DNA of 64,000 nt from an uncultured Porphyromonadaceae bacterium (GTDB lineage: Bacteria > Bacteroidota > Bacteroidia > Bacteroidales > Muribaculaceae). This document shows, piece by piece, positions 1-64,000 of the stretch. The number at the start of each line of letters is the position of its first letter. Position 1 is the stretch's first letter. The notes beneath the pieces were generated by a model, which was not told the origin of the DNA, searched no databases, and saw nothing but the letters and a program-made list of their open reading frames with translations. Made by a program: the position numbers and the translations under genes. The stretch is from the NCBI GenBank assembly GCA_900555715.1, contig USMC01000001.1:107128-171127 (forward strand). Direction: 5' to 3'.

Positions 1-73
1 GTGAAATAATATCTTCCGAACAGGCCATTAAACTCGGCTTATCAACGCAAATTTTCAGTAGGAACAACGAACA

Positions 74-1726
74 ATGATTGCTTCGGATTTAACGTGTTTA
101 TGGCAATACTCAAAAGGTTTTAGACTTAGGATTTTAACTACTATAATCCTAAGCTGTTTTGGCGTCATGTTTTCGCTTTTATTCGTGGAGACGATAAAGC
201 GACTATTGGATGATATATCTAACGAAATAGTTTTTTCATTCGTTTCTGCAATACTATATTTGATTGGATTTAAGGGCGGTCAGATAATATGCGAACAGTG
301 TGAAATTTTCTTACGAAGTAGTAATCGAGTAAGACTTGAAAATCATCTCGAATATAATTTATTTTGTAAGTTGACAAATAGTCCTGTTTATCATACTACA
401 AACTTTCATTCCGGTGATAGCATTTACCGATTGTCTTCTGATGCTGGTATCGTTGCAGAAGGCATATCATATACATTGCCCATGCTGATTTATTCGGTTG
501 TTCAGTTGTTTGCCACTTGGATTTATCTGATGACAATGCAACCCGGACTAACTGTTCTTTTGGTACTAATTGGCCCGATTATAATACTTGCAACATACTA
601 TTATACCAAGATTTTATCACCTGTTAGCAAAACTGTAAGAAAACATGGCAGTGAAGTAAATCAATATCTTCAGGAGCATATACAACATAAAGAACTTATT
701 GCAATATTAGAGCAACATAAATTTGTTCAAGACAGTGCAAAAGCAATTCAGAATAGATTTATTGGTTCACTCCTGAAGAAAATTAGAATAACCGTAGGTG
801 CAGATTCTATAACTGAAATTGGATTTGCAATAAGTTATTTATCAATATTTATATGGGGTATTTACTCTATTCCTGATGGTCTTATGACATACGGAACTTT
901 CGTTGTATTCCTTCAACTTGTAGGTCAGTTACAGCGTCCAGTTTTCATGTTTAAGGACCAGTACCCATCATTTATTTCAGCGTTAGCCTCTACTGAACGT
1001 GTTCAAGAGATATTTAATTTGCCAGAAGATTTTAGCAGAAGCAAAAAGATATTGAATGGAGAACTTGGGGTTTGCTTTGAAAACGTAAGTTTTGCTTATC
1101 CGAATAATCAGACACAAGTATTGGAACAATTTAACTGGGATTTCAAACCATGTTCAATAACTGCAATAATGGGAGAAACAGGTGTTGGCAAGAGCACTTT
1201 AGTTAAACTATTATTAGGTTTGCTATATCCAGATAAGGGTACTATTAAAATTTACAGTACGGAAAATGATAGAACCGAATCGGTAAGTAATGATACTCGA
1301 TGTAATTTTATCTATGTGCCACAAGGTAATAATTTACTCAGTGGAAGCATACGGTATAATTTACAATTGGGTAATCCAAATGCTTCTGATGAAGAAATGC
1401 GTCATGCTTTATGGGTGGCTGCCGGAGATTTTGTTTATACCCAACTTCCAGAAGGACTTGATACAGTCATTGGAGAGAGGGGGTTCTCTTTGAGTGAAGG
1501 TCAATCTCAACGTATATCAATTGCCAGAGGTTTATTGAAATCAGGGTCAGTTTTAATACTTGATGAACCGACTTCTGCTCTTGATAAAGAGACTGAGAAA
1601 ACTTTTTATAACCGACTTTTCACTTCGTGTAAAGGGAAAACCATAATAATCATAACACATAGAGATAATGAGACATCTTATTTTAATGACATTCTAACAC
1701 TTAAACCAATCAGAAACAACAAATAA
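74..1726 (+). CDS. ABC transporter, fused permease/ATP-binding protein (type I exporter half-transporter)
   Basis: The N-terminal ~300 aa are hydrophobic and read as multi-TM. Walker A GETGVGKST, ABC signature LSEGQSQRISIARGL and Walker B ILDEPTSALD are all present. There is no C39 peptidase domain. Codon usage is AT-rich, unlike the bulk of the window. Confidence 0.85.
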   Translation: MIASDLTCLWQYSKGFRLRILTTIILSCFGVMFSLLFVETIKRLLDDISNEIVFSFVSAILYLIGFKGGQIICEQCEIFLRSSNRVRLENHLEYNLFCKLTNSPVYHTTNFHSGDSIYRLSSDAGIVAEGISYTLPMLIYSVVQLFATWIYLMTMQPGLTVLLVLIGPIIILATYYYTKILSPVSKTVRKHGSEVNQYLQEHIQHKELIAILEQHKFVQDSAKAIQNRFIGSLLKKIRITVGADSITEIGFAISYLSIFIWGIYSIPDGLMTYGTFVVFLQLVGQLQRPVFMFKDQYPSFISALASTERVQEIFNLPEDFSRSKKILNGELGVCFENVSFAYPNNQTQVLEQFNWDFKPCSITAIMGETGVGKSTLVKLLLGLLYPDKGTIKIYSTENDRTESVSNDTRCNFIYVPQGNNLLSGSIRYNLQLGNPNASDEEMRHALWVAAGDFVYTQLPEGLDTVIGERGFSLSEGQSQRISIARGLLKSGSVLILDEPTSALDKETEKTFYNRLFTSCKGKTIIIITHRDNETSYFNDILTLKPIRNNK

Positions 1727-1737
1727 CAACAACAGAT

Positions 1738-4700
1738 ATGAAAGCAACATTTCTTAAACCAATCGCTTGCTGTGTATCTTTACTTCTAATTGTGTTTTGC
1801 TCGGCATTGCCTGCTAATGCCGGCGTTACGCCCATACAAAGTAGAGATGCCAGTTCCCCGGCGCAGAAAGCCGAGGCTCGTACAATTAGTGGAGTAGTTC
1901 TTGATGCACAGACTAAAGAACCTCTAATCGGTGCCACTATAAAGGATGCCAATTCCAACACTGGCACCACAACAGACTTGGATGGAAAGTATTCCATTAA
2001 GGTTACTCCATCGACAAAGGAACTCACAGTCTCTTTTGTAGGCTATGTTCCAAGCAAGGTAAAATTAGGGACGGACAACATTCTCAATGTTCTCTTAGAC
2101 GCTTCGAGTGAAATGCTCAATGAGGTGGTAGTTACAGGTATCCAATCCATAGAAAGAGGACGTGCCACTGGTGCTTTTTCAATTCTTGATCAGGATGACA
2201 TGAGCAATATTTATTCGACAAGTTTGACAGAAAAACTTGAAGGTGCAGTCCCCGGATTGTTTGTTGATAAGAATAATGACATAACCATACGAGGATTAGG
2301 CTCTTTAAATGCAAGCACAAAGCCTCTTATTGTAGTAGATGGGTTCCCTTTAGAAAGTTCTGAGCTTAACCTAAATCCTAATGATATTGAACAAATCAGT
2401 ATTCTTAAAGACGCTGCATCTGCTTCGATTTGGGGTATTCGTGCAGCAAACGGCGTTATTGTGGTGACCACTAAAAAAGGCAATGGTAATGGTCGAGTAA
2501 ATGTTAATTACTCCGGTACTGTTACATCAAGCGCAAAGCCTAAATGGTCAGATTTGCATATATTATCCTCAGACCAATATGTCAGTGCTAATTTTGCCAA
2601 TATTCTTGGTCAAGGAATCAGTTCATCCGCTTACGGAGGTCTTAATGAATTGGAAAAAATCTATCAATCGTATGATAATGGCATTTATTCACTTGACGAA
2701 GCATGGAATCAAGTGAATCTGCTTGGTCGCTTCAATAATGCCAAACAAATTTCCGATAATTTTTATCGACATGCTTTCACGCAACAACACAATGTTTCGT
2801 TGTCTTCAAATAGCGAGCGTGTCTCTACTTACGCATCGTTAAGTTTTGACCAAAACAAGATGCAACTACGCGGCAATGAGTATAATAAGTTTAATCTATT
2901 GGTAAATAATGACTTCAGGCTGCATCGTACATTTACAGTGACTCTTGGCATTAGGGGAACATATCAAAATTCAAAAAATAATGGTGTTGATATGACCGGA
3001 TATGAGCCTTGGATGAGAATTCTTAATGATGATGGTTCATATTACAATGAATATAATGGAATCTCCGAATCATGGGCCGAGGAATGTTATGCTTTAGGTA
3101 TGCGCGACTGGCATAAGAATTCTTTGGAAATCATGAGAATGAATGATAATCAAAGCAAGGAGTATAATCTTTCATCATCTTTAAGATTGGTTTGGAAACC
3201 AATTTCAGGACTGACGCTGTCATCACAAGGCACATATGAGTTTGGAAATACTCAAGGGATTCAGTTCTTCTCACAGGATCATTATAAAACTCGCAACTTG
3301 ACTAATCGCTTTACAGAAGTGTCCGTAGAAGATGGACATCCTGTAGGCATTGTCGCAAATCATCTGCCTACCAGCGGAGGTATTAAAAGCCTCAATGAAA
3401 CCCATCTTCAGTCTTATTCAATAAGAAACATGATTTCTTACAATAATGCTTTCAAGGATTTTGAGTATCGCGCTATGGTAGGCAATGAGATTTATTCTCT
3501 TGAAGGTAATCAATATTCCAACTGGCTTTGGGGATTTGACCCGGATCTTCTGACCTACCAAAGTGTGGATTTAGCCTCTTTACAAAGTGGAGTGTATGGT
3601 TACAACGGAAGAATTCAAACCCTTGATGAAGATGAGTATTCTACATCATACATAGAAAGACTTGAAAGATATGTTTCTTGGTTTGGAACTGCTAATATCA
3701 GTTATGCCAACAAGTATGACCTCTTTGGAAGCATTCGTTTGGATCAAACTAACCTGCTAACCAACTCAAGCAAGTTTAGAAATAATCCTTCGTGGTCAGT
3801 AGGTGCTAAATGGAACCTCAATAAAGAGACCTTCATGCATTCTCCATTGATTGATAATTTGGCACTGAGAGTATCATATGGCTTAACAGGAAATATTGAC
3901 AAGCGAACTGGTCCAGATATTGTTGGACAAGCATCTTCCGATTATAATATTCCGAACTTAAACTATATTATGATTACCAATCCGGCAAATCCGTTGCTTG
4001 GCTGGGAAAAGACCTATAGTTGGAATGTCGGTGTTGATTATATGTTCTTCAATGGTCGTATTTCAGGTGCGTTTGATTTCTATCATAAAAAGTCTAAGGG
4101 GCTATTAGCAGATGTTGACGTTGACCCTACAATCGGCTGGAGTAAGTTCTTCAAAAATTCCGCGACTGTATGCAATACCGGTTTTGATTGGTCTATACAC
4201 GGACGTATTCTTACTGATACACCTGTAAAGTGGGATGTTACATTGAATCTATCGTATAATAAAAATAAGGTAACAGAGATGAATTATACTCCAAGTAGAA
4301 AGGGGGCGTGCAAAGGGAATCCTATGCAAGGTTATCCTATTGGAAGTATTGCAGTACATAGATACGGAGGTCTCGATGAATTTGGTGACCCCACATTTAT
4401 GAGAAAAGGTGATGATACTAAGTACCATTACTCTGAATTAAATTCTCTTGGTCTTGATGACCTTGAATATGTAGGTTCAACAAATCCTCCAGTATTTGGC
4501 AGCTTATCCAGTTTATTGCGGTATCGTGATTTCTCTTTAAGTTTCATGTTGACATATCGTTTTGGCAGCAAACTCAGATTACCAGCACCAAAGAATACAG
4601 CTACCGGCATGTATAGTGAATGGTTTGGAGAGGAATACCGTTGGATCGAAGGTGCCAACAATGACAACAAATGGGTTCCCAGTCAGTACACAGAAAGTCC

Positions 4701-4995
4701 TTGGTCGCCGAAAAACCGTGATGAGTGTTTGCTCTTCAGCGATAAGATGGTAGATAGTGGAGATGCAATCTATTTTAGAAGCATTAAATTTATGTATGAC
4801 GCATCAAGAATCCTCAATAAAATTGGCATCAAAGGTGGAAGCGTAAGCATCGGTGGTGAAAACCTCTGTTTCTGGGCCAAAAATAAATATAATCTCGATC
4901 CCGACCAGATTTCTGTAAGTGGTGAGGTTTATGATACATATTGCACATTTGGCAAGCAACCTCGACTTGTAGTTGGTCTTAACTTGAACTTCTAA
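1738..4995 (+). CDS. SusC/RagA-family TonB-linked outer membrane protein
   Basis: 1085 aa with a signal peptide. The N-terminal carboxypeptidase-regulatory-like segment reads ISGVVLDAQTKEPLIGATI...TDLDGKYSI. Plug motifs DITIRGLGS and ILKDAASASIWGIRAANGVIVVTTKKG are present. A long barrel ends in a terminal F. The gene sits immediately upstream of a SusD-like gene. Confidence 0.9.
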   Translation: MKATFLKPIACCVSLLLIVFCSALPANAGVTPIQSRDASSPAQKAEARTISGVVLDAQTKEPLIGATIKDANSNTGTTTDLDGKYSIKVTPSTKELTVSFVGYVPSKVKLGTDNILNVLLDASSEMLNEVVVTGIQSIERGRATGAFSILDQDDMSNIYSTSLTEKLEGAVPGLFVDKNNDITIRGLGSLNASTKPLIVVDGFPLESSELNLNPNDIEQISILKDAASASIWGIRAANGVIVVTTKKGNGNGRVNVNYSGTVTSSAKPKWSDLHILSSDQYVSANFANILGQGISSSAYGGLNELEKIYQSYDNGIYSLDEAWNQVNLLGRFNNAKQISDNFYRHAFTQQHNVSLSSNSERVSTYASLSFDQNKMQLRGNEYNKFNLLVNNDFRLHRTFTVTLGIRGTYQNSKNNGVDMTGYEPWMRILNDDGSYYNEYNGISESWAEECYALGMRDWHKNSLEIMRMNDNQSKEYNLSSSLRLVWKPISGLTLSSQGTYEFGNTQGIQFFSQDHYKTRNLTNRFTEVSVEDGHPVGIVANHLPTSGGIKSLNETHLQSYSIRNMISYNNAFKDFEYRAMVGNEIYSLEGNQYSNWLWGFDPDLLTYQSVDLASLQSGVYGYNGRIQTLDEDEYSTSYIERLERYVSWFGTANISYANKYDLFGSIRLDQTNLLTNSSKFRNNPSWSVGAKWNLNKETFMHSPLIDNLALRVSYGLTGNIDKRTGPDIVGQASSDYNIPNLNYIMITNPANPLLGWEKTYSWNVGVDYMFFNGRISGAFDFYHKKSKGLLADVDVDPTIGWSKFFKNSATVCNTGFDWSIHGRILTDTPVKWDVTLNLSYNKNKVTEMNYTPSRKGACKGNPMQGYPIGSIAVHRYGGLDEFGDPTFMRKGDDTKYHYSELNSLGLDDLEYVGSTNPPVFGSLSSLLRYRDFSLSFMLTYRFGSKLRLPAPKNTATGMYSEWFGEEYRWIEGANNDNKWVPSQYTESPWSPKNRDECLLFSDKMVDSGDAIYFRSIKFMYDASRILNKIGIKGGSVSIGGENLCFWAKNKYNLDPDQISVSGEVYDTYCTFGKQPRLVVGLNLNF

Positions 4996-5007
4996 ATATC
5001 AGATAAA

Positions 5008-6405
5008 ATGAAACATTACATCATATGTATGATAGTAGCTCTATTAGGGCTAACCTCATGTCAAGATTTTCTTGACGAGACTCCAAAAGGAACGCTTATT
5101 CCGAAAACCGTAAATGATTTCGGAATGATGCTTGACAACTACGACTATGACAACTGCATCGGTTACGGACAGTTTATCACATTGATGATGACAGATGACG
5201 TGACGATTCCTGAAGATAAATCTTGGAAGTATTCCTCGTGGGGCCTCAATGGATATACGTGGGAAGATTTTATCTATAGCGCATCGGAGGATGATGATTG
5301 CTACAATAATTTCTACCATGTAATCTATATCTGTAATTATATCCTAAATAACTTGGCAGACGCACCGGATGGAACAAAATTTACACGCGAGTATGTTGAA
5401 GGTGCGGCGCGTTTTCATAGAGCGTTTGCCTATTTCTCTCTTGTCAACCTCTATGCAAAGCATTATGACGTTTCATCAGCGTCAACGGACCTCGGTGTCC
5501 CTCTGATACTCGATGCTGACCCCGAATTACAACTTGGCAGATCAACAGTTCAGGAGGTGTATAATCAGATAGATAAAGATTTATCTATCGCGAAGGATTT
5601 ACTTAATGCAGAAATACCAGAGTATTCATTTAGGCCCAATAAAACGGCTGTTTTAGCACTGTTAGCTCGTGTAAGACTGTATCAAGGTAATTATGAAGAA
5701 TGTGCCGACTACGCATCTAAAGCAATGGCGATATGCCCTAAGCCATACGATTTTAACAATTACGCTCTTGACGATGTTAATCCTGATTTTGGAATAAATG
5801 GATTCCCGTTTTATGGATGGGAAGTCCAAGATGTAATCTGTTATAAAGGGTCTGGATATGGTCCTAACGATGACCAAGATTATAATCTCTCAGATGAACT
5901 GATTCAACTTTTCAATAAGGAAACGGATTTACGTTGGAATGTATTTGTGACTACTTATCCAATTTTTGCGGGAGAAGAACCCGAAGGAGATAGTCCGAGG
6001 ACCGCTTTTACGTTCCCAAATAACAGAGGTCTAAATGTTGGAGAGTTATATTTAACGGGGGCTGAAGCATTTGCTCGTTTGAATAGAATAGATGATGCAC
6101 TTTCTGCTCTGAACGAATTGGGGGTTAAACGTCATAAAACCGGTACATATTCTGATGTGACAGAAAGAGATCCTAATAAACTCCTATCACTCATCCTTGA
6201 TGAAAGGAGGCGTGAATGTATTCAACAGGGTATAAGATGGTTTGACCTCAAAAGACTGAATAAGGAACCTCGTTTTAGAAAAACCATAACCCATGAATTA
6301 GAGGGAGAAACTTACAGCTTGGAACCTGATGATAATCATTATGTTTTGCCAATACCGTTATTTGTTATAAATAATAACCCATTGGTAGAGCAAAATCCCA
6401 GATAA
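5008..6405 (+). CDS. SusD/RagB-family nutrient-binding outer membrane lipoprotein
   Basis: Lipoprotein signal LLGLTSC. Its 465-aa size and position 13 bp after the SusC stop fit a SusD partner. The sequence is SusD-like, with a TPR-like helical fold region (YNQIDKDLSIAKDLL, LLARVRLYQGNYEECADYASKAM). Confidence 0.8.
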   Translation: MKHYIICMIVALLGLTSCQDFLDETPKGTLIPKTVNDFGMMLDNYDYDNCIGYGQFITLMMTDDVTIPEDKSWKYSSWGLNGYTWEDFIYSASEDDDCYNNFYHVIYICNYILNNLADAPDGTKFTREYVEGAARFHRAFAYFSLVNLYAKHYDVSSASTDLGVPLILDADPELQLGRSTVQEVYNQIDKDLSIAKDLLNAEIPEYSFRPNKTAVLALLARVRLYQGNYEECADYASKAMAICPKPYDFNNYALDDVNPDFGINGFPFYGWEVQDVICYKGSGYGPNDDQDYNLSDELIQLFNKETDLRWNVFVTTYPIFAGEEPEGDSPRTAFTFPNNRGLNVGELYLTGAEAFARLNRIDDALSALNELGVKRHKTGTYSDVTERDPNKLLSLILDERRRECIQQGIRWFDLKRLNKEPRFRKTITHELEGETYSLEPDDNHYVLPIPLFVINNNPLVEQNPR

Positions 6406-6480
6406 GTAACATAAAAGCCGAGGGAACAAATATTCAATTATTATTGAATTATGTTTCTTCGGCTTAAAACACAAGTAGCT

Positions 6481-7044
6481 ATGAGATATTTGATTTTAAT
6501 ATTATCGTGTGTAGTTATTTCTTCCATTGCGTTTTCAAACGAAAATTATTCTGCGGAATATCAAGGAGTGAAAATTTTGACCAATGATGGATATGAACCT
6601 AATGACACAAGTGTAATCTTGGAAATAATTGATACTTGTGCATACCTTCATTATTCGGAAAGAACAGATACTTTCTTGTTCCGCACGAATTTGAATAATT
6701 GGAAGATATATCGTGGACCCTCACGAGCGTCTAATGCTAACAAAAGGATGAAGATATCCAAAGACTCCATTATACTACAAGTCGATAATCACCAAGGTAA
6801 TACTCTATTTTACAATCGAGTTGGACTTAATGGAAATATCGAGAATAAAGTCCAGTGTATGGAATGTAATGGAGAAGGTGTTATATACTGCTACAAATGT
6901 GGTGGAACAGGTAACGTATTACCAAACCCAAAGGGAGGCCCGGATGCGGCTGTAGGAATTTGCCCAAAGTGTCATGGCATCAAATCGCTCAAAAAAGCTA
7001 TTTGTCAAAAATGCAGTGGTTCAGGACAAGTAATAATTCCGTAA
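6481..7044 (+). CDS. secreted protein with C-terminal DnaJ-type CR zinc-finger repeats (4x CxxCxG)
   Basis: The start was moved to the Met of MRYLILILSCVVISSIAFS, which gives a signal peptide. The C-terminus carries CMECNGEG, CYKCGGTG, CPKCHG and CQKCSGSG, i.e. four CxxCxG(xG) units as in the DnaJ cysteine-rich domain. Composition is AT-rich. The gene is followed by a hairpin terminator. Confidence 0.55.
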   Translation: MRYLILILSCVVISSIAFSNENYSAEYQGVKILTNDGYEPNDTSVILEIIDTCAYLHYSERTDTFLFRTNLNNWKIYRGPSRASNANKRMKISKDSIILQVDNHQGNTLFYNRVGLNGNIENKVQCMECNGEGVIYCYKCGGTGNVLPNPKGGPDAAVGICPKCHGIKSLKKAICQKCSGSGQVIIP

Positions 7045-7057
7045 TAGGAAGACTTAA

Positions 7058-7085
7058 ACGCCGCCTTTTGGCGGCCGAAATTTTT
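7058..7085 (+). terminator. rho-independent terminator (GCCGCC-tttt-GGCGGC hairpin followed by T-run)
   Basis: The GC stem gccgcc/ggcggc has a 4-nt loop and is followed by ...aaattttt. It lies 14 nt after the stop codon of the zinc-finger protein gene. It also marks the compositional boundary of the AT-rich block. Confidence 0.6.
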
Positions 7086-7157
7086 AGCAAAATCAAGCGG
7101 GGCGACTTCATCACGAGGTCGCTCCGCTATGTCTATATTACGACTTGGCTAATATCG

Positions 7158-7523
7158 TTAAAAATGGGTGTAAAGACCTGTCACGTCTGTGAAAATGTCC
7201 TCCAGCATATCGCAATAGACACCTTCAATTTTCTCAATGTCCTTTGTCGATACCTCAAAGGTCTTGTGGTTCATAGACTGGCGGTAAAACCGCACATTGT
7301 AGAGGTCTGCGCCCTCGTCATAGATGATTTCAAGGCGGTTCGCCGATGTCTTGTTTCGGCTGAGGCTCATTCTTAACCCGTTGCCGAGGTTGATGAAGTC
7401 GTGGCTTCCCGTCATTGCGACGAAGCGGTGTCCTCCGATTTGTTGGAGTATAGTTTTTGCAATCAGATTGTCCATAATTATGTCATTTAGAGTTGTTGAT
7501 TTTCTTGTTAAGCCATTCATCAC
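7158..7523 (-). CDS. hypothetical protein (mobile-element associated)
   Basis: 121-aa ORF in the same orientation as the PcfJ/PcfK-like genes downstream, with intermediate GC. No motif was recognised. Confidence 0.35.
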   Translation of the reverse strand: MMNGLTRKSTTLNDIIMDNLIAKTILQQIGGHRFVAMTGSHDFINLGNGLRMSLSRNKTSANRLEIIYDEGADLYNVRFYRQSMNHKTFEVSTKDIEKIEGVYCDMLEDIFTDVTGLYTHF

Positions 7524-7707
7524 GGTGTTGCCTGCACTCTTTGATGGTGGGGGCTACGCAGGAGAATAATTCTCCGTCGGTGTGGCGATAGTCGTATTGG
7601 TAGAGCTTTTTTCGTCTTGTACCATATCCGGTGTAGAACACCTCGTATCGTTCAGTGCCGGGAGTAGTGGTTGTGCTTACTCCGTTGACGGTCATTCTCG
7701 TTGTCAT
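7483..7707 (-). CDS. hypothetical small protein
   Basis: 74-aa ORF in series with the neighbouring minus-strand genes. It overlaps the 3' gene by ~40 bp. Coding status is uncertain. Confidence 0.25.
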   Translation of the reverse strand: MTTRMTVNGVSTTTTPGTERYEVFYTGYGTRRKKLYQYDYRHTDGELFSCVAPTIKECRQHRDEWLNKKINNSK

Positions 7708-7719
7708 AGTATTGCGGTT

Positions 7720-7977
7720 TTAGTATTCTACAATCAGTATCCTATATTCAAATGTAATATCGGGGTTGGTTATCTTTCTTTGTTTCAGCCATAGGTGGTG
7801 GCTCCCGTAGCCATAGACAAAGTATCGGTCAAGGTCGTACTTGTCGGTAAAGTCGGCTACTATCTGCCGTAGCGTTTCCTCGTTGTCGGCATAGAGAATG
7901 TGATTTACAAACTCTATGATGATTTCGGCTATCTTGTCATCAAAGATGATAGTGGGGTGTTCAAATGTTACGTTCAT
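7720..7977 (-). CDS. hypothetical small protein
   Basis: 85-aa ORF immediately downstream of the PcfJ-like gene on the same strand. Confidence 0.3.
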   Translation of the reverse strand: MNVTFEHPTIIFDDKIAEIIIEFVNHILYADNEETLRQIVADFTDKYDLDRYFVYGYGSHHLWLKQRKITNPDITFEYRILIVEY

Positions 7978-8029
7978 AATCAGTGGGTTTTATGACCTGC
8001 GCCATTGCTGACGCAGGTTGTGTTAGACA

Positions 8030-9340
8030 TTAGGCGGTCATTCTCTCCTTGATTAGTCGGGCGTTTGAGTTCACAAGGTCGATAATGCGGTCGTGGTACT
8101 CGGTATCCTTGTTATATTTGCCGTGGCACTGCACAACTTTGAGTGTCTGCAAGTCAACCTCTACCGTCTCTATTATGGTATCGCCAATCCTTGCCGACAA
8201 TACCAGCGTGTTCTTCTTAAGGTAGTAGGACGATGAGAATACGCAGATGTGCTGTGTGTTACCCTCTTGGCAGTATTCCTCTATGCTCTCAAGCACCTTC
8301 ACCGATATTTCATTGTCGGAGATTACCAGACCGAAGAACTTGGATTTTAGAGCCTTGAACTGTTCCTCCTGCTCTTTCTCTCGGAGCAGTCTTTCCTCGG
8401 CTCTCCTACGCTCGGCGTCCTCACGCTCCCGTCTGCGTCTGTCCTCTATCATTCGGCTCAATCTGTCGTGCGCCTCTATGAAATCTTCTGGGCAGATGTT
8501 CTTGGGATTGCGGAGGTCTTTGCCGATGTTCTTCAGCATCCGCAGATAGTCGCACCACATTCCGATGTTGTTGATATGATAGCGGTGGCGTTTGGCGATA
8601 AGGTACGATGCCCAAAATTCATCCGCATTGCAGGGATTGGAGAGAAAGTATTTCATTTCCTCAATCTCTCCGGCTTTCATCAGCGTCTCCATTCTTGGGT
8701 CGGCAAGCAGAGCCTTGAAAAGTCTGACGGGGGATACTCCGTAGAAATCGCCCTTGAAGCCGTTGCGTTGGAGTTGGGGTATTACCTTAATTCTCGGATA
8801 TACCTCACTCCATGCGACAACATCATCATACAGTGGGTTGTGCGGGCGTATCTCCATGTCGCTCCAATAAGACCAGCAGTCGCAGTAATGGAAAGTAAAT
8901 CCACGGAGCAATGCCATATCGGTAACTTTGCCTTCCGGAGAAATCCACCTTTGCACGACCTCCTGACAATAGAGTTGTCTGACCTCCCCCTTACGGCTTT
9001 CGCTCGTTATCAGCGACACACGGATTACTTGAAAACCCTTGTGTACTGTTATGACACTGAAATATGTGGTTTCCTTATGGGTGCGTTTGCGGGTGTCCTT
9101 CACTTTCAGTTCAGTACCGCAGTGAGGGCATTTGCAACCGGCAATAGTGTCGCAAAGGTTGCCTTTCTCTCCCTTCCAAACGTGTCCGCAGTCTGAACAT
9201 GTCATTGTTCCGCTATTTGTGCGATAGGCGAAATGCTCAATGCAGTGGCGGTATGCCCATTTCTCTTGTGTCGCGGTTATGGGGCGCAGTGTGGCGGATA
9301 GTGCTGCCACTTGCTTTTGTAATGCTGTCTTGGGTTTCAT
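8030..9340 (-). CDS. PcfJ-like conjugative-element protein
   Basis: 436 aa. N-terminal zinc-ribbon cysteine pairs (CSDCGHVW...CKCPHCG) and a central Arg/Glu-rich coiled segment (EDRRRREREDAERRRAEERLLREKEQEEQ) are present. Overall it resembles PcfJ-like proteins of Bacteroidales conjugative plasmids and transposons. It lies immediately upstream of a PcfK-like gene, the canonical pairing. Confidence 0.65.
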   Translation of the reverse strand: MKPKTALQKQVAALSATLRPITATQEKWAYRHCIEHFAYRTNSGTMTCSDCGHVWKGEKGNLCDTIAGCKCPHCGTELKVKDTRKRTHKETTYFSVITVHKGFQVIRVSLITSESRKGEVRQLYCQEVVQRWISPEGKVTDMALLRGFTFHYCDCWSYWSDMEIRPHNPLYDDVVAWSEVYPRIKVIPQLQRNGFKGDFYGVSPVRLFKALLADPRMETLMKAGEIEEMKYFLSNPCNADEFWASYLIAKRHRYHINNIGMWCDYLRMLKNIGKDLRNPKNICPEDFIEAHDRLSRMIEDRRRREREDAERRRAEERLLREKEQEEQFKALKSKFFGLVISDNEISVKVLESIEEYCQEGNTQHICVFSSSYYLKKNTLVLSARIGDTIIETVEVDLQTLKVVQCHGKYNKDTEYHDRIIDLVNSNARLIKERMTA

Positions 9341-9351
9341 AGCCGTAATGA

Positions 9352-9786
9352 TTAGAAGTCGAATAGACTGGGTTGTTCAACTTGGGTTTTCTTTTCACTC
9401 ACCTTCTTGGATTGCGTGGGTCTGCGCATTTTAGCCATTTCCTCATCACGGAGTCTGTTGATGGCGTCCTGCCGTGCCTGTTCCTTTTCTTCCTCGGTGA
9501 GTTCTACCGTATGGTTCACTACCACTTGGCAGTTGATAGGCTTGCCGACCTCTATCTCATTTTCTTCATAGTAATGGACTGCCATTCCGAAGATTTCATC
9601 GTCTGCGAAGCCGTTGCAACCGCTTTTCTGCACTTGGTTGATGATAAAAGTACAGCAGTCGGATACTGACTTTGATGGATTGGCATACTTGACAGCGAAC
9701 AGAGCGTCATTCTCCGCCATAGCTTCAAGATAAGCCTTGATTGTGTCTTGGAACGATTGTGTCCCTTTCATCGTGTTGCTTGCCAT
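9352..9786 (-). CDS. PcfK-like protein
   Basis: 144-aa acidic protein ending in a Lys-rich tail. It resembles PcfK-like family members, which are found next to PcfJ in Bacteroidales mobile elements. Confidence 0.6.
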   Translation of the reverse strand: MASNTMKGTQSFQDTIKAYLEAMAENDALFAVKYANPSKSVSDCCTFIINQVQKSGCNGFADDEIFGMAVHYYEENEIEVGKPINCQVVVNHTVELTEEEKEQARQDAINRLRDEEMAKMRRPTQSKKVSEKKTQVEQPSLFDF

Positions 9787-9799
9787 AGTCGTAAATGTT

Positions 9800-10033
9800 T
9801 TAGAGTGTATTCATTATCCAATAGATTATCCCTAATGCGGAGAGGATTGAGATTATCCACCCGATGCCTCGGAATATTCTTTTAATCAGCCAACCGATAG
9901 TCAGACCAACGATTGCTCCGATGACAATCAGTATCACTTTTGCCACCTTTGCAACCGCCTTGCTTATGCGGTATTGATAGGAGGATTGGTGAGCTTGCCT
10001 TGACCTATTTATATGTTGTTCTGTGGCTTTCAT
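9800..10033 (-). CDS. small predicted membrane protein
   Basis: 77 aa with two hydrophobic helices (VILIVIGAIVGLTIGWLI and IGWIISILSALGIIYWI). It is in series with the PcfK-like gene. Confidence 0.3.
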   Translation of the reverse strand: MKATEQHINRSRQAHQSSYQYRISKAVAKVAKVILIVIGAIVGLTIGWLIKRIFRGIGWIISILSALGIIYWIMNTL

Positions 10034-10086
10034 ATCGGTGGGGGCTTTTTTTTAACCTCATGCGTCCAAAGACAGTGTGGTTGTTT

Positions 10087-10228
10087 GAGTTGCTTGACAC
10101 CTGAAAGGCGTGTGGCACAAAAGAAGGGATGTTCACGGCAAGACGGAAAAATACTACTCGCAGAGTGGAGATTTTTCCGGATCGACGCGAATGTCCCTTT
10201 GCCACACGTTTATTTTGGCAAGCAACTC
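10087..10228. repeat. long imperfect inverted repeat (arms ~10087-10123 and ~10197-10228)
   Basis: The left arm gagttgcttgacacctgaaaggcgtgtggcacaaaag pairs with the reverse complement of ctttgccacacgtttattttggcaagcaactc. Both ends match exactly (GAGTTGCTTG/CAAGCAACTC and CGTGTGGCA/TGCCACACG), around a ~75-nt central loop. Confidence 0.6.
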
Positions 10229-10395
10229 CAACAGACCCACAAGACTCAGGTACGCATCAGATGAAAATGGCCTCCCCGATATACAGGAAAGCCACAGGAC
10301 GACATTGAAATCAAAAATGCCGGACTTTACTGAACGGCATCATATTGAAAAATCTGGGGAAACAAGAAAATGGCAGAAAGAGAAAAGAAAGGAGA

Positions 10396-10866
10396 GTGCA
10401 ATCCCGGAACAGGATAATGTCCGGCATTTGTTCAGCCGGAGAGCAGCGCAGGCGCAGGGCAAATGACGGTCTTTATCCCCGTTGATTGAATTACCTGCGG
10501 GACATGGAATGACTGTGTTAAGTCGTAAGATGTGAACAACCGTCCCCGGTTGCACATCTTTCGGCGACACGGATATTCGATGTCCAGCATCGCAGTGTGG
10601 CAATGTAGAAATCCGGAACCGTCCTGTCAAGGACAACAATCAGGCAATAAGAAAAATAATGGAGTATGCAATCCCGGAACAGGATAATGTCCGGCATTTG
10701 TTCAAGCCGGAGAGCAGCGCAGGCGCAGGGCAAATGACGGTCTTTATCCCCGTGGATTGAATTACCTGCAGGACATGGAATGACCGTGTTCAGTCGTAAG
10801 ATGCGGACAACCGTCTCCGGTTGCACATCTTCCGGCGACACGGCTATTCGATGTCCAGCATCGCAG
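10396..10866. repeat. two direct tandem copies of a ~200-nt non-coding unit (10396-10595 and 10667-10866, ~95% identical, 71-nt spacer)
   Basis: The copies were aligned by eye. There are about 10 substitutions plus one 1-nt indel (ttcagccgg versus ttcaagccgg). Each unit contains the local hairpins ccggaac...gtccgg and caaccg-tctc-cggttg. The minus-strand ORFs across the units diverge by a frameshift and by mostly non-synonymous changes, so they are not coding. Confidence 0.85.
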
Positions 10867-11173
10867 CGAAGTCCAGCGAAGTATATTTCAGATTCAGTCA
10901 TCTGACATTATTAAGTATCAAAAATTATGAGTACTTTTGTGTGCAAAATTACGAATTGGAGTTACGGCTACTTAATAGTGACCCCGATTATGGGGCTGCG
11001 AGAGGTGTACTTTCCGGTGTTGTCATAGGTAAAAACAGGCAAATTACGATAGTTAAAAATCCTTAACACAAGCCAAAAATCTAAAATTCAATTTACTCGG
11101 CTTTCCGTCAACTTCCACAAAAGTACACGATTAGTACCCACGTCTCTCCAAACCCCTCTGAAAATCACCGAGT

Positions 11174-11208
11174 TTGCCCAAATAAGAAAAAATTTGTAAT
11201 TTTGTGGA
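11174..11208 (+). promoter_or_regulatory. candidate Bacteroidetes sigma-A promoter for leuS (-33 TTTG ... -7 TAATTTTG)
   Basis: gagTTTGccc and TAATTTTG are separated by ~21 nt, matching the Bacteroides TTTG/TAnnTTTG consensus. They lie ~40 nt upstream of the leuS ATG. Confidence 0.35.
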
Positions 11209-11249
11209 TTAATAGATATTTAAAGCATCCACAGAAATCAGTCACAGCT

Positions 11250-14024
11250 ATGGAATATAATCATAAAGAAATCGAGCCGCGCGTCCGGCAGTACTGGAAA
11301 GACAAAGACATCTACCGTGTGGACATCGATCCGTCGCGTCCGAAATATTATGTACTCGACATGTTTCCCTATCCATCGGGCGCCGGTCTGCACGTCGGTC
11401 ATCCCTTAGGTTATATTTCAAGCGATATCTTCGCCCGCTACAAACGTCTGCGCGGGTTTAACGTCCTACACCCGATGGGCTACGACGCCTACGGTCTTCC
11501 CGCCGAACAATATGCCATCCAGACCGGGCAGCACCCCGAAGTGACGACGCGCATCAATGTGGAGCGCTACGGCAAGCAGCTCGACAATATAGGATTGAGC
11601 TTTGACTGGAGCCGCCAGATACGCACCTGCGATCCGGAGTTCTATAAATGGACGCAGTGGGCTTTCCTGCGCATGTTCGAAAGCTATTACGACACCGCCG
11701 CCGACCGCGCCATGCCTGTTACCGGGCTCGTGGCTCACTTTGAGAAAGAAGGCAGCGCCGGAGTTCATGCCGCCTGCGGCAAGGAACTGCATTTCACGGC
11801 TGCCGAATGGAATGCGATGAGCGCCAAGGAGAAGAGCGATGTGCTGATGAACTACCGTCTTGCCTATCTCGGCAACTCGATGGTGAACTGGTGTCCGAAG
11901 CTCGGCACAGTGCTTGCCAACGACGAGGTGAGCGAAGGCGTCTCTGTCCGCGGAGGCTACCCTGTGGAGCAGAAAGAGATGTGGCAGTGGTTCCTGCGTG
12001 TGTCGGCGTATGCCGAGCGTCTTCTCAAAGGTCTTGACCGCATCGACTGGTCCGACTCCATCAAAGAGACACAGCGCAACTGGATAGGCCGCAGCGAAGG
12101 CGCCGAGATGCATTTCCGCATCGACGGTCGCGACGACATCGATCTTGAAATATTCACCACCCGCGCCGACACAGTCTTCGGCGTGACATTCATGGTTCTC
12201 GCACCGGAGAGCAAATACGTCGCTCAGCTTACGACTCCGGAGCAGCGTGCCGCTGTGGACGCATATCTCGAGTCCATCAAGCACCGCACCGAACGCGAGC
12301 GCATGATAGACAAGAAGGTGACAGGCGTTTTCAGCGGTTCGTATGCCATCAATCCGCTGTCGGGCAAGAAGGTTCCGGTATGGATCAGCGATTATGTCCT
12401 CGCAGGCTACGGCACCGGCGCCATCATGGCAGTGCCGGCGCATGACAGCCGCGACTACGCTTTCGCCCGCCATTTCGACCTGCCGGTGATTCCTCTTATC
12501 GAAGGCGCCGATGTGAGTGAGGCTTCGTTTGATGCCAAGGAGGGCAAGATGATAAATTCGGCCGGTCCGGAGCTGAACCTCAACGGCATGGATGTGAAAG
12601 ACGCCATCGCCGCCGCCAAGAAATATATCGAGAAAGCAGGGATAGGACGCGTGAAAGTGAACTATCGCCTCCGCGACGCCATTTTCAGCCGCCAGCGCTA
12701 CTGGGGCGAGCCCATACCCATCTGCTACGTCGACGGCATCCCGCAGCCTTACGAAAATCTGCCCCTCGAACTGCCCGAAATCGACAAATATTTGCCTACC
12801 GAGACGGGCGAGCCGCCGCTGGGACGTGCTAAAGACTGGCATACTCCCGAAGGCTACCCGCTCGAACTCAATACCATGCCCGGCTTCGCCGGATCGTCGG
12901 CATACTACCTGCGGTATATGGATCCGCACAACGACGGTGCTCTTGTGTCGAAGGAAGCCAACGGCTACTGGCGCAGCGTCGACCTCTACGTCGGCGGCAG
13001 CGAGCATGCCACAGGGCATCTCATCTACAGCCGGTTCTGGAACAAGTTCCTTTTCGACTACGGCTATGTGGTCGAGGACGAGCCTTTCCGCAAGCTCATC
13101 AACCAGGGCATGATTCAGGGTCGCACAAGCTTTGTCTACCGTATCAAGGACACCAATACTTTTGTCACTGCCGGAAAGAAAGATCAGTACGACACCACAC
13201 CCATACGCGTCGACATCAACATGGTCGACAACGATGTGCTCGACCAGGATGCTTTCCGCGCCTGGCGCCCCGAGTTTGCTGACGCGCAGTTTGTCTGCGA
13301 GGACGACGGACGCTATGTATGCGGCTGGGCGGTTGAGAAGATGTCGAAGTCGATGTTCAACGTCGTCAATCCCGACGACATCGTCGAACGCTACGGCGCC
13401 GATACTCTCCGCCTCTACGAAATGTTCCTCGGTCCTATCGAGCAGAGCAAACCATGGAACACGCACGGCATCGACGGTGTCTACCGTTTCCTCAAGAAAT
13501 TCTGGAGCCTCTATTACAAGGGCGACACTCTCCTTGTCGACGACAGCAAGCCGTCGGAAGAGAGCCTGCGCAGCCTCCACAAGCTCATCAGGAAGGTGAC
13601 TGCCGACATCGAGGCGTTCTCGTTCAACACGTCTGTTGCGGCGTTTATGATATGTGTCAACGAACTCGCACAGCAGAAATGCAGCTCGCGCGAAGTTCTT
13701 GAGCCGCTTGTCGTTCTTCTTGCGCCTTTCGCTCCCCACATCGCCGAGGAGCTGTGGCAGAAGGCTCTCGGTTACGACACGAGTGTCGTCGATGCCGCAT
13801 GGCCCGAGTACAACGAAGACTACCTCAAGGAGTCGACAGTGACGATGGCTGTGTCGTTCAACGGCAAGGCACGTTTCAACATCAGTGTTCCGGCAGATGC
13901 TTCCGCCGAAGTGGCGCAGGAGACAGCGCTTGCCGATCCTGCCGCAGCGAAGTGGCTCGACGGCAAGACCGTGCGCAAGGTCATCGTGGTGCCCGGTAAA
14001 ATCGTCAACATTGTCGTGGGCTGA
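11250..14024 (+). CDS. leuS: leucine--tRNA ligase
   Basis: HIGH motif [21 protein letters not shown] motif [10 protein letters not shown], ~925 aa. The start was set at [17 protein letters not shown]. Confidence 0.95.
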
Positions 14025-14088
14025 TGTTTAACAGATATTATAGAGCATTCTACGGCAATAAGCCAGGCAATATAGCGTTATTTTTCTG

Positions 14089-14685
14089 ATGAAACAGATT
14101 ATATTCGCCACAGGCAATGCCAATAAGCTCCGCGAGTTGCGCCAGATCCTCGGTCCGTCGTACGAAGTGAAAGGTCTTGCCGACATAGGCTGCCACGACG
14201 ACATCCCGGAGACCGCCGACACCTTCGAAGGCAACGCCCTGCAAAAAGCACAGTGGGTGAAGGATCGCTACGGATACGACTGCATAGCGGAAGACGCCGG
14301 TCTGGAAGTCGACGCTCTCGGCGGTGCTCCCGGCGTGTTCAGCGCCCGCTATGCCGGTCCGGGTCATGATGCCGGAGCCAATAACAGGCTGCTTCTGGAG
14401 CGCATGGAAGGCGTAACTGACCGTACGGCACGATTCCGCGCCGTTCTTGTTCTTCTACGCGACAGCGACGGCGCTCACTTCTTCGAAGGAAAAATCGAAG
14501 GAGACATTCTCGAAGCGCCGCGCGGCGACGGCGGTTTCGGCTACGACCCTCTGTTCGTGCCGAAAGGCTGGACAAAGACTTTTGCCGAGGCATCGGCGGA
14601 AGAAAAGAATGCTGTCAGTCACCGCGGGCAGGCTGTGGCGGCTCTGCGCAATTTCATCGCTAAGGAAAACGACAACAAGCCATAA
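14089..14685 (+). CDS. rdgB: non-canonical purine NTP pyrophosphatase (dITP/XTP pyrophosphatase, RdgB/Ham1 family)
   Basis: IIFATGNANKLRE..., FEGNALQKAQ, FGYDPLFVP and ...EEKNAVSHRGQA are Ham1-family signatures. Confidence 0.9.
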   Translation: MKQIIFATGNANKLRELRQILGPSYEVKGLADIGCHDDIPETADTFEGNALQKAQWVKDRYGYDCIAEDAGLEVDALGGAPGVFSARYAGPGHDAGANNRLLLERMEGVTDRTARFRAVLVLLRDSDGAHFFEGKIEGDILEAPRGDGGFGYDPLFVPKGWTKTFAEASAEEKNAVSHRGQAVAALRNFIAKENDNKP

Positions 14686-14691
14686 TAAAGT

Positions 14692-17127
14692 ATGTTCAAG
14701 AAAACTCTCCATATTCTCTCTCTCGCCCTGTGCCTTGCGTGCTCGGTGACTGTCGTCGCCCAGATGAAGACAGGCCGCTGGACAAGTTATGCCGTCAGCG
14801 GTACTATGAGCAAAATCGCCGAGGCTTCCGACAAGGTCTACATGCACCTCGGACCATCGCTTTTCTCGCTGTCGGACGACAATGAGTTCTACAGCTACAG
14901 CCCGAGCAACAAACTGTCCGACACCTCCGCGATAACCGGTATCTGGTACTGCAAGGAAGGACGCTATCTTTTTGTCGCCTACGAGTCGGGCAACATCGAC
15001 ATCATCTACGACGACGGACGCGTCTGCAACATGGCGGATATCAAGGATGCGGTGCTTACTTTCGGCAGAACCATCAACGACGTCGCTTTTGCCGGCGGAC
15101 GCATATACGTCGCCACCGATTTCGGAATTGTTGTCTTCGACGCAGAGAAAAATCAGGTGATAGAATCGGGAATCTATAATTCTCCGATTGTGCATGTGTT
15201 TGTAATGGGCGATAATCTTGTTCTTATCCATGAGCACGAAGTGCTGTCGGCTCCGCTCGATGTGCGCCATAATCAGCTCGACAGATTCGTGGCGCTATCG
15301 AAGAATCTGTGGTACAATAAGGTTGTCAAGCTCGACGACAATCACTTTTTCTATATCCATACATCCGGTCGTCCTTACATCGGAACATTGGATTTCGATG
15401 CCGGAACGTGCCGCGTGGCGGCTCTCGAAATAGGCAACAACATTGCCAATGATATTTCCGCCGCCGACAGCGGTGTCGCCGTCTATCAGGGTGATGACAT
15501 TTATATCTACGGCGCCGACAACAGCATTGCCAAAGCGACGCTTCCCGAAGCTTTCGCCGGTTCAAAGACCTATGTAAGCAGCGGTCTCGAATCGGTATGG
15601 ACGAACAACCGCGACGGCGTGGCATGTCTCGACCTCAGCAAGTCTACTCCGTCGGTCACGATGCAGCCCTTCCAGCCGGAAGCTTTCACCATGATCAATC
15701 CGGCAGCTATGGTGTGGAGCGGCGACGGCAGCCGTCTCTATGTGTCGAACATCGGTCCTTCGCATCATCTTGCCGGAATCAAAGGCGAAGGCTATGATGT
15801 CGTCGCCCGCGTGTGCAGCGTCGAGGGCGGTGTAATCCGCAATGTAATGCCGTCGTCGGTGAAACTCGAAAACAGCCCCGAACTCTCGGATGCGCAGCGC
15901 CGTGCAGGCACCGAAGAAATCATCGGCGGTCCTTCGCGCATTGCCGTCGATCCGGACGATCCGTCGCTTATATATGTCCCCGTCCGCCGTGCCGGTGTGT
16001 TTGCTGTCAGAGACGGAGAATTTGTAGCGCTCATCAATTCAGACAATGCGCCCTATGAGCCCGATGCTAACCGTTGGTCGCAGAACAGTTTCCTCGCCGC
16101 TATCGATCAGGACGACAATCTGTGGATTGCCGACAGCTATAAAACGCCGGCGAGCATCTTCGTCCTTCCCGCCGCCAAGCGCCGTTCGAAAATAAAGAAT
16201 CTCACTGAGTCGGACTGGACGACGGTCAAGCTTCCCGAATCTTTCCAGAGACCCAATCGCGACTATTTCGTAACTTTCGGAAAACGTTCCCATTATAACA
16301 TCATCTCCAGCGGACTCTGGGGTATCGGTTTCCTGATTATGGACAACAACGGTACTCCGAGCAATTTCCGCGACGATAAATTCGCCTACTATTCGAGTGT
16401 TACCGATCAGAACGGCAACGTCCTCTCTCTCGACTATACAACCTGCGCGGTAGAGGATGCCGGCGGTAAGTTCTGGGTAGGCACCGGTCAGGGGCTCTTC
16501 GTGATAGATAATCCCGCCGGAGCCATGAGCGGCAACACGACGGTCCGCCGCCCCATTGTGCCTCGCAACGACGGTACGCAGCTCGGCGACTATCTTCTGA
16601 GCACTGAGAAAATCAATGCGATATCCGTCGATCCGTCCAACCGCAAATGGATTGCTACCGAAAGTTCCGGCGTGTACCTCGTCAGCGCCGACGGCACGGA
16701 GATAATAGCCAATTACAACACGTCCAACAGCGCCCTGCCATCCAACTGCGTCTATACTGTATCCGCCGATCCGGGCAGCAATAAGGTCTATATGGGCACG
16801 CAGCTCGGCACAGTATGCTTCGACAGCGACTCATCACCGGCGGCAGAAGATTTTTCAGATGTCTATGCCTATCCGAACCCTGTGCGACCTGAATATTCCG
16901 GATGGATCACTATCGCAGGACTTATGGAAGGCTCTCTTGTCAAGATCGCCGATGCTGCCGGAAATGTCTTTTTCCAGGGTCGCTCCGAAGGCGGAATGAT
17001 AGCCTGGGACGGCTGTGATGCCTCCGGCAGCAGAGTACGCACGGGAGTGTACTATGTATTCGCCTCGCAGGGCGGCGAAGGCACGCCGACAAGCGGTGCG
17101 GTAACGAAAATTCTTGTAGTAAACTAA
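14692..17127 (+). CDS. secreted beta-propeller-like protein with T9SS type A C-terminal sorting domain
   Basis: Signal peptide MFKKTLHILSLALCLACSVTVVAQ. The C-terminal ~80 aa (YAYPNPVRPEYSGWITIAGL...GVYYVFASQ...VTKILVVN) match the Por secretion CTD pattern. Confidence 0.7.
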   Translation: MFKKTLHILSLALCLACSVTVVAQMKTGRWTSYAVSGTMSKIAEASDKVYMHLGPSLFSLSDDNEFYSYSPSNKLSDTSAITGIWYCKEGRYLFVAYESGNIDIIYDDGRVCNMADIKDAVLTFGRTINDVAFAGGRIYVATDFGIVVFDAEKNQVIESGIYNSPIVHVFVMGDNLVLIHEHEVLSAPLDVRHNQLDRFVALSKNLWYNKVVKLDDNHFFYIHTSGRPYIGTLDFDAGTCRVAALEIGNNIANDISAADSGVAVYQGDDIYIYGADNSIAKATLPEAFAGSKTYVSSGLESVWTNNRDGVACLDLSKSTPSVTMQPFQPEAFTMINPAAMVWSGDGSRLYVSNIGPSHHLAGIKGEGYDVVARVCSVEGGVIRNVMPSSVKLENSPELSDAQRRAGTEEIIGGPSRIAVDPDDPSLIYVPVRRAGVFAVRDGEFVALINSDNAPYEPDANRWSQNSFLAAIDQDDNLWIADSYKTPASIFVLPAAKRRSKIKNLTESDWTTVKLPESFQRPNRDYFVTFGKRSHYNIISSGLWGIGFLIMDNNGTPSNFRDDKFAYYSSVTDQNGNVLSLDYTTCAVEDAGGKFWVGTGQGLFVIDNPAGAMSGNTTVRRPIVPRNDGTQLGDYLLSTEKINAISVDPSNRKWIATESSGVYLVSADGTEIIANYNTSNSALPSNCVYTVSADPGSNKVYMGTQLGTVCFDSDSSPAAEDFSDVYAYPNPVRPEYSGWITIAGLMEGSLVKIADAAGNVFFQGRSEGGMIAWDGCDASGSRVRTGVYYVFASQGGEGTPTSGAVTKILVVN

Positions 17128-17156
17128 GAAGCTGTTTTGAAATAAACTGAATTCTG

Positions 17157-17690
17157 ATGGAAACTCATAACAAACTGAGCTACGCCGACGACAGGGACAA
17201 GACCTATGGCGTGGCAGGAATGGCAATCACTATAGTGGCACTCGATGCGGAGGACTATCTCGACGGCATCAATCTCGACGGCAACCCGGGGGAACATATT
17301 CTTATGAGTCATGATTTCGCCTCGAAAGGTAACCCGCGTATGTCGGCGAAAATAGTGTGGGAACAGACGCTCAAAGATCTGCGTCTGTGGACGTCGATGG
17401 CACTCGGCAATGTGGCGTGCCGCCGGTATGTGCTCGCCCACCGCGGTCTCACCTCTTCCGACCAGGCTGAGCTCCGTTCGGCTCTCCGGCGCGATGCCGA
17501 GGAACACTGCGGTCTTGACAGTGACGAATCCGACCGCCTTTTTGACTCATGCCTCGGTTATGTAGACCGCATATTCCGCCATCAGGGCGTCCTGCCGATA
17601 GCCGAAAGCTTCGCACGCACCCTCGCCGAGCGCCGCACGCTCACAGCCAGCGAGGCAATCGACATCCTTGCCTCGCTCGGGCTGAGATAA
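17157..17690 (+). CDS. hypothetical protein
   Basis: 177-aa ORF with native GC-rich codon usage. No motif was recognised. Confidence 0.4.
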   Translation: METHNKLSYADDRDKTYGVAGMAITIVALDAEDYLDGINLDGNPGEHILMSHDFASKGNPRMSAKIVWEQTLKDLRLWTSMALGNVACRRYVLAHRGLTSSDQAELRSALRRDAEEHCGLDSDESDRLFDSCLGYVDRIFRHQGVLPIAESFARTLAERRTLTASEAIDILASLGLR

Positions 17691-17795
17691 AGATTCTTAC
17701 GGATAAATTGCGGGATTGTGAAATCTTTGTGAAATCTTTTTTTCTATTTTTTTGCGGTTTTTATTAATTTTGCAGTAGAAAACCCATAACAATAC

Positions 17796-19616
17796 ATGGA
17801 TTACAGTCTACTCAACTTTTTAGGTCTGCTCGGTGCCGTAGGATTGTTCCTCTACGGTATGAAAGTGATGAGCGAAGGCCTTCAGAAAGCGGCCGGCGAC
17901 CGTTTGCGTAATATACTCTCCGCCATGACCCGTAACCGCTTCACCGGTCTTCTCACCGGCTGTGCGATTACCGCTCTCATCCAGAGTTCTTCAGCGTCCA
18001 CTGTCATGGTGGTCAGCTTTGTCAACGCCGGTCTTATGTCGCTGGGTCAGTCGATGGCTGTAATTTTCGGCGCCAATGTCGGCACGACTTTCACTGCCTG
18101 GATCATAGCCCTCTTCGGCTTCAAAGTCGATATTTCGTCTTACATGCTTCCTCTGATCGGTTTTGCTGTTGTACTCCTGCTGATGAACAAGAGCAAAACC
18201 AAGAGTATCGGTGAATTCCTGATAGGTTTCAGCTTCCTCTTCATGGGTCTCGACCTTATCAGCGCGAATGTCCCCGACCTTCAGAACAATCCCGAGATGT
18301 TTGCCTACCTCAAGCAGTATGCTTCGATGGGTGTGGCATCAATACTCATCTTTACGTTCGTCGGCATGGTGCTGACAATGATAATCCAGTCGTCGGCGGC
18401 GACATTCGCCATCACGCTGATAATGTGCTCTAAGGGCTGGATAACATTCGATCTTGCGTGCGCCCTTGTGCTGGGCTCAAATATAGGAACCACCATTACG
18501 CCTATCCTTGCCTCTCTGAGCGGCAATGTTGCGGCGAAGCGTGCCTCCATGGGGCATATGCTGTTTAACCTTCTCGGCACATTGTGGTGCGTATGCGTCT
18601 TCATTCCGTTCGCCAACCTCAACAGTTGGCTTACAGAAGTTATAGGTCAGGGCGACCCCAACGCGCTCTATGCCTATGTCAACAATCTCGAAGCTACCAA
18701 TCCGGAGATTTACAACCATCTGTTTGACAATTCCCTTCCAGCCGGGCATGATGTTCTGAAAAACATCGCCGCCATGCAGATGAGCGTGTCGTTCGGTCTT
18801 TCTATATTCCACACAACGTTCAACATAGTCAATGTCGTTGTGATGATATGGCTGACGAATGTGTATGTCAAGATTGTTGAATGGCTTGTACCATCGAAAA
18901 ACCGTGACGATGAAGAGTTTACGCTCAAATTCATCTCCGGCGGTCTTATGAATGCCGCCGAGCTCAATATTGCCACTGCCGAGAAAGAGATATCGGTCTA
19001 TGCCGAGCGTGTCGACAGGATGATAGGAATGGCGCAGACCCTCATACATACCAAGGAAAAATCGGAAGAATACAACACTCTTCTGTCGCGCGTGGAAAAA
19101 TATGAGGATATATCCGACCGCATGGAGCTGGAGATAGCCCACTACCTCAACCGCTGTGCCGAGGGGCGTCTTTCGAACGAAGGCAAACTGAAGATAGCCG
19201 CCATGCTCAACATAATCAGCGAGATAGAAAGCATCGCCGACTGCTGCATGGGCATAGGCAAGATTATGAACCGCAAGATAGAGGCTGCGGCGGTTTTCAC
19301 ACAGGAGATATACGACAATATCGACACCATGTATGCCTACGTCAAGCAGGCTATGAAGCTTATGATGGCTCAGCTCACCGACATGGAGAGTGTCAGCGGC
19401 AAGTCGCTTATCGAGTCCTATAACAAGGAGCGCGAAATCAACAACTACCGCAACACACTCCGCAGTACGAACGTAGAGAACATCAACGAGAAGCATTACG
19501 AGTACCAGGCCGGCATCTACTACATGGATATCATAGGAGACCTTGAGAAAACGGGCGACTATATAATAAATGTCGTCGACACGCTCCGCGACAACTTCCA
19601 CAAGGCTGCCAAATAG
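17796..19616 (+). CDS. Na/Pi-cotransporter family protein (NptA/YjbB-like, with PhoU-like C-terminal domain)
   Basis: The Na_Pi_cotrans repeats read LLGAVGLFLYGMKVMSEGL...QSSSA(S/A)T, seen twice. The C-terminus is a long helical PhoU-like domain. Confidence 0.9.
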   Translation: MDYSLLNFLGLLGAVGLFLYGMKVMSEGLQKAAGDRLRNILSAMTRNRFTGLLTGCAITALIQSSSASTVMVVSFVNAGLMSLGQSMAVIFGANVGTTFTAWIIALFGFKVDISSYMLPLIGFAVVLLLMNKSKTKSIGEFLIGFSFLFMGLDLISANVPDLQNNPEMFAYLKQYASMGVASILIFTFVGMVLTMIIQSSAATFAITLIMCSKGWITFDLACALVLGSNIGTTITPILASLSGNVAAKRASMGHMLFNLLGTLWCVCVFIPFANLNSWLTEVIGQGDPNALYAYVNNLEATNPEIYNHLFDNSLPAGHDVLKNIAAMQMSVSFGLSIFHTTFNIVNVVVMIWLTNVYVKIVEWLVPSKNRDDEEFTLKFISGGLMNAAELNIATAEKEISVYAERVDRMIGMAQTLIHTKEKSEEYNTLLSRVEKYEDISDRMELEIAHYLNRCAEGRLSNEGKLKIAAMLNIISEIESIADCCMGIGKIMNRKIEAAAVFTQEIYDNIDTMYAYVKQAMKLMMAQLTDMESVSGKSLIESYNKEREINNYRNTLRSTNVENINEKHYEYQAGIYYMDIIGDLEKTGDYIINVVDTLRDNFHKAAK

Positions 19617-19740
19617 GTGGTGAAACGGTGTAAGTTTAATAAAAATCGGGCACAAAAGTCATACAATACGGTTACAGTCGTTGTGGATACCATAGATTTG
19701 AGGTATTTTTGCAAAGAAAACCTGGCTTAGAGTATTCTGA

Positions 19741-20448
19741 ATGGCTACTACAGACTCGTTAGGAAATATACTCATTGTCGACGATGACAAGAATATCTGC
19801 GAACTCCTACAAGTGAATTTGGGGAGCGAAGGATACTGCATCACCGTCGAGCCTGTTGCCGAAAATGTGATGGAGCGCGATCTCACATGTGTGAGCCTCA
19901 TCCTCGCCGACGCCATGAAACAGCCGTACAGCGGCATGGATCTTCTCTACGACATCAAGGACAATCCGGACACCGAGGGTATCCCGGTGATTCTTTTCAG
20001 CGACATCAAAAGCGAGTATATAACTGTCGACTCCATCGAAGCCGGCGCAGACGACTATATTGTCAAGCCGTTTTCTCTCCGTGTCCTCATGGCACGTGTC
20101 AAGGCGGTGATGCGTCGCCATGCGGCAGTTCCGCGGTCGTCATCGACTATAAGTTTCCTTTCTATGGTCGCCGATCTCCGTCGCCAGACCATCACTATCG
20201 ACGGTGCTCCTGTGCCGCTGACTGCCAAAGAGTATGCAGTCGCGGCGATGCTGCTTAAAAATGCCGACAATTTCATATCACGTGTTGAGATTTTCAAAAG
20301 CGTATGGGCTGGCGACAGCGCCGGCTCCAACGAACGTATCGTAGACACAAATATATCGCGACTGCGGAAAAAGCTCGGCAGCATAGCTCCGCATCTCATC
20401 AGCCGAACCGGTCACGGCTATATGCTGTCGACAAACGTACCTTCATGA
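19741..20448 (+). CDS. response regulator transcription factor, OmpR/PhoB winged-helix family
   Basis: Receiver motifs ILIVDDDKNICELL and ...DYIVKPF, followed by a C-terminal trans_reg_C domain (TAKEYAVAAMLLKNADNFISRVEIFKSVW...VDTNISRLRKKL). Confidence 0.8.
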   Translation: MATTDSLGNILIVDDDKNICELLQVNLGSEGYCITVEPVAENVMERDLTCVSLILADAMKQPYSGMDLLYDIKDNPDTEGIPVILFSDIKSEYITVDSIEAGADDYIVKPFSLRVLMARVKAVMRRHAAVPRSSSTISFLSMVADLRRQTITIDGAPVPLTAKEYAVAAMLLKNADNFISRVEIFKSVWAGDSAGSNERIVDTNISRLRKKLGSIAPHLISRTGHGYMLSTNVPS

Positions 20449-20478
20449 CCGATAAGTATCATCTAATTCTTTCTCATT

Positions 20479-21837
20479 TTGGACACAGACCCTTTGCCGT
20501 TATCGGACGCATTTTGTAACTTTGCCGGTATGTTACCGGATACCATCCTTCTTTCTTTGACCACATTCGGCGCAGGGCAGGTTCTCGCCCTATGTCTGGC
20601 TTTATTGTGCCTTGTCATTTCCGGTTTTGTCAGCGGCAGTGAGATGGCATATTTTTCCCTCACCGACCAGCAGATCGACGAAATAGGACAGGATGAAAAA
20701 AACAGCGGCGTCATCAGTCTTCTCAAAAAGCCGCAGCAGCTTCTCGCCACAATACTTGTGGCAAACAATCTGGTGAACGTCACTATCGTTGTGCTCACCA
20801 ATTTTGCTCTCGGACCGGTCTTTTCGGGAATGTCGCCGGTGCTGAGCTTCATTCTGCAGACCGTGCTGCTCACCTTCCTTATCCTTCTTTTCGGCGAAAT
20901 AATACCTAAGCTTCTTGCAAACAATTACAGTGTGGGGTGGAGCTGCTTTGCGGCGCGTCCCCTCGGTATCATCTACAAGGTGCTGTTGCCAGTGACTAAG
21001 GTGATGGTGAAGTCGGGCACGTTAGTGAAAAAAGTGGTGACTAAGCAGACCAACGATATCAGCACCGACGAGCTTTCGCGAGCTCTTGAAATCACACAGG
21101 GCGCCTCCGGCGACGACAAGGAGATGCTCGAAGGCATCCTTAAATTCGGCGATACGACGGCATCGGAGGTTATGACTCCGCGTGTCGACATAACCGATAT
21201 CTCTACATCCATGCCTTTCGACAAAGTGCTGGAAATAGTTCTTGCCAGCGGTTATTCCCGCCTTCCGGCATATGGCGAGAATCAGGACGACATCAAGGGC
21301 ATCCTCTATTCGCGCGATCTGCTGCCATATATAGGTACGGAGCAGAGCAGCTGCCTCGACTGGCAGAAACTTCTCCGTCAGGCATACTTCGTTCCGGAGT
21401 CGCGTAATATCGACGATCTTCTTGAAGACTTCCGCAGGCTCAAGATACACATGGCGATAGTTGTCGACGAATATGGCGGCACGCAGGGCGTTGTGACTCT
21501 GGAGGATGTGCTGGAGGAAATCGTCGGCGACATCGACGACGAATACGATGAACCAGACACCACTTTCAAGCGTCTGCGCGACGACACGTATATGTTCGAA
21601 GGACGCACCCCGCTGACCGATTTCTTCCGCATCACGGATCTCAATCCGGAAGATTACGAAGATGTAACTGCCGACGTCGAGACGCTGGCGGGGATGCTTC
21701 TTGCCATCAAGGGCGATTTCCCCAAGGAAAAAGAACCGCTGGTCTATAAGCGCTGCCATTTCCTTATTCTGGATATCGACGAACACCGCATTGCCGAGGT
21801 ACGTGTGAAGGTGATGCCAGAAGAAGATACGAAATGA
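20479..21837 (+). CDS. gldE: hemolysin/CorC-family membrane protein (DUF21 + CBS pair + CorC_HlyC), GldE-like
   Basis: Domain order is an N-terminal 4-TM DUF21 region, CBS pairs, then a C-terminal CorC/HlyC transporter-associated domain. A gldD-like lipoprotein gene follows immediately, as at the Flavobacterium gldE-gldD locus. Confidence 0.75.
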   Translation: MDTDPLPLSDAFCNFAGMLPDTILLSLTTFGAGQVLALCLALLCLVISGFVSGSEMAYFSLTDQQIDEIGQDEKNSGVISLLKKPQQLLATILVANNLVNVTIVVLTNFALGPVFSGMSPVLSFILQTVLLTFLILLFGEIIPKLLANNYSVGWSCFAARPLGIIYKVLLPVTKVMVKSGTLVKKVVTKQTNDISTDELSRALEITQGASGDDKEMLEGILKFGDTTASEVMTPRVDITDISTSMPFDKVLEIVLASGYSRLPAYGENQDDIKGILYSRDLLPYIGTEQSSCLDWQKLLRQAYFVPESRNIDDLLEDFRRLKIHMAIVVDEYGGTQGVVTLEDVLEEIVGDIDDEYDEPDTTFKRLRDDTYMFEGRTPLTDFFRITDLNPEDYEDVTADVETLAGMLLAIKGDFPKEKEPLVYKRCHFLILDIDEHRIAEVRVKVMPEEDTK

Positions 21838-22397
21838 AAGTTATCATTCCCGCTCTGATACTGGCGGCTGTTGCCGGCGGCTGCCGCAACAGCGCTTCTG
21901 ACAATGCTGTGCCGCGCAGATATGCCTATCCGCGTATCGAATTGCCAGATACTGTCACGACGGAAGCACGTTTGGGCGATTTCAGTCTGCGATATAACGC
22001 CGATGCGGACACGGCTGTGCCACGGCAGGGGTGGCTCGACATTGTTTATCCCCGCCTGGGTGTTACTGTGAATCTGAGCACTAACGATTTTGCCGACGAA
22101 GCTTCGCTCGCCGCCTCGCTCGCCAACCGCCGACAGCGCATGAGTCTGAATTTCGGCGACGCGGTATGCGAAAACAGGACGTTTACCAACAATGAGGGCA
22201 TAGAATGCTTCATCTCCGGCAGTCCGGATGCGGGAATGGCGCCGATATATATCATCGCAGTGCGGCGAGGCAGTCACACTGCAATGCTTAGCGGAGCAGC
22301 TGTTTTCGATGGCTCTACCGAACCAGCTGACTCTATAATGCCTGTTTACGGGGCGATTTACGACGACATGGTAAATCTTCTCAAAAGTCTCCGATGA
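21834..22397 (+). CDS. gldD: gliding-motility lipoprotein GldD-like
   Basis: 187-aa lipoprotein (lipobox AAVAGGC). It overlaps the stop of the gldE-like gene by 4 bp. Size and position match GldD. Confidence 0.5.
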   Translation: MKVIIPALILAAVAGGCRNSASDNAVPRRYAYPRIELPDTVTTEARLGDFSLRYNADADTAVPRQGWLDIVYPRLGVTVNLSTNDFADEASLAASLANRRQRMSLNFGDAVCENRTFTNNEGIECFISGSPDAGMAPIYIIAVRRGSHTAMLSGAAVFDGSTEPADSIMPVYGAIYDDMVNLLKSLR

Positions 22398-22915
22398 AAC
22401 CGTCGTATTGTCTCTATTTAACTGCCATCGGGCAGGATGAGCGTCCGCGCAGAATACGCGAGACCATTGCGGTGGAAGATCTTGTCCGCCGTGTGTTCGG
22501 CACCGGAGCAGTGAAGCGCAATCTGCCTTCCGGTAAGCCTGTCGTTGAGTTGCCGGACGGCGGGAGTCCGACAGTGTCCATCAGCCATTCGGCAAAGGAA
22601 GCCGTTCTCGTCGTGAGCTGCGACGGAACGCCTGTCGGGGTAGATATTGAGGAATTCCGTCCGGCTCTGCGCCGTGTTGTGCCTAAATTCCTTAATCCCG
22701 ACGAGGCTGTGGCATATACAGACGATGACGCTCTGCTGAAGGCGTGGACGCTCAAAGAAGCGACGTACAAGGCGGCGTGTACGCCCGGGCTTTCGCTTCT
22801 CGACATCCGATTGCCGTTCGGAGATGGCATAATACGTCTCTCGGACGGACGTGCTTTCAGAGTGCTTGAAAGCCGGTTTTACGGCGATTCCTATATTTCT
22901 GTTGTAGGAAGTTGA
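22394..22915 (+). CDS. 4'-phosphopantetheinyl transferase superfamily protein
   Basis: Motifs VSISHS, VGVDIEE and WTLKEATYKA are the conserved PPTase (Sfp/AcpS-type) motifs. It overlaps the gldD-like stop by 4 bp. Confidence 0.7.
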   Translation: MKPSYCLYLTAIGQDERPRRIRETIAVEDLVRRVFGTGAVKRNLPSGKPVVELPDGGSPTVSISHSAKEAVLVVSCDGTPVGVDIEEFRPALRRVVPKFLNPDEAVAYTDDDALLKAWTLKEATYKAACTPGLSLLDIRLPFGDGIIRLSDGRAFRVLESRFYGDSYISVVGS

Positions 22916-23632
22916 TTATCTGTTTACCATGGCGATAGCGTAGACGCCTATCGAGGCGGGACGGGCGCCGGAGGAGGAGATAGCGCGCACGCACTCACGT
23001 ATGGTCGAGCCGGTGGTGATGATGTCGTCGACGACGGCGATGTTGAGACCGTCGAGTTCCGACGGGTAGCGTAGAACCATTTTTCCTTCAAGATTGCCGA
23101 GACGTGCGCGTGCGCTCTGCAGGCTCTGTGTGCGGTGCGGCTTGCGCGATTCGAGATTGTCAATCACAGGAATGCCTGTAACGTCGGAAATGCCGCGGGC
23201 TATCTCAACGCTCTGGTTGTAGCCGCGCCGGAGGCGCTTGATCCAATGCATCGGCACAGGAAGGAGCACATCAGTTCGTTCGATTCCGCTGTTGGAATTT
23301 GTCAGGAGCTCTTTGCCGAAGAGTCTTCCGAGTTCCCGGGCGAGGGCAGGGCGGTCGCGGAATTTGGCAGTACGGATAATCTCGGCAGAATGCGCTGCGC
23401 TGTCGTAGAAAAACCATGCAGCACACGCTCCGGGTTCCGCTACGCCGTTGTCGACAAGCTCGCGCAGCGGTGTCTGCGTGCCACAGAAGTCTGTCCTCGG
23501 CAGTGCTGTGAGACAGTCGATGCACATGGCGGTCTCTGTCGTCAGCAGCACTTTACCGCACGACGGACAAGTGCGTGGAGCGATTGTGTCAAGCGTGAAT
23601 GTGCGAATTTTGCCGAGTATCTGACTTATCAT
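22916..23632 (-). CDS. comF: ComF-family protein (phosphoribosyltransferase domain)
   Basis: N-terminal zinc-finger CPSCGKV...CIDC and C-terminal PRTase motif VVDDIITTGSTI. Confidence 0.85.
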   Translation of the reverse strand: MISQILGKIRTFTLDTIAPRTCPSCGKVLLTTETAMCIDCLTALPRTDFCGTQTPLRELVDNGVAEPGACAAWFFYDSAAHSAEIIRTAKFRDRPALARELGRLFGKELLTNSNSGIERTDVLLPVPMHWIKRLRRGYNQSVEIARGISDVTGIPVIDNLESRKPHRTQSLQSARARLGNLEGKMVLRYPSELDGLNIAVVDDIITTGSTIRECVRAISSSGARPASIGVYAIAMVNR

Positions 23633-23660
23633 TTTGTCCTGTCGGTATAAATAGCTAACT

Positions 23661-24119
23661 TTGGGAGATATGTTTGATTCAGTAGAATTCTATGTTATAA
23701 CAGCCTTTGTGGCGGCTGCCGTGATTGCTGCTGTTGCCATGCCGGCGCGTCGTGCGGCGGCAAGAGATTTTCTGTACGCCGGAGATTTTGTTTTCGATGC
23801 GTCGCCGTCCGTTCCCGGTATCGTGGCGATTGTCGGCGACGACGGTGTGCTCACAATCTACCGTTTTGGTCTTTCGGGCGTAAGTGCGTCGGGAGCGTTC
23901 AGTATTGCCGTCAGCATTGTCGGTTTCGATGTAACGGTCAATGAGCGTCTTACAGAAGGCAATCCTGCCGATACGCAGGCAACAGCCGCTACGGTTCGCC
24001 TCGATTGCTTCGGCGCGGAACGCTATCATTTCCATTATGTCAGCGAACGCCTCGGGCGCAGTGCGGCTTTCTCGCTCAACATCCGTCCCGGCAACAGGAT
24101 AGATCGCCGGCTGGACTGA
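23661..24119 (+). CDS. hypothetical small membrane protein
   Basis: 152-aa ORF in an otherwise 490-bp gap. It has an N-terminal hydrophobic helix and host-like codon usage. There is no homology evidence. Confidence 0.3.
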   Translation: MGDMFDSVEFYVITAFVAAAVIAAVAMPARRAAARDFLYAGDFVFDASPSVPGIVAIVGDDGVLTIYRFGLSGVSASGAFSIAVSIVGFDVTVNERLTEGNPADTQATAATVRLDCFGAERYHFHYVSERLGRSAAFSLNIRPGNRIDRRLD

Positions 24120-25490
24120 TCAGATTGTGATTCCGCTCATGTGCCGCAGGAAGAAGGTGGCAATCTGGACGTAGATAATCAGTCCGATGATGTCGTTGGA
24201 TATCTGTATGAAAGGACCTGTGGCGAGCGCAGGGTTGATGTGGAGTTTTTCGAGGGTCAGGGGTACAAGGGTGCCGAGGAGAGAGCCGAACATCACCACA
24301 ATGAACAGTGATACTGCCACCGACACCGTCACGGCGATGTCGCTTGGCATTGTAATCAGGTTGTACACCAGAACGACCGCCGTTATTATGGTGGCATTGA
24401 GCAGTCCGATGACAATTTCCTTGCCGAGTTGCGAAGCGAAATGTTTGATGTCGAGGCTGCCGTTTGCAAGACCCTGTACGACGATAGCGGATGCCTGTAC
24501 GCCTACGTTACCGCCGGTGCCGGCTATAATCGGTATGAAGAGCGCCAGCGCTGTCACAGCCTGCAGCTGTGCCTCGAAGGAGCTCAGGATGACAGTGGCG
24601 AGCAATCCGGACGCTATTCCTATGAGCAACCACGGAATGCGTGCTTTTGTCTGGGCGAATACGGAGTCGTCGGCGTCGACGTCCGACGAGATACCGGACG
24701 CCAGCTGGTAGTCGCGTTCGTTCGCCTCACGCACCTGATCCATGACGTCGTCGACGGTGATGCGTCCCAGCAGTCTGCCGATAGAGTCGACCACAGGCAT
24801 AGCCACAAGGTCGTATTTTTCGAAATCGAGCGCTACTTCGTCGATAGGCGTGTCTGCCTTGACGCTCACGGGATCCGTTTCCATGATGTGCTTGATCTTC
24901 GACACAGATGGATGGGTGAGCATCATTTTCAGCGGCAGGGTGCCGCGAAGCTTGTTGTCGTTGTCGACGACGTAGACATAGTAGATTTCGTCCATATCCT
25001 CCGCCTGGAGCCTCATCTGCCTGATGCATTCGGGCATCGACCAGTTCTCGTTGACGACAATCATCTCCGTGCCCATGAGGCCGCCGGCAGTGTCCTCGTC
25101 GTATTTCAGCAGGTCGATGATGTCGCCGGCCTGTTCGACGTCGTCGATGTGCGACAGCACTTCGTCGCGGTCTTCTTCATCGAGCTGCTGGATGAGGTCG
25201 ACGGCATCGTCGGTGTCAAGGTGGTCGATCTGTTTGGCAATCTCCTCGGCCGGCATGTCCGAGATGAGTTCCTTACGCTCGTCTTCGTCGAGCTCCATGA
25301 GCACGTCGGCGGCGGTGTCTTCATCGAGATGTGTGAAGATAAACATCGCCTGCTCCTCGTCGAGCTTCTGGATGAGCTCGGCGATATCGGCGGGATGAAG
25401 GTCGTCGATTACTTTGCGGACAGCATCGCTGTCGTTCTGCGCGATGATGTTTTCGATATTCGTGATGTCCTCCTCTGTGAATTCTTTCAT
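24120..25490 (-). CDS. mgtE: magnesium transporter MgtE
   Basis: Acidic N-domain, CBS pair and a C-terminal 5-TM MgtE domain (PWLLIGIASGLLATVIL...). Confidence 0.95.
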   Translation of the reverse strand: MKEFTEEDITNIENIIAQNDSDAVRKVIDDLHPADIAELIQKLDEEQAMFIFTHLDEDTAADVLMELDEDERKELISDMPAEEIAKQIDHLDTDDAVDLIQQLDEEDRDEVLSHIDDVEQAGDIIDLLKYDEDTAGGLMGTEMIVVNENWSMPECIRQMRLQAEDMDEIYYVYVVDNDNKLRGTLPLKMMLTHPSVSKIKHIMETDPVSVKADTPIDEVALDFEKYDLVAMPVVDSIGRLLGRITVDDVMDQVREANERDYQLASGISSDVDADDSVFAQTKARIPWLLIGIASGLLATVILSSFEAQLQAVTALALFIPIIAGTGGNVGVQASAIVVQGLANGSLDIKHFASQLGKEIVIGLLNATIITAVVLVYNLITMPSDIAVTVSVAVSLFIVVMFGSLLGTLVPLTLEKLHINPALATGPFIQISNDIIGLIIYVQIATFFLRHMSGITI

Positions 25491-25502
25491 ATCCGTGCCT
25501 TG

Positions 25503-26300
25503 TTACAGTCCGCGTGCGCTTTGCACAGCGCGGGTTAGTTCGACAAATTGTCCTACTGTAAGTTGTTCCGGGCGCATAGACCCGAGCTTGTCGTCGACGG
25601 CGTGCTCGCCCGGCGGGAGCAGTCCTCTGATGGAGTTACGGATTGTCTTGCGCCGTTGTCCGAAGGTCGTTTTCACGACAGTGCGGAACAGGTCAGCGTC
25701 GCATCCGAGGTCGGTGACAGCGTTGCGTGTCATGCGTATCACTCCCGATTTTACCTTCGGGGGAGGGTTGAACACGTGCTCACTTACGGTGAACAGATAT
25801 TCGATGTCGTACCACGCCTGAAGCAGCACGCTCAGTATTCCGCGTGCTTTAGTGCCCGGTGCGGCGGCTATACGTTCTGCAACCTCGCGCTGGAGCATAC
25901 CGGAGCAGCATACTACTCGGTCGCGGTGGTCGAGAACCTTGAAGAAGATCTGGGAAGAAATGTTATATGGATAATTGCCGATGATGCAGCACGGCGAATC
26001 GCCGGGCAGCATCTTCTCGAAGGGCATTGTCAGAAAATCACCCTCGATGATACTTGGTTGTGGTTCGGGGAGGTGCGTTCTAAGCCAATCCACGCTTTCT
26101 GTATCTATCTCTATCAGCGACAGCTTGTCGGCAGGATGGCTTTCCATGAGAAACTGCGTCAGCACTCCCGTGCCGGGTCCTATTTCCAGCACAGGCAGAG
26201 AGGGATAGCTGTCGAGTGTGGCTGCTATGCGTGCGGCTACGCCCATGTCGGTCAGGAAATGCTGACCGAGCGCTTTCTTGGGTCTGACAGAGTTACTCAT
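25503..26300 (-). CDS. rsmA: 16S rRNA (adenine1518-N6/adenine1519-N6)-dimethyltransferase
   Basis: KKALGQHFL, a SAM-binding LEIGPGTGVLT motif and the IIGNYPYNISS motif. The start was set at MSNSVRPKK. Confidence 0.9.
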   Translation of the reverse strand: MSNSVRPKKALGQHFLTDMGVAARIAATLDSYPSLPVLEIGPGTGVLTQFLMESHPADKLSLIEIDTESVDWLRTHLPEPQPSIIEGDFLTMPFEKMLPGDSPCCIIGNYPYNISSQIFFKVLDHRDRVVCCSGMLQREVAERIAAAPGTKARGILSVLLQAWYDIEYLFTVSEHVFNPPPKVKSGVIRMTRNAVTDLGCDADLFRTVVKTTFGQRRKTIRNSIRGLLPPGEHAVDDKLGSMRPEQLTVGQFVELTRAVQSARGL

Positions 26301-26455
26301 AATTGCAAAATTAGCAAAATTCTCCCACCCTCCCAAATTTTTGTCATCCCACGTTTCATTGTATTAATAAGCAGCTTTGCGGTGGAGGCAATAAAAAGGG
26401 GATTTTTGAGTTATATATTTATCGTGTTGTCCGGATGGACTTTGAATTTATTACA

Positions 26456-27652
26456 ATGAGATATTTTAACCGCTATATTGTTGCCTTGCTTTCCGTCGTG
26501 TTCTGCGTCGGAGGCGCTCTGGCGCAGAAAAACGAATTCAATCCTGTCGAGACGGGTGTGACGTCGCTGTCGATTGCTCCTGACGCGCGCGGCGCGTCCA
26601 TGGGCGATATAGGCGCCGCTACCGACCCTGACGCCTACTCTCAGTTCTGGAACCCGTCGAAATATGCTTTCGCTTTCAGTCAGGCGTCTGTGTCGCTGAG
26701 CTACACTCCGTGGCTACGCAAACTTGTGAACGACATTTTCCTCGCCGACTTGTCCGGATATTATAAAATCGGTTATCAGGACAATCAGGCAGTGAGTGCC
26801 TCGCTGCGTTATTTCTCTCTTGGCGAAGTGACGACAAGCCAGGAAGAGGGCATTGTCGGTCAGACGCTGAATCCTTACGAAATGTCGTTCGACATCGGTT
26901 ATTCCCGCAAGCTTTCGGAGAAATACTCCATGGGTGTTGTCTTCCGCTATATCTACTCGGCGTTGGGATTCTCGGAATCGTATGCAGGCGACCAGAATAC
27001 GGGTGCTTCGGCTTTCGCCGCCGACATATCGGGCTACTATACCACCTATCCTATCATCGGACGCAGCGAATGCCAGTGGTCGTGGGGATGGAACATCTCC
27101 AACATCGGCTCAAAGGTGAGCTATGACGGCGGCGAGAATCCGGCATTCCTGCCTACGAATCTCAAGCTTGGTACGACCTTCCTTTTCCCGCTCGCCGACT
27201 ATCACACTCTTGCGCTGAGCCTTGACCTTAACAAGCTTCTGGTGCCCACGCGTCCGCGCCGCAGCGACTTTGTCGACGGCATCGAGGGCGAGGAAGAATA
27301 TATCAGGAAGCTTGAGGACTGGAAAAGCATGTCGCCGATCACAGGTATTTTCAAGTCGTTCTCCGACGCTCCCGGCGGAGCAAAGGAAGAATTCCGCGAA
27401 ATAAATGTATCGTTCGGTGCGGAGTATTCGTATAATAACCAGTTCTTCCTCCGCGGCGGCTACTACTATGAGAACGAGTTCAAGGGTAACCGCCAGTACT
27501 TCGGTCTCGGTGCCGGCTTCTCGCTCAATGTGGTGCGTCTGGATGCTTCGTATATGCTTTCCACCGCCCAGACATCTCCGCTGGATCAGACCTTGCGTTT
27601 TTCTCTGACATTCGATATGGACGGTCTGCGCGACCTTCTCGGCAGAAGATGA
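26456..27652 (+). CDS. outer-membrane beta-barrel protein, T9SS PorV/PorQ (PorP/SprF superfamily)-like
   Basis: Signal peptide with alternating beta-strand periodicity. It resembles the PorV/PorQ family; the specific assignment is tentative. Confidence 0.45.
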
Positions 27653-28131
27653 TGAATTTCCGCATAGGCAACGGCTACGATGTACACCGTCTCGTTGAAG
27701 GACGTCGTTGCATCATCTGCGGAGTAGATATACCGCATGACAAAGGTCTTTTAGGGCACAGCGATGCCGATGTGGCGCTCCATGCGTTGTCGGACGCATT
27801 GCTTGGAGCTGCCGCCCGTGGCGACATAGGACTGCATTTTCCCGACACTGACATGCGCTGGAAAGGCGCCGATTCGCGCGTGCTTCTGCGTGCTGTCGTC
27901 GATATTATCGCGCAGGTCGGTTTCCGTCCCGGCAATGTCGATGTCACCATCATAGCTCAGGCACCGAAGATGCGCCCTTATATCGACGCTATGCGCGCCA
28001 ATATTGCCGCAGACCTCGGTATCGACTTAGATTGCGTGAGTGTCAAGGCGACAACTACCGAACGCCTTGGTTTTACCGGGCGTGAAGAAGGTATCGCCGC
28101 GCAGGCGACGGCTTTGATCGAAAGAATTTAA
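27649..28131 (+). CDS. ispF: 2-C-methyl-D-erythritol 2,4-cyclodiphosphate synthase
   Basis: [19 protein letters not shown] and GDIG motifs, 160 aa. Confidence 0.95.
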
Positions 28132-30447
28132 TTATTTCCCCATCAGCGCGGCGAATGCGCATAATAGTTTGCCGACCGACTCGCGGTCGGGCACAGGAAT
28201 GCGCAGCTCCGATTTTCCGGTGCTTTCGTCTGTATGGACGATTTCGTCGAGCAGCCGTTCTATTGCTTCCGGCGACTCGAGTGTGCTTACAAGACCTGAG
28301 ATAAAGCTAATTTCATTGCGGATAAGTTCGTCGGGCGTTATTGTAGTCGCTCCGTCGGTGCCGTCTGTCTTTGTTTTCGGCTGAGGTTCTTCCTCCTCTG
28401 TTTCTGCTACAGTTCCTTTGCTCTGGGTTTCAGGCTCTTCCGGAGTGGACATCACTAAGCTGATGCTGTCGGCGATTCGGCTCAGCTGTGCGTCGTCGAG
28501 AGTTATGCTGTCTTCGCCGCCATCCATTATGCCGGAGAAAAGGTCCTGCTTGAATTTAAGAGTCGTGAGCATGCGCTCTTCGATAGTTCCGGCGGCAACG
28601 AAGTTGATGACCTGGATGTTGCGTCGCTTTCCTGTGCGGTGTATGCGCGCGATGCGTTGCTCCAGCATTGCCGGATTACATGGAAGATCGAGGTTGATGA
28701 TTGTCGAAGCGCACTGCAGGTTCAGTCCTGTTGCTCCGGCGTCGGTAGACAGAAAGACGCGTATGTCGGGGTCGCGTATGAAGCGCTCGGTCATTTCGCC
28801 TCTTCGCGAGGCAGGCACGCTGCCGCAGAGATATTCATAGCGTATTCCCGCGTTGTCGAGCTCCTGGGCGATGAGATGTGTCATCCGTTCCCACTGGCTG
28901 AATATCACCGCTTTGTCGTCGTTGCTCTCCGTCATTGTCCTGATGAGTTGCACGGCTTCGCCTACTTTTGTGTCGAAACGTGTCTTGAGGTCAAGGACGT
29001 ATGTGCTGTCGCATACCATGCGCATACGGCTGAGCTGGAGCAGCAGCCGCTTGCGGTCTTTTTCGGACAGGAAACGGTAGCGCTGCCATTTGTTGACGAG
29101 CTGTGCCACGGTGTTCATAGCCTCGTCGTGCAGCTCTTTCTGTTCGCGCGTCATAGGCACGAAAAGCGTCTTGTCGGTGCGTTCGGGGAGATGCTGGGCA
29201 ACGTCGCTCTTGCGGCGGCGTATCATGTGCTTGCGCAGCCGTGCCGCCACGTCGTCTGTTTCCGATTTAACGGATGTAGCGCTGATGAAGCGGTGGAACG
29301 GTCCGAGAGCATACTGGTCGACAAACTGCATCACGGAGTATAGCTCTTCTGGCTTGTCCTCAAGCGGTGTGCCTGAGATGACAACGGCATATTCGGAGTC
29401 GATGCGACGTGCCGCCTGCGAGATCTGCGTATTCCAGTTTTTGAGTCGCTGCACCTCGTCCATCAGCAGCACATCGGTGCTCAGCTTTCCGAGAGTCTTG
29501 ATGTCGTTGGCAAGTGTGTGGTACGAAACGATTTTATACGGCGTGGAAGTTCCGTACAGTTCCCGTCTCGCCGTCGCCAGACCTTCTATGATGGTGGCGC
29601 TTGCGTCGGTGAAACGTTCTATTTCCTTTTTCCACTGATATTTTAGTGAAGTAGGGCAGACCACAAGGACTGAATCAGCCATGTTGCGCTGCCGCAGCAG
29701 CTCGGCGGTGCCGAGTGCCTGAACGGTTTTTCCAAGCCCCATCTCGTCGGCGAGGAGCGAGCGTCCGGCAGCAAAAGCCCTACGTATTCCGTCGGTCTGA
29801 TAGGGATATAGCGTTGTGCGCAGCACGGAGTCTATCTCAACGTCGGATAATACCTCTGCCAGATGTTCGCGCCGCAGCCTGTCGCGCTCTTCGAGGATAA
29901 ATGTGAGCGCGTCGCTGGTGACGTGGAAGGAGCTGTCGAGCCGTTTTGTCTGCCGTATGAACGACGGCAGCTCGCTCACCATGCCTCCGACAGCATAGAA
30001 ATCGTCGTCGAAGAAGCGCATCGCTGCCATGACAACCTCCTGCGGCGTTACGTCGGCAAGGCGCAGGCGCAGCCGGCGACCGTGCCTGTAGTCGATGTCG
30101 AGCACGGTACGTTCGGGCTCTTTCTCCGGGTACCATCCCTGTCGGGTCATACGTAGCGCTACCGCCTCGAGGTGCTTGCATGTTCCGAGTCCGTTTGTGC
30201 GGAAATCAATGCACTGACATGAGTTGTAAGGCGATTTTTCACCGTGATAAATCGTGGTGTAATGCCTGCGCGAACGAGGACTTGTGACATTGTATGAACC
30301 TGTCGACCAGTGCTCCGGAATAGGTGTGATGATGAAATCGGCTTTTTCAGCCGCCTGACGGCGAAGCGACTTCTGCCACCCGTCCGGCGTCATGCCTTCG
30401 GGACAGCTGTCGTAACTGACTTTGCGCGTCGCTTTCTTTTCTTTCAT
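28132..30447 (-). CDS. SNF2-family DEAD/DEAH helicase with N-terminal SWIM zinc finger
   Basis: SWIM motif CQCIDFRTNGLGTCKHLEAV. SNF2 ATPase motifs LADEMGLGKT, DEVQRLKN and a helicase C domain (STDAGATGLNLQ). Confidence 0.85.
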   Translation of the reverse strand: MKEKKATRKVSYDSCPEGMTPDGWQKSLRRQAAEKADFIITPIPEHWSTGSYNVTSPRSRRHYTTIYHGEKSPYNSCQCIDFRTNGLGTCKHLEAVALRMTRQGWYPEKEPERTVLDIDYRHGRRLRLRLADVTPQEVVMAAMRFFDDDFYAVGGMVSELPSFIRQTKRLDSSFHVTSDALTFILEERDRLRREHLAEVLSDVEIDSVLRTTLYPYQTDGIRRAFAAGRSLLADEMGLGKTVQALGTAELLRQRNMADSVLVVCPTSLKYQWKKEIERFTDASATIIEGLATARRELYGTSTPYKIVSYHTLANDIKTLGKLSTDVLLMDEVQRLKNWNTQISQAARRIDSEYAVVISGTPLEDKPEELYSVMQFVDQYALGPFHRFISATSVKSETDDVAARLRKHMIRRRKSDVAQHLPERTDKTLFVPMTREQKELHDEAMNTVAQLVNKWQRYRFLSEKDRKRLLLQLSRMRMVCDSTYVLDLKTRFDTKVGEAVQLIRTMTESNDDKAVIFSQWERMTHLIAQELDNAGIRYEYLCGSVPASRRGEMTERFIRDPDIRVFLSTDAGATGLNLQCASTIINLDLPCNPAMLEQRIARIHRTGKRRNIQVINFVAAGTIEERMLTTLKFKQDLFSGIMDGGEDSITLDDAQLSRIADSISLVMSTPEEPETQSKGTVAETEEEEPQPKTKTDGTDGATTITPDELIRNEISFISGLVSTLESPEAIERLLDEIVHTDESTGKSELRIPVPDRESVGKLLCAFAALMGK

Positions 30448-30507
30448 TGCTAAGCCGGAGGCTGCGCAGCAGCCTCCGGTATTGTGTGCTTATTTCTGAA
30501 TCAGAAT

Positions 30508-31425
30508 TTATTTGCTTTCCGGGTTGATGTCGACAAGCTCGACATCGAACACGAGCATTTCGTTAGGACCGATACCTGCCTGAGGACGACCCTCAACGCC
30601 GTAGGCGAGAGCTCCGGGGATGTAAAGTGTTGCCTTGCCGCCTTTGCCGAGGAGCATGAGACCTTCGCGGAAGCCGGGAACAACACCCTGGAGGCTGAAT
30701 GTGGTGGCGCCTCTGCCGTCGGTGCTGTCGAATACAGTGCCGTCAAGGAGTTTACCGGTATAGTTCACCACTACAGTGGCGTCGGCTGCAGGCGTGGGAG
30801 CCTCGCCGGCGTTCTCGATGACGTATGCGAGACCTGTGTCGCTCACTTTTGCATCTGCATTTGAAGCCTGGAGATCTTTGATGGCTTTCTCGCCGGCTTC
30901 GACATTTTCTTTTGCCTCAGGGGAGTTTGCTTTCTGGATGGCTTCGTATTCGCGGGCTGCTTTCTGGGCTTTGTCCATCTGAGTGCGGAACGCTTCGGTT
31001 GCAGTGGTGGTGACTGCGGAATTGACGCTGTCGCATACAAATGCGTTCTTGAATTCTTTAGCCACAGCCTTGAGGTCGAGGTCGATGCCGTTCTGCTTCA
31101 TCTGGTTGATTTCGTTCATCAGCTGCATGGCAACCTGCATACCCATAAGCTGACTCTGGTTGTCGGTGGCATTGGCTATGACGGTCTGGAAACCTTTGAG
31201 GAACGCGTCGTCGTTGTGCTCGGGATTATATTGAACGACCTCGCTCTTGACGATAGAGCCTACATAGTTGCCGTAAGCGTAGACGAGCGAATCGTTTTCG
31301 GCGGTACCTTGGACAAGAATTTCGGGCTGACCTTCACCGGCAGCTGCCGTGGCTTCGGTCTTTTTGCAGGATGAGAAGGAGGCGACGGTAACTATTGCCA
31401 GCGCTCCCATGAAGATTTTTTTCAT
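30508..31425 (-). CDS. FKBP-type peptidyl-prolyl cis-trans isomerase (FkpA-like lipoprotein)
   Basis: Lipoprotein signal ...FSSC. C-terminal FKBP domain (VVNYTGKLLDGTVFDS...FSLQGVVPGFREGL...). Confidence 0.85.
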   Translation of the reverse strand: MKKIFMGALAIVTVASFSSCKKTEATAAAGEGQPEILVQGTAENDSLVYAYGNYVGSIVKSEVVQYNPEHNDDAFLKGFQTVIANATDNQSQLMGMQVAMQLMNEINQMKQNGIDLDLKAVAKEFKNAFVCDSVNSAVTTTATEAFRTQMDKAQKAAREYEAIQKANSPEAKENVEAGEKAIKDLQASNADAKVSDTGLAYVIENAGEAPTPAADATVVVNYTGKLLDGTVFDSTDGRGATTFSLQGVVPGFREGLMLLGKGGKATLYIPGALAYGVEGRPQAGIGPNEMLVFDVELVDINPESK

Positions 31426-31454
31426 TGTTGTATGGGTTAAATGTTATTTTTCAA

Positions 31455-32081
31455 TTATTTGGGGTTTACTTCAAGAAGCTCAACGTCGAAGATAAGCGTC
31501 TGGTTGGGACCTATGACGCCGCCGGCGCCGTTGGGACCGTAGGCAAGCTGCGAGGGAATGAAAAGACGCCATTTCGAGCCGGCTTTCATCAGCTGCAAAG
31601 CCTCAACCCATCCGGGAATCACCTGAGTGACGCCAAAAGTGGCGGGCTCGCCGCGTTCTACGCTGCTGTCGAAGACGGTGCCGTCGATGAGTTTGCCTGT
31701 ATAGTGCACCTTGACGGTGTCGCTTGCCTTGGGCTGTGCGCCTGTGCCTTCTGTGAGTACTTCGTACTGCAGACCCGACGGCGTTGTCTTCACCTCTGCA
31801 CGTTTGCCGTTCGTTTCGAGGAATTCAGTGCCTGCTTTGGCGTTGACCTCTGCCATCGCTTTGGCGGATGCTTCCTGCTTTGCCTGAAGCTCGGTGAAGA
31901 ATTTCTGTATCTCGGCTTTAGCTTCGTCGTAGCTCATTTTGGGCTGGCTGCCGTAGAACACGGCGGCAACGCCGTCGGCGAAATCCTGAACGTTGATGGT
32001 CTCGATGCCGGAGCTGCGGAAGTTGTTGCCCATGCTCAGACCGAGAGCATAGCTCAGGCGGTCAAGTTCTTTGTTTTCCAT
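31455..32081 (-). CDS. FKBP-type peptidyl-prolyl cis-trans isomerase
   Basis: FKBP domain (VHYTGKLIDGTVFDSSVERGEPATFGVTQVIPGWVEALQLM). Confidence 0.85.
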   Translation of the reverse strand: MENKELDRLSYALGLSMGNNFRSSGIETINVQDFADGVAAVFYGSQPKMSYDEAKAEIQKFFTELQAKQEASAKAMAEVNAKAGTEFLETNGKRAEVKTTPSGLQYEVLTEGTGAQPKASDTVKVHYTGKLIDGTVFDSSVERGEPATFGVTQVIPGWVEALQLMKAGSKWRLFIPSQLAYGPNGAGGVIGPNQTLIFDVELLEVNPK

Positions 32082-32132
32082 TTTTTATGTTTTTTGTTAT
32101 GTAAATGTCTAAGGGTTATAACATATGAAGCG

Positions 32133-33920
32133 TCAGTCAAGTTTCAGGACGGCGAGGAATGCCTTCTGCGGCACTTCCACAGATCCTATCTGCTTCATGC
32201 GCTTCTTGCCTTTTTTCTGTTTCTCGAGCAGCTTGCGCTTACGCGATATGTCGCCGCCGTAGCATTTGGCGGTGACGTCCTTGCGTACTGCCTTGATGGT
32301 TTCGCGTGCGATGATTTTGGCGCCTATGGCAGCCTGGATGGCTATTTCGAACTGCTGGCGCGGAATGAGCTCCTTTAGCTTCTCGCACATGCGGCGACCG
32401 AAAGAAACGGCATTGTCGATGTGCGTGAGCGTGGAAAGGGCGTCGACGCTTTCGCCGTTGAGCAGTATGTCGAGCTTGACAAGCTTGCTCTCGCGGAAGT
32501 CGTGGATATGGTAGTCGAACGACGCATAGCCCTTGCTGATGCTCTTGAGCTTGTCGTAGAAGTCGATCACTATTTCGCCCAGAGGCATGTCGAAAATCAT
32601 CTCCATGCGGTTGCCGGAGATATATTCCTGCTTGACGAGTTCGCCGCGCTTGCCAAGGCAGAGAGTCATTATCGGTCCGATGAAGTCTGCCGTAGTGATG
32701 ATGGAGGCGCGGATATAAGGCTCTTCGATGTGCTCTATGAGTGTGGGGTCGGGCAGCCCGGACGGGTTGTGTACCTCTGTCATCGTGCCACGCTTGTCGA
32801 AGACGCGGTAGCTGACGTTGGGCACCGTAGTGATGACGTCCATGTCGAATTCGCGTCCGAGGCGTTCCTGGATGATTTCCATGTGGAGCAGTCCGAGGAA
32901 GCCGCAGCGGAATCCGAAACCGAGCGCTGCCGACGATTCAGGCGTGAAGGTCAGCGAGGCGTCGTTGAGCTGCAGTTTCTCAAGAGATGAGCGGAGGTTT
33001 TCGAAATCTTCCGTCTCAATGGGGTAGACGCCGGCGAATACCATGGGCTTCACTTCCTGGAAGCCGTCGATGGCGGCGTCGCACGGGCGTTCAACGTGGG
33101 TGATGGTGTCGCCGACGCGTACCTCGCGGCTCGTCTTGATGCCTGAGATGATATATCCCACATTTCCAGCCGAAAGCTCTTTGCGCGGCGACATGTCGAG
33201 CTTCAGAACTCCGATTTCGTCGGCGTGGTACTCTTTTCCGGTACTGACGAACTTCACGAAGTCGTTTGTCCGTATGGTGCCGTTGATGATTTTATAGTAG
33301 GCGATGATGCCGCGGAAGGGGTTGAACACCGAATCGAAAATAAGCGCCTGCAGCGGTGCTTCGGGGTCGCCTTTAGGCGCCGGGATACGCTCTACGACAG
33401 CGCGGAGAATGTCTTCCACTCCGGCGCCGGTCTTGCCGCTGGCACGGATGATTTCCTCGCGGTCGCAGCCGAGAAGGTCTATTATTTCGTCTTCCACTTC
33501 TTCGGGTTTGGCGGAGTCGAGGTCGCATTTGTTGATGACAGGTATAATCTCCAGGTCGTTGTCGATAGCCATATAGAGATTGGAGATGGTCTGCGCCTGT
33601 ACGCCCTGAGATGCGTCGACAATGAGCAGCGCGCCTTCGCAGGCGGCGATGGAGCGCGACACCTCGTAGGAGAAGTCGACGTGTCCCGGAGTGTCGATGA
33701 GGTTCAGAACATAGTGCTCGCCATCAAGATTATAGTCCATCTGGATGGCGTGGCTTTTTATCGTTATGCCGCGTTCGCGCTCAAGATCCATGTCGTCGAG
33801 CACCTGAGCCTCCATGTCTTTCGCAGCCACGGTGCCTGTATATTCAAGCAGGCGGTCGGCGAGGGTCGACTTGCCATGATCTATGTGAGCTATTATGCAG
33901 AAGTTACGTATATTTTTCAT
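32133..33920 (-). CDS. lepA: translation elongation factor 4
   Basis: [30 protein letters not shown] and the LepA C-terminal domain, 595 aa. Confidence 0.95.
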
Positions 33921-34014
33921 TTACCGTATATTTATGGCAAAATTACGAAAATTCTCCCACGCGGCAAAATTCTGAACACGCCTCTGCTCTATGTACTGTC
34001 GTTATGTCCCGGCG

Positions 34015-34785
34015 TTACCCTTGGATAAATACCTCATCCGATAAATCGGAATTGGGTACAAGTGTGATCGTGGTATCTCTCATATCTTTTGTTACGACAA
34101 TCGTCTGCGGGTCATAACCGAGATATTCCACCGTCAATGTATCACCTACGCAGACGGGTAAACCGAAATGACCTTCTAAATCAGTATAAGTTTTTGATGC
34201 AGTGCGTCTATTGGTTATAATCGCTCCGATTAATGGTTCTTTTGAAACAGTGCCGTCGGGTAATGTATCGCTGCTCAGTACGATACCTCCGACAGTTATC
34301 GTATCAGCCACAACAGGAATGTTTTCTTTCAACCGGTCCTCTTCCTGCTCGGGCTTAATGTCTCCCGCAATAAGAAGGTCAAAATCTTTATCCTCGATTT
34401 TTTCTTTTTTGATAGCAACTGAATCCTCATTTATCGGCAGTTCGACATCTTTCTCAATGCGGTCAGAAGTCTCTATTTGCTCAACGGGCGCCGTAGGCTC
34501 GCCTTGCAATGTCTCGTTTGACTGATTCGATGATGTTGTACCGCTGCACCCTGACATGAAAATCATGCCCGCCGATATACCGGCGAGGGCTACGGCTTTC
34601 CCGGCGAGGGAGCGGGCGCGGAGCTGCTGCTCCAGATAGCGTACTTCGGCCTCGCATTTGGGGCATGTGCCGAGGCAGTCGCCCTTGTAGCGGCATTCCG
34701 ATGTCACGAACTCGATGTCGTTAGCCTCGGCAATCTGCCGCCGTATTTCTTTCAATATCTTACAGGTCTGTTTTCCTCGTGCCAT
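34015..34785 (-). CDS. radical-SAM-associated Cys-rich membrane-anchored (lipo)protein
   Basis: The N-terminal ~50 aa carry a Cys cluster (CRYKGDCLGTCPKCE) ahead of a hydrophobic anchor or lipobox (AGMIFMSGCSG). The C-terminus has a CarbopepD_reg-like beta-sandwich. It begins 3 bp after the radical SAM gene stop. The pairing resembles a described rSAM/putative-lipoprotein pair in Bacteroidales. Confidence 0.5.
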   Translation of the reverse strand: MARGKQTCKILKEIRRQIAEANDIEFVTSECRYKGDCLGTCPKCEAEVRYLEQQLRARSLAGKAVALAGISAGMIFMSGCSGTTSSNQSNETLQGEPTAPVEQIETSDRIEKDVELPINEDSVAIKKEKIEDKDFDLLIAGDIKPEQEEDRLKENIPVVADTITVGGIVLSSDTLPDGTVSKEPLIGAIITNRRTASKTYTDLEGHFGLPVCVGDTLTVEYLGYDPQTIVVTKDMRDTTITLVPNSDLSDEVFIQG

Positions 34786-34787
34786 AG

Positions 34788-35429
34788 TCAGTGTTTTAGG
34801 ATTTGGTAGGTGAATAAATTGAATCGTTTGAAGCCGAGCGATTCAAGAGCCTTGCGGCTTGCATCACGGTCGGCATTGGTATTATAGTCGGGTATCAGGG
34901 GTATGCGGATAATGCAGTCGCCTTGACGTCCTGCCTCTGCTATCAGGCGGAGATTGTCAATAACAGGGTCGTTGCACTGCCCGGTATAGCTGCGGTAAAT
35001 GTCGGGGTTCATATCCTTGATGTCGATAATCAGAGTATTGACTACCGGGAGCAACCCATCGATGTTGGCAGTCGGGACATTGAGCGATGTTTCAAGATTG
35101 ATCTGCCATGCCGGACTGCAAAGTTCACGAAAGTCGCGGATGAAATCGGGGCGCAGGCAAGGCTCGCCGCCGCCGAATGTCACGCCGCCGTTTGTGGCGA
35201 TAAAATACAATTCATCAATCCTCACTTCATCATAAAGCGACTGCGGCGAATACTCTCTGAATCGGCTCCCGTCGCCCAGCGACTGCGGATTAAGACAATA
35301 CCGGCAACGAAGAGGACAGCCATGAAAAGCCACAAGCGTCGTCACACCGTCGCCGTCGGTTGTCAGGCGGTGACGTGCAATGCCTATTATCTTGGCTCGT
35401 TGTTTCTCAAATGTTCGATTGTCTGCCAT
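34788..35429 (-). CDS. small radical SAM protein (single CxxxCxxC cluster)
   Basis: CPLRCRYC is a radical SAM 4Fe-4S motif, with a Gly-rich SAM-binding GGVTFGGGEP. The start was set at MADNRTF, directly after a TAACTTTG -7-like box. Upstream in-frame ATGs exist. Confidence 0.7.
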   Translation of the reverse strand: MADNRTFEKQRAKIIGIARHRLTTDGDGVTTLVAFHGCPLRCRYCLNPQSLGDGSRFREYSPQSLYDEVRIDELYFIATNGGVTFGGGEPCLRPDFIRDFRELCSPAWQINLETSLNVPTANIDGLLPVVNTLIIDIKDMNPDIYRSYTGQCNDPVIDNLRLIAEAGRQGDCIIRIPLIPDYNTNADRDASRKALESLGFKRFNLFTYQILKH

Positions 35430-35562
35430 ACGCAAAGTTACAACAAAAATCGTAATCCGGTTATAATCGGGCAAGAAAAACCGCATCTCCACGGCACAAG
35501 CAAGTAAAAAATTGCTGAATGTATTTGAAGAACTCAAACTTTGGTTTAGAAAGTTGAGTTTT

Positions 35563-36372
35563 TCATTTCAGCAATTTTCTATCGTTATCGCCACTTTCCA
35601 ATACATTCATCTGATGGATAGCGATTTGGTTCAGTTTCACAAGCCGCTCACTTTGCGTCATGCCCTGCTCGATGAAAACCGCATTGAGGTTTTCCATATT
35701 CGACAGGCAGATAAGTTCGTTGATTGATGCGTAATCGCGTATATTGCCTTTTATTTCGGGGTTAGCATCGCGCCATTGCTTTGCCGTTACTCCGAACATC
35801 GCTACATTGAGCACATCGGCTTCGTTGGCATAAATCATACTCGTCTGTGATGGCGTGACCTCCGCAGGAACAAGATTCTTCTTTATGGCATCAGTGTGTA
35901 TACGGTAGTTGATTTTCGATAGCTCACGTTTCGCCGACCAACCCAATAACCGCTGTTCCTCCATCTTCAGCCGCTGAAATTCCTTGACGATGTAGAGTTC
36001 AAATTCAACAGAAATCCAGCTTGCGAATTTCAGCGCAATGTCTTTATGCGCATATGTTCCACCATAACGCCCTGATTTAGCGATTATGCCAATGGCATTT
36101 GTCGCTTCCGTCCATTTCTTTGGGGAGAGAGTAAACGCGTTCAGTCCTGCCTGTCGTCTAAACCCCTCGAATTCGGTGGGTTTAAAATTCGGATTGTAAA
36201 GCTGTTCCCAAATACCTAAATATTCTATTGTGTTGCGATTGCGCAACCAGTTTGCAATCACGGCGTTAGGATCATCGCTTTTATGTCGTGCCAAATCGGT
36301 CAACGAAATATAATCATCCCCATTGACGGTGATAATTTTTATATTTGTATTTTGAACTGTAATCTTTGTCAT
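35563..36372 (-). CDS. KilA-N domain-containing protein
   Basis: The N-terminus ITVNGDDYISLTDLARHK...NWLRNRNTIEYLGIWE is typical of the KilA-N DNA-binding domain. GC is markedly lower than the flanks. Confidence 0.75.
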   Translation of the reverse strand: MTKITVQNTNIKIITVNGDDYISLTDLARHKSDDPNAVIANWLRNRNTIEYLGIWEQLYNPNFKPTEFEGFRRQAGLNAFTLSPKKWTEATNAIGIIAKSGRYGGTYAHKDIALKFASWISVEFELYIVKEFQRLKMEEQRLLGWSAKRELSKINYRIHTDAIKKNLVPAEVTPSQTSMIYANEADVLNVAMFGVTAKQWRDANPEIKGNIRDYASINELICLSNMENLNAVFIEQGMTQSERLVKLNQIAIHQMNVLESGDNDRKLLK

Positions 36373-36510
36373 TATTTCAGATATCTTGTATATGCCAATA
36401 CGCAAAGTTATACATTTTTGCTGGTATACAACGTTTTCCCTTGGCATTTAGTGTTTCTTTGCTTTTAGTTTAATTATTATGTGCTTATATGGATAGCTGT
36501 CTGATCCGAC

Positions 36511-38838
36511 TTAAAAATGCAGGCGGAAGTCGGATGAGGCGGAGCCGCTGATTGTGAGGCGGATGGCGCGGAAGGGACGGGATAGCAGGGGCAGCACGAG
36601 AGGACCGGCGACGCTTCCGCTTCCGCTGATGGCGCAGCGCTTTATCAGCCACGGACGCGCCGTGCCTGCCGCGATGCCTTCGACGGTTATTTCGCCGTCG
36701 AACGCCGACGCCTGCATGTCGATGCGGATCTTGTTGATATGGCACAGATCATAGTGCGCGGGGACGATTATCCGTCGATGCTCAATCTGCTGGCGACTGC
36801 CGGTAGTTTCTTCTCCGATGAGGTAGATGCCGGAATCGGACACGGCGCATGCCGCGTCGCCGCACTGTGCGAAGCGGCTGATGCCAAGATCTTTCCGCAT
36901 AGATACAAAGTCGGTGGACCCGCCTTCGAATACAAGCGTGTCGCCTTCGGCTGTGCGTGCCCACAGTTCGTTGCGGCGGACGTTCCACGCCACCGACGTG
37001 TAGCGTCTGTCCGGGTCGATGACAGTGGCGCCGCGCGAGCCGAAACGAAGGAGACCGCCGTCGGCGATGGCGAAGAAGCCGTCTTTACCGTCGGAGCAGA
37101 TGCAGCCAGTACCGGTGATACCTCTGTGGTTGAGTGTTCTGAGCGATATCCTGCGGAAGTCGTGCGACACTCCTGCCGAAAAGATTTCCGACGCCGTTGC
37201 GGCTATGAAACGCGAGCGTCCGAACTCCCACGACTGTTCCGCCGTCGTCCTTGCAGCGAGTGCTGTCACATATCCCGGGGCTTCGCTAAGCGCTGCGATG
37301 GCAAGCGGATTTGCCGACGGTGCAAACGCCAGCATTGGTGAAAGTGCCTCCGAGGCGTCCGGAAATGTTAATGTCTGTTCAGACGACACTACAGGAAGCT
37401 CCGTCGCGTCAAGATCGGGCGAAACATATATTGAAAACCGTCCCGAATCGTCAGGCGACAGAGCGAAACTTCCACGCCGCACAGTGCCGCCGCTGACAAC
37501 CTGCACTGTCATCCCGACGGCGTCGGGCGACGGGTAGCAGAGCAGGGGCGACAGCGCTGTGAAAGCGCCCGATGTGCCGCTCTCGCTGCGCACGACGCCT
37601 TTGCCGTTGCGGAAGCGCACTGCAACAGTCGCCGTCCACGCCTGCCCTGCGACGATCCTTGCTGCGAACGACGACGGCATATAGCCTCCGAAGGGAATGG
37701 CGGTGATGTTTGCCCACATCGTTGCTGATGCGCCGGCAGCGCCATGTGATGCGGTGAAGGCGTTCGGCATCGTTGTCAGGACGAATTCGCGGCGTAGCTT
37801 TTCAGCCGGCTTTGCGAGAGTCCGGGCAATTTTCATTGCATCTGTCTCCGGGTCGGGCTGCGAGGGGATGTCGAGCGTGATTTCGCGGTTTTCGGCAAAG
37901 GGGTCGTTCACCGACGCTATGCATGTCTCAAGTCTGTCGAGGCGTGCCACGGCGTCGCGTACAGTTTTCTGTGAATTCTGACTGAAAGCTTTGACGAGTC
38001 CACGCTGACGTCCGGGAAGGGCTATGCGCGCGAAGACGTCTGTTGCTGACGCATAGCGTCCGTAGAGCACCGGTGAAGGCAGATTTGTGTCGAACGGATG
38101 GAATAGCGGTGTAAGCAGCACATCGAGTTTTGCCGCACGCTGCCTCGCGGAATTGTCGGCGCGGAGCGACAGGGCGAGTTTCCATGTCGCCGCCTCGACG
38201 GTATATTCGTTCACTGTCTGACCGTCGGAGGAATAGACTGCATGATAGTCGCAGAATTGTGCGCCGCCGTCGGGCATCAGAAGAACAGGCTGCGACACGA
38301 AGAGTGTACTGCCGTCGTGCCCCGCCAGCCTGTAACGTGCTATTGCCGGCTGGATGGCGCTCCCTGCGGCGGAAGATTGCGAGCACAGCCTGCGGTAGGC
38401 ATTGCAGAAATCGTCGGTCAGAGCTTTCTCGTCGCTCTTTTTCAGCGCGCCCGAGCTGATGCCGGAAGAGAGGTGGCGCCGGGGCACTGTGGCACTCAGC
38501 CGGTTCGCCGCCACGGCACGCATGCCGACAGCCGGGAATGAGGCATCCGGTCGGGTGGTGTACAGCACGTTCCCCTTCACACTCAGCTCAACGGCTCCGG
38601 AGCCGGTCATAACAATAAACGTACTGTCGTCTTTTGCGACAATGCAGCGCACTGTCGCACCGACATTCGTTGAGTTGTCGGGGCTGCCGAGGGCTACTTC
38701 CCTGTCTTTGAAAGCGAGTATACTGCCTCCGACTGTTGCTACAGGCGTCCAGCCTTTAAAATCGGCAAGAAGCAGAGGATTGGCGCACGGCACGAGCGCA
38801 TCGCCGTCGCGTCTGAGATTGATGTTGTTGATTTCCAT
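36511..38838 (-). CDS. large hypothetical protein (no recognisable motif)
   Basis: 776 aa from MEINNINLRR. Codon usage is GC-rich and host-like. The protein is Ala/Ser/Gly-rich. No signal peptide or NTP-binding motif was seen. Confidence 0.5.
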   Translation of the reverse strand: MEINNINLRRDGDALVPCANPLLLADFKGWTPVATVGGSILAFKDREVALGSPDNSTNVGATVRCIVAKDDSTFIVMTGSGAVELSVKGNVLYTTRPDASFPAVGMRAVAANRLSATVPRRHLSSGISSGALKKSDEKALTDDFCNAYRRLCSQSSAAGSAIQPAIARYRLAGHDGSTLFVSQPVLLMPDGGAQFCDYHAVYSSDGQTVNEYTVEAATWKLALSLRADNSARQRAAKLDVLLTPLFHPFDTNLPSPVLYGRYASATDVFARIALPGRQRGLVKAFSQNSQKTVRDAVARLDRLETCIASVNDPFAENREITLDIPSQPDPETDAMKIARTLAKPAEKLRREFVLTTMPNAFTASHGAAGASATMWANITAIPFGGYMPSSFAARIVAGQAWTATVAVRFRNGKGVVRSESGTSGAFTALSPLLCYPSPDAVGMTVQVVSGGTVRRGSFALSPDDSGRFSIYVSPDLDATELPVVSSEQTLTFPDASEALSPMLAFAPSANPLAIAALSEAPGYVTALAARTTAEQSWEFGRSRFIAATASEIFSAGVSHDFRRISLRTLNHRGITGTGCICSDGKDGFFAIADGGLLRFGSRGATVIDPDRRYTSVAWNVRRNELWARTAEGDTLVFEGGSTDFVSMRKDLGISRFAQCGDAACAVSDSGIYLIGEETTGSRQQIEHRRIIVPAHYDLCHINKIRIDMQASAFDGEITVEGIAAGTARPWLIKRCAISGSGSVAGPLVLPLLSRPFRAIRLTISGSASSDFRLHF

Positions 38839-38915
38839 TGCTGTATATATTGCTGAGCCGCAAAAATACAGCAACGGTACAGGCGGCGGACCCTTAATTG
38901 CCGCCGTGAGGAAAT

Positions 38916-40172
38916 TTAACCTTCCGCTCCTGTGGGAAGCCAGCGGAAGAGGCGGTCGGCGGGACGTATCTTGCCCGGCACGCGGATTGAGATGTTGTCG
39001 CCTTTGACGGCTTTTTCGGCTGGTTTGCCGTCGACACGCAGCTCGTCGATTTTTATGATGACGGCGCCTGTTGTCGGACCGGTGATTATCACCTCGTCGC
39101 CGACATTGAGTTCATGCCCTTCCATCAGGAACTCTCCCACGCCGAGCTTGGAGAACCATTTGACGCCTTTGGCGACATACTGCTTTACGCGCGTGGCGCT
39201 GGAGCCGTATTTGCCCGACCATTCGCCCAGACGCTGCCCCAGATAGTAACCGTCCCAGAAGCCGCGGTTGAAAATCTTTGCCAGACGTGCATCCCACTGC
39301 GCAACTTTCTCTGCGCCGTAGCTGCCGTCGCAGATAGCCTGGAGGGCTTCCGAATAGCATTCGACAGCAGTAGCCACATACTCCGGACCGCGGGCGCGCC
39401 CTTCGATTTTGAACACGCGCACGCCGGCGTCGACCATGCGGTCGAGGAAGTGGATGGTCTTGAGGTCCTTGGGCGACATGATGTATTTGTTGTCGACCTT
39501 GAGCTGGTCGCCGGTCTCAAGGTCAGTGACCTCATAGCCGCGACGGCATATCTGTGTACAGGCACCGCGGTTGGCGCTGGAGTTCATCTGGTGAAGGCTG
39601 AGGTAGCATTTGCCGCTCACCGCCATGCACAGCGCGCCGTGGCAGAACATCTCAATGCCGACAGGCTCGCCTTTGGGACCGGTGATGTTTTCGGAGTGTA
39701 TGGTGTCGTAGATGTGGCGCACCTGCTCAAGATTCAGTTCGCGGGCGAGCACGACAACGTCGGCGAACTGTGCGTAGAAGCGCACAGCCTCCGTATTGGA
39801 TATGTTGCACTGCGTGGATATGTGAACTTCTACTCCATGACGGCGGCAGCAGCTTATCGCCGCGATGTCGGAAGCGATTATAGCAGAGATGCCCGCTTCG
39901 GCGGCGGCAGAAACGATGGCGTCGATGCGGCTGAGGTCGTTGTCGTAGACAATAGTGTTGACTGTCAGGTAAGTGCGCACGCCGTGTTCGTTGCATCGCC
40001 CTACAATTTCGCGCAGGTCGTCGAGGGTGAAGTTAGCGCTTGAGCGTGAGCGCATGTTGAGTCCTTCTACACCGAAATAAACTGCGTCGGCGCCGGCGTT
40101 GATGGCGGCGGCAAGGCTTTCGAAGCTCCCGACGGGAGCCATGATTTCAAAATCGCTTCTCTGGTAGGTCAT
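38916..40172 (-). CDS. peptidase U32 family protein
   Basis: Motifs ADAVYFG, E...C-rich region and FKIEGRARGPEYV, plus a C-terminal U32 beta-barrel extension. Confidence 0.9.
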   Translation of the reverse strand: MTYQRSDFEIMAPVGSFESLAAAINAGADAVYFGVEGLNMRSRSSANFTLDDLREIVGRCNEHGVRTYLTVNTIVYDNDLSRIDAIVSAAAEAGISAIIASDIAAISCCRRHGVEVHISTQCNISNTEAVRFYAQFADVVVLARELNLEQVRHIYDTIHSENITGPKGEPVGIEMFCHGALCMAVSGKCYLSLHQMNSSANRGACTQICRRGYEVTDLETGDQLKVDNKYIMSPKDLKTIHFLDRMVDAGVRVFKIEGRARGPEYVATAVECYSEALQAICDGSYGAEKVAQWDARLAKIFNRGFWDGYYLGQRLGEWSGKYGSSATRVKQYVAKGVKWFSKLGVGEFLMEGHELNVGDEVIITGPTTGAVIIKIDELRVDGKPAEKAVKGDNISIRVPGKIRPADRLFRWLPTGAEG

Positions 40173-40253
40173 GGGAGGATGTTCAAATATAAGCACAACA
40201 CATCCGACCTTCCGTAAGGGGAGGTCGGAATGCTGCTGTATTCTTGCTGCTTG

Positions 40254-40649
40254 TTATTCGCCCTGTGCGGGAGTTTCGGCAGGAGCTTCTGCTGCGGGTG
40301 TCTCTGTTGCAGGGGCTTCGCTTGCTGCGGGAAGTTCTGCTGCGGGAGTGTCGAAACCGCCGGCGGGAGCCACGGGAGCTGCCTCGACGGGAGCTTTTGT
40401 GCGAAGACCTGCCGCATTGCTCGCTTTGGGCATTGTGAAGGCGGAGAGGATGGACAGCACTACCAGAGTGCCTACGAGTGTCCATGTGGCTTTCTCAAGG
40501 AAGCTGTTGGTCTGACGGACGCCCATTACTGCGCCGGCGCCGCCGAACTGCGACGACAGACCGCCGCCTTTGGATTTCTGAATCAATACGATGCCGATGA
40601 GAAGAAGGGCAACGATTACTGTCAAAACGATTATGACAATGTAAAACAT
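40254..40649 (-). CDS. secG: preprotein translocase subunit SecG
   Basis: LLIGIVLIQKSKGGGLSS...LEKATWTLVGTLVVLS is typical of SecG. It carries an Ala/Pro/Glu-rich C-terminal tail. Confidence 0.85.
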   Translation of the reverse strand: MFYIVIIVLTVIVALLLIGIVLIQKSKGGGLSSQFGGAGAVMGVRQTNSFLEKATWTLVGTLVVLSILSAFTMPKASNAAGLRTKAPVEAAPVAPAGGFDTPAAELPAASEAPATETPAAEAPAETPAQGE

Positions 40650-40656
40650 ACTTTTA

Positions 40657-41445
40657 TTATTTTTTGATAGCCGCCTCGGCAGCGAGCTGCTGCAGTCGGC
40701 GCTGATTTATAATCAATTTTTGCAGGAAACGCAATTGGTCTGCAAAGTAAGCACTTTTTTTTGGAAATTTCAAGGATAAACCCGAGATAATTTCAAAAGC
40801 GCGCTCATATCGCCCTTTGCGGATGAATATTTTAGCGAGACTTTCCGACAGAAGGCTGTCGTCGTGAGTTTCGGGACGGCTTACCGGGGTGTCGGACGGC
40901 TCCGGAGGGGTATCGGCGACAAGGGGCTGCGCTCCCGGATGATTTTCGCGGATGAAGGCATTTATGAGGGCCTCGTGCGAGCCTTCCGGGGCCTCGTCGG
41001 CGGCGGGGAGCTCTGTCTGCTCCTGCCGTGCGAGCAGTTCGGCATAGTCGGGAGTCGGGTTGAATATCATCCGCTCGAGCTGGCGCTCCTCTTCCGGGGA
41101 GCAGTTGCCGTAGGTGCGCAGGAAGATGTCGATTACGTCGTTCGTGTCCTGCTTATCGGGCGCTTCTGCCTCGGGATAGAAGCGTGCCCAGTCATCGCCG
41201 TATTTCGCGAATGCCACTGTGCGCCTGTCGGAAGAGCATAGAGCCACCGCCTGATTCAGCTCTTTGCGTCTGGCGTTGTCGAGCGAGTCGCCGCCGTGGC
41301 GCAGAAGAAGCACTGCGGCGGTGACGAAATAAGGTTCGCGCGCGAGAAGTCCATGCAACGCTTCCGTGTCGGCGGCATCGGCCGGCGCGCCGTCAGGCAG
41401 CGACATTACGCGCCGTATGAGTTCTGTGAGTTCGCTCTGCTCCAT
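40657..41445 (-). CDS. hypothetical protein
   Basis: 262-aa ORF tightly packed between secG and a lipoprotein gene. No motif was recognised. Confidence 0.5.
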   Translation of the reverse strand: MEQSELTELIRRVMSLPDGAPADAADTEALHGLLAREPYFVTAAVLLLRHGGDSLDNARRKELNQAVALCSSDRRTVAFAKYGDDWARFYPEAEAPDKQDTNDVIDIFLRTYGNCSPEEERQLERMIFNPTPDYAELLARQEQTELPAADEAPEGSHEALINAFIRENHPGAQPLVADTPPEPSDTPVSRPETHDDSLLSESLAKIFIRKGRYERAFEIISGLSLKFPKKSAYFADQLRFLQKLIINQRRLQQLAAEAAIKK

Positions 41446-41978
41446 TACCAGTTTCCTAAAGTAGCGTTGAAGATGAGCTCGACAAGTTCTTTCGATATTT
41501 CCTCGCAGAGCTGATCCTGAACATCGGTGAGCATTTCTGTCGACGGAAAGTCGCGGTAGGCGCTGAACGTCTGGTCGACGTCTTTGCCTTCGGCTTTGGT
41601 GTCGGTGTATTTGAGGCGCACGGTGATGGTGAGGCGCGTCATGGATGCCAGAGCGTTCTCCGTCACCGCCTGCGGCGAAAGGTTGTAGCCTGTTATTTCG
41701 CCTTCGAGCTGCAAGTCGGCGTTGCCATCGGTTGTCTGCAGGCGTGTGTTCTTGGTGATATAGTCGAGAAGCTGATTTTCGAACATCTGCTGCAGCGGCG
41801 GATAGACGAGCGCCGCACGGATGGGAAATTCCGATACGTGCACAGTGCGGTAGACGGTATAGTCGAGCGCCGAGCCGTTGAACTTATAGCTTATGCGGCA
41901 TCCGGCGGGTGTCAGCAGTACAGCCGCTACGGCTACCGTCATTAATATGTGTTGTCTGATATTCTTAAGAAATCGCAT
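41445..41978 (-). CDS. LptE-like lipoprotein
   Basis: Lipobox LLTPAGC. Size and neighbourhood suggest the LPS-assembly lipoprotein family. The assignment is tentative. Confidence 0.4.
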   Translation of the reverse strand: MRFLKNIRQHILMTVAVAAVLLTPAGCRISYKFNGSALDYTVYRTVHVSEFPIRAALVYPPLQQMFENQLLDYITKNTRLQTTDGNADLQLEGEITGYNLSPQAVTENALASMTRLTITVRLKYTDTKAEGKDVDQTFSAYRDFPSTEMLTDVQDQLCEEISKELVELIFNATLGNW

Positions 41979-42171
41979 GTTGATAATTGAGCCTGTCCGC
42001 GGCTGCGGACGTTTCATCCTGCAAAGAAAACGATTTTTGCCGACTTCTCAAAATTTCATCAGCGCCGTCGTTGCCGTTTTTTGCTTTTTCTGCGATATGA
42101 TTTGCACATTCGGAAATTATTCTGTTACTTTGCCGTCGCTGAGTGGACGCTCGGCATATCAGTCTAACAAA

Positions 42172-42747
42172 ATGCACAGTCAGGACAACAACACCAATGA
42201 CAAAAACCGGCAATTTTTCACACGCGCCTACAAGCTATACTATGCAAAGTGTGTGATTTTCGCCCGCTCCTACACTCATTCGCAAGCGCACGCCGAGGAC
42301 ATTGTGGCAGAAGCCATGATGGTGCTGTGGACGCGTCTGGAGGATGGTGAGGAGATAGAGCTGCCGCTGCCTTTCCTCATGCGTGTTGTCCGGAACAAGA
42401 CTTTGCAATATCTGCGCCGCGAGATGTTCAAGAGTCAGATGATCGACAATGTCAGCAGCGACTCCGAAGCAGAACTCCGTCTGCGCCTGTCCTCGCTCGA
42501 GGAGTGCGACCCAACAGAACTCTATTATGCCGAAGTGAAGCAGATTCTCGACCGATCGCTCGAAAACATGAACGAGCGCACGAGGAATGTATTCGAGATG
42601 AGCCGCTTCCGGCGCATGACGAATGCCGAAATAGCCGCCGAACTCGGCATAAGCGTCAAAGGTGTGGAATACTATATCACCCGTGCGCTAAAGCGTCTCC
42701 GTCACGACCTGCGCGACTACCAGCCTATCCTTGCGTTTTTTCTATAG
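42172..42747 (+). CDS. RNA polymerase ECF-type sigma-70 factor
   Basis: Sigma region 2 (AEDIVAEAMMVLWTRL) and region 4 HTH (MTNAEIAAELGISVKGVEYYITRALKRLR). The start was moved to MHSQD because the listed ORF runs through upstream non-coding sequence. Confidence 0.8.
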   Translation: MHSQDNNTNDKNRQFFTRAYKLYYAKCVIFARSYTHSQAHAEDIVAEAMMVLWTRLEDGEEIELPLPFLMRVVRNKTLQYLRREMFKSQMIDNVSSDSEAELRLRLSSLEECDPTELYYAEVKQILDRSLENMNERTRNVFEMSRFRRMTNAEIAAELGISVKGVEYYITRALKRLRHDLRDYQPILAFFL

Positions 42748-42780
42748 GAATACTCATTCATTATTTATCTATAACACATC

Positions 42781-43944
42781 ATGTCACGTTTCCTTATTCT
42801 ATTACTATGTGCTTTTCTGTGCCTCGGCGTCCGCGCCAGCGGCGATGAAGCTCTTCCTTTCAGTATCGATTCCCTGCCGCGCGAGATTCTTTCGGGTCCG
42901 CAGAGCCACGGTCATGTGCAGGGTATCGTGGTCGACACGGAGAACAAAGCTGTCTATTTTTCTTTCACCACCTTCCTGCTCAAAACCGATTTCAACGGCA
43001 ATCCCGTCGGGAGTGTCAACGGTCTGACGGGGCATTTGGGTTGCCTTACCTTCGACCGCGGTGCTAACCGCATCTACGGTTCGCTCGAATATAAAAACGA
43101 CGCCATCGGAAAAGGTATCCTCCGCAACACATCGCAAGAAGGAGCTACAAACCGCGACGGATTCTATATCGCCATCTTCGACGCCTCTAAGATCAACCGC
43201 ATGGACATGGATGCGGAAGCCGACAGCGTGATGACGACGGTCTATCTCCGCGAAGTCGTCGACGACTATCTTGCCACAGTCGATGCCGGCGGACGCACGG
43301 TAGAGCACCGCTGGGGCTGCTCGGGCATCGACGGCGTCACTTTCGCGCCCGCTCCGGGCAGCAAGAACCGCGACAAGCTCTTCCTTCATGTCGCTTATGG
43401 CATCTACGCCGATACTACGCGCACCGACAACGACCATCAGGTGATTCTTGCCTACGACACGCGCGACTGGCGCCGGTATGAAACACCGCTCAATCAGAGC
43501 CGTCCGCACACTAACGGTCCGCGCAAGCCTGCGCACAAATATTTTGTCTACACAGGCAATACCACATACGGAATCCAGAATCTTGCCTACGACCCGCATA
43601 GCGGCGACTGGTTTGCCGCTGTCTATAAAGGTGTCAAGCGCGGTATGCCCAACTACGACCTTTATGTTGTCGACGGCAGTGCCAAGGCTGTAAAAAAGAA
43701 TATTGCGGGCAGCTACGAAACCTGCAAGGGCGAACAGTTGTTGCTCAAAGACGCCGGTCTGCTCGACGAGACGACCGGTCTGCGAGGCTGGCGCTTCCGC
43801 TATGGCGCTACCGGCATCTGCCCCATAGGCGGCGGATATTTCTACATCTCGCAGAACTACAAAATCGACCGCCGTCAGGCATCGCGCCTGCGCCTCTACC
43901 GCTGGACCGGTGACGCCTCGTCCCCCTTCGAAGAGGTGGAATAA
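42781..43944 (+). CDS. hypothetical secreted protein
   Basis: Signal peptide MSRFLILLLCAFLCLGVRASG, 387 aa. No motif was recognised. It lies between the ECF sigma and FecR genes. Confidence 0.6.
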   Translation: MSRFLILLLCAFLCLGVRASGDEALPFSIDSLPREILSGPQSHGHVQGIVVDTENKAVYFSFTTFLLKTDFNGNPVGSVNGLTGHLGCLTFDRGANRIYGSLEYKNDAIGKGILRNTSQEGATNRDGFYIAIFDASKINRMDMDAEADSVMTTVYLREVVDDYLATVDAGGRTVEHRWGCSGIDGVTFAPAPGSKNRDKLFLHVAYGIYADTTRTDNDHQVILAYDTRDWRRYETPLNQSRPHTNGPRKPAHKYFVYTGNTTYGIQNLAYDPHSGDWFAAVYKGVKRGMPNYDLYVVDGSAKAVKKNIAGSYETCKGEQLLLKDAGLLDETTGLRGWRFRYGATGICPIGGGYFYISQNYKIDRRQASRLRLYRWTGDASSPFEEVE

Positions 43945-43977
43945 AAAGCAGTTTTGAAATAAACATAATTATATATT

Positions 43978-44012
43978 AGCTGTCAGTTTCGGCGACTGAC
44001 AGCTGTTTTTTT
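43978..44012 (+). terminator. rho-independent terminator
   Basis: Stem agctgtcagt/actgacagct with loop ttcggcg, followed by gttttttt. Confidence 0.7.
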
Positions 44013-44109
44013 GATATTTTTGGGCAAAATGTGTAAAAATTTTTTAAGTTTGCTTTAGGGTAGCCGCAGCTTTGTGGAACTTATTTAAACGGCGACCCCA
44101 ATAAATGCC

Positions 44110-45054
44110 ATGACACAGGAAAGACTATACAAGTATCTACGTGGTGAGACCACCGGTGCAGAGCGTGAGCAAATCATATCTTGGCTCAACGCTTCGCCTG
44201 AGAACATGCAGACATTCCGGACCCTCCGGAGCGTCTACGACGCCATACTGTGCGGAAAAGAGGATCTGAAACTCGACCCTAAGGTCACCAGGCGCCCGTC
44301 GCGCTTTGCCCGCCGCCTCAGATATGCGGCGGCTGCGGCGGTTATGGCGCTCTTCGCCGGTCTGTCGGCACAGATGTATCTCAACCGTCCGGAGCCCGTT
44401 GTCGTATCGCGCGGCAGCGTCGATGTTATCGCTACCGGTCCCGGTCAGCGCTCCGAACTTACCCTTGCCGACGGCACGCATGTCTGGCTGGGTTCCAACT
44501 CGAAACTTCACCTGTCGCCCGACGGCGACTCGCGCCGTGTGGCACTCCGCGGCGAAGCATTTTTCAATGTCTCCAAAGACAGTCTGAATCCGTTCATAGT
44601 CGATGCCGGCGGAAGAAGTGTCACAGTCTACGGCACAGAATTCAATGTCAGCTCCTATCCCGGTTCCGACGAGATGAGTGTCCAGCTTTATCGCGGTTCT
44701 GTCGCAGTGACAGACTCAGCACGTGCGCGCACCGTGGCACTTGTCCCCGGGCAGCAAGTTTGTTTTACTCCGAAAGACTTTTGCGTCAACGAATTCGACA
44801 CTATCGAGGGCTCGCCGCTATGGATACGCGGTATCCATGCATTCCAGAACAGTACATACACCGAAATACTGAGCACGATGAGTCTCGTTTTCGATGTCCG
44901 TCTCACCGTCCGCGGCAAATGGGCGCACTCCCAGAGGTGCACAGGCAAATTCCACGAGGCGGACGGCGTTGAAAGCATGCTCGGCACATTGCAGACCATC
45001 AGAGACTTCAAATACGAATGGGATCCCGACACACGACAACTTATCATACACTGA
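44110..45054 (+). CDS. FecR-family anti-sigma factor
   Basis: The N-terminus YLRGETTGAEREQIISWLNASPENMQTF, a single TM (AAAAVMALFAGL) and a periplasmic FecR/DUF4974 region. It sits immediately upstream of an STN-domain SusC. Confidence 0.8.
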   Translation: MTQERLYKYLRGETTGAEREQIISWLNASPENMQTFRTLRSVYDAILCGKEDLKLDPKVTRRPSRFARRLRYAAAAAVMALFAGLSAQMYLNRPEPVVVSRGSVDVIATGPGQRSELTLADGTHVWLGSNSKLHLSPDGDSRRVALRGEAFFNVSKDSLNPFIVDAGGRSVTVYGTEFNVSSYPGSDEMSVQLYRGSVAVTDSARARTVALVPGQQVCFTPKDFCVNEFDTIEGSPLWIRGIHAFQNSTYTEILSTMSLVFDVRLTVRGKWAHSQRCTGKFHEADGVESMLGTLQTIRDFKYEWDPDTRQLIIH

Positions 45055-45130
45055 CCTGCTCCTAAAACAATCATTATCTAAACGACAACACACAGAACAA
45101 CAAACATTTTTATCAACATAAATAAACCTT

Positions 45131-48100
45131 ATGTCTTTATCCATCCATCAAACCAGACTCCTGCTGTTTATGCTTCTGGCTTTTGCAGCGACAGGACTCC
45201 GGGCGCAGAATAAGCCGGTGACTCTCAAGGTCAGCGACGCCCCGATAAGTTCTGTTCTCTCCCAGATCGAGCAGCAGACAGGCTATCTCTTCGTATACAA
45301 CGAGGCAGATGTCGACATCAAGCGCAACGTGAGCTTCGACTATGTCAAGACGCCCACGAGTAAGATCCTTCAGGCTCTTTTCCCGAAAGAAACGAATACG
45401 GAATGGAAGCTCAAGGGACGCAACATCACAATTACCAAAAAAGCAACAGCACAGCCCAAGACAAAAGGCGGCAAGCGCCCTGTTTCGGGTACTGTTAAGG
45501 ATGGCAAAGACGGCGAACCGCTTATCGGCGCCGTCGTTCGTGTCCAGGGTGACGAGCGCAATGCCGTCATGGTCGATATTGATGGTAACTTCACCATCAA
45601 TGTCGAAGACAAAGACGGCAAGGCGCCCGTGCTCGAAATCTCTTATGTCGGCTACAACCAGCGTGAGGTGCCCATCGGCGACCTGAGCTATATCGACGTC
45701 AACATGACAGGCGCGCACAACACTCTCGACGAGGTCATTGTCGTCGGTTCGGGCACGCAGAAAAAGATTTCCGTGACTGGTTCTATCTCCACTGTCACCG
45801 GCAACGAACTCAAGATGCCCACCACGACGCTCTCGCGTGCGCTCGGCGGCCGCATAGCAGGTGTCATCACCCGCCAGACATCAGGCGAGCCCGGTACAGG
45901 CGCCGACTTCTATATCCGCGGTATCTCAACTTTCGGCGGTAAGGCTACACCGCTGATTCTTCTCGACGATGTCGAGATTTCGTCGTCCGACCTCGACTTT
46001 ATCCCTGCCGAGAATATCGAGAGCTTCACTGTCCTCAAGGATGCCTCCGCTACCGCCATTTATGGTGCGCGCGGTGCAAACGGCGTTATGATCATCACTA
46101 CCAAGGGCGGCGAGTTCAACACAAAAACGAAAATCAACGTCAACGTCGAGTCTGCTGTCAATTTCATCAGCAACTCTCCCGAATTTGTCGGTGCCGTCGA
46201 CTTCATGAACACATACAACTGGGTCAACGCTGCCCGTAACCCCGGCTCCGAGCCAATGTACAGCCAGGTGAAAATCGAGCGCACGGCGGCAGGCGTGAAT
46301 CAGTACCTCTACCCCGATGTAAACTGGAAAAACGAGCTTCTCCGCGATGTGGCATGGCGTCAGCGCGCCAATCTCAACGTGAGCGGCGGCGGCAACAAGG
46401 CAAAATACTATATGTCGCTCGACGTGCAGCATGAGAACGGTCTGCAGAAAGCCGACCAGTTCAAATCGTGGAATAACAACCAGCAGGTCTACAACTACAC
46501 CTTCCAGAACAACATATCCTACAAACTCACCCCGACGACCAATCTGTCGCTGAACATGAACGCGCAGATCCGTCAGAAATCTAACCCTGACTTCGGTTCT
46601 GAGACTACTTTCGCGTGGCTGCGCAACAACTGTAATCCTGTCGACTTCCCTGTCTACTACCCTGCAGGTCCAGATGGCGAACGCCGCTATGGTTCCAAGC
46701 GCGTGAGCTCCGGCTGGCTGCTCAACCCCAAGAGCGAAATCAGCCGCACACACTATCAGGAAAACACCAGCACCGTCAACTCCGTCGTGAAGCTCGACCA
46801 GCAGCTTGACTTCATTACCAAAGGTCTCAAGCTCAACGCATGGGTCAACTGGAAGACTTACGCCAAACGGTACATTCAGCAGAGCATCCAGCCCTATATG
46901 TGGTACTATGATGTTGTCGACGGCGTCGACCCCGACATAGAGTTCGAACCCACAATCCAGAATCCCGATGCTAATCAGTTTATTAATGAGGCCGGTCCTA
47001 CTCGCCAGAATGAGTCGACATTCGAGTTCCAGGCAAACCTCAACTGGGCACGCCGCTTCGGCGCCCACGATTTCACAGCCATGGTTATGTACCGTATGCG
47101 TGAATATCGCGGTGCAAAGGTGCTCCCCAACCGCAACCAGGGTCTTTCGGGCCGTATCACATATAACTACGATTACCGCTATCTCTTCGAATTCAACTTC
47201 GGCTACAACGGCACCGAACGTCTCGCAAAGGGACATCGCTTCGGTTTCTTCCCCGCAGCATCTATCGGCTGGGTTGTCAGCAACGAAGCTTTCTGGGAAC
47301 CTATCAAGAAGACAGTCTCGAACCTCAAGATCCGCGGTTCATACGGTCTGGTAGGTTCCGACGACCTCGTAGGTCCTAACGGAACATACTTCCTCTACCG
47401 CGACCTTATCTATCAGAACAATCTCAACTTCTGGTCGTGGGTAACAGGCGACGGCGACAACTCCTACACCGGCACCGGTCCTCTCATCCGTGCGTACGCA
47501 CTCCCCGACATCGAATGGGAAAAGAGCCGCAAGCTCGACATCGGACTTGACATCACTCTGTGGAACCGCATGAACATGACCTTCGAGTACTTCCGCGAGA
47601 ACCGCTACGACATCCTCATGGAGCGTGCATCATGGCCCTGGGCACTCGGCTACGGTATGGCTATACCCTGGGCAAACATCGGCAAAGCCCGCAACGAAGG
47701 CGTCGAGTTCAGTCTCAACTACAACCAGCCCATCAATAAAGATCTGTCGATTTCAGTACAGGCTAACCTCACCTACGCACAGAATAAATATATCTACAAG
47801 GACGAGCCCAACTATAAATATCCCTGGCAGCAGGTTACGGGCACTCCCCTTGAGAACTACAGCCGCTTAGGCTATATTGCCGAAGGACTCTTCAAGTCGG
47901 AAGAGGAAATCGCCAACAGCCCCGAGCAGCAGCTCGGCTCCGGCAAGGTGATGGTGGGCGATATCAAATACCGCGACCTTAACGGCGACGGCAAGATCAA
48001 CAGCGACGACAAGACCCTCATCTCCAAGTACGGTATCAATCCCCGTCTGATGTACGGTTTCGGCGCCACCATCAACTATAAGAAATGGGACTTCGGCTTT

Positions 48101-48499
48101 TTCTTCACCGGTTCGGCTCTGCGCAACGTCACTCTGCGCGACAAGCTTGACATCAAGATGAACAGCTACATGCAGAACCTCAATATCTACCAGTGGACCT
48201 ACGACCATGCGTTCAATCCTGCCAAAGGCAACTTCGATGCTGAATATCCTCTGCCGGGCATTACCGACGCCGATATCTCCAACAACAACCAGCCGTCGAC
48301 CTACTGGCTCCGCGATGCTTCCTACCTGCGCCTGCGTAGCGTAGAACTCGGATGGTCGTTCAAGTACGGCCGCATCTATGCAAGCGGTCTGAACCTCCTT
48401 TGCTTCAGCGGTTTCAAAATCTGGGACCCCGAGCTTGCAAACCCCTCCAAGTATCCGCTGCAGAAGACCGTCAACCTCGGCGTACAGTTCAATCTCTAA
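45131..48499 (+). CDS. SusC/RagA-family TonB-linked outer membrane protein with N-terminal STN signalling domain
   Basis: The STN domain reads LKVSDAPISSVLSQIEQQTGYLFVYN. CarbopepD_reg reads SGTVKDGKDGEPLIGAVVRVQG. Plug motifs and a barrel ending ...LGVQFNL are present. Confidence 0.9.
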   Translation: MSLSIHQTRLLLFMLLAFAATGLRAQNKPVTLKVSDAPISSVLSQIEQQTGYLFVYNEADVDIKRNVSFDYVKTPTSKILQALFPKETNTEWKLKGRNITITKKATAQPKTKGGKRPVSGTVKDGKDGEPLIGAVVRVQGDERNAVMVDIDGNFTINVEDKDGKAPVLEISYVGYNQREVPIGDLSYIDVNMTGAHNTLDEVIVVGSGTQKKISVTGSISTVTGNELKMPTTTLSRALGGRIAGVITRQTSGEPGTGADFYIRGISTFGGKATPLILLDDVEISSSDLDFIPAENIESFTVLKDASATAIYGARGANGVMIITTKGGEFNTKTKINVNVESAVNFISNSPEFVGAVDFMNTYNWVNAARNPGSEPMYSQVKIERTAAGVNQYLYPDVNWKNELLRDVAWRQRANLNVSGGGNKAKYYMSLDVQHENGLQKADQFKSWNNNQQVYNYTFQNNISYKLTPTTNLSLNMNAQIRQKSNPDFGSETTFAWLRNNCNPVDFPVYYPAGPDGERRYGSKRVSSGWLLNPKSEISRTHYQENTSTVNSVVKLDQQLDFITKGLKLNAWVNWKTYAKRYIQQSIQPYMWYYDVVDGVDPDIEFEPTIQNPDANQFINEAGPTRQNESTFEFQANLNWARRFGAHDFTAMVMYRMREYRGAKVLPNRNQGLSGRITYNYDYRYLFEFNFGYNGTERLAKGHRFGFFPAASIGWVVSNEAFWEPIKKTVSNLKIRGSYGLVGSDDLVGPNGTYFLYRDLIYQNNLNFWSWVTGDGDNSYTGTGPLIRAYALPDIEWEKSRKLDIGLDITLWNRMNMTFEYFRENRYDILMERASWPWALGYGMAIPWANIGKARNEGVEFSLNYNQPINKDLSISVQANLTYAQNKYIYKDEPNYKYPWQQVTGTPLENYSRLGYIAEGLFKSEEEIANSPEQQLGSGKVMVGDIKYRDLNGDGKINSDDKTLISKYGINPRLMYGFGATINYKKWDFGFFFTGSALRNVTLRDKLDIKMNSYMQNLNIYQWTYDHAFNPAKGNFDAEYPLPGITDADISNNNQPSTYWLRDASYLRLRSVELGWSFKYGRIYASGLNLLCFSGFKIWDPELANPSKYPLQKTVNLGVQFNL

Positions 48500-48530
48500 T
48501 CTCTCCAAACACCTGTAATAAGCACATTAT

Positions 48531-50540
48531 ATGAAAATCAAGAATATAATCATAACAGCCGCCGTTGCCGCATCAATGGGCATGGGCACCGCGTCGTGCG
48601 ACTATCTCGACGTTGTGCCTGTGGAGACTCCTTCGGTCGACAACACCATGGACAACTACACGCAGGCTCTTGGCTCACTCTACGTCTGCTATCGCGGCAT
48701 CACTCAGCCTATGGCCTCCGACTGGCGTCAGGGCTTCAACACTACCTACGGTCAGCCTCTGCCCGGCAATATCCTCAACGACTTCACCACGAGCACCGAC
48801 GAATGGATGCTCGACGACGTACAGATGAACCAGGCACCCCTTGCCCGCGCCCTCTACGCCAACTCAATATCGAGCTCGAACAATCTCAACGATTATAAGA
48901 TCTACTCGATACGCCTCGCCAATGTCTTCCTTTTCCTTGAAAAGCTCGACCAGCTGGGCATTCCCCGCGGTATTGTTTCAATCGAGGAAGCAAATCAATG
49001 GAAGGCAGAGTGCAAGTTCATGATCGCCTACTATCATTATTGTCTCCTGCGCCGTTTCGGTCCTATAGCCATAGTTCCCGAGCGTCTGCCGATGAACACT
49101 GCCATCAGCCAGTTCCCCGGCCGTATGCACTACGACTACTGCGTCGACGAAATCTGCAAGTGGCTCGACGAGGCTGCCGAAGTTCTGCCCGCACGCCGCA
49201 GCGGTTCCGAGACGGGTCGCGCCACATCGACAATATGCAAGGCTCTCAAAGCCCGCATCCTCCTCTATGCAGCTTCGCCACTCTTTAACGGTAAGTTCCC
49301 CTTCCCGGCATGGAAGAACAAGGTGGAGACTCCCGGATACGGTTATGAGCTCGTCAGCAAGGAATACGACCGCGAGAAGTGGGTGCGTGCAGCTAAGGCC
49401 AGCGAGGAAGCCCTCGCCCTTGCTATCGGCGACGGTCAGCGCTCGCTCTATGAAGGCGGCAGCGCCGAGCAGGGTGCAATGGTACGTGCCAGTGACTTCC
49501 CCGTGGACAACATCGACGAAAACTTCATCCGTAAAGTACTTGTGATGCGCAACGTCATATGCGCAAAGGAAAGCGAAGGCAACCACGAGCACATCTGGAC
49601 ATGTGTCGACCTTACTGCCGGTACCGCTTCCATGTACCGCTACCGCATTCCGCACAATGTCGTTCCTAAGTCGTCGTCGCTTCCCGAAGGCTATATCTAC
49701 GGCTACAACAACATCGGTGTGACACTTCCGTTCTCCAACAAGTTCTTAACCGTGAACGGTCTCCAGCCTACCAATGACCCCGATTTCACCAAAGAAGCCG
49801 ACTGGTTCAAGTCGGCAGGATATTCCGACCAGGGCACACACCTCCGCTCGCATATCATCCGCCTCTTCGCCAATCGCGAGCCGCGCTTCTACGCATGGCT
49901 CATGTTCGACGGCGGCACAGCCGGTACACTTCTTTATAACGGTGAGCGCCCCGCATACATCAACTACCTTTCACGTACCGACCAGGGCTATACTTCCGCT
50001 ACTCCGCGCGACTATTGCCCCACCGGCATCGGCAACCAGAAATGGGTAGACCCCAAGGCGAATGTGACACTTCTTGGCAAAGAGAACTTCTTCTATGCTC
50101 CGCGTCCGATGATACGCCTTGCCGAGCTTTACCTCAACCTTGCAGAATGCTATGCCGAGCTCGGAGAGACTACCAAGGCTCTCGACAACATCAACATCAT
50201 CCGTCGTCGTGCCGGCGCCACCGAGCTCACTGCCGACATGGTGACACGCAGCGGACAGTCGCTCGTGGAATGGGCACGTAACGAACGCTCCGTCGAGCTG
50301 TTCGACGAGATGCACCGCTACTTCGACATCCGCCGCTGGTGCCAGGGCGAAGTCATTGCAAACGGCAAACGCATAGGTCTGAACGCTCACGTCGAGAACC
50401 CCACGTTCGCCGAGTTCAATAAAGTCACACCGGTCAACAGCTCGCATGTCTACCAGTGGTCCGACCGCATGTACCTCTATCCTATCGACGCTGAAGAGCT
50501 GTACTCCAATCCGCAGTTCGTACAGTCGCCCGGTTATTAA
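48531..50540 (+). CDS. SusD/RagB-family nutrient-binding lipoprotein
   Basis: Lipobox GTASCDYLD, 669 aa. It follows the SusC and has a SusD-like helical architecture. Confidence 0.85.
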   Translation: MKIKNIIITAAVAASMGMGTASCDYLDVVPVETPSVDNTMDNYTQALGSLYVCYRGITQPMASDWRQGFNTTYGQPLPGNILNDFTTSTDEWMLDDVQMNQAPLARALYANSISSSNNLNDYKIYSIRLANVFLFLEKLDQLGIPRGIVSIEEANQWKAECKFMIAYYHYCLLRRFGPIAIVPERLPMNTAISQFPGRMHYDYCVDEICKWLDEAAEVLPARRSGSETGRATSTICKALKARILLYAASPLFNGKFPFPAWKNKVETPGYGYELVSKEYDREKWVRAAKASEEALALAIGDGQRSLYEGGSAEQGAMVRASDFPVDNIDENFIRKVLVMRNVICAKESEGNHEHIWTCVDLTAGTASMYRYRIPHNVVPKSSSLPEGYIYGYNNIGVTLPFSNKFLTVNGLQPTNDPDFTKEADWFKSAGYSDQGTHLRSHIIRLFANREPRFYAWLMFDGGTAGTLLYNGERPAYINYLSRTDQGYTSATPRDYCPTGIGNQKWVDPKANVTLLGKENFFYAPRPMIRLAELYLNLAECYAELGETTKALDNINIIRRRAGATELTADMVTRSGQSLVEWARNERSVELFDEMHRYFDIRRWCQGEVIANGKRIGLNAHVENPTFAEFNKVTPVNSSHVYQWSDRMYLYPIDAEELYSNPQFVQSPGY

Positions 50541-50559
50541 TTCTCAAAGCTAATCAACT

Positions 50560-52005
50560 ATGAACAAAATATTGACAATGCTCGCAGTTGCGACAGGCGC
50601 TATGGCGCTTGTTGCCTGCGACGAATATGACGACCGCTATACGCCCGAATATGCGTCGGTGGTCCGTCTCGACCAGTCGGGCGAAGAAGCTGTCACCGTA
50701 TGGTCCACCGCTCCCGAGACCAGCATTGATGTGAAGATTCTCCGCAGCGGTCACAACATTGCGCAGAGCACCAATGCCGTTCTCCGCAGAATGACAGGCG
50801 AAGAGTGGGAGGAATATGCAGCTACCTACGGTATGCGCAGCTACAACGTAATGCCCGACGCATGTGTGAGCTACAACGGCGAAGCCGGCAGCAAGCAGGC
50901 TGTCGTGCCCTTCGCTGCCGGACAGATATCGGGCGATCTCACCGTTGAGCTCATCGCCGCCGAAGTCAAGGCTTTTCAGGAAAAGATAGAGACAACGGAG
51001 ACGGCATCCGATGTGATGGTGCTTCCTCTTGTGCTCACTACCGACAACGGCTCTGTGCTAGAGGAGAACCGTTCCCTCATCCTTAATGTAACATATAAAA
51101 GCCCAGTGCTCAGCATGAGTCATGCCGGCTTCGAAAAAGCATATTGCTCGGCAAGCTCCGACCCATACGTGCGCGAGATCGCCATCAGCCTCGAACCCGA
51201 AGACAATCCCGGCGGCTTCACCGTCAGACTCTCCAACAGTAAGAGCCTTCTTGACAGCTACAACGCTGCCAACGGCACTACTTACGAGCTTGTCAAGCCC
51301 GGCGCTCTCGAATACAGCCTCGACGGCGAGAATTGGAGCGACTGGGCAGACATGACGCTCGACTTCCCTGCCGGTGTCACTTCGAAATCGCTGAGTGTAC
51401 GCATGAATCCTTCGAAGCTTCTGCCGATGGACGCTATGGCTCTTGAGCTTACCGACCTTACTATCAACGCAGAAGTGCCCGCCGATAAATCGGCAAGCAT
51501 CTTCGCTGTGGCAGTGAAACCGGCAAATGTGAAAATCGCCACCGCCAACGTCAGCGCCAACAACGATGACGGCACACACAAAATCAAGAACCTCTTCGAC
51601 GGTCGCGTGACATCGTTCTACCGTTCTGCCAACACCCCGCACGACGGCGATCCCGTCTATGGCTCGTATGTCGACATCAAGCTTCCGTCGGCAATGACAT
51701 ATTTTGCCTTCGACCTCACCAGCGCCGCTTCGAGCTACTCCGCAGCCGGCAATCCCAACGAAGTGCATCTCTATGGTTCGACCGACGGTGTGAACTGGGA
51801 GAAATTCGCAGAAATCACAGACATGCAGCAGGAATTCACCGGTGCCGGCAAGACGGCTTCCTTCGGCAATTTCTGCTCATCGAAGGCTGTCAGCTACATA
51901 CGCTGGGCTGTTATCAAAGCAGGCTCCACGGGCGACGCTGACCTCCGAGAAGCAAACACATCGGCTTTCTGGGCTGCCACACACCTGAAGGTCTACGGAA
52001 AATAA
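50560..52005 (+). CDS. PUL surface lipoprotein (DUF1735-like N-terminus with C-terminal F5/8 type C discoidin-like domain)
   Basis: Lipobox ALVACDEYD. The C-terminal region (IKNLFDGRVTSFYRS...YFAFDLTS...EVHLYGSTDGVNWE) is discoidin-like. Confidence 0.55.
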   Translation: MNKILTMLAVATGAMALVACDEYDDRYTPEYASVVRLDQSGEEAVTVWSTAPETSIDVKILRSGHNIAQSTNAVLRRMTGEEWEEYAATYGMRSYNVMPDACVSYNGEAGSKQAVVPFAAGQISGDLTVELIAAEVKAFQEKIETTETASDVMVLPLVLTTDNGSVLEENRSLILNVTYKSPVLSMSHAGFEKAYCSASSDPYVREIAISLEPEDNPGGFTVRLSNSKSLLDSYNAANGTTYELVKPGALEYSLDGENWSDWADMTLDFPAGVTSKSLSVRMNPSKLLPMDAMALELTDLTINAEVPADKSASIFAVAVKPANVKIATANVSANNDDGTHKIKNLFDGRVTSFYRSANTPHDGDPVYGSYVDIKLPSAMTYFAFDLTSAASSYSAAGNPNEVHLYGSTDGVNWEKFAEITDMQQEFTGAGKTASFGNFCSSKAVSYIRWAVIKAGSTGDADLREANTSAFWAATHLKVYGK

Positions 52006-52125
52006 TCTGGTTGGTTCCGGAATGAATTCATCTCCGCAAAAGGAGATGGATTCTTCCGGAGTTACAGCTTTGAACAGAATAATATCAGTCAACAAAATAC
52101 AGTTTACTTTAATTTCTAATTTCTT

Positions 52126-53715
52126 ATGAAAAAATCACTACTTACAATGTGCGCTGCAGCGCTTGCATTCTGCGCTCAGGCCGAAGTGACAACCTTCATC
52201 ACCAACGGCGCCCCCCGCGTCTACTGCCCATACCTTGAGCAGGGTGAAGTTATCGAAATCCCCACAGGTTTCACCCCCATCACCGCATCCGACGTCCACA
52301 ACCGTGCCGCTAACAACCAGCGCAAGGCAATGACCGGAACTCTGGTGCAGCTGAACGAGCAGTATCTCTACAATGCTGACAACTGGAATTCATCGTGCAA
52401 CTACAGCCTCGGCGGTTCTTTCCGTCTGTACAAAAACCGCGGCTACCAGGTTATTCCCGCCAAGGGCGTTACTGTAAAGAAAATCGAAATCCGCGCACAG
52501 GACAACCGATACAACAAACAGTTCTCTATCGTAGAGCCCGTTGAAGGCAGCAGCAACGCTACAGGCTGGCTTCAGGATGCATACACGAAAGTTGAAGATT
52601 TCAAAGTTGACAGTGATGTTCTCCAGAGCTGGGAAGGCAGCCGCACTGAGCCCTTCGTATTCTTCCAGACTGTCGATAATGGCGGTCGTTTCTTCTATAT
52701 CACCGTCACTACCGAAGGTACACCCGAGCAGTGCGCCCTGCCCGTAGTTTCTGAAGATAAGGACATCCTCGCAAAGGGCAAGACTATTGAACTGAGCTGC
52801 CCCACCGAAGGCGCTCAGATTTACTATACTGTCGACTACGAGGGCGTATATCCCAGCCTTAACCATCCCGAGGCTCTTCTCTTCCCCGAAAACCTCGCCG
52901 ACGCTACTCTCTACACCGGTCCCATCACTCTTGAGAAAGACGCCATTGTTCGTGCTATCGCTGTCAAGGACGGTCTTGCAAACAGCTTCCCCATCTATAA
53001 GGAATATTATCTCATCAACGAATTCGACGGCGTAGCCCTCTTCGACTTTAACGACTACACCAGCCTCAAGGATGAGAACGGCGAAGTTGTGCCTGTCTAC
53101 AATACCTATCCTATCGTCGACACGGAAATCTCCACGGGTACCACTCAGAACTGCCGCATCAAGCTCGAAGACGAAACTGACGAACCCGGTAAAGACGGTT
53201 TCCGTCCCCGCCCGCTCTACAATAACGGCGTTTTCTTCTACAATGATCCCAATGCCAGCGCAAACTGCAACGTATGCCTTTCCAACTCGTTCGGCGGCGT
53301 TACAGAGCTCCGTCCGCTTGCAGGTTCAACAATGGTATTCGATGCTCCCGTCGACTGCCACATCGTTGCCGTATATCTCCAGAGCTGTGTCAACACAGCT
53401 GCCAAGGGCGACGCATTCGCACTCAACTCCGAAACTGAGGGCGTACTCGAAACAAGCCAGTGGTTCAAGGCCCGTCAGATATGGCGCACCGATTCCAAGG
53501 AGGTTACTCAGGTTAAGATCAACGGTGCCAAGGACTGCTACGTAGACAAAGTTCATGTAGTCTTTGTCAGCGACAATGCAGGCGTAGCCGGAGTGGCTGT
53601 CGACAACAATGCTCCCGTGGAATACTACAACCTTCAGGGCATACGCGTTGCCAATCCCACCAACGGCATTTTCATCAAGCGCCAGGGCAGCAAGGCTACA
53701 AAGGTCATTCTCTAA
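52126..53715 (+). CDS. secreted protein with chitobiase/hexosaminidase-C-like Ig domain and T9SS type A C-terminal sorting domain
   Basis: Signal peptide. EGAQIYYTVDYEG is a CHB_HEX_C-like motif. The C-terminal YYNLQGIRVANPTNGIFIKRQGSKATKVIL matches the T9SS CTD. Confidence 0.6.
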   Translation: MKKSLLTMCAAALAFCAQAEVTTFITNGAPRVYCPYLEQGEVIEIPTGFTPITASDVHNRAANNQRKAMTGTLVQLNEQYLYNADNWNSSCNYSLGGSFRLYKNRGYQVIPAKGVTVKKIEIRAQDNRYNKQFSIVEPVEGSSNATGWLQDAYTKVEDFKVDSDVLQSWEGSRTEPFVFFQTVDNGGRFFYITVTTEGTPEQCALPVVSEDKDILAKGKTIELSCPTEGAQIYYTVDYEGVYPSLNHPEALLFPENLADATLYTGPITLEKDAIVRAIAVKDGLANSFPIYKEYYLINEFDGVALFDFNDYTSLKDENGEVVPVYNTYPIVDTEISTGTTQNCRIKLEDETDEPGKDGFRPRPLYNNGVFFYNDPNASANCNVCLSNSFGGVTELRPLAGSTMVFDAPVDCHIVAVYLQSCVNTAAKGDAFALNSETEGVLETSQWFKARQIWRTDSKEVTQVKINGAKDCYVDKVHVVFVSDNAGVAGVAVDNNAPVEYYNLQGIRVANPTNGIFIKRQGSKATKVIL

Positions 53716-53756
53716 GGATTGTTGGTTTTAGGTTAACTGATATTATTTAGGTTATG

Positions 53757-53788
53757 GCGGAGCCGTCTGCTCGGCTCCGCCATTTTTA
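53757..53788 (+). terminator. rho-independent terminator
   Basis: Stem ggcggagccg/cggctccgcc with loop tctgct, followed by attttt. Confidence 0.65.
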
Positions 53789-53798
53789 AGTCTTTTCT

Positions 53799-54776
53799 AT
53801 GAAACGTACACTCTTTTTTGCTTTCATCGCGTTTGCTTTCGCATCGCTGTCGTTTGCCGGAAAGCCCGGCAAGGACAATCTGCGCGTGCTCTACTGGAAT
53901 ATCCAGAACGGCATGTGGTGCGGTCAGCCGACAGACTATAAGGAGTTTGTCGACTTTGTCAAGGAGAAGAATCCCGACGTATGCGTATGGTGCGAAGCAG
54001 CCACCATCTATCACGACGGTACTTACACGAAGCGCCCTAAGGAGGAATGCTATCTGCCGGCTCACTGGGACGAGCTCGCCGGACGCTACGGACACAAATA
54101 TGTGTTCTTAGGCGGTTTCCGCGACAACTATCCTCAGGTGATAACTTCGAAATACCCCATCGAGGGGCTCGCTCAGATTGTCGGCAATAACGACACTATC
54201 GTCAGCCACGGAGCCGGCTGGGCGCGCATTGTCAAGAACGGTCATCCTGTCAACATCGTATCTCTCCACACCTGGCCGCAGCGCTATAGCTTCGACGTGC
54301 GCCAGCAGCCCGACAGCGTCCGCAAAGCCGACAGCGATGCAAACGGAGGCTTCAAGTACCGTCGTAAGGAAATGGAGTATATCTGCCGTCACACCATCCT
54401 CAGCCAGCCCGGCTCGGAAAATGAGATGTGGATGATGATGGGCGATTTCAACTCGCTCTCGCGCTTAGACAACCGCTGGCGCAAGATGCCTGCCGACACT
54501 CCCGCCTACTGGGTGAACGACTATGTGCTTGAAAACACTCCCTACTTAGACGCTGTGTGGCTCAGACACCCCGGCGAAGATATCCGCACATGTCCAGGCG
54601 GTCCGGGAGCACGCATAGATTATATCTATCTCACCCGCCCGCTCTACGACCGTCTCAAGGACATCGAAGTAGTCAGAGACGGCTATACAAAGCAGGTTCA
54701 GGACAAGAAATTCAAGCATTTCTGGCATCCCTCCGATCATTTGCCCATCCTTATGGACCTGGATATGAAGAAATAA
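53799..54776 (+). CDS. endonuclease/exonuclease/phosphatase (EEP) family protein, secreted
   Basis: Signal peptide. LYWNIQNG, GDFNS and SDHLPI are catalytic motifs of the EEP fold. Confidence 0.75.
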   Translation: MKRTLFFAFIAFAFASLSFAGKPGKDNLRVLYWNIQNGMWCGQPTDYKEFVDFVKEKNPDVCVWCEAATIYHDGTYTKRPKEECYLPAHWDELAGRYGHKYVFLGGFRDNYPQVITSKYPIEGLAQIVGNNDTIVSHGAGWARIVKNGHPVNIVSLHTWPQRYSFDVRQQPDSVRKADSDANGGFKYRRKEMEYICRHTILSQPGSENEMWMMMGDFNSLSRLDNRWRKMPADTPAYWVNDYVLENTPYLDAVWLRHPGEDIRTCPGGPGARIDYIYLTRPLYDRLKDIEVVRDGYTKQVQDKKFKHFWHPSDHLPILMDLDMKK

Positions 54777-54818
54777 CTGTATCTTTTTGTATCTTTGCAG
54801 AAATAAATAACTAACACC

Positions 54819-55940
54819 ATGTCAGACAACAGTACATCCCGGCGCCTGCGCTCACTCGACACCCTCAGAGGCTTCGACATGCTTTTCATCATGGGCGGCG
54901 CTCTGTTTTTCATAAAACTCGCGGAGTGGTTTCCCACTCCTTTTCTGCAGATGCTCGCCGAACAGAATGAGCACGTGGGCTGGAACGGTCTGAGCGCTCA
55001 CGACTGTATCTTCCCCCTTTTCCTATTCATCGCCGGCATCTCATTTCCCTTTTCGCTTTCCAAACAGCGCGCCGTCGGGCGCACCGAAGGGCAAATCCAC
55101 CGCAAGGTGATTTCCCGGGGGCTCATCCTTCTTTTTTTAGGTTTCCTATATAATGGTTTACTCCAGTTCAATATCGCAGAGATGCGCTGGATGAGCGTGC
55201 TGGGGCGTATTGGTCTGGCATGGATGTTTTCTGCTCTTATTTTCCTTCATACACGCAATGCGGCGCGTGTGGTGTGGATAGCTGTGCTTCTTATGGGCTA
55301 CTATCTGGCTATGCGCTACGTGCCTGTCGACCGTCCTGCCGATGCCACATGGATGACGCCTGCATGGACTCTCGAAGCCCGCGTCGACCAGCTCCTGCTT
55401 CCGGGGGTGCTCATCAGCGGCAAGGGAACTTTCGATCCGGAAGGCATTCTTTCCACCATCCCCGCCATTGCCACAGCCATGATGGGAATGCTCACGGGCG
55501 TCTATGTGCGCCGTGGTGGCGCTCTCGCCGACGGCAACCGCAAGACGCTCGTCATGCTTGCCGTAGCGGCGGGGCTCGCCGTTGCCGGACTTATATGGAA
55601 CGAATTTTTCCCGATCAACAAAAAACTCTGGAGCAGCTCGTTCGTATGCGTCCTCGGCGCGATATCGCTTTCCCTGTTCGCTCTGTTCTACTACATCGTA
55701 GACGTCCGCGGATGGAAGGGCTGGACGACATTCTTCGTTGTCATAGGCATGAATTCCATCACAATCTATCTCCTGCAGAAGTTCGTGTCTATGTGGAACA
55801 CAACGAATGCCATATTCGGCGGTGTCATAGGTCTTTTCCCCGAGTGCGCGCACGGCACGGTAGAGAGCGCCGCTTACATCGCGACGTGCTGGCTGCTGCT
55901 CTATTTCCTGTATAAGAAAAAGATATTCCTAAAAGTATGA
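54819..55940 (+). CDS. DUF5009/HGSNAT-like (NagX-like) transmembrane acyltransferase-family protein
   Basis: RLRSLDTLRGFDMLFIMGG is the N-terminal signature of the DUF1624/DUF5009 acyltransferase-3-like family. Roughly 9-10 TM helices by eye. Confidence 0.5.
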   Translation: MSDNSTSRRLRSLDTLRGFDMLFIMGGALFFIKLAEWFPTPFLQMLAEQNEHVGWNGLSAHDCIFPLFLFIAGISFPFSLSKQRAVGRTEGQIHRKVISRGLILLFLGFLYNGLLQFNIAEMRWMSVLGRIGLAWMFSALIFLHTRNAARVVWIAVLLMGYYLAMRYVPVDRPADATWMTPAWTLEARVDQLLLPGVLISGKGTFDPEGILSTIPAIATAMMGMLTGVYVRRGGALADGNRKTLVMLAVAAGLAVAGLIWNEFFPINKKLWSSSFVCVLGAISLSLFALFYYIVDVRGWKGWTTFFVVIGMNSITIYLLQKFVSMWNTTNAIFGGVIGLFPECAHGTVESAAYIATCWLLLYFLYKKKIFLKV

Positions 55941-57265
55941 TAACAATCGAAGAAGCCCTTTCAAGGGCATCAGATACCAAGAAACTCCGCATCGGCGACG
56001 GTATCGTCGCCGAGGCTGCGGCTATGTTCGCCGAGATGTTTCCGGGCAAGCGTCCGGTAGTGATCGCCGACCCTTCCACATGGGCAGTCGCCGGCAAAAG
56101 TGTTCATGAAAGCCTTGTCGCCGCAGGGCTCAGTCCCGACGAACCGCATATCATCGACGCTCCCGGACTGCATGCCGAATGGAAATATATCGAGGAGCTC
56201 GACGGCGTGCTCTCCGCCACCGACGCTGTTGCCATAGCCGTAGGTTCGGGCACAATCAACGACCTCACCAAGCTCAGCTCGCATCACTGCGGCAAACGCT
56301 ATATGACCGTTGCGACAGCCGCCTCTATGGACGGATACACCGCTTACGGCGCTTCCATCACCAAAGACGGTGCCAAGCAGACATTCAGCTGTCCGGCGCC
56401 GCTGGCTCTGCTCGCCGATGTCGGCGTCATTGCCAAAGCTCCTGCCGACATGACGGCGAGCGGTTATGCCGACCTCTTCGCAAAGGTGCCTGCTGGCGCC
56501 GACTGGATCATCTCCGACGCCCTCGGAGTGGAGCCGGTCGACGATTTTTCGTTTGCTCTTGTGCAGGACGGTCTCAAACTTGCCCTGAGCGACCCCAAGG
56601 GTGCCAGGAAAGGTAAAAAAGACTGCATAGAGAAACTTATAGAGGGTCTTGTGCTCAGCGGTTTTGCCATGCAGGCGCATAAGAGCAGCCGCCCGGCCTC
56701 GGGAGCCGACCATCAGTTCTCCCATCTCTGGAACATGGAGAATCATGTGATGGCTGACGGCACTATGCCTTCGCACGGATTCCAGGTGAGCATCGGCATG
56801 CTCATGTCGACGGCGCTCTACGAGCAGTTTATCAACGAAGATATTGAAAATCTCGATGTCGAGGCATGTGTCGCCGCGTGGCCCTCGCTCGAAGAGGCGC
56901 AGAAAAAGGCTGCGGCGATGTTTGCCGGAACAGATTTCCCCTCTATCGGCGTTACTGAGATTTCAGCGAAATATATCACTGCCGACGCACTGCGCGAGCA
57001 ACTCAACACGCTCAAATCCAACTGGGCGGAGATACGCCGGCGGCTCGTAGCGCAGATCATACCCTACGGCGAGGCACGAGAGCGTCTTGCCGCCGTAGGA
57101 GCACCCGTCGACCCCGAGCAGATAGGCATCTCACGCCAGCGCTTGCGCGACAGCTTCATACGCGCCCAGCACATCCGCCGGCGCTTCACGATTCTCGACA
57201 TCGCCGTGCGCATCGGACGTCTCGACGCATGGCTCGACAGAATCTTCGGTACGGAAGCGCGATGA
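55937..57265 (+). CDS. iron-containing alcohol dehydrogenase / dehydroquinate-synthase-like superfamily protein (sn-glycerol-1-phosphate dehydrogenase-like)
   Basis: GSGTINDLTK is a glycine-rich NAD(P) loop. DHQFSHLWNMENH are candidate metal-ligand His residues. At 442 aa it is larger than typical G1PDH. The specific function is not secure. Confidence 0.5.
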   Translation: MITIEEALSRASDTKKLRIGDGIVAEAAAMFAEMFPGKRPVVIADPSTWAVAGKSVHESLVAAGLSPDEPHIIDAPGLHAEWKYIEELDGVLSATDAVAIAVGSGTINDLTKLSSHHCGKRYMTVATAASMDGYTAYGASITKDGAKQTFSCPAPLALLADVGVIAKAPADMTASGYADLFAKVPAGADWIISDALGVEPVDDFSFALVQDGLKLALSDPKGARKGKKDCIEKLIEGLVLSGFAMQAHKSSRPASGADHQFSHLWNMENHVMADGTMPSHGFQVSIGMLMSTALYEQFINEDIENLDVEACVAAWPSLEEAQKKAAAMFAGTDFPSIGVTEISAKYITADALREQLNTLKSNWAEIRRRLVAQIIPYGEARERLAAVGAPVDPEQIGISRQRLRDSFIRAQHIRRRFTILDIAVRIGRLDAWLDRIFGTEAR

Positions 57266-58386
57266 AAAGCAGAATTTTTGCCTTAATCCTTCCTCTGGCG
57301 TTGCCGATGATGCTTCTTTCGGGGAGCTGCGGCGAGTCAGAGCCGTCCTCCACGTATATCTACCATCCGCAGGCCGATGCGAAAGCGTCGAGCATAGCGC
57401 TCGACAGCTATTCAGAAGACAACATCTATAGCCGTAACGTGGAGCTTGCGGTGAACGCTCCCATGCAGGGATTCACTATCGACGACGACGGCAGCGTGTG
57501 GTATACGGTGCTTTACGACACGGAGCTCTACATTTCGAATACCGCGCCGAACACGGATGTCGTTCCGAAGCCTTCCAAGGATGTTATGAAGCTCACCTAC
57601 TTCGGGCATGGAACAAACACCTCCGTAGAAAAAGCAGGAGACGACCATTATGTATGGGCAGGGTGTTTCGGCACATGCAACGAGCAGGGAGCCTATTGGA
57701 CAGAACGCCTTATAGGTCGTGTGAAATTTGAGGCGGGCAAGACAGTGTCGACCGATAAGTGCGACGAGTACTATTACATCGGCGATTACTACAATGTGCA
57801 GCCCACAGTCGACGTCGAGCACGACCAGCTCGCGGTTCAATACGACGGCGGTCCCGGCAAGACGGTCAATTTTGTGGTATACAAGTTGTCCGAAGCCAAG
57901 AAGGCGCCTCTGCGCACTGTCGAGATACGCAGCTCGGACGGATTCAGGACTGGCAACAACAAATCGGTCAATCCTACCGTCACGACAGTAAAGGTGCGCG
58001 ACCTGACGGCGATACGCAAGGTGGCGGAGCCTAAATGTGCGTGGCGCGACAAACCGGATACGAAATACTATGCCTGGCAGGGATATGATGTCTGCGGTCA
58101 GCGGCTGTATTTTGTCGAGGGTAATGACTATGCCGGAGGGTCGCAGGCATATCTTACCGTCTACAATCTCTTCGGCGACGTGGTTGAGGAGCGCACACGC
58201 ATCGATGCCGTTGCCGACAAGGATTTTATGGCGGCGTCGGGAATATCACTGAATGGCTGTCTTGAGAGCGAAGGCGTCAAGGTGAAAGGCGATAAAATAT
58301 ACTTCGGCTTCGGCAACCGCGGCATTTCCGATACAGACAGACGTTATTATCAGACGATTCTCCGCTACGACAAGCCAAAAAAATAA
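57262..58386 (+). CDS. hypothetical lipoprotein
   Basis: Lipobox LLSGSCGE. The ATG overlaps the stop of the preceding gene (atga). Confidence 0.5.
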   Translation: MKSRIFALILPLALPMMLLSGSCGESEPSSTYIYHPQADAKASSIALDSYSEDNIYSRNVELAVNAPMQGFTIDDDGSVWYTVLYDTELYISNTAPNTDVVPKPSKDVMKLTYFGHGTNTSVEKAGDDHYVWAGCFGTCNEQGAYWTERLIGRVKFEAGKTVSTDKCDEYYYIGDYYNVQPTVDVEHDQLAVQYDGGPGKTVNFVVYKLSEAKKAPLRTVEIRSSDGFRTGNNKSVNPTVTTVKVRDLTAIRKVAEPKCAWRDKPDTKYYAWQGYDVCGQRLYFVEGNDYAGGSQAYLTVYNLFGDVVEERTRIDAVADKDFMAASGISLNGCLESEGVKVKGDKIYFGFGNRGISDTDRRYYQTILRYDKPKK

Positions 58387-58394
58387 ACCGGCTC

Positions 58395-59636
58395 TCAGTC
58401 CATGCCGTATTCTTTGATTTTGCGGTAGAGAGTTCGTTCTGAAATCTGCAACTCCGCGGCGGCTGCCTTACGGCGACCGTCGTTGCGTTCGAGGGCGGCG
58501 CGTATAGCTTCGCGTTCCTTGGCTTCGAGAGTCTCGGGAACGGAAGAGACTTCCGAATATGTCACCTCGCTTGGCGCGGGGGCTGCCGGCGTGGTGTCGT
58601 GCCGCACGACAAGACTTGTGGAAAACTGTTCCTGCTGATGCTCGGCGCGTGTGTCGGCGAGCAGACCGCCCTTGCTCACGTGCGGCGTGTGCTGTTCGGT
58701 GTCGAGGCGTTCCTGCAGCTGGTCGATGCGGCTCTGCAGGTTGAAAATCATTCCGAAGAGCATCTCGCGTTCGCGCGCATAGTCGTGCACGTCTGCGGCT
58801 GCCATGGGCATATAGCTCGTGTCTATAGCCGGGAGATAGTTGCGGAGTGTGTCGGGTGTTATTTCCTCTCCTGTCTCGAATATGGCGAGCTGTTCCACCA
58901 CATTTTTGAGCTGTCGCACGTTGCCGGGCCAGCGGTAGTGGCGCATGGCGTCGTCGGCGTCTTCCGAAAATTCGATCTGCGGCATTCGGTAGCGTTCGGC
59001 GAAATCGGCGGCGAACTTGCGCGACAGAAGCCGTATGTCGCTGCCGCGGTCGCGCAGCGGCGGTATGTGTATCTGTATTGTTGAAAGACGGTAGAACAGA
59101 TCTTCGCGGAAACGTCCGTCGGCGACGGCTTTGACGAGATCTACATTTGTCGCTGCGACGATACGTACGCTCGTTTTCTGCACCGTCGACGAACCTACGC
59201 GCAGATATTCGCCCGTCTCTAATACGCGCAGCAGCCTTGCCTGTGTAGTCATAGGCAGCTCCGCCACTTCGTCGAGGAAGATAGTGCCTCCGTTTGCCTC
59301 CTCGAAGTAGCCTTTGCGTGAATCTATGGCGCCTGTGAACGCGCCCTTCTCGTGCCCGAAAAGCTCGGAGTCGATGGTGCCCTCGGGGATGGCGCCGCAG
59401 TTCACGGCTATGTATTTGGCATGCTTGCGCGCGCTGAAAGCATGTATTACCTGCGGAAAAAACTCCTTGCCCGACCCGCTCTCGCCGGTGACGAGCACCG
59501 ACAGGTCGATCGGCGCCACGCGTATGGCACGCTCGACGGCAGCCAGCAGCGCCGGAGCGTTGCCGATGATTCCAAATCTTTGTTTTGCCTGAAGCACCTG
59601 CGACGATGCTCCTGCTTTGCTTGTGATGTTGGTCAT
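58395..59636 (-). CDS. sigma-54-dependent transcriptional activator (AAA+ domain and Fis-type HTH, no receiver domain)
   Basis: Walker A VLVTGESGSGKE, GAFTGA motif, Walker B GGTIFLDEV, an ESELFGHEKGAFTGA-like motif and a C-terminal HTH (AAAELQISERTLYRKIKEYG). Confidence 0.85.
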   Translation of the reverse strand: MTNITSKAGASSQVLQAKQRFGIIGNAPALLAAVERAIRVAPIDLSVLVTGESGSGKEFFPQVIHAFSARKHAKYIAVNCGAIPEGTIDSELFGHEKGAFTGAIDSRKGYFEEANGGTIFLDEVAELPMTTQARLLRVLETGEYLRVGSSTVQKTSVRIVAATNVDLVKAVADGRFREDLFYRLSTIQIHIPPLRDRGSDIRLLSRKFAADFAERYRMPQIEFSEDADDAMRHYRWPGNVRQLKNVVEQLAIFETGEEITPDTLRNYLPAIDTSYMPMAAADVHDYAREREMLFGMIFNLQSRIDQLQERLDTEQHTPHVSKGGLLADTRAEHQQEQFSTSLVVRHDTTPAAPAPSEVTYSEVSSVPETLEAKEREAIRAALERNDGRRKAAAAELQISERTLYRKIKEYGMD

Positions 59637-59721
59637 AAGGATAAATATCTGAATACAAAGTTAGCAAAAAATTGCCTAACATCTAAAGTTTTGTTACATT
59701 TGCGTGTAAAATGATATTGCT

Positions 59722-60501
59722 ATGTCTCAGATATTCTCATACGACTTTTATATGGCAGTGGTGCTTGCCATGCTTGCTCTGGCGGTGGTAGTGTTCATCG
59801 CTCTGCAATATGTCACGGCAGGCTACGGCATGATGTATTCCCGGCGCTGGGGTCCGACGGTAGGAAACCGTCTCGGGTGGGTGCTGATGGAAGCGCCGGT
59901 GTTCGCCGCCATGGTGCTTCTGTGGGTTTTCAGTCCGCGTGCCTGCGAGGCAGCGCCGGCGGTGATGGCGTCGTTGTTCCTGCTCCATTATTTCCAGCGT
60001 AGCTTCATTTTCCCTCTGCTTATCAAAGGCAAGGGGCGCATGCCACTTGCAATCATCGCGATGGGTGTGGTTTTCAATGTCATCAATGCCTATATGATAG
60101 GCGGATGGATTTTCTATGTCGCTCCTGCCGGCACTTATCCCGTGTCGTGGCTGTGGTCGCCGCAGTTTATTGCCGGCACGCTCGTCTTTTTCGCCGGGAT
60201 GGGAATAAACATACAGTCGGACCATATAGTACGCTCCCTGCGCAAGCCCGGCGATACTAAGCACTATATCCCCCGCGGCGGAATGTACCGCTACGTGGCT
60301 TCCGCCAACTATTTCGGCGAGTTCGTAGAGTGGACAGGTTATGCCATCCTCACATGGAGCCTCGGCGGCGCGGCATTCGCTGTCTGGACTTTCGCCAATC
60401 TCGCACCGCGGGCAAAATCTATACATAACAGATACATAAAGGAATTCGGCGACGAGTACAGCCGTCTCGGGCGCCGCTATATTCTTCCATACATTTACTG
60501 A
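59722..60501 (+). CDS. steroid 5-alpha-reductase (3-oxo-5-alpha-steroid 4-dehydrogenase) family membrane protein
   Basis: Polytopic membrane protein. The C-terminal YRYVASANYFGEFVEWTGYAI resembles the 3-oxo-5-alpha-steroid 4-dehydrogenase C-terminal domain. Confidence 0.7.
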   Translation: MSQIFSYDFYMAVVLAMLALAVVVFIALQYVTAGYGMMYSRRWGPTVGNRLGWVLMEAPVFAAMVLLWVFSPRACEAAPAVMASLFLLHYFQRSFIFPLLIKGKGRMPLAIIAMGVVFNVINAYMIGGWIFYVAPAGTYPVSWLWSPQFIAGTLVFFAGMGINIQSDHIVRSLRKPGDTKHYIPRGGMYRYVASANYFGEFVEWTGYAILTWSLGGAAFAVWTFANLAPRAKSIHNRYIKEFGDEYSRLGRRYILPYIY

Positions 60502-60502
60502 T

Positions 60503-61726
60503 ATGAAGCTTTTTACACCAGGGAAAATAGGACCCGTCGAGCTCCGCAACCGCACCATCCGCTCGGCAGCTTTCGAGGGCATGGGCAAAGATTACTCTCC
60601 CACCGACATGTTGCGCGACTACCATGTATCCGTTGCCCGCGGAGGCGTCGGCATGACAACGCTTGCCTATGCGGGTGTGTGCCGCTCGGCGCTGTCGTTC
60701 ACCACGCAGCTATGGCTGCGTCCCGAGATTGTGCCGCAGCTGCGCGACATCACCGACCGCATACACGCCGAGGGGGCGAAAGCTTCCATTCAGATAGGGC
60801 ACTGCGGCAATATGACGCACCGTTCTACCGCCGGCGGAATACCTGTGGGCGCTACCACGGGATTCAACCTCTATTCTCCCACCTTCTGCCGCGGACTGCG
60901 CCCCGACGAGCTGTCGCAGATAGCCCGCTGCTTCGGCGATGCCGTGCGGACAGCGCGCGACGCCGGTTTCGACTGCGTGGAGGTACATGCCGGACACGGT
61001 TACCTCATATCGCAGTTTCTATCGCCATATACCAACCGCCGGCGCGACGCTTTCGGCGGTTCGCTCGACAACCGCATGAAATTCATGCACATGTGTCTCG
61101 ACGAAGTGATGAAGGCTGCCGGTTCCGACATGGGTGTTATCGTCAAGACAAACATGCGCGACGGCTTCAAAGGCGGTCTGGAAATCAACGACTGCCTCAC
61201 CGTGGCGAAGGAAATAGAGAAGCATGGTGTGCACGGTATTGTTCTTTCCGGAGGATTCGTCAGCAAGGCGCCCATGTATGTCATGCGCGGCGAGATGCCA
61301 ATCTATTCCATGACGTACTACATGAAGCAGCTTTGGCTGAAATATGGTGTCCGTATGTGCGGCAAGATGATGATTCCGTCTGTTCCGTTCAAAGAGCTGT
61401 ATTTCCTGGACGACGCGCGTCTGTTCCGTCGCGAGCTGTCGCTGCCGCTTATCTATGTCGGCGGAGTATGCTCGCGTGAGAATGCCGACACCGTTCTCGA
61501 CAGCGAGGGCTTCGATTTTGTCCAGATGGGACGCGCACTGCTCACCGAGCCCGACTTTGTCAACCGCATGCGGAGCGAGGAGAACCATTGTTCACCCTGC
61601 GAGCATGTCAACTACTGCATAGCGCGCATGTATTCGCGCGAGATGGCATGTCACCGGAACTGCAAGGACCTTCCTCCGAAAATCGTCCGCGAAATCGAGG
61701 AAATCAAAAGGCGTAGCAAAGCGTGA
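60503..61726 (+). CDS. NADH:flavin oxidoreductase, Old Yellow Enzyme family, with C-terminal Cys-rich tail
   Basis: OYE TIM-barrel motifs (HAGHGYLISQFLSPYTNRRRDAFGGS). The C-terminus reads CSPCEHVNYC...CHRNC. The ATG is 2 bp after the preceding stop. Confidence 0.85.
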   Translation: MKLFTPGKIGPVELRNRTIRSAAFEGMGKDYSPTDMLRDYHVSVARGGVGMTTLAYAGVCRSALSFTTQLWLRPEIVPQLRDITDRIHAEGAKASIQIGHCGNMTHRSTAGGIPVGATTGFNLYSPTFCRGLRPDELSQIARCFGDAVRTARDAGFDCVEVHAGHGYLISQFLSPYTNRRRDAFGGSLDNRMKFMHMCLDEVMKAAGSDMGVIVKTNMRDGFKGGLEINDCLTVAKEIEKHGVHGIVLSGGFVSKAPMYVMRGEMPIYSMTYYMKQLWLKYGVRMCGKMMIPSVPFKELYFLDDARLFRRELSLPLIYVGGVCSRENADTVLDSEGFDFVQMGRALLTEPDFVNRMRSEENHCSPCEHVNYCIARMYSREMACHRNCKDLPPKIVREIEEIKRRSKA

Positions 61727-62517
61727 TGGAAAACTGCAAAGGACGTCTCGCCCTCGTCACGGGAGCAAGCAGCGGAATAGGGCTGTGTTTCTGCCGTGAG
61801 CTTGCCCGGCGCGGCTGCAATCTTGTGATGGTGAGCAATCAGGACTGCCTCGACGGCTGTGCGGAAGCCATAGCCGGTGAGTTCGGCGTAAAGGCTGTGC
61901 CTCTCTTTTTCGACCTCACAGATGCCGGATGTGCAGAAACAATTGCCAAGCGGCTCGACGGAATGGGGCTGAGTCCCGACTATCTGATAAACAACGCCGG
62001 AATATTTTCTTTCAAAGAAATCGTCAGGACTCCTGCGGCGAAAGTGAACTGTTTCATCGATCTGCACGTGCGCGCCGTCACCGAGCTGAGCCGTATTTTC
62101 GGCGAGCGTTTTGCCCGGCGCGGTAGCGGCAGGATTCTGAACATGTCGTCGATGTCGTGCTGGATGCCGATGCCGGGGATAGCGTTGTATTCCGCCACGA
62201 AGGCATATATCCGCGTTTTTAGCCGCGCTTTGCACTATGAGCTGCGCGACAGCGGAGTCACCGTCACCGTAGCCTGTCCCGGCGGCATAGCCACCGACCT
62301 GTTCGGACTGCCTGTGCGGCTTCAGCGTCTCGCCGTGCGGCTTGGCGTGCTCATGCGTCCGGAGCGTTTCGCGCATAAGGCTGTGAACCGTATGCTCCGG
62401 GGCAGAAAGCAATATATCAACGGATTGCTCAACCGCTTCTCAATCTTCTTTGTCGGCATCACTCCTACGCCAGTGCGGATGATGGTGAAGCACAAACTGC
62501 TGGACAGAATGCAATGA
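61723..62517 (+). CDS. SDR-family oxidoreductase
   Basis: TGASSGIG cofactor motif and a YxxxK catalytic pair (YSATKAYI). It overlaps the previous gene by 4 bp. Confidence 0.85.
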   Translation: MMENCKGRLALVTGASSGIGLCFCRELARRGCNLVMVSNQDCLDGCAEAIAGEFGVKAVPLFFDLTDAGCAETIAKRLDGMGLSPDYLINNAGIFSFKEIVRTPAAKVNCFIDLHVRAVTELSRIFGERFARRGSGRILNMSSMSCWMPMPGIALYSATKAYIRVFSRALHYELRDSGVTVTVACPGGIATDLFGLPVRLQRLAVRLGVLMRPERFAHKAVNRMLRGRKQYINGLLNRFSIFFVGITPTPVRMMVKHKLLDRMQ

Positions 62518-63290
62518 AAGAACGTTACGATATCAGCTGTCTTCCCGCAGGACTGCCGGTGGTGGTGACAGGCGCCACAGGAGGCATAGGCACGGAAATA
62601 GCCCTCGCACTCGCTTCTATGGGCGTGCCGATGATTCTGCCGTGTCGGAATGAGAAAAAGTACGAAACACTAAGGGAACGCATCCTTGCGGCTTATCCTG
62701 CCGCTCAGATAAGCTATGTAGCCCTTGACCTCAACAGTGCGCAGAGTGTGCGCGATGCTGCTGCCGCAATCGCCGGAAAGCAGCTTGCGGGAATAGTGAA
62801 CAATGCCGGCATAATGTGCCGCCATTTCACCCTCAGCGCCGACGGATCCGAGACGACGCTCAATGTCAACTACTTCAACACCCGTCTGCTCAACGAGCTG
62901 CTTCTTCCGCAGGTCGCTCACGGCGGTGCGCTCGTCTTCACAACGTCTGTGACGCGCAAAGCCGGGCATACGGACGTATTGCCCGAGGAGGTGACAGAGA
63001 AAGATTTCAGCCAGCTCGGTACCTACGGACTGTCGAAGAAACTCATCACGCGCTATGCTCTCGCACTTGCTCCCGAGGCGGCAGCATATGGCGTGCGCGT
63101 CAATTGCGCCGATCCGGGCATTGTCAATTCCGGTATGATAACGATGCACCGCTGGTACGACCCTCTCGCCAACATCTTTTTCCGTCCTTTCATCCGCCCG
63201 GCGCGCAAAGGAGCAGTACCGGCGCTCCGTGCCCTTTTCTCGCCGCTGACAGCCCGCATCTTCACTCTCCGACATATACATCGAAACTAA
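62514..63290 (+). CDS. SDR-family oxidoreductase
   Basis: VTGATGGIG and YGLSKKLI motifs. It overlaps the previous gene by 4 bp. Confidence 0.85.
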   Translation: MKERYDISCLPAGLPVVVTGATGGIGTEIALALASMGVPMILPCRNEKKYETLRERILAAYPAAQISYVALDLNSAQSVRDAAAAIAGKQLAGIVNNAGIMCRHFTLSADGSETTLNVNYFNTRLLNELLLPQVAHGGALVFTTSVTRKAGHTDVLPEEVTEKDFSQLGTYGLSKKLITRYALALAPEAAAYGVRVNCADPGIVNSGMITMHRWYDPLANIFFRPFIRPARKGAVPALRALFSPLTARIFTLRHIHRN

Positions 63291-63301
63291 TATCTAATAC
63301 T

Positions 63302-64000
63302 ATGAAATACATTAAAACCGCGTTCGCGCTTTTTGCTGCCGTTCTGCTTGCATCGTGCACTACAGAGAAACAGCAAAACTCCATTCCGCCGACAGTAACC
63401 ATGTCCAAGGCTGAACTTCTCGACAAGATAAAAGGCGGCTGGGCAGGGCAGACCATCGGCTGTACTTACGGCGGACCGACAGAATTTGAGTTTAAAGGCA
63501 CCATGATTCAGGACTATGTGCCTATCGAGTGGGAAGACGGATGCATAAAATGGTACTATGACAACTTCCCGGGACTCTACGATGACGTCTATATGGATCT
63601 GACGTTTGTGAATGTGTTCGACCGCCTCGGACTCGACGCCCCTGCCGATTCCCTTGCGATGGCGTTTGCCACAGCCGGCTACAATCTGTGGGCTGCCAAC
63701 CAGTGTGCCCGCTACAACATTCTCAACGGCATCATGCCCCCTGAGTCGGGGCATTGGAAGAATAACCCTCATGCCGACGACATCGACTATCAGATCGAGG
63801 CTGACTACTCCGGACTGATGAGTCCCGGTATGCCGAACACGGCTTCGCAGTTCTCGGAGAAAGTAGGGCATATAATGAACTGCGGCGACGGCTTCTACGG
63901 CGGCGTGTATGTGGGTGCCATGTATAGCCTCGCATTCGTTTCCGACGATATCGAGTTTATCGTCCGTGAAGCTCTCAAGACCATACCTGAGCAGAGCCAC
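63302..64000 (+). CDS. ADP-ribosylglycohydrolase-family-like lipoprotein (5' partial, runs off window end)
   Basis: An open frame from ATG 63302 to the window end is not in the ORF track because no stop lies within the window. Lipoprotein signal MKYIKTAFALFAAVLLASC. GGWAGQTIGCTYGGPTEF resembles the N-terminal glycine-rich motif of ADP-ribosylglycohydrolases. The competing minus-strand ORF 63287..64000 has no such features. Confidence 0.45.
   Translation, partial: MKYIKTAFALFAAVLLASCTTEKQQNSIPPTVTMSKAELLDKIKGGWAGQTIGCTYGGPTEFEFKGTMIQDYVPIEWEDGCIKWYYDNFPGLYDDVYMDLTFVNVFDRLGLDAPADSLAMAFATAGYNLWAANQCARYNILNGIMPPESGHWKNNPHADDIDYQIEADYSGLMSPGMPNTASQFSEKVGHIMNCGDGFYGGVYVGAMYSLAFVSDDIEFIVREALKTIPEQSH

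Follow-up and report, generated by a model that had tools for sequence, protein, structure and literature searches.

Thioether RiPP systems such as CteB/SCIFF, PapB/freyrasin and the TIGR04115 systems pair a dedicated exporter with a radical-SAM (rSAM) enzyme that carries a CX3CX2C motif and has a C-terminal region rich in Cys; their short precursors join a conserved leader to a core of Cys repeats, and their leader peptidases are of the C39 or subtilisin type. In the Qhp system, the rSAM QhpD, the protease QhpE and the ABC exporter QhpF mature quinohemoprotein amine dehydrogenase; there, a thioether-forming rSAM/SPASM enzyme, a dedicated serine protease and a C39-less exporter act on a small Cys-rich polypeptide that is an enzyme subunit and not a free peptide. 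Methanobactin operons, whose logic siderophore clusters share, encode a RiPP, an exporter and the TonB-dependent receptor MbnT, keeping a secreted product, its exporter and a dedicated TonB-dependent importer together. To our knowledge, every characterised SusC/RagA transporter is a TonB-driven importer. In classical PULs, the adjacent susC-susD pair is accompanied by CAZymes, a sensor/regulator and surface glycan-binding proteins. Non-glycan SusC/SusD (SusCD) importers from CAZyme-free loci, for which protein or peptide cargo has been proposed, include RagAB of Porphyromonas gingivalis and, closer to the pair described here, ButCD of Bacteroides fragilis (8YPT/8YPU), which is chromosomal, conserved and located by a Zn-metalloprotease. 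ButCD imports a protein toxin, confers toxin sensitivity, not protection, and has no CAZyme neighbours; the ButCD-like clade has been proposed as a protein/peptide nutrient system, and the native substrate of ButCD is stated as unknown by its authors (PMC11467351). According to the searched text of a preprint, a defined variable island of P. gingivalis ICEs houses RiPP or RiPP-like clusters along with transport genes; these clusters are graspetide, thiopeptide-like and lanthipeptide-like, with type-I-secretion-like exporters, and that text describes no SusCD-linked rSAM cluster (bioRxiv 10.64898/2026.08.04.741601). The main text of a Bacteroidales RiPP-mining paper names neither SusC/SusD nor Clp (PMC10352776), and the open-access literature that we searched held no description of a SusCD-linked rSAM RiPP cluster, though such absence is not proof.

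We analysed a window of 64,000 nucleotides whose AT-rich start brings these features together. It is well supported that positions 1-7056 are the distal transport half of a 12.8-kb integrase-linked cassette in the cargo hot spot of an ICE, and sequence comparison also gives good support for regarding the cassette as a Cys-rich rSAM RiPP cluster related to the CteB/SCIFF, PapB and CXXX-repeat systems. The upstream sequence was taken from contig ERZ28575586 scaffold_266 (L004/L011), which is 99.99% identical to window 1-17044. The cassette comprises about eleven genes on one strand: a tyrosine integrase, a first rSAM/SPASM-type maturase (rSAM-1), a CxxCxG lipoprotein, a small secreted protein, a 60-aa precursor, a second maturase (rSAM-2) and a ClpP-like protease, followed by an ABC exporter, SusC, SusD and a secreted CxxCxG protein. 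From rSAM-2 through the last gene the spacings are −17, −4, 11, 12 and 45 bp, and a single terminator follows. The initial annotation had treated the last four genes as the unit; in fact they form the 3′ half of an operon with about eleven genes, of which the rSAM, precursor and ClpP-like genes, mostly upstream of position 1, had been missed because they fall outside the window edge. Its suggestion to look upstream for an integrase was borne out, since the tyrosine integrase lies 4.5 kb before position 1. The cassette is indeed cut by the window edge at its 5′ end, but inside the ClpP-like gene and not before the ABC gene: positions 1..77 (+ strand) hold its last 25 codons and stop, and the translation of 3-77, EIISSEQAIKLGLSTQIFSRNNEQ and a stop, is the C-terminus of the ClpP-like protein at L011:9471-10004, whose gene overlaps the ABC start codon by 4 bp.

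The precursor, MKMNLEALAALEAKLAQYSSVNGPIAEHMSQNTNTCDSCYTNSTCKGTCRGTCGGSCNGR, is encoded by an ORF between the two rSAM genes and has a CxxxC-repeat core, TCDSCYTNSTCKGTCRGTCGGSCNGR. At least 30 distinct precursors have the common leader MKMNxxALKALExKLAEYSKxNGxIAEH, and their cores are hypervariable CxxxC repeats with 4-9 Cys; we found no description of this family in the open-access literature searched. The arrangement is that of a RiPP cluster, with a precursor of conserved leader and variable core adjoining its modifying enzyme, and with two rSAMs, the ClpP-like protease and the ABC exporter co-operonic and syntenic across phyla. For both rSAMs the best NCBIfam matches are PapB (NF047865) and the CXXX-repeat maturase (TIGR04115), over the full profile length. 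The scores for NF047865 and TIGR04115 (122.8 and 95.0 bits for rSAM-1, 89.8 and 71.9 bits for rSAM-2) are far below the cut-offs of 340 and 350, and neither enzyme is, judged by these scores, a member of the two families that match best. Among PDB entries, rSAM-1 is closest to CteB (5WGG, 4.8e-18, over residues 20-330), the rSAM search also gave a match to TIGR03906, which bears on the Qhp comparison, and the Pfam SPASM model matched neither rSAM at E<0.01. The rSAM motif CNLNCSYC is present, and C255, C273, C305, C308, C314, C317, C336 and C347 are invariant. The ClpP-like protein scores 61.7 bits with the CLP_protease profile, and its ISSPGG, VNSAAI and YVHS motifs are invariant across five diverged homologues.

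Besides these low scores, the cassette differs from the described thioether RiPP systems in having two paralogous maturases, a ClpP-like leader peptidase and, in Bacteroidales, SusCD fused to the operon; its acceptor residues would be Thr/Ser/Gly-rich, whereas freyrasin uses Asp. It differs from Qhp in its protease family and in the absence of dehydrogenase genes. The biosynthetic enzymes of methanobactin and siderophore systems are unrelated to those of the cassette which, unlike those systems, has no periplasmic binding protein or inner-membrane importer; a cytoplasmic receptor and TonB/ExbBD are likewise absent from it.

Within the window, the exporter-type ABC half-transporter (550 aa; 74..1726, + strand) matches ABC_membrane at residues 20-290 and ABC_tran at 350-501. 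Its membrane domain begins at residue 20, no C39 peptidase domain was matched, and every named equivalog scores below its cut-off. The susC gene begins 11 bp past the ABC stop and encodes a SusC/RagA-type TonB-dependent outer-membrane transporter (1085 aa; 1738..4995, + strand) with the signatures TIGR04056 (576 bits against a cut-off of 368) and TIGR04057 and no match to the STN signalling domain. It is followed by the SusD/RagB-type lipoprotein lid (465 aa; 5008..6405, + strand), which matches SusD-like_3 with 112 bits and SusD_RagB with 55 bits, both above cut-off, and the secreted 197-aa protein (6451..7044, + strand), which has a signal peptide and four CxxCxG motifs at its C-terminus. 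The profiles thus agree with the gene content first proposed, namely a C39-less ABC exporter, SusC/SusD and a Cys-rich secreted protein, as well as with the claim that positions 1-7085 encode no glycoside hydrolase, polysaccharide lyase, sulfatase or regulator. No CAZyme was found within 10 kb upstream of the window, and the cassette encodes neither a regulator nor surface proteins of the glycan-binding kind.

The best PDB match of SusC is ButC (8YPU/8YPT, 4.6e-65) and that of SusD is ButD (8YPT, 5.3e-48), with a lead of more than 100 bits over the runner-up (4e-17). The similarity of SusD to ButD is moderate (167 bits, in two matched stretches), and we call the pair ButCD-like by sequence, on the basis of closest similarity to ButC/ButD and a CAZyme-free locus, with no claim of orthology. 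Unlike ButCD, it is mobile, co-operonic with genes for peptide biosynthesis and export, and followed by a CxxCxG protein. Among SusD relatives outside cassettes, those of 57% and 46% identity have ECF-sigma/FecR and thioredoxin/AhpC/DsbD-type redoxin neighbours, and one of 38% identity adjoins an M16 peptidase. A further relative, 60% identical, belongs to a stand-alone chromosomal SusCD pair beside a convergent GH31 gene, and the clade is therefore not uniformly peptide-associated.

We next compared the composition of the segment with that of its surroundings. The GC content is 0.379 for window 1-7148 (approximately 38% for 1-7056), with a gene GC3 of 0.26-0.34, against 0.466 in the ICE arm at 7149-11204 (GC3 0.55-0.61) and 0.543 across the host stretch 11205-64000. 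None of 92 sliding 7-kb windows of the host had a GC below 0.519, and the tetranucleotide correlation between cassette and host was r = −0.21; both checks uphold the strikingly lower GC that had been reported for the first ~7 kb. The cassette is low in GC in all Bacteroidales contexts (33-40%, against 45-59% in the flanks) and lies inside an ICE, in agreement with the earlier view of a horizontally acquired AT-rich cassette beside conjugative-element genes. Alignment to empty-site ICEs (L118, L142, L153, L164 and L108) places the right end of the 12.8-kb integrase-plus-cassette insertion at 7045..7056 (no strand), with the cassette/backbone junction at 7056/7057 (L011 16983/16984). Immediately downstream is a terminator-like element (7060..7085, + strand) consisting of a GC-rich hairpin, GCCGCCTTTTGGCGGC, at 7060-7075 and a T-run. 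Cassette-less ICEs carry the same hairpin 3′ of their lysozyme gene, and the exact right border of the cassette lies just 5′ of it. As judged from this comparison, the hairpin is a terminator of the ICE backbone that now also closes the cassette operon. The initial annotation, which had composition switch abruptly at a terminator at 7058-7085, was therefore right about the border to within a few bases, but not in giving that terminator to the cassette. A 10-bp direct repeat, CTAATATCGT (L011 4182 and 17076, the latter being window 7149), was rejected as a target-site duplication because its right copy, 93 bp into the backbone, also occurs in the empty-site ICE L118, conservation of its left copy does not extend to L012, L015 and L016, and a search of metagenome contigs for the 27-mer expected of an empty site gave nothing. 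Neither the window nor L011 gave a match in Rfam and tRNA scans.

The right arm of the ICE, on the − strand, contains a 105-aa gene (7158-7475), DUF3873 (7483-7707), an 85-aa gene (7720-7977), PcfJ (8030-9340) and PcfK (9352-9786) and, in its remainder (9800..11204), genes for a 77-aa membrane protein (9800-10033) and a 127-aa protein (10518-10901). Together with an operon of TraM, TraN/DUF4138, TraO and TraQ, the PcfJ/PcfK arm identifies a Bacteroidales ICE. Homology to ICE copies at other chromosomal sites stops near window 11204, which we take as the ICE/host junction; the ICE adjoins host leuS (start at 11250) on its upstream side. The same ICE occurs at at least five chromosomal sites, flanked by the thi operon, leuS, guaA, a MatE gene and a polysaccharide synthase gene. 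The cassette occupies a cargo hot spot flanked by the lysozyme and 105-aa genes, an interval that measures 125 bp to 7 kb in related ICEs, and it was present at this spot in only one of 80 related ICEs. Every contig with an identical 105-aa protein also has the cassette, and empty sites were found solely in ICE relatives at 77-96% protein identity. In a Barnesiella MAG, the integrase and RiPP core stand by themselves between housekeeping genes. The host is a 54%-GC Bacteroidales with PorZ, and has a glycan-type SusCD locus of its own (45131-53715), at native GC and with glycan-binding-type neighbours.

The two parts of the cassette differ in how widely they recur. The rSAM, precursor, ClpP-like and ABC genes are found together in Bacteroidales, Selenomonadales, Fretibacterium, Akkermansia and Lentisphaerae, whereas SusC/SusD is joined to this core solely in Bacteroidales cassettes for which an integrase or mobile-element context was seen. 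SusCD is absent from every non-Bacteroidota cluster examined, from six Bacteroidales clusters (L024, L031, L033, L034, L035 and L040) and from L029, a close relative with a 100% identical precursor, and is therefore dispensable for the core system. It follows the ABC gene in at least six diverged lineages (L019, L026, L027, L028, L032 and L086; SusC identity across SusCD-bearing cassette lineages 66-92%), and lies 3′ of RiPP genes in all cassette-lineage contigs read (L019-21, L026-28, L032 and L086-88), a tally that covers those contigs and leaves out most SusD homologues of 61-88% identity. These cassettes occupy at least three different mobile backbones: the ICE hot spot, a mobilisable element with a relaxase, and a further conjugative element or IS setting. 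The core peptide is 100% identical between the window and L032, whereas the proteins are just 53-78% identical. No CAZyme, sulfatase or PUL-type regulator was found in any cassette lineage examined.

On balance, we lean towards the reading that this is a mobile RiPP cassette whose thioether peptide is made, exported and then re-imported by SusCD. By homology, the two rSAMs would install thioether cross-links on the CxxxC core, and the ClpP-like protease, a putative leader peptidase given its conserved adjacency and Ser/His, would cut off the conserved ~30-aa leader. The processed peptide would then cross the inner membrane via the C39-less ABC half-transporter. After release, the TonB-dependent, ButCD-like SusC/SusD may capture the mature peptide at the cell surface and re-import it into the periplasm of cassette-bearing cells, a step that we infer from gene order, operon fusion and clade context; the secreted CxxCxG proteins might, more speculatively, be periplasmic or surface partners of the peptide. 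With its own outer-membrane receptor, the cassette would be self-sufficient in any Bacteroidales host that it entered. Several observations weigh against re-import: SusCD is missing from the non-Bacteroidota clusters, from several Bacteroidales clusters and from L029, the 60%-identical SusD belongs to a stand-alone pair, and the cassette lacks an inner-membrane importer, a cytoplasmic receptor, a regulator and TonB/ExbBD; the low rSAM profile scores likewise weigh against the proposed thioether chemistry. The bolder form of this proposal, a portable produce-export-recapture system with CxxCxG proteins as periplasmic partners and the first SusCD with a genetically defined peptide substrate, is one that we advance tentatively. 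If true, it would constitute a mobile-element peptide circuit in gut Bacteroidales, serving as a signal, for kin-restricted uptake or as a metallophore-like scavenger; recapture could pay through signalling, metal or nutrient scavenging, or kin-restricted benefit. The original suggestion of a peptide or other non-glycan system tied to export pointed in the right direction.

A canonical SusC/SusD pair might be what remains of an ordinary PUL that lost or was parted from its enzymes, and pipelines would annotate the four window genes as a PUL fragment. This reading is extremely improbable, and we regard it as effectively refuted because the genes found in synteny are those for the rSAMs, the precursor, the protease and the ABC exporter. 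The cassette lineages have no CAZymes, sulfatases or PUL-type regulators and the nearest solved relative, ButCD, is a non-glycan transporter; the host's glycan-type locus, at native GC with its glycan-binding-type neighbours, stands in contrast. A search for synteny with CAZymes at native GC, which the initial annotation had named as the finding that would make this a PUL, turned up peptide-maturation genes and low GC throughout. A more serious competitor, though still an unlikely one, is that two unrelated cargo modules lie side by side: a RiPP cluster ending at the ABC gene, and an independent SusCD nutrient importer that, with an accessory CxxCxG protein, takes up dietary or host peptides or proteins and never the RiPP. 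Most clusters of the family, and the close relative L029, do without SusCD; the 60%-identical SusCD pair stands alone in a chromosome, and the 197-aa protein has a 34%-identical homologue by tatA/tatC, outside any RiPP cluster. The proposal of a protein/peptide nutrient role for the ButCD-like clade (PMC11467351) also fits this arrangement. It sits poorly, however, with the 11 bp between the ABC stop and the susC start, on the same strand and ahead of one terminator, which leave no space for a separate susC promoter. The ABC-SusC-SusD junction is moreover retained at 66-68% SusC identity on different mobile backbones, and all cassette-lineage SusCD pairs on the contigs read come after RiPP genes.

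Less probable again is that SusCD and the CxxCxG proteins provide immunity to, sequestration of, or outer-membrane passage for a toxic bacteriocin-like RiPP. Toxin-plus-immunity cargo is frequent on gut Bacteroidales mobile elements, Porphyromonas ICEs bear RiPP islands, and the cassette has no other evident immunity gene; conservation between the window and L032 is also much higher for the core than for the enzymes, which suggests a constrained target. Yet no member of the peptide family is known to have antimicrobial activity, and SusCD-less clusters in other diderms and in Bacteroidales evidently cope. The characterised SusC/RagA transporters are, as far as we know, all importers. ButCD, moreover, gives toxin sensitivity (PMC11467351).

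Under the recapture reading that we favour, the locus would be of wider use in understanding SusCD transport. The SusCD pair offers a route to the rules by which such transporters recognise peptides. We know of hardly any non-glycan Bacteroidota SusCD transporter whose native substrate has been established; co-operonic with a 60-aa precursor and its maturases, the present pair therefore has a concrete, testable substrate candidate. The precursor family occurs, alongside two rSAMs and a ClpP-like protease, in gut and rumen anaerobes belonging to several phyla. Its Bacteroidales version is frequent in metagenomes of the human gut, the 197-aa protein being indexed in 588 blocks of the collection; it is carried by ICEs and mobilisable elements or forms an integrase-only islet, and given this wide mobile spread it could affect strain competition or communication in the gut.

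Finally, we examined the 197-aa protein. A word-based search retrieved its own cluster only, and the homologues came from a full HMMER scan; a 47%-identical one likewise lies 3′ of susD in another cassette lineage, and the 34%-identical one adjoins tatA/tatC, outside any RiPP cluster. Residues ~30-125 of the protein make up an all-beta N-domain, and its C-terminus is a DnaJ-CR-like Cys-rich domain, which matches DnaJ_CXXCXGXG (PF00684) with 23.8 bits, below the cut-off of 32.7. In each of the four CxxCxG motifs the Cys and Gly residues are invariant among homologues, and the domain presumably binds Zn. Its similarity to the Cys-rich domain of the 119-aa lipoprotein is weak (E 0.001), and a 142-aa secreted protein considered as a paralogue of the N-domain showed no similarity by BLASTP or hhalign. 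A single-sequence AF2 model was discarded (pLDDT 42); with an eight-sequence alignment the N-domain reached pLDDT 85-91, and the Cys-rich domain stayed low. When this model was searched against the PDB with Foldseek, the only matches were weak ones, with beta-barrels of the LolA-like and lipocalin-like kinds (best E 2.4e-3, TM 0.26-0.33), a hint that the N-domain may be a small ligand-binding barrel.

The low GC that the initial annotation reported for the first ~7 kb is real and marks a large shift: window 1-7148 has a GC of 0.379 (gene GC3 0.26-0.34), compared with 0.466 at 7149-11204 (gene GC3 0.55-0.61) and 0.543 at 11205-64000 (gene GC3 0.64-0.72; leuS, porZ), and 0 of 92 sliding 7-kb windows within 11205-64000 had a GC below 0.519. 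The tetranucleotide composition of the first segment deviates as well, its profile correlating negatively with the profile of the last segment (r = -0.21). Domain matches confirmed the four genes proposed for this stretch, an ABC exporter with no C39 domain (74-1726), SusC (1738-4995; TIGR04056 576 bits, cut-off 368), SusD (5008-6405) and a secreted cysteine-rich protein of 197 aa (6451-7044), and, as had been claimed, neither CAZymes nor a regulator are present in the segment. The DnaJ-CR-type zinc-finger label held only in part: the 197-aa protein carries four CxxCxG motifs, but it matches the DnaJ cysteine-rich domain only below threshold. It is indexed in 588 blocks of the contig collection, and the precomputed annotation of its cluster representative (P0181) gives Pfam accession PF27659.1. 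On an unrelated contig a 34%-identical homologue lies directly 3' of tatA and tatC (L085 557-2395); the family is therefore not confined to RiPP cassettes. On the host side, a local GC dip at 34-36 kb (0.47-0.49) adjoins a 787-aa ORF (36511-38874, minus strand) with no Pfam match at E<1e-5.

Proteins identical to those of the window cassette are present on many public contigs, and one of these, ERZ28575586 scaffold_266 (loci L004 and L011), matches window 1-17044 at 99.99% identity, with the host flank as part of the match, and therefore supplies the true sequence upstream of position 1. In one direction, it encodes the ICE genes TraM, TraN, TraO, an unnamed 115-aa gene, TraP, TraQ and lysozyme, followed by a 400-aa tyrosine integrase, of the kind that the initial annotation had proposed to look for upstream, a 393-aa radical-SAM enzyme, a 119-aa lipoprotein with four CxxCxG motifs, a 142-aa secreted protein, a 60-aa ORF, a 362-aa radical-SAM enzyme and a 177-aa ClpP-like protease. 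The protease directly precedes the ABC gene, its C-terminus being encoded at window 3-77. With intergenic spacings of -17, -4, 11, 12 and 45 bp, the second radical-SAM gene (rSAM-2) through the last gene form a single tight operon.

The 60-aa ORF (MKMNLEALAALEAKLAQYSSVNGPIAEHMSQNTNTCDSCYTNSTCKGTCRGTCGGSCNGR) identifies the likely function of these genes. Across related loci we extracted more than 30 distinct versions, in up to three tandem copies per locus, which share the leader MKMNxxALKALExKLAEYSKxNGxIAEH and differ in hypervariable cores with 4-9 cysteines and CxxxC repeats; a common leader with a variable core is the signature of a precursor peptide. Both radical-SAM enzymes find their best families in the PapB ranthipeptide maturase and the 'CXXX-repeat target' maturase, over full profile length, with scores (123/95 and 90/72 bits) all far below the curated cut-offs of 340/350. 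The closest solved structure to the first radical-SAM enzyme (rSAM-1) is CteB, a thioether-forming SCIFF maturase (5WGG, 4.8e-18), and a CX3CX2C motif and eight C-terminal cysteines are invariant. Equally invariant in the ClpP-like protease are ISSPGG, VNSAAI and YVHS, which we take to be the ClpP oxyanion region, nucleophilic serine and catalytic histidine, respectively. We conclude that the cassette is very probably RiPP cargo; from homology and conserved adjacency, we infer that the product would carry thioether cross-links and that the protease and exporter would serve its processing and secretion. Relative to L032, a related cassette locus, every protein has diverged to 53-78% identity with the peptide core 100% identical, which implies a strongly constrained interaction partner. 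Core variability differs between groups, being high in Selenomonadales and nearly absent in mobile Bacteroidales cassettes; a Fretibacterium MAG (L045 1723-2440) and Selenomonadales loci (L036-L051) hold up to three tandem precursors with one leader and differing CxxxC-repeat cores.

We next delimited the insertion within the ICE. ICE copies on different contigs neighbour the thi operon, leuS, guaA, a MatE gene or a polysaccharide synthase gene, and homology among them stops at window 11204, 45 bp before leuS. A metagenome scan with the 105-aa backbone protein (7158-7475, minus strand) as query recovered 80 related ICEs, of which one carries the cassette. In 32 of the 80, a lysozyme gene follows the 105-aa gene on the same contig, mostly with TraQ, TraP and TraO beyond, the gap between them being as short as 125 bp where empty and as long as 7 kb where other cargo is present. 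When empty sites were aligned to L011, backbone homology restarted at window 7056/7057, 12 bp past the stop codon of the 197-aa gene, thus giving an insertion of ~12.8 kb (L011 4173-16983). The abrupt switch that had been placed at a terminator at 7058-7085 is accordingly a homology junction just before the GC-rich hairpin and T-run (7060-7085), and the hairpin itself (7060-7075) is a backbone element normally found 3' of the lysozyme gene. A 10-mer near both insertion ends, CTAATATCGT (window 7149-7158; L011 4182-4191), was rejected as a target duplication because its right copy is backbone; it occurs again in a Prevotella cassette variant, 90 bp past susD (L027 20015). The gap behaves as a cargo hot spot across the 80 ICEs (L095-L174), with inserts of 0-7 kb in different elements (about 7 kb in L141, about 3.3-3.5 kb in L134 and L136); in L130, an integrase homologue of 74% identity lies at a distance of a few kb. 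One contig, L014 (JGI 3300014964 Ga0134538_1001143), shares the window sequence exactly as far as 7225 and diverges from L014 17152 onward, where a 761-aa TonB-dependent receptor replaces the DUF3873-PcfJ arm; either a rearranged form of the ICE or a chimeric assembly could account for this.

To survey the wider distribution, an rSAM-1 alignment was scanned against one genome per species, yielding 49 loci over which a tblastn matrix was built. The core (radical-SAM enzyme, precursor, ClpP-like protease and ABC exporter) is present in Bacteroidales (Prevotella, Muribaculaceae, Barnesiella, Bacteroidaceae and Paramuribaculum), Selenomonadales/Quinella and Fretibacterium. Core-like loci extend to Akkermansia, Lentisphaerae/Victivallales, Thermoguttaceae, Chlorobiaceae and Melainabacteria; in most of the distant ones no precursor was detected and the ABC match was weak, and a few had no ClpP-like or ABC match at all. 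Among the loci examined, SusC and SusD are confined to Bacteroidales cassettes, each with an integrase or other mobile-element genes alongside. The recurrence beside mobile elements that the initial annotation had raised was borne out in six SusCD-bearing lineages, five with measured SusC identities to the window of 99, 92, 87, 68 and 66% and a sixth (L086-88) assigned from gene order. Their backbones differ; among them are this ICE, a mobilisable element (integrase, HTH, MobC, relaxase, integrase) and the L086-88 contigs, where conjugation genes, an IS21 element or a further integrase lie 3' of the cassette and a 47%-identical homologue of the 197-aa protein likewise forms the end of the cassette. 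The GC of the cassette is 33-40% in all Bacteroidales contexts, against flanks of 45-59%. Bacteroides acidifaciens strains with WP_300939322.1 and WP_300939327.1 are candidate cassette-bearing isolates. SusCD is absent from several chromosomal Bacteroidales clusters and from a close relative in Barnesiella, where nothing but the integrase and RiPP core lies between dnaG/cmk/ispH on one side and a two-component system on the other. Hence the cassette with its integrase constitutes an independent integrative islet, to which SusCD is an accessory module.

We then placed the SusCD pair among its relatives. SusC (4.6e-65) and SusD (5.3e-48; next SusD match 4e-17) share their best solved relative, 8YPT/8YPU, which is ButCD of B. 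fragilis. ButCD takes up the ubiquitin-like toxin BfUbb and has no polysaccharide genes apart from a ZnMc metalloprotease; its native substrate has been argued not to be a glycan (PMC11467351). The clade of SusD homologues is continuous down to 44% identity. Non-cassette members at 57% and 46% belong to ECF sigma, FecR, SusC, SusD modules followed by thioredoxin, AhpC or DsbD-type redoxins, the position that the Cys-based domain protein occupies directly after susD in the cassette, and a 38% relative has an M16 peptidase next downstream. At 60% identity, one relative is a chromosomal pair standing on its own, next to a GH31 gene in convergent orientation, so the association of the clade with peptide or thiol chemistry is suggestive, not uniform. 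On Bacteroidota chromosomes, L089-L091 hold several tandem ECF sigma/FecR/SusC/SusD modules, some with DUF4843/PKD_2, followed by a thioredoxin or redoxin gene; they represent a kind of SusCD locus that recurs, has thiol-disulfide oxidoreductases and lacks CAZymes. The host chromosome encodes a further SusCD pair at native GC, with SusC at 45131-48499, SusD at 48531-50540 and proteins bearing BT_3987-like/F5_F8 type C and CHB_HEX_C/Fn3-associated domains downstream; in contrast to the cassette pair, this locus (45131-53715) looks like an ordinary glycan-type one.

We favour a model in which a peptide is made, exported and recaptured: the precursor would be cross-linked in the cytoplasm, its leader cut off, the product exported by the ABC transporter and then re-imported through SusCD, in a TonB-dependent manner, into cassette-bearing cells, with the CxxCxG proteins as possible partners. 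The re-import step is tentative, and we hold it at somewhat short of even chances. Counting against it, the core system exists without SusCD, which is thus dispensable, and the cassette encodes neither an inner-membrane importer nor a regulator; the scheme also presupposes an outward passage of the peptide across the outer membrane. Its main rival, to which we give a distinctly lower probability, casts SusCD as a separate importer of peptide or protein nutrients that rides as second cargo; the kinship with ButCD is compatible with this reading, whereas the tight operon speaks for re-import. A role of SusCD in immunity or release seems improbable to us. That the pair belongs to an ordinary PUL is scarcely credible, the cassette segment having no CAZymes.

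Full-text searches of an open-access library gave no description of an operonic fusion of a RiPP pathway with SusCD, nor of the precursor leader family or its ClpP-like protease. The ingredients are already known, namely radical-SAM cysteine-rich RiPPs, RiPP cargo on Bacteroidales ICEs (bioRxiv 10.64898/2026.08.04.741601) and non-glycan SusCD importers. Annotation of the small genes is uneven: on most contigs, gene callers overlook the lipoprotein (L011 7236-7595 = L004 859-1218; MDKRKARTTF...CAGCNGRGGWKI) and call an ORF of 56 aa in a different frame (L011 7447-7617) instead, and the 60-aa precursor is often uncalled or has a 32-aa antisense ORF annotated in its place.

Follow-up and report, generated by a model that had tools for sequence, protein, structure and literature searches.

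In this study, we analysed a non-coding region of about 1.2 kb within a 64-kb window, the window being the whole stretch of 64,000 nucleotides examined. On its left lies a minus-strand operon whose first gene encodes a 77-aa protein with two transmembrane segments predicted from the translation (9800-10033), followed by genes for a PcfK-like protein (9352-9786; Pfam PF14058, E = 2.9e-62) and a PcfJ-like protein (8030-9340; Pfam PF14284, E = 1.1e-42). On its right lies leuS on the plus strand (11250-14024; Pfam tRNA-synt_1_2, tRNA-synt_1 and Anticodon_1). The region between them holds a giant imperfect hairpin, named hairpin A, and a pair of direct repeats, each of which folds into two stem-loops, B and C. 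Searches for the function of PcfK and PcfJ in Pfam, PHROGs and NCBIfam yielded names only, sequence searches of the PDB were empty, and the AlphaFold model of PcfK (pLDDT 47) was unusable.

The mobile element and its right end

Identical PcfK proteins are present in at least 10 contigs with different flanks, including genes for a GxDLY lipase, MatE, Dus, guaA, a polyprenyl synthase and an LRR protein, among others; the mobile element adjoins at least eight different host genes. Homology between the window and independent insertions runs from PcfK to 11200-11214 and then stops. It ends at GTAATTTTG, and the common sequence finishes in ...AAAAATTnGTAATTTTGC, with the GTAnnTTTGC core typical of the CTnDOT family. 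Since independent insertions lose homology at about 11204 and do so at a CTnDOT-type core, the segment 10034-11204 is, judged by sequence comparison, the non-coding right end of a CTnDOT-family integrative and conjugative element (ICE) inserted just upstream of, or at, the leuS promoter, which makes leuS the host gene flanking the insertion. This agrees with an earlier note on this DNA, which had placed the repeats at an island/chromosome junction.

The gene content points to the same family. In a contig that matches the window, traM, traN, traO, a Toprim primase gene (traP), traQ and a lysozyme gene lie upstream on the plus strand. They are followed by a cargo block of genes for a tyrosine recombinase, radical-SAM proteins, ClpP and ABC/SusC/SusD proteins, the last of which are those of window positions 1-7044. 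Canonical relatives have the same convergent layout, a tra operon and then a PcfK operon in the opposite direction. The element thus has what characterizes a CTnDOT-family ICE, namely traM/N/O/P/Q, PcfJ/PcfK and an end at a GTAnnTTTGC core. The hosts of this ICE are mostly Muribaculaceae and other Bacteroidales. A tRNA scan found no tRNA, so this is not a tRNA-targeted island.

The terminal part of the ICE on the plus strand (10868-11204) is a probable att arm region, judged from the point where homology between independent insertions ends and from the positions of its motifs, and its sequence is conserved in all insertions. Copies of GTAnnTTTG are located at 10931-10939 (+), 10944-10952 (-), 11117-11125 (-) and 11196-11204 (+), the last being the junction core. 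A motif match on the plus strand at 11173-11204 gives a putative outward-facing promoter of the Bacteroidetes type, comprising TTTG (11173-11176), 20 nt and then TAATTTTG (11197-11204), 46 nt upstream of the leuS ATG.

The repeat pair and its stem-loops

The direct repeat extends over 10383-10596 and 10653-10867 on the plus strand, with about 93% identity and a period of about 270 nt. The repeat search returned it in two blocks, 10434-10595/10705-10866 (94%, spacing 271) and 10383-10434/10653-10704 (92%, spacing 270), while BLAST aligned 10383-10596 with 10653-10866 at 93.5% over 214 columns (E = 4e-90) and followed a weaker extension (92.4%) back to 10372/10643. The repeat described in the earlier note is therefore real, although slightly larger than the approximately 200 nt given there and a little less similar than 95%. 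A MAFFT pairwise alignment of the two units contains 14 substitutions of eight types, T/C being the most frequent, and the one 1-nt indel that the note had reported. BLAST found no further copy of the unit within the 64-kb window, which answers the part of the note's copy-number check that concerns the window itself.

Unit 1, the proximal one (10383-10596), holds stem-loops B1 (10397-10490; 106.9 bits with the B covariance model) and C1 (10493-10592; 122.4 bits with the C model). Unit 2, the distal one (10653-10867), holds B2 (10667-10761; 119 bits) and C2 (10764-10863; 118.9 bits). Alignment of the two periods and the BLAST extension to 10372/10643 define the spacer between the units (10597-10652), of which about 47 nt are unique and the final 10 nt or so begin an A/G-rich lead-in that is repeated ahead of each unit; a small hairpin, GTCCT-GTCA-AGGAC, lies inside it. 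The unique spacer thus measures about 47-57 nt, not 71 nt as first stated. Each unit carries an 11-nt motif, ATGTCCRGCAT, twice, once close to the start of B and once towards the end of C (10417, 10580, 10687 and 10851); an inverted copy lies at 10315-10329.

A single unit read on the plus strand folds at -86.8 kcal/mol with RNA parameters (z = -5.0 versus shuffled sequences) and at -47.0 kcal/mol with DNA parameters (z = -5.2); the minus strand reaches -72 kcal/mol as RNA (z = -3.3). The plus-strand fold consists of two long stem-loops, B of about 95 nt and C of about 100 nt, which this fold places at about 10399-10488 and 10497-10588, and 36 unique unit sequences gave a two-hairpin consensus of 63 pairs. 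Of the cells in the alignment of stem-loop B, 96% are paired, and both partners have changed in 17 of 30 pairs, compared with 8.4 +/- 1.8 pairs in shuffles and 2-9 in slid controls. For stem-loop C, compensatory changes were found in 16/30 pairs versus 7.2 +/- 1.6 in shuffles. Both alignments were fitted to covariance models, which favours the structure, and the slid controls have this bias only in part.

The same models recovered the stem-loops in divergent elements. The B model matched two copies, about 240 nt apart, in each of two loci (L023 and L041) and single copies in six others (L067, L068, L070, L071, L075 and L027), and the C model matched single copies in more than 20 divergent loci. 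All of these matches fall on one and the same strand. A gapless search for direct repeats in the divergent loci found nothing, the paired B copies of L023 and L041 having come from the covariance model.

The suggestion that each unit is structured is borne out by the single-unit fold and by the covariation of both stem-loops; the specific pairings proposed earlier fared unevenly. The hairpin CAACCG-tctc-CGGTTG is real, since CAACCG-TCYC-CGGTTG forms the apex of stem-loop C in the consensus structure. The local hairpin CCGGAAC..GTCCGG lies outside the consensus fold, its bases pairing within the long stem-loop B. The long-range pair CCGGAGAG...TCTCCGG is fully complementary in unit 2 only, and it gains no support from covariation because the variants CCGTAGAG and CCATAGAG are present without compensation. 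Taken together, these data show that both repeats are copies of a non-coding module of about 270 bp that carries two conserved stem-loops.

A giant hairpin at the start of the PcfK operon

The first member of the array is hairpin A, an imperfect hairpin of 305 nt on the plus strand (10007-10311), whose left arm overlaps the start codon (10033) and 5' region of the minus-strand 77-aa ORF. As RNA, it folds at -150.4 kcal/mol on the plus strand (z = -12.2) and at -133.5 kcal/mol on the minus strand (z = -10.0); as DNA, it folds at -80.4 kcal/mol (z = -9.4). It is the extreme of the 89 local stem-loops in the window, with the runner-up at -89.7. The earlier note made no mention of hairpin A, which lies immediately upstream of the repeats and in the same array.

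A search with nhmmer retrieved 42 unique homologues of hairpin A. In their alignment, 97.8% of the cells are paired and both-side changes are found in 21 of 52 pairs, compared with 6.0 +/- 1.6 in shuffles and 1-10 in slid controls. Hairpins A, B and C are thus real structures under selection.

Among the PcfK-bearing loci examined, a de novo scan upstream of the PcfK operon detected one giant hairpin (180-340 nt, -80 to -162 kcal/mol) in each of 65 unique loci and none in 13. The set extends to canonical elements of Bacteroides and Prevotella, whose PcfK proteins share only about 60% identity. The giant hairpins have in common an apex motif, AAATAC...CGCAG...TGGAGATTTT, and a base motif, TTTTTTT(AACC)ATGCGTC. 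In the divergent families, too, the opposite strand has a small two-transmembrane ORF whose start falls inside the left-arm base or just beyond it, and in every family examined the hairpin overlaps the start of the operon's first ORF.

Array composition and copy number

The array consists of hairpin A followed by two B-C modules, and it fills the roughly 1.2-kb non-coding right end of the ICE. Across genome and metagenome loci, most arrays have two B-C modules, some have one (e.g., L007, L011 and L060) and two loci have three (L012 and L107), with a period of 270-275 nt. The number of modules is not fixed from one ICE copy to the next, so that the duplication resembles a VNTR in its behaviour. 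When unit identities were compared, the proximal and the distal copies did not sort into two orthologous groups (mean identities 0.92, 0.91, 0.92 and 0.91), which suggests that modules have been exchanged or duplicated repeatedly. The single-copy variant of L007 resembles a deletion between two ATGTCCRGCAT motifs. Of the candidates put forward in the earlier note, a satellite-like repeat at the junction therefore comes closest, given a copy number that varies from 1 to 3; what that label misses is that each unit consists of two conserved, covarying stem-loops.

Strand bias

The plus strand folded more stably than the minus strand in every sequence compared, that is, in 42/42 hairpin A homologues and 36/36 units (78/78 in total), and this preference holds with RNA and with DNA energy parameters. 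Changes on one side of a pair are nearly all G-C/G-U or U-A/U-G exchanges on the plus strand, which become C-A mismatches when read on the minus strand, and several G-U pairs are nearly fixed. Strand-biased folding and wobble-type changes indicate that selection sees a single-stranded molecule of plus-strand sequence. The PcfK operon uses the plus strand as its template, and the tra operon has it as its sense strand. The selected molecule is either plus-strand DNA or plus-sense RNA.

Discussion

The reading that we favour, to which we give slightly less than an even chance, is that the array acts as a single-stranded DNA (ssDNA) element, by analogy an Frpo-like ssDNA promoter and/or a single-strand origin. 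In such a mechanism, the array would fold as single-stranded DNA of the template strand of the PcfK/PcfJ operon, and, following conjugation, the incoming single strand would regain a duplex form through these hairpins. The role of an Frpo-type ssDNA promoter would fall to hairpin A, which abuts the operon's first gene. Additional entry or priming sites, i.e., a single-strand origin, would be provided by the B/C modules upstream of hairpin A, and RNA polymerase or the DnaG-like primase of the ICE, TraP, might start synthesis of the complementary strand there. The transferred strand would then be the plus, tra-sense strand.

Several observations speak for an ssDNA role. An ICE passes through a single-stranded stage, long imperfect hairpin arrays in non-coding regions are what ssDNA promoters and single-strand origins are built of, and hairpin A lies on the template strand at the place expected of a promoter. 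As in known ssDNA promoters, the intrastrand imperfect hairpins are far more stable than shuffled sequences (hairpin A and the unit, both folded as DNA), and the folded strand is the template of the immediately downstream PcfK operon. Frpo/ssi promoters are about 300 nt long. In size and shape, the array matches known ssDNA promoters and origins. Frpo/ssi promoters form secondary DNA structures that mimic double-stranded DNA (PMC11541004), and single-strand origins are known in the ICEs ICEBs1 and Tn916 (PMC5812530).

Other observations count against an ssDNA role. The array is not next to oriT; traM-traQ, the lysozyme gene and about 13 kb of cargo separate it from the start of the tra operon. 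With the tra operon and cargo intervening, it does not qualify as a leading region of the kind known from plasmids. In CTnDOT, oriT lies beyond traA (PMC3809561). The publications reached by our literature search do not state the polarity of CTnDOT transfer. The usual rule that the relaxase gene enters last would make the plus strand the transferred strand, although that rule is not warranted for this gene layout, and an Hfr-type experiment on CTnERL by Whittle in 2006 reportedly may point to the opposite strand. The nearly fixed G-U pairs are more typical of RNA. In a census of promoter boxes, a perfect TACCTTTG on the right arm of hairpin A was found only in the canonical Bacteroides/Prevotella group; the present element has a 7/8 match there, TTATTTTG. 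Overall, the hairpin arm that would stand in for the non-template strand carries no consistent Bacteroidetes -33/-7 box, with no match in most families and none in stem-loops B and C. A blastn search for similarity to known plasmid ssi/Frpo sequences gave no match in 72,556 plasmids, and one against phages gave none either.

The main rival explanation, which we regard as possible but unlikely, is that hairpin A and the B/C modules form a large structured non-coding RNA on the plus strand. Running antisense to the 5' end of the 77-aa/PcfK operon, such an RNA would control the operon, or the life cycle of the ICE, at the RNA level. The strand-specific covariation applies equally to it, and the abundance of wobble pairs, with several G-U pairs nearly fixed, speaks in its favour. 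So does the left arm of hairpin A, which is antisense to the start codon region of the operon, and, in a subset of relatives (L062, L068 and L071), a plus-strand TAnnTTTG box that precedes the hairpin by 24-27 nt. Most families, however, have no conserved plus-strand promoter box upstream of hairpin A, which speaks against an RNA gene. The array also has no terminator-like end and no Rfam match even at E <= 10, and a near-perfect RNA duplex of 150 bp would be a substrate for RNase III.

It is quite improbable that the array is instead a long structured 5' leader of the minus-sense PcfK-operon mRNA. Transcription would then begin at a promoter that faces inward from near the ICE end, with TACTTTTG at 11118-11125 (-) as an example, and hairpin A would mask the site where translation of the first ORF begins. 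The start codon does lie inside the stem, and the minus strand folds well by itself (z = -10 for hairpin A and -3.3 for the unit). Nevertheless, the plus strand is the more stable one in 78/78 sequences, and its G-U pairs would be C-A mismatches in a minus-sense transcript. The promoter-like boxes on the minus strand, at 11118-11125 and 10944-10951, coincide with the integrase-core-like GTAnnTTTG repeats and need not be promoters, and their -33 to -7 spacing is off (23 nt).

We consider it no more than a slim prospect that the units are double-stranded binding sites for ICE proteins (integrase arm sites, sites for an Xis/Exc accessory protein, or partition or regulatory sites) and that their hairpin potential is a by-product of palindromic sites. 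The closeness of the units to the att end, the four ATGTCCRGCAT motifs at regular positions with the inverted copy at 10315-10329, and the tolerance of copy-number variation are compatible with this. However, compensatory and strand-asymmetric changes over about 30 (B, C) to about 50 (A) scored pairs are unexpected for protein-binding palindromes. In addition, the units are 340-820 bp from the core, beyond the span of the known arm-type sites of CTnDOT, which occupy about 200 bp.

Protein coding by the repeat is highly improbable, in keeping with the earlier view that the repeats are non-coding. A 127-aa ORF (10518-10901, minus strand) and a 99-aa ORF (10340-10639, minus strand) do exist, and public gene callers annotate the former in several contigs. 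The 127-aa ORF is, however, missing or different in copies that are 93-97% identical (L001, L006 and L009), and it ignores the unit boundaries, since, besides unit 2 and the spacer, it takes in a portion of unit 1 (10518-10596). Moreover, unit copies are separated by single-nucleotide indels, and the ORFs across the units have no Pfam match.

A cis-regulatory leader of leuS (T-box, riboswitch or attenuator), a candidate of the earlier note to which only the position upstream of leuS lends support, has a negligible probability and is refuted by the independent insertion sites, since 10034-11204 travels with the mobile element next to at least eight host genes (Dus, guaA, MatE, polyprenyl synthase and others) and the array lies upstream of both the ICE/host junction and the probable leuS promoter at 11173-11204. 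The cmscan search against Rfam that had been proposed (9700-11400, both strands, E <= 10) returned only a spurious lncRNA match of 8.2 bits, consistent with the earlier failure to recognise a riboswitch.

Other candidates were rejected outright. Duplicated att or target-site sequences, also suggested earlier, do not account for two copies that are found 340-820 bp inward of the element's end and that are conserved whichever site the ICE occupies. A MITE or IS is contradicted by the lack of dispersed copies in the 64-kb window and by the occurrence of copies only in tandem at the same ICE position in all loci with matches. A diversity-generating retroelement does not fit substitutions of eight types that are not adenine-specific, and no reverse transcriptase is present among the neighbouring genes. 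An integron attC site was dismissed because the sole GTTRRRY, a chance occurrence at 10517, lies inside the unit and no R/L boxes are found at the unit ends, and an ssoA-type origin because no CS-6 sequence (TAGCGW) is present on either strand of 10000-10900.

Comparison with known systems places the array nearest to the ssDNA promoters and single-strand origins. With Frpo/ssi of the leading regions of F-like and IncI plasmids it has in common a long (about 300 nt) imperfect hairpin of one strand with internal loops and bulges, the location of that hairpin directly upstream of an operon templated by the folded strand, and the presence of several related hairpins in one non-coding region of a conjugative element. 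It differs from them in having no sequence similarity, in being separated from oriT by the tra operon rather than lying in a classical leading region, and in having PcfK and PcfJ as downstream genes instead of ssb, psiB or ardA. In addition, the host RNA polymerase here uses -33 TTTG/-7 TAnnTTTG boxes rather than -35/-10 boxes, and no consistent box was found. Like the ssoA/ssoU origins of rolling-circle plasmids, sso1 of ICEBs1 and the sso of Tn916, the array groups stable hairpins in non-coding DNA, is specific in strand and orientation, and belongs to an element with a single-stranded stage. Unlike them, it has neither CS-6 (TAGCGW) nor homology, is much larger (about 0.85 kb including the 305-nt hairpin) and contains a tandem duplication of variable copy number. 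The array therefore resembles Frpo/ssi or sso in anatomy and is set apart from both classes, not a member of either.

More distant likenesses were also found. The minus-strand origin hairpins B and C of filamentous phages and the complementary-strand origin of phage G4 are likewise adjacent long hairpins on the entering strand, and RNA polymerase or DnaG primase recognises them. A DnaG-like primase, TraP, is also encoded by the ICE. Any part played by a primase here is speculation, and the phages are a different type of element without sequence relation to the array. Integron attC sites are also imperfect palindromes that act as folded single strands, are strand-selective and are repeated in arrays, whereas the present units have no R/L boxes at their ends, no cassettes between copies, no IntI and longer stems. 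RteR and other Bacteroides sRNAs of CTnDOT are non-coding regulators on the same ICE family. The sRNA RteR, 90 nt long, acts in trans and affects the tra operon (PMC7366714); the elements described here are hairpins of 95-305 nt that sequence analysis places at the ICE end.

The chances seem to us evenly balanced that a structured nucleic-acid element of about 0.6-0.9 kb, not described before, is present throughout the CTnDOT-family ICEs of gut Bacteroidales; it would be either the first ssDNA promoter/origin of the Bacteroidota or a new class of large non-coding RNA. The proposed element would start with a hairpin of 200-340 nt, whose apex (AAATAC...CGCAG...TGGAGATTTT) is conserved, and continue with conserved hairpins of 95-100 nt. 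In this reading, the number of B/C modules would tune its activity. The unit is of more interest than a junction satellite because it belongs to a conserved, covarying and strand-specific array that is common among the PcfK-bearing relatives examined.

Among gut Bacteroidales, antibiotic-resistance and cargo genes are carried mainly by CTnDOT-type ICEs, and the hairpin array beside the PcfK/PcfJ operon is a concrete, mutable candidate for the priming of the incoming strand and for the expression of the first genes in a new host. The ssDNA reading would extend the concept of ssDNA promoters and single-strand origins to a phylum with different promoter rules; the RNA reading, if true, would mean that a large RNA controls establishment genes. 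Variation in module copy number offers a typing marker for copies of this ICE. The array also accounts for a recurrent spurious 'hypothetical protein' call in metagenome annotations.

ICE end and insertion site

The right end of the CTnDOT-family integrative conjugative element (ICE) carries an outward-facing consensus Bacteroidetes promoter (11173-11204; TTTG, 20 nt, TAATTTTG), in which TAATTTTG is promoter box and att core at once. Besides this stretch, we compared the junctions of the ICE copies at L001-L010 and L113-L115. Among 10 independent insertions, about 8 have a flanking host gene that points away from the junction and starts 15-156 nt from it. The outward promoter, together with the orientation and distance of these genes, therefore suggests that the ICE inserts into promoter -7 boxes and supplies the downstream gene, leuS in this case, with a promoter in place of its own.

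Within the final 275 bp of the ICE are four copies of GTAnnTTTG, two of them inverted (10931-10939, +; 10944-10952, -; 11117-11125, -; 11196-11204, +), which are probably core-type or arm-type sites of the integrase. These copies also fit the promoter box TAnnTTTG, so motif scans cannot separate integrase sites from promoters.

Repeat module

In each of the two repeat units the 11-nt motif ATGTCCRGCAT occurs close to where stem-loop B begins and again close to where stem-loop C ends (10417, 10580, 10687 and 10851, all +), and an inverted copy lies at 10315-10329. The single-copy variant at the related locus L007 looks like the product of a deletion between two of these motifs. Duplication of the stem-loop B module is either recurrent or old, because a divergent ICE lineage, whose PcfK is about 77-83% identical, has two B copies as well, about 240 nt apart (L023, 4663-4994; L041, 8860-9190).

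A 127-aa ORF spanning the repeat (10518-10901, -) is an annotated gene on several public contigs. It lacks conservation among near-identical copies and no family match was found for it; it is almost certainly spurious.

Giant hairpin

Directly upstream of the repeats lies an imperfect hairpin of 305 nt (10007-10311), which when folded as RNA reaches -150 kcal/mol (z = -12). The 77-aa ORF of the PcfK operon has its start codon within the left arm. The hairpin shows strong covariation and is conserved in most of the PcfK-bearing elements examined.

Three relatives (L036, L050 and L069) have an extra insert of about 40 nt at the hairpin apex (alignment A4, columns 165-214), which folds as an additional small stem, showing that the apex tolerates insertions beside the conserved AAATAC / TGGAGATTTT motif.

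PcfJ and cargo block

Residues 262-379 of PcfJ (8030-9340, -) gave a weak NCBIfam match, well under the cut-off (E = 0.003, 17 bits), to a type III-E CRISPR-associated RpoE-like sigma factor, and its N-terminus gave zinc-ribbon matches; these similarities hint at a possible role of PcfJ in binding nucleic acid or RNA polymerase.

A cargo block of low GC content (35-40%; 1-7044 here and 4264-16971 in L114) separates the tra operon from the PcfK operon. It opens with a tyrosine recombinase of its own, after which come radical-SAM proteins, ClpP, an ABC exporter, a SusC/SusD pair and a Cys-rich DnaJ-like protein. The block may be an inserted module for the production or uptake of a RiPP-like peptide within the ICE.

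Follow-up and report, generated by a model that had tools for sequence, protein, structure and literature searches.

A putative allo-bile-acid operon in an uncultured Muribaculaceae bacterium, related to the isoalloLCA clusters of other Bacteroidota

Genes and features of the locus

The DNA analysed here (the window, 64,000 nt in length) carries four tightly packed genes on the + strand, at 59722-63290, which encode a SRD5A-type 5-alpha-reductase (5AR), a single-domain Old Yellow Enzyme (OYE) and two short-chain dehydrogenases (SDR1 and SDR2). Both the gene set and the enzyme families had been proposed in an initial annotation; the open reading frames are as first described, and the families are confirmed by Pfam. 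The features of the locus are listed below.

58395..59636, − strand: PspF-like sigma-54 activator, 413 aa (Pfam); adjoins the operon, outside the system
59656..59663, − strand: TAACTTTG, -7-type box facing the activator gene, putative activator promoter
59695..59702, + strand: TACATTTG, matches TAnnTTTG, the -7 box of the Bacteroidetes primary sigma; 19 nt ahead of the 5AR start codon
59722..60501, + strand: 5AR, predicted SRD5A-type membrane 3-oxo-delta4-steroid 5-alpha-reductase, 259 aa (PF02544, homology)
60503..61726, + strand: OYE, single-domain Old Yellow Enzyme, 407 aa (PF00724, homology)
61726..62517 (from 61723 if the start is GTG), + strand: SDR1, classical SDR, 263/264 aa (adh_short)
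62514..63290, + strand: SDR2, SDR of the PRK06197/PRK05854/PRK06196 subfamily, 258 aa (adh_short)
63302..64000, cut by the window end, + strand: gene for an ADP-ribosylglycohydrolase-family lipoprotein (PF03747)

A single nucleotide separates the TGA of 5AR from the ATG of OYE, and SDR1 and SDR2 overlap by ATGA. In public contigs SDR1 starts at ATG 61726 (263 aa), which overlaps the OYE TGA by 1 nt; a start at GTG 61723 is possible and would extend the overlap to 4 nt. The arrangement is not a product of chance, for the order 5AR-OYE-SDR1 is kept in 61 of the 66 related loci with enough flank, almost all of them from Muribaculaceae. SDR2 is found in 30 of the 66, always behind SDR1; SDR1 is the constant SDR of these loci and SDR2 an optional one. 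One relative that carries all four genes, Heminiphilus faecis AM35 (locus L039), is in culture.

The truncated gene after the operon does encode, as initially described, an ADP-ribosylglycohydrolase-like lipoprotein (ADP_ribosyl_GH PF03747, 2.6e-17; lipoprotein signal MKYIKTAFALFAAVLLASC); in full contigs the protein has 505 aa, and in the four loci where the gene is present at full length (L167-L170) it is followed by convergent genes. Since its ATG at 63302 lies only 11 nt past the SDR2 TAA, it may be co-transcribed with the operon; no homologue of it occurs in any of 80 related loci.

The reductase and the flavoenzyme

5AR matches the Pfam family Steroid_dh (PF02544, 5e-43), and its nearest solved and characterised relatives are steroid 5-alpha-reductases, namely the bacterial PbSRD5A (PDB 7C83, 1e-52) and human SRD5A2 (PDB 7BW1, about 1e-42). 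The initial annotation had regarded non-steroid closest homologues as the finding that would count against a role in steroid reduction; this is not what is observed, since the TECR-type enoyl-CoA reductase matches at only 4e-6. The homology to HsSRD5A2 and PbSRD5A extends over the full length (~255 aa in common), with the catalytic Glu and Tyr kept: conservation over 83 sequences singles out E57, Y90, R93, N163, D167, R174, N196, E200, R230 and Y238, the first two of which correspond in the alignment to the catalytic E57 and Y91 of HsSRD5A2. Of the eight NADPH-contact residues listed for the human enzyme, seven are kept as well (residue roles from PMC7815742). Differences from HsSRD5A2 concern Gln56 of the 'QEY' motif, which is Met here as in Phocaeicola vulgatus and the Bacteroidales relatives examined, and His231, the equivalent of which is Ile. 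Unlike these eukaryotic and proteobacterial SRD5A genes, that of 5AR sits within an operon with partner enzymes.

OYE matches Oxidored_FMN (PF00724, 3e-51); its best NCBIfam match is BaiCD, confined to the N-terminal half (profile positions 3-261 of 642), with a score of 194 bits where the cut-off is 825. It shares a homologous N-terminal OYE/FMN TIM-barrel with BaiCD/BaiH (NCBIfam NF041087), encoded in the bai operon of Clostridium scindens, and with 2,4-dienoyl-CoA reductase (PDB 1PS9), and steroid 4,5-bond chemistry would be common to OYE and BaiCD/BaiH; at 407 aa, however, it lacks the FAD/NAD(P)H-binding domains of the ~640-aa BaiCD/BaiH type. The tail, initially described as Cys-rich, proves to be Cys/His-rich: HAGHGYLISQFLSP is invariant, as are C366, H368, C372, C383 and H384. 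These three Cys and two His form the pattern C-x-H-x3-C-x10-C-H, which, compared by motif rather than by alignment, is not the canonical four-Cys cluster motif of the 1PS9 type.

The two dehydrogenases

SDR1 (adh_short, 2.5e-37) has PRK05855 and mycolate_SDR as best NCBIfam matches, every one below cut-off. Its identity to the SDRs that stand third in the Phocaeicola, Parabacteroides and Bacteroides clusters reaches only 24-28%, and it has no BLASTP match at E<=1e-3 to that of Cryptobacteroides; it belongs to a different SDR subfamily than the SDRs in the 3-beta-HSDH position. The label '17-beta-HSDH' is attached to SDR1-type genes in the literature.

SDR2 (adh_short, 3.4e-25), by contrast, has its top three NCBIfam subfamilies in common with the SDRs of the clusters in P. 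vulgatus and Cryptobacteroides, which makes it, by position and predicted subfamily, the counterpart of the cluster 3-beta-HSDH. Its identity to these proteins is 33.2% for P. vulgatus, 36% for Parabacteroides and Bacteroides and 38% for Cryptobacteroides, against 62-64% among the Bacteroidaceae and Tannerellaceae proteins themselves; at 33-38% identity, a 3-beta stereospecificity is putative. The '3-beta/3-alpha-HSDH' labels initially given to the pair, and the stereochemistry of either enzyme, are to be taken as predictions.

Relationship to known isoalloLCA clusters and proposed pathway

The Bacteroidota isoalloLCA cluster comprises genes for 5AR, 5BR and 3-beta-HSDH (Bacdor_03091-03089, Parmer_04016-04018, BVU_1964-1966; Li et al. 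2021) and also features in Sato et al. 2021, according to the summary in PMC10382948. In P. dorei, Bacdor_03090 converts 3-oxoLCA into 3-oxo-delta4-LCA, Bacdor_03091 converts the latter into 3-oxoalloLCA, and Bacdor_03089 turns 3-oxoalloLCA into isoalloLCA (Li et al., bioRxiv 10.1101/2021.01.08.425963). The three protein families, their order and their location on a single strand are all matched here, OYE being the homologue of the flavin "5-beta-reductase" (5BR), except that an extra gene, SDR1, stands between OYE and SDR2. The host, moreover, is an uncultured member of the Muribaculaceae; the literature found on this cluster does not list that family with the producers that were tested.

The comparison was made with the 5AR-OYE-SDR locus of P. 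vulgatus (L166, GCA_024789925.1), an isoalloLCA-making species (Li et al. 2021), although from another strain and not with the assayed Bacdor_03089-91/Parmer_04016-18 sequences. Its proteins compute to 29.6, 45.7 and 31.8 kDa, an only approximate fit to the 28.2, 45.3 and 31.7 kDa that Li et al. (bioRxiv 10.1101/2021.01.08.425963) reported for the P. dorei proteins, which carried an N-terminal His tag. Identities to P. vulgatus are 59.9% for 5AR, 65.4% for OYE and, as given above, much lower for SDR2, with similar values against Ca. Parabacteroides, Bacteroides sp., P. massiliensis and Cryptobacteroides; 5AR and OYE, which also agree in order and strand, are clear orthologues of the P. vulgatus cluster genes. 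The bile-acid reading put forward initially gains support from this orthology and from an enzyme set identical to that described in print for the isoalloLCA clusters of Bacteroidota.

The four genes probably constitute the Muribaculaceae version of the operon for the Bacteroidota 'indirect' allo-bile-acid pathway; judged by sequence relationships, the operon is a copy of the already-described Bacteroidales cluster and not a new kind. The analysis demonstrates homology, the orthology of 5AR and OYE to the P. vulgatus cluster genes, the conservation of catalytic residues and of synteny, and a lack of any sigma-54 promoter (see below). In the proposed pathway, OYE would act as an FMN-dependent 3-oxo-5-beta-steroid delta4-dehydrogenase, a predicted direction in which it takes the 4,5 hydrogens off 3-oxoLCA-type 5-beta bile acids, the presumed substrates, to give 3-oxo-delta4-LCA; 5AR would then deliver an NADPH hydride to the alpha face of C5 via Glu57/Tyr90, giving 3-oxo-alloLCA; lastly, an SDR would reduce the 3-ketone, the product being isoalloLCA if the enzyme is SDR2, counterpart of the characterised 3-beta-HSDH. 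SDR1 would be a second, lineage-typical dehydrogenase. If the pathway is right, flat "allo" bile acids such as isoallo-lithocholate would be the class of product made from 3-oxo bile acids.

Alternative substrates and functions

The same enzymology might mainly serve 3-oxo-delta4 steroids that come from the host or the diet (progesterone, androgens, corticoids, cholestenone-type sterols) instead of bile acids. Sequence does not reveal substrate range, SDR1 resembles lipid/steroid ketoreductases, besides its '17-beta-HSDH' label, and PbSRD5A, the closest structurally characterised bacterial homologue, prefers progesterone (PMC7815742). Against this, the orthologous Phocaeicola and Parabacteroides clusters act on 3-oxoLCA-derived substrates, and their deletion abolishes isoalloLCA production (Li et al., bioRxiv 10.1101/2021.01.08.425963). 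The 60-65% identity of 5AR and OYE argues that specificity is conserved, and the assemblies that hold the related loci are largely of gut origin, as judged by record titles (cecum, rectum, human gut). The gut 3-oxo steroid pool is dominated by bile acids, which likewise makes a main role on other steroids unlikely. Less probable still is a non-steroid function, with the SRD5A-like protein as a polyprenol or enoyl-lipid reductase and OYE and the SDRs acting on endogenous membrane lipids: the Steroid_dh/DUF1295 superfamily does take in polyprenol and very-long-chain enoyl-CoA reductases, and to the weak TECR-like match is added that of mycolate reductase, which spans the whole of SDR1 below cut-off, yet 5AR scores 182 and 150 bits to steroid 5-alpha-reductases versus 29 to the TECR-like protein, keeps the Glu/Tyr pair that binds the steroid C3-carbonyl, and has orthologues with demonstrated bile-acid activity.

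The sigma-54 activator and the operon promoter

A divergent, receiver-less sigma-54 activator does lie upstream of the operon, as initially noted, but the suggestion that it is a ligand-responsive regulator acting on the operon through a -24/-12 promoter in 59637-59721 is very improbable. In its favour are the divergent orientation over a spacer of only 85 bp, an intact GAFTGA loop and HTH, the induction of the cluster by 3-oxoLCA in other species (Li et al., bioRxiv 10.1101/2021.01.08.425963) and the recurrence of the divergent orientation in one related locus (L060), with ~1 kb between activator and 5AR. However, neither strand of the spacer contains GG-N10-GC, and TGGCAC-N5-TTGC (<=2 mismatches) is absent from 58587-61526, its window-wide count being at chance level (65 found, 63 expected). 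Like PspF, the protein combines an AAA+ sigma-54 interaction domain, GAFTGA loop and Fis-type HTH with no regulatory domain (Pfam: Sigma54_activat at residues 23-190, 1e-65; AAA_lid_14; HTH_8); it begins directly at the AAA+ domain, with no receiver or sensor domain in Pfam, and therefore lacks a ligand-binding module. Nor is linkage conserved: 5AR, OYE and SDR genes are absent within ~6 kb of all 21 full-length activator orthologues in metagenome contigs. The conserved same-strand partners that follow the activator are lptE, secG and an unnamed gene between them, and never 5AR. Conversely, among 69 related 5AR loci whose upstream flank measures 1.4 kb or more, not one has the activator immediately adjacent, and it lies within 10 kb in only 5 of 80, where the activator-secG array comes to 0.3-8.9 kb from the 5AR start, in either orientation; no activator neighbours the clusters of P. 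vulgatus, Parabacteroides, Bacteroides and Cryptobacteroides.

In the window, this trio of partner genes (lptE, the unnamed gene, secG) occupies 42017-40254 (− strand), so that the usual downstream partners are 16.4 kb off: the activator now adjoins the operon because a 16.4-kb polysaccharide-utilisation locus split the activator-lptE-x-secG array of Bacteroidales. The activator is an unrelated housekeeping gene and a chance neighbour; it and the ADP-ribosylglycohydrolase gene are neighbours through genome rearrangement, not conserved components.

Transcription of the operon most likely relies on an ordinary Bacteroidetes promoter of the sigma-A type within the 85-bp spacer, with translational coupling of its genes. 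TACATTTG is the likely operon promoter, and TAACTTTG, on the opposite strand, would serve the activator: TAnnTTTG has a frequency of 0.58 per kb over both strands of the window, and the spacer holds two, correctly oriented. In three related loci (L001-L003), the spacers of which are otherwise unalignable, TATCTTTG is found at the equivalent place.

The operon and its published counterpart

Four contiguous plus-strand genes encode an SRD5A-type 5-alpha-reductase (5AR), an Old Yellow Enzyme (OYE, the counterpart of the flavin-dependent 5-beta-reductase, 5BR) and two short-chain dehydrogenases (SDR1 and SDR2). The locus is the expected orthologue of a published cluster for the synthesis of isoallo-lithocholate (isoalloLCA), and the new regulatory link that had been proposed for it is not real. 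The open reading frames claimed by an initial annotation, made from the sequence alone, are all present with exact coordinates (domains according to Pfam):

58395-59636, minus strand: activator, receiver-less sigma-54 (PspF-like) protein, 413 aa; Sigma54_activat, AAA_lid_14, HTH_8
59722-60501, plus strand: 5AR, 259 aa; Steroid_dh PF02544
60503-61726, plus strand: OYE, 407 aa, 45.7 kDa; Oxidored_FMN
61723/61726-62517, plus strand: SDR1, 264/263 aa; adh_short
62514-63290, plus strand: SDR2, 258 aa; adh_short
63302-64000, cut by the window end: ADP_ribosyl_GH gene with a lipoprotein signal

The genes are tightly packed, with a spacer of 1 nt between 5AR and OYE, an overlap of 1 nt between OYE and SDR1 (4 nt with a GTG start), an ATGA overlap between SDR1 and SDR2, and 11 nt from the end of SDR2 to the start of the next gene (63302). 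The GC content of the cluster is not distinct from that of its flanks (0.53-0.62), and an Rfam scan of 57000-64000 returned no RNA family.

For each of B. dorei, P. merdae and B. vulgatus, Li et al. (bioRxiv 10.1101/2021.01.08.425963) described a cluster of three genes, composed of a 5AR (Bacdor_03091, Parmer_04016, BVU_1964), a 5BR (Bacdor_03090, Parmer_04017, BVU_1965) and a 3-beta-HSDH (Bacdor_03089, Parmer_04018, BVU_1966). In the same study the reaction of each B. dorei enzyme was demonstrated in vitro, deletion of the P. merdae cluster led to the loss of isoalloLCA production, and the cluster was found to be induced by 3-oxo-lithocholate. As a stand-in for the characterised B. dorei and P. 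merdae proteins, the comparison was made with the locus of P. vulgatus GCA_024789925.1 (L166), which was reached from a tblastn match to a P. massiliensis record and carries, in this order, a 5AR of 254 aa, an OYE of 408 aa and an SDR of 286 aa. The window 5AR is 59.9% identical to its P. vulgatus counterpart over 247 aa and the OYE 65.4% over 405 aa. This pattern, which extends to the SDRs, recurs when the reference is P. massiliensis, a Bacteroides sp., Ca. Parabacteroides intestinipullorum or Cryptobacteroides, whose cluster was reached by starting from a MAG labelled 'Bacteroidaceae'. The co-directional and contiguous order 5AR, 5BR, SDR is found in the window, in the P. vulgatus (L166) and P. 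massiliensis (L085) loci, and in L081, L171 and L172; of 66 related loci, nearly all of them from Muribaculaceae, 61 have it as well.

Because of these identities to P. vulgatus and the other Bacteroidales clusters, 5AR and OYE can be regarded, on sequence grounds, as orthologues of the characterised pair. The enzyme set put forward in the initial annotation (5AR, a flavin-dependent 5BR-like enzyme and SDRs) is that of the published isoalloLCA pathway, and the BLASTP comparison it had suggested, run here on the P. vulgatus cluster proteins, returned clear orthologues for 5AR and OYE and a 33.2% match for SDR2. The enzyme reading is right; the pathway has already been published, and what is new is the host family. 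Published molecular weights of the tagged proteins agree approximately with the cluster proteins, an agreement that is not counted as proof.

The P. massiliensis record (OY726067.1, 140 kb) is filed in PLSDB as the circular 'plasmid 93'. Housekeeping genes of the TCA-cycle type adjoin its 5AR cluster, their order matching that at the P. vulgatus chromosomal locus, and the record looks like a chromosomal fragment and not a plasmid.

Features of the two reductases

The closest solved structures to 5AR are steroid 5-alpha-reductases, namely PbSRD5A (7C83, E 1e-52) and human SRD5A2 (7BW1, E 1e-42), as against only 4e-6 for a TECR-like enoyl-CoA reductase. With residue roles taken from Han et al. 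(PMC7815742), the catalytic pair E57/Y91 of HsSRD5A2 corresponds to E57/Y90 in the window 5AR, and the NADPH contacts N160, D164, R171, N193, E197, R227 and Y235 to N163, D167, R174, N196, E200, R230 and Y238; seven of eight contacts are thus kept, since the position of H231 is occupied by I234. Across 83 family members the catalytic and NADPH-contact residues are kept in at least 95%, with R237 and Y238 kept in at least 80%. As for the Q-E-Y signature (HsSRD5A2 Q56, E57, Y91), the Glu and Tyr are kept and the Gln position is Met56 (codon 59887-59889). Human SRD5A2 mutants Q56A and Q56L are inactive. Both deviations, Met for Q56 and Ile at the H231 position, are common to P. vulgatus. Met takes the place of the signature Gln in at least 95% of the 83 Bacteroidales homologues, P. 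vulgatus included.

In OYE, the active-site stretch HAGHGYLISQFLSP is invariant among the homologues compared. Its best NCBIfam match is BaiCD, at profile positions 3-261 of 642, where the score of 194 bits falls below the cut-off of 825; the match covers only the N-terminal half of BaiCD, and therefore not the FAD/NAD(P)H domains. Unlike the Fe-S flavoenzymes BaiCD and BaiH, OYE lacks both the C-terminal FAD/NAD(P)H-binding domains and the four-Cys 4Fe-4S motif, the protein stopping at residue 407. Its tail (61589-61663, residues 363-387) carries the pattern C-x-H-x3-C-x10-C-H (C366, H368, C372, C383, H384), which is invariant in all 76 sequences, out of 77 homologues, that extend over the tail, those of Phocaeicola and Cryptobacteroides among them. 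A canonical four-Cys 4Fe-4S motif is ruled out there because the first Cys, at 363, is not conserved.

Distribution in Muribaculaceae and the terminal step

When each GTDB species was surveyed by a single genome, at least 578 relatives came to light. The best 80 were examined; these are nearly all MAGs or isolates of Muribaculaceae, with identities of at most 84%. This dominance among the best 80 suggests that the pathway is widely carried by the family. Muribaculaceae dominate in mice and are also frequent in people and in livestock, and wide carriage bears on how bile-acid immunology in mouse models is to be read. A 2024 review of the family makes no mention of the pathway. Two effects of isoalloLCA and other 5-alpha bile acids akin to it go back to Li et al. 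2021 and Sato et al. 2021, as covered in the reviews PMC10382948 and PMC12345280: they promote the differentiation of Treg cells, and they inhibit pathogens that are Gram-positive.

Gene-order counts rest on the 66 loci with enough downstream sequence. OYE adjoins 5AR in 61 of them, and SDR1 stands third in all 61, being accompanied by SDR2 in 30 and alone in 31; SDR2 without SDR1 occurs in none of the 66 loci. Among cultured relatives, Heminiphilus faecis AM35 (L039) has all four genes of the cluster, and Muribaculaceae isolate A17 (L041) has a 5AR-OYE pair, an SDR1 gene lying some 1.1 kb beyond it, and no SDR2. Metagenome contigs (L167-L170, from two ENA metagenome assemblies) encode activator and OYE proteins identical to those of the window, in the same gene arrangement. 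The two genome assemblies closest in sequence (L001 1-215, L002 1-165) have contigs that break off 165-215 bp before 5AR begins.

In the route proposed here on the basis of orthology, OYE would dehydrogenate 3-oxo-5-beta bile acids to the delta4-enone, 5AR would add the NADPH hydride at C5 on the alpha face, and an SDR would reduce C3, the expected product of SDR2 being 3-beta (iso-allo). The best match of the P. vulgatus cluster SDR is SDR2 (33.2%, E 1.5e-33, an identity at which stereospecificity is not inferable), compared with 26% identity for SDR1. SDR2 stands last in the operon and resembles the PRK06197/05854/06196 subfamily, and SDR1 resembles PRK05855 and mycolate-reductase-type SDRs (NCBIfam, all matches below the curated cut-offs). 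The SDRs of the P. vulgatus, P. massiliensis, Parabacteroides, Bacteroides and Cryptobacteroides clusters have the top NCBIfam subfamilies of SDR2, which is therefore, by position and predicted subfamily, the counterpart of the 3-beta-HSDH, though divergent. SDR1 corresponds to the inserted '17-beta-HSDH-like' gene of the literature.

The SDR that the related Muribaculaceae loci always keep is SDR1, and the survey thereby draws attention to it as an enzyme. Its specificity may differ, for instance in a 3-alpha reduction to alloLCA or in an action at another position of the steroid. That SDR1, which is present in 61 of 66 clusters and is the sole SDR in 31 of them, performs the terminal step in Muribaculaceae, and not the 3-beta-HSDH-type SDR2, is an idea I consider rather improbable. 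Were it true, the set of allo-bile acids made by this family, which is very abundant in the gut, would differ from that of Bacteroides and Parabacteroides. The clusters of Phocaeicola, Parabacteroides, Bacteroides and Cryptobacteroides have the SDR2 type only.

The divergent sigma-54 activator

The initial annotation had also suggested a search for a -24/-12 promoter in the 85-bp spacer between activator and 5AR (59637-59721), and had offered the activator as a possible ligand-sensing regulator of the operon. Neither idea is borne out. GG-N10-GC is absent from the spacer on either strand, and so is TGGCAC-N5-TTGC with up to two mismatches, matches to which equal the shuffled expectation over the whole window; a one-mismatch match to the sigma-54 consensus, at 15434-15448, falls inside a long ORF. 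The Sigma54_activat domain begins at residue 23 and Pfam places no other domain N-terminal to it; the activator has no sensor domain. Its linkage to the operon is not conserved across relatives. Among 21 full-length activator orthologues found in a metagenome scan (47-61% identity), 5AR, OYE or SDR genes occur in the flanks of none; downstream of the orthologues, and on their strand, come an LptE-family gene, one of roughly 250 aa and then secG. Likewise, the activator-lptE-secG array lies within 10 kb of 5AR in only 5 of the 80 related loci, where its distance from 5AR varies and either orientation can occur.

In the window this array, which is conserved in Bacteroidales, is split, with 16.4 kb between activator and lptE:

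59636-58395, minus strand: activator, start of the split array
42017-41445, minus strand: lptE
41445-40657, minus strand: 262-aa gene
40649-40254, minus strand: secG

The gap between the two halves is filled by a plus-strand polysaccharide-utilisation locus (PUL, 41893-58386), with glycan-binding proteins among its products:

41893-42747, plus strand: ECF sigma factor
44110-45054, plus strand: FecR anti-sigma factor
45131-48499, plus strand: SusC
48531-50540, plus strand: SusD
50560-52005, plus strand: BT_3987-like/F5_F8 protein
52126-53715, plus strand: CHB_HEX_C protein
53799-54776, plus strand: Exo_endo_phos protein
54819-55940, plus strand: NagX
55937-57265, plus strand: Fe-ADH_2 protein, glycerol-1-phosphate-dehydrogenase-like
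57229-58386, plus strand: lipoprotein, 385 aa

The position of the activator next to the 5AR operon is a by-product, because insertion of the PUL split the activator-lptE-secG array; the earlier regulatory reading is wrong. The ECF sigma ORF overlaps the start of the lptE ORF by about 125 nt. The predicted 385-aa lipoprotein has a sub-threshold Pfam match to PF21311, a phage receptor-binding beta-propeller (21.4 bits vs 23.7), and the 80 related loci contain nothing homologous to it.

The -7 consensus of Bacteroides promoters is TAnnTTTG. A box of this type lies on each side of the spacer, TACATTTG at 59695 (plus strand) and TAACTTTG at 59663 (minus strand), against a density in the window of 0.58 per kb (both strands), and an equivalent TATCTTTG occurs in the related loci L001-L003, though the spacers are unalignable; I infer that operon and activator use TAnnTTTG promoters in the spacer, with a predicted transcription start of the operon near 59709. 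Alignment of the upstream spacers with those of loci 82-84% identical revealed no conservation, and a scan for E. coli-type sigma-70 promoters and terminators gave counts within about two SD of shuffled controls.

The downstream gene

The truncated gene after the operon had been annotated as an ADP-ribosylglycohydrolase-like lipoprotein, with which both its Pfam match and its lipoprotein signal agree. Its membership of the cluster is ruled out because none of the 80 related clusters has a homologue nearby, and the most that it could be is a passenger, peculiar to this locus, on the transcript; no terminator-like site was called between SDR2 and this gene. On the metagenome contigs L167-L170 the family member is full-length, with 505 aa (10800-12317 in L169), and convergent 2-oxoacid:ferredoxin oxidoreductase genes come next after it.
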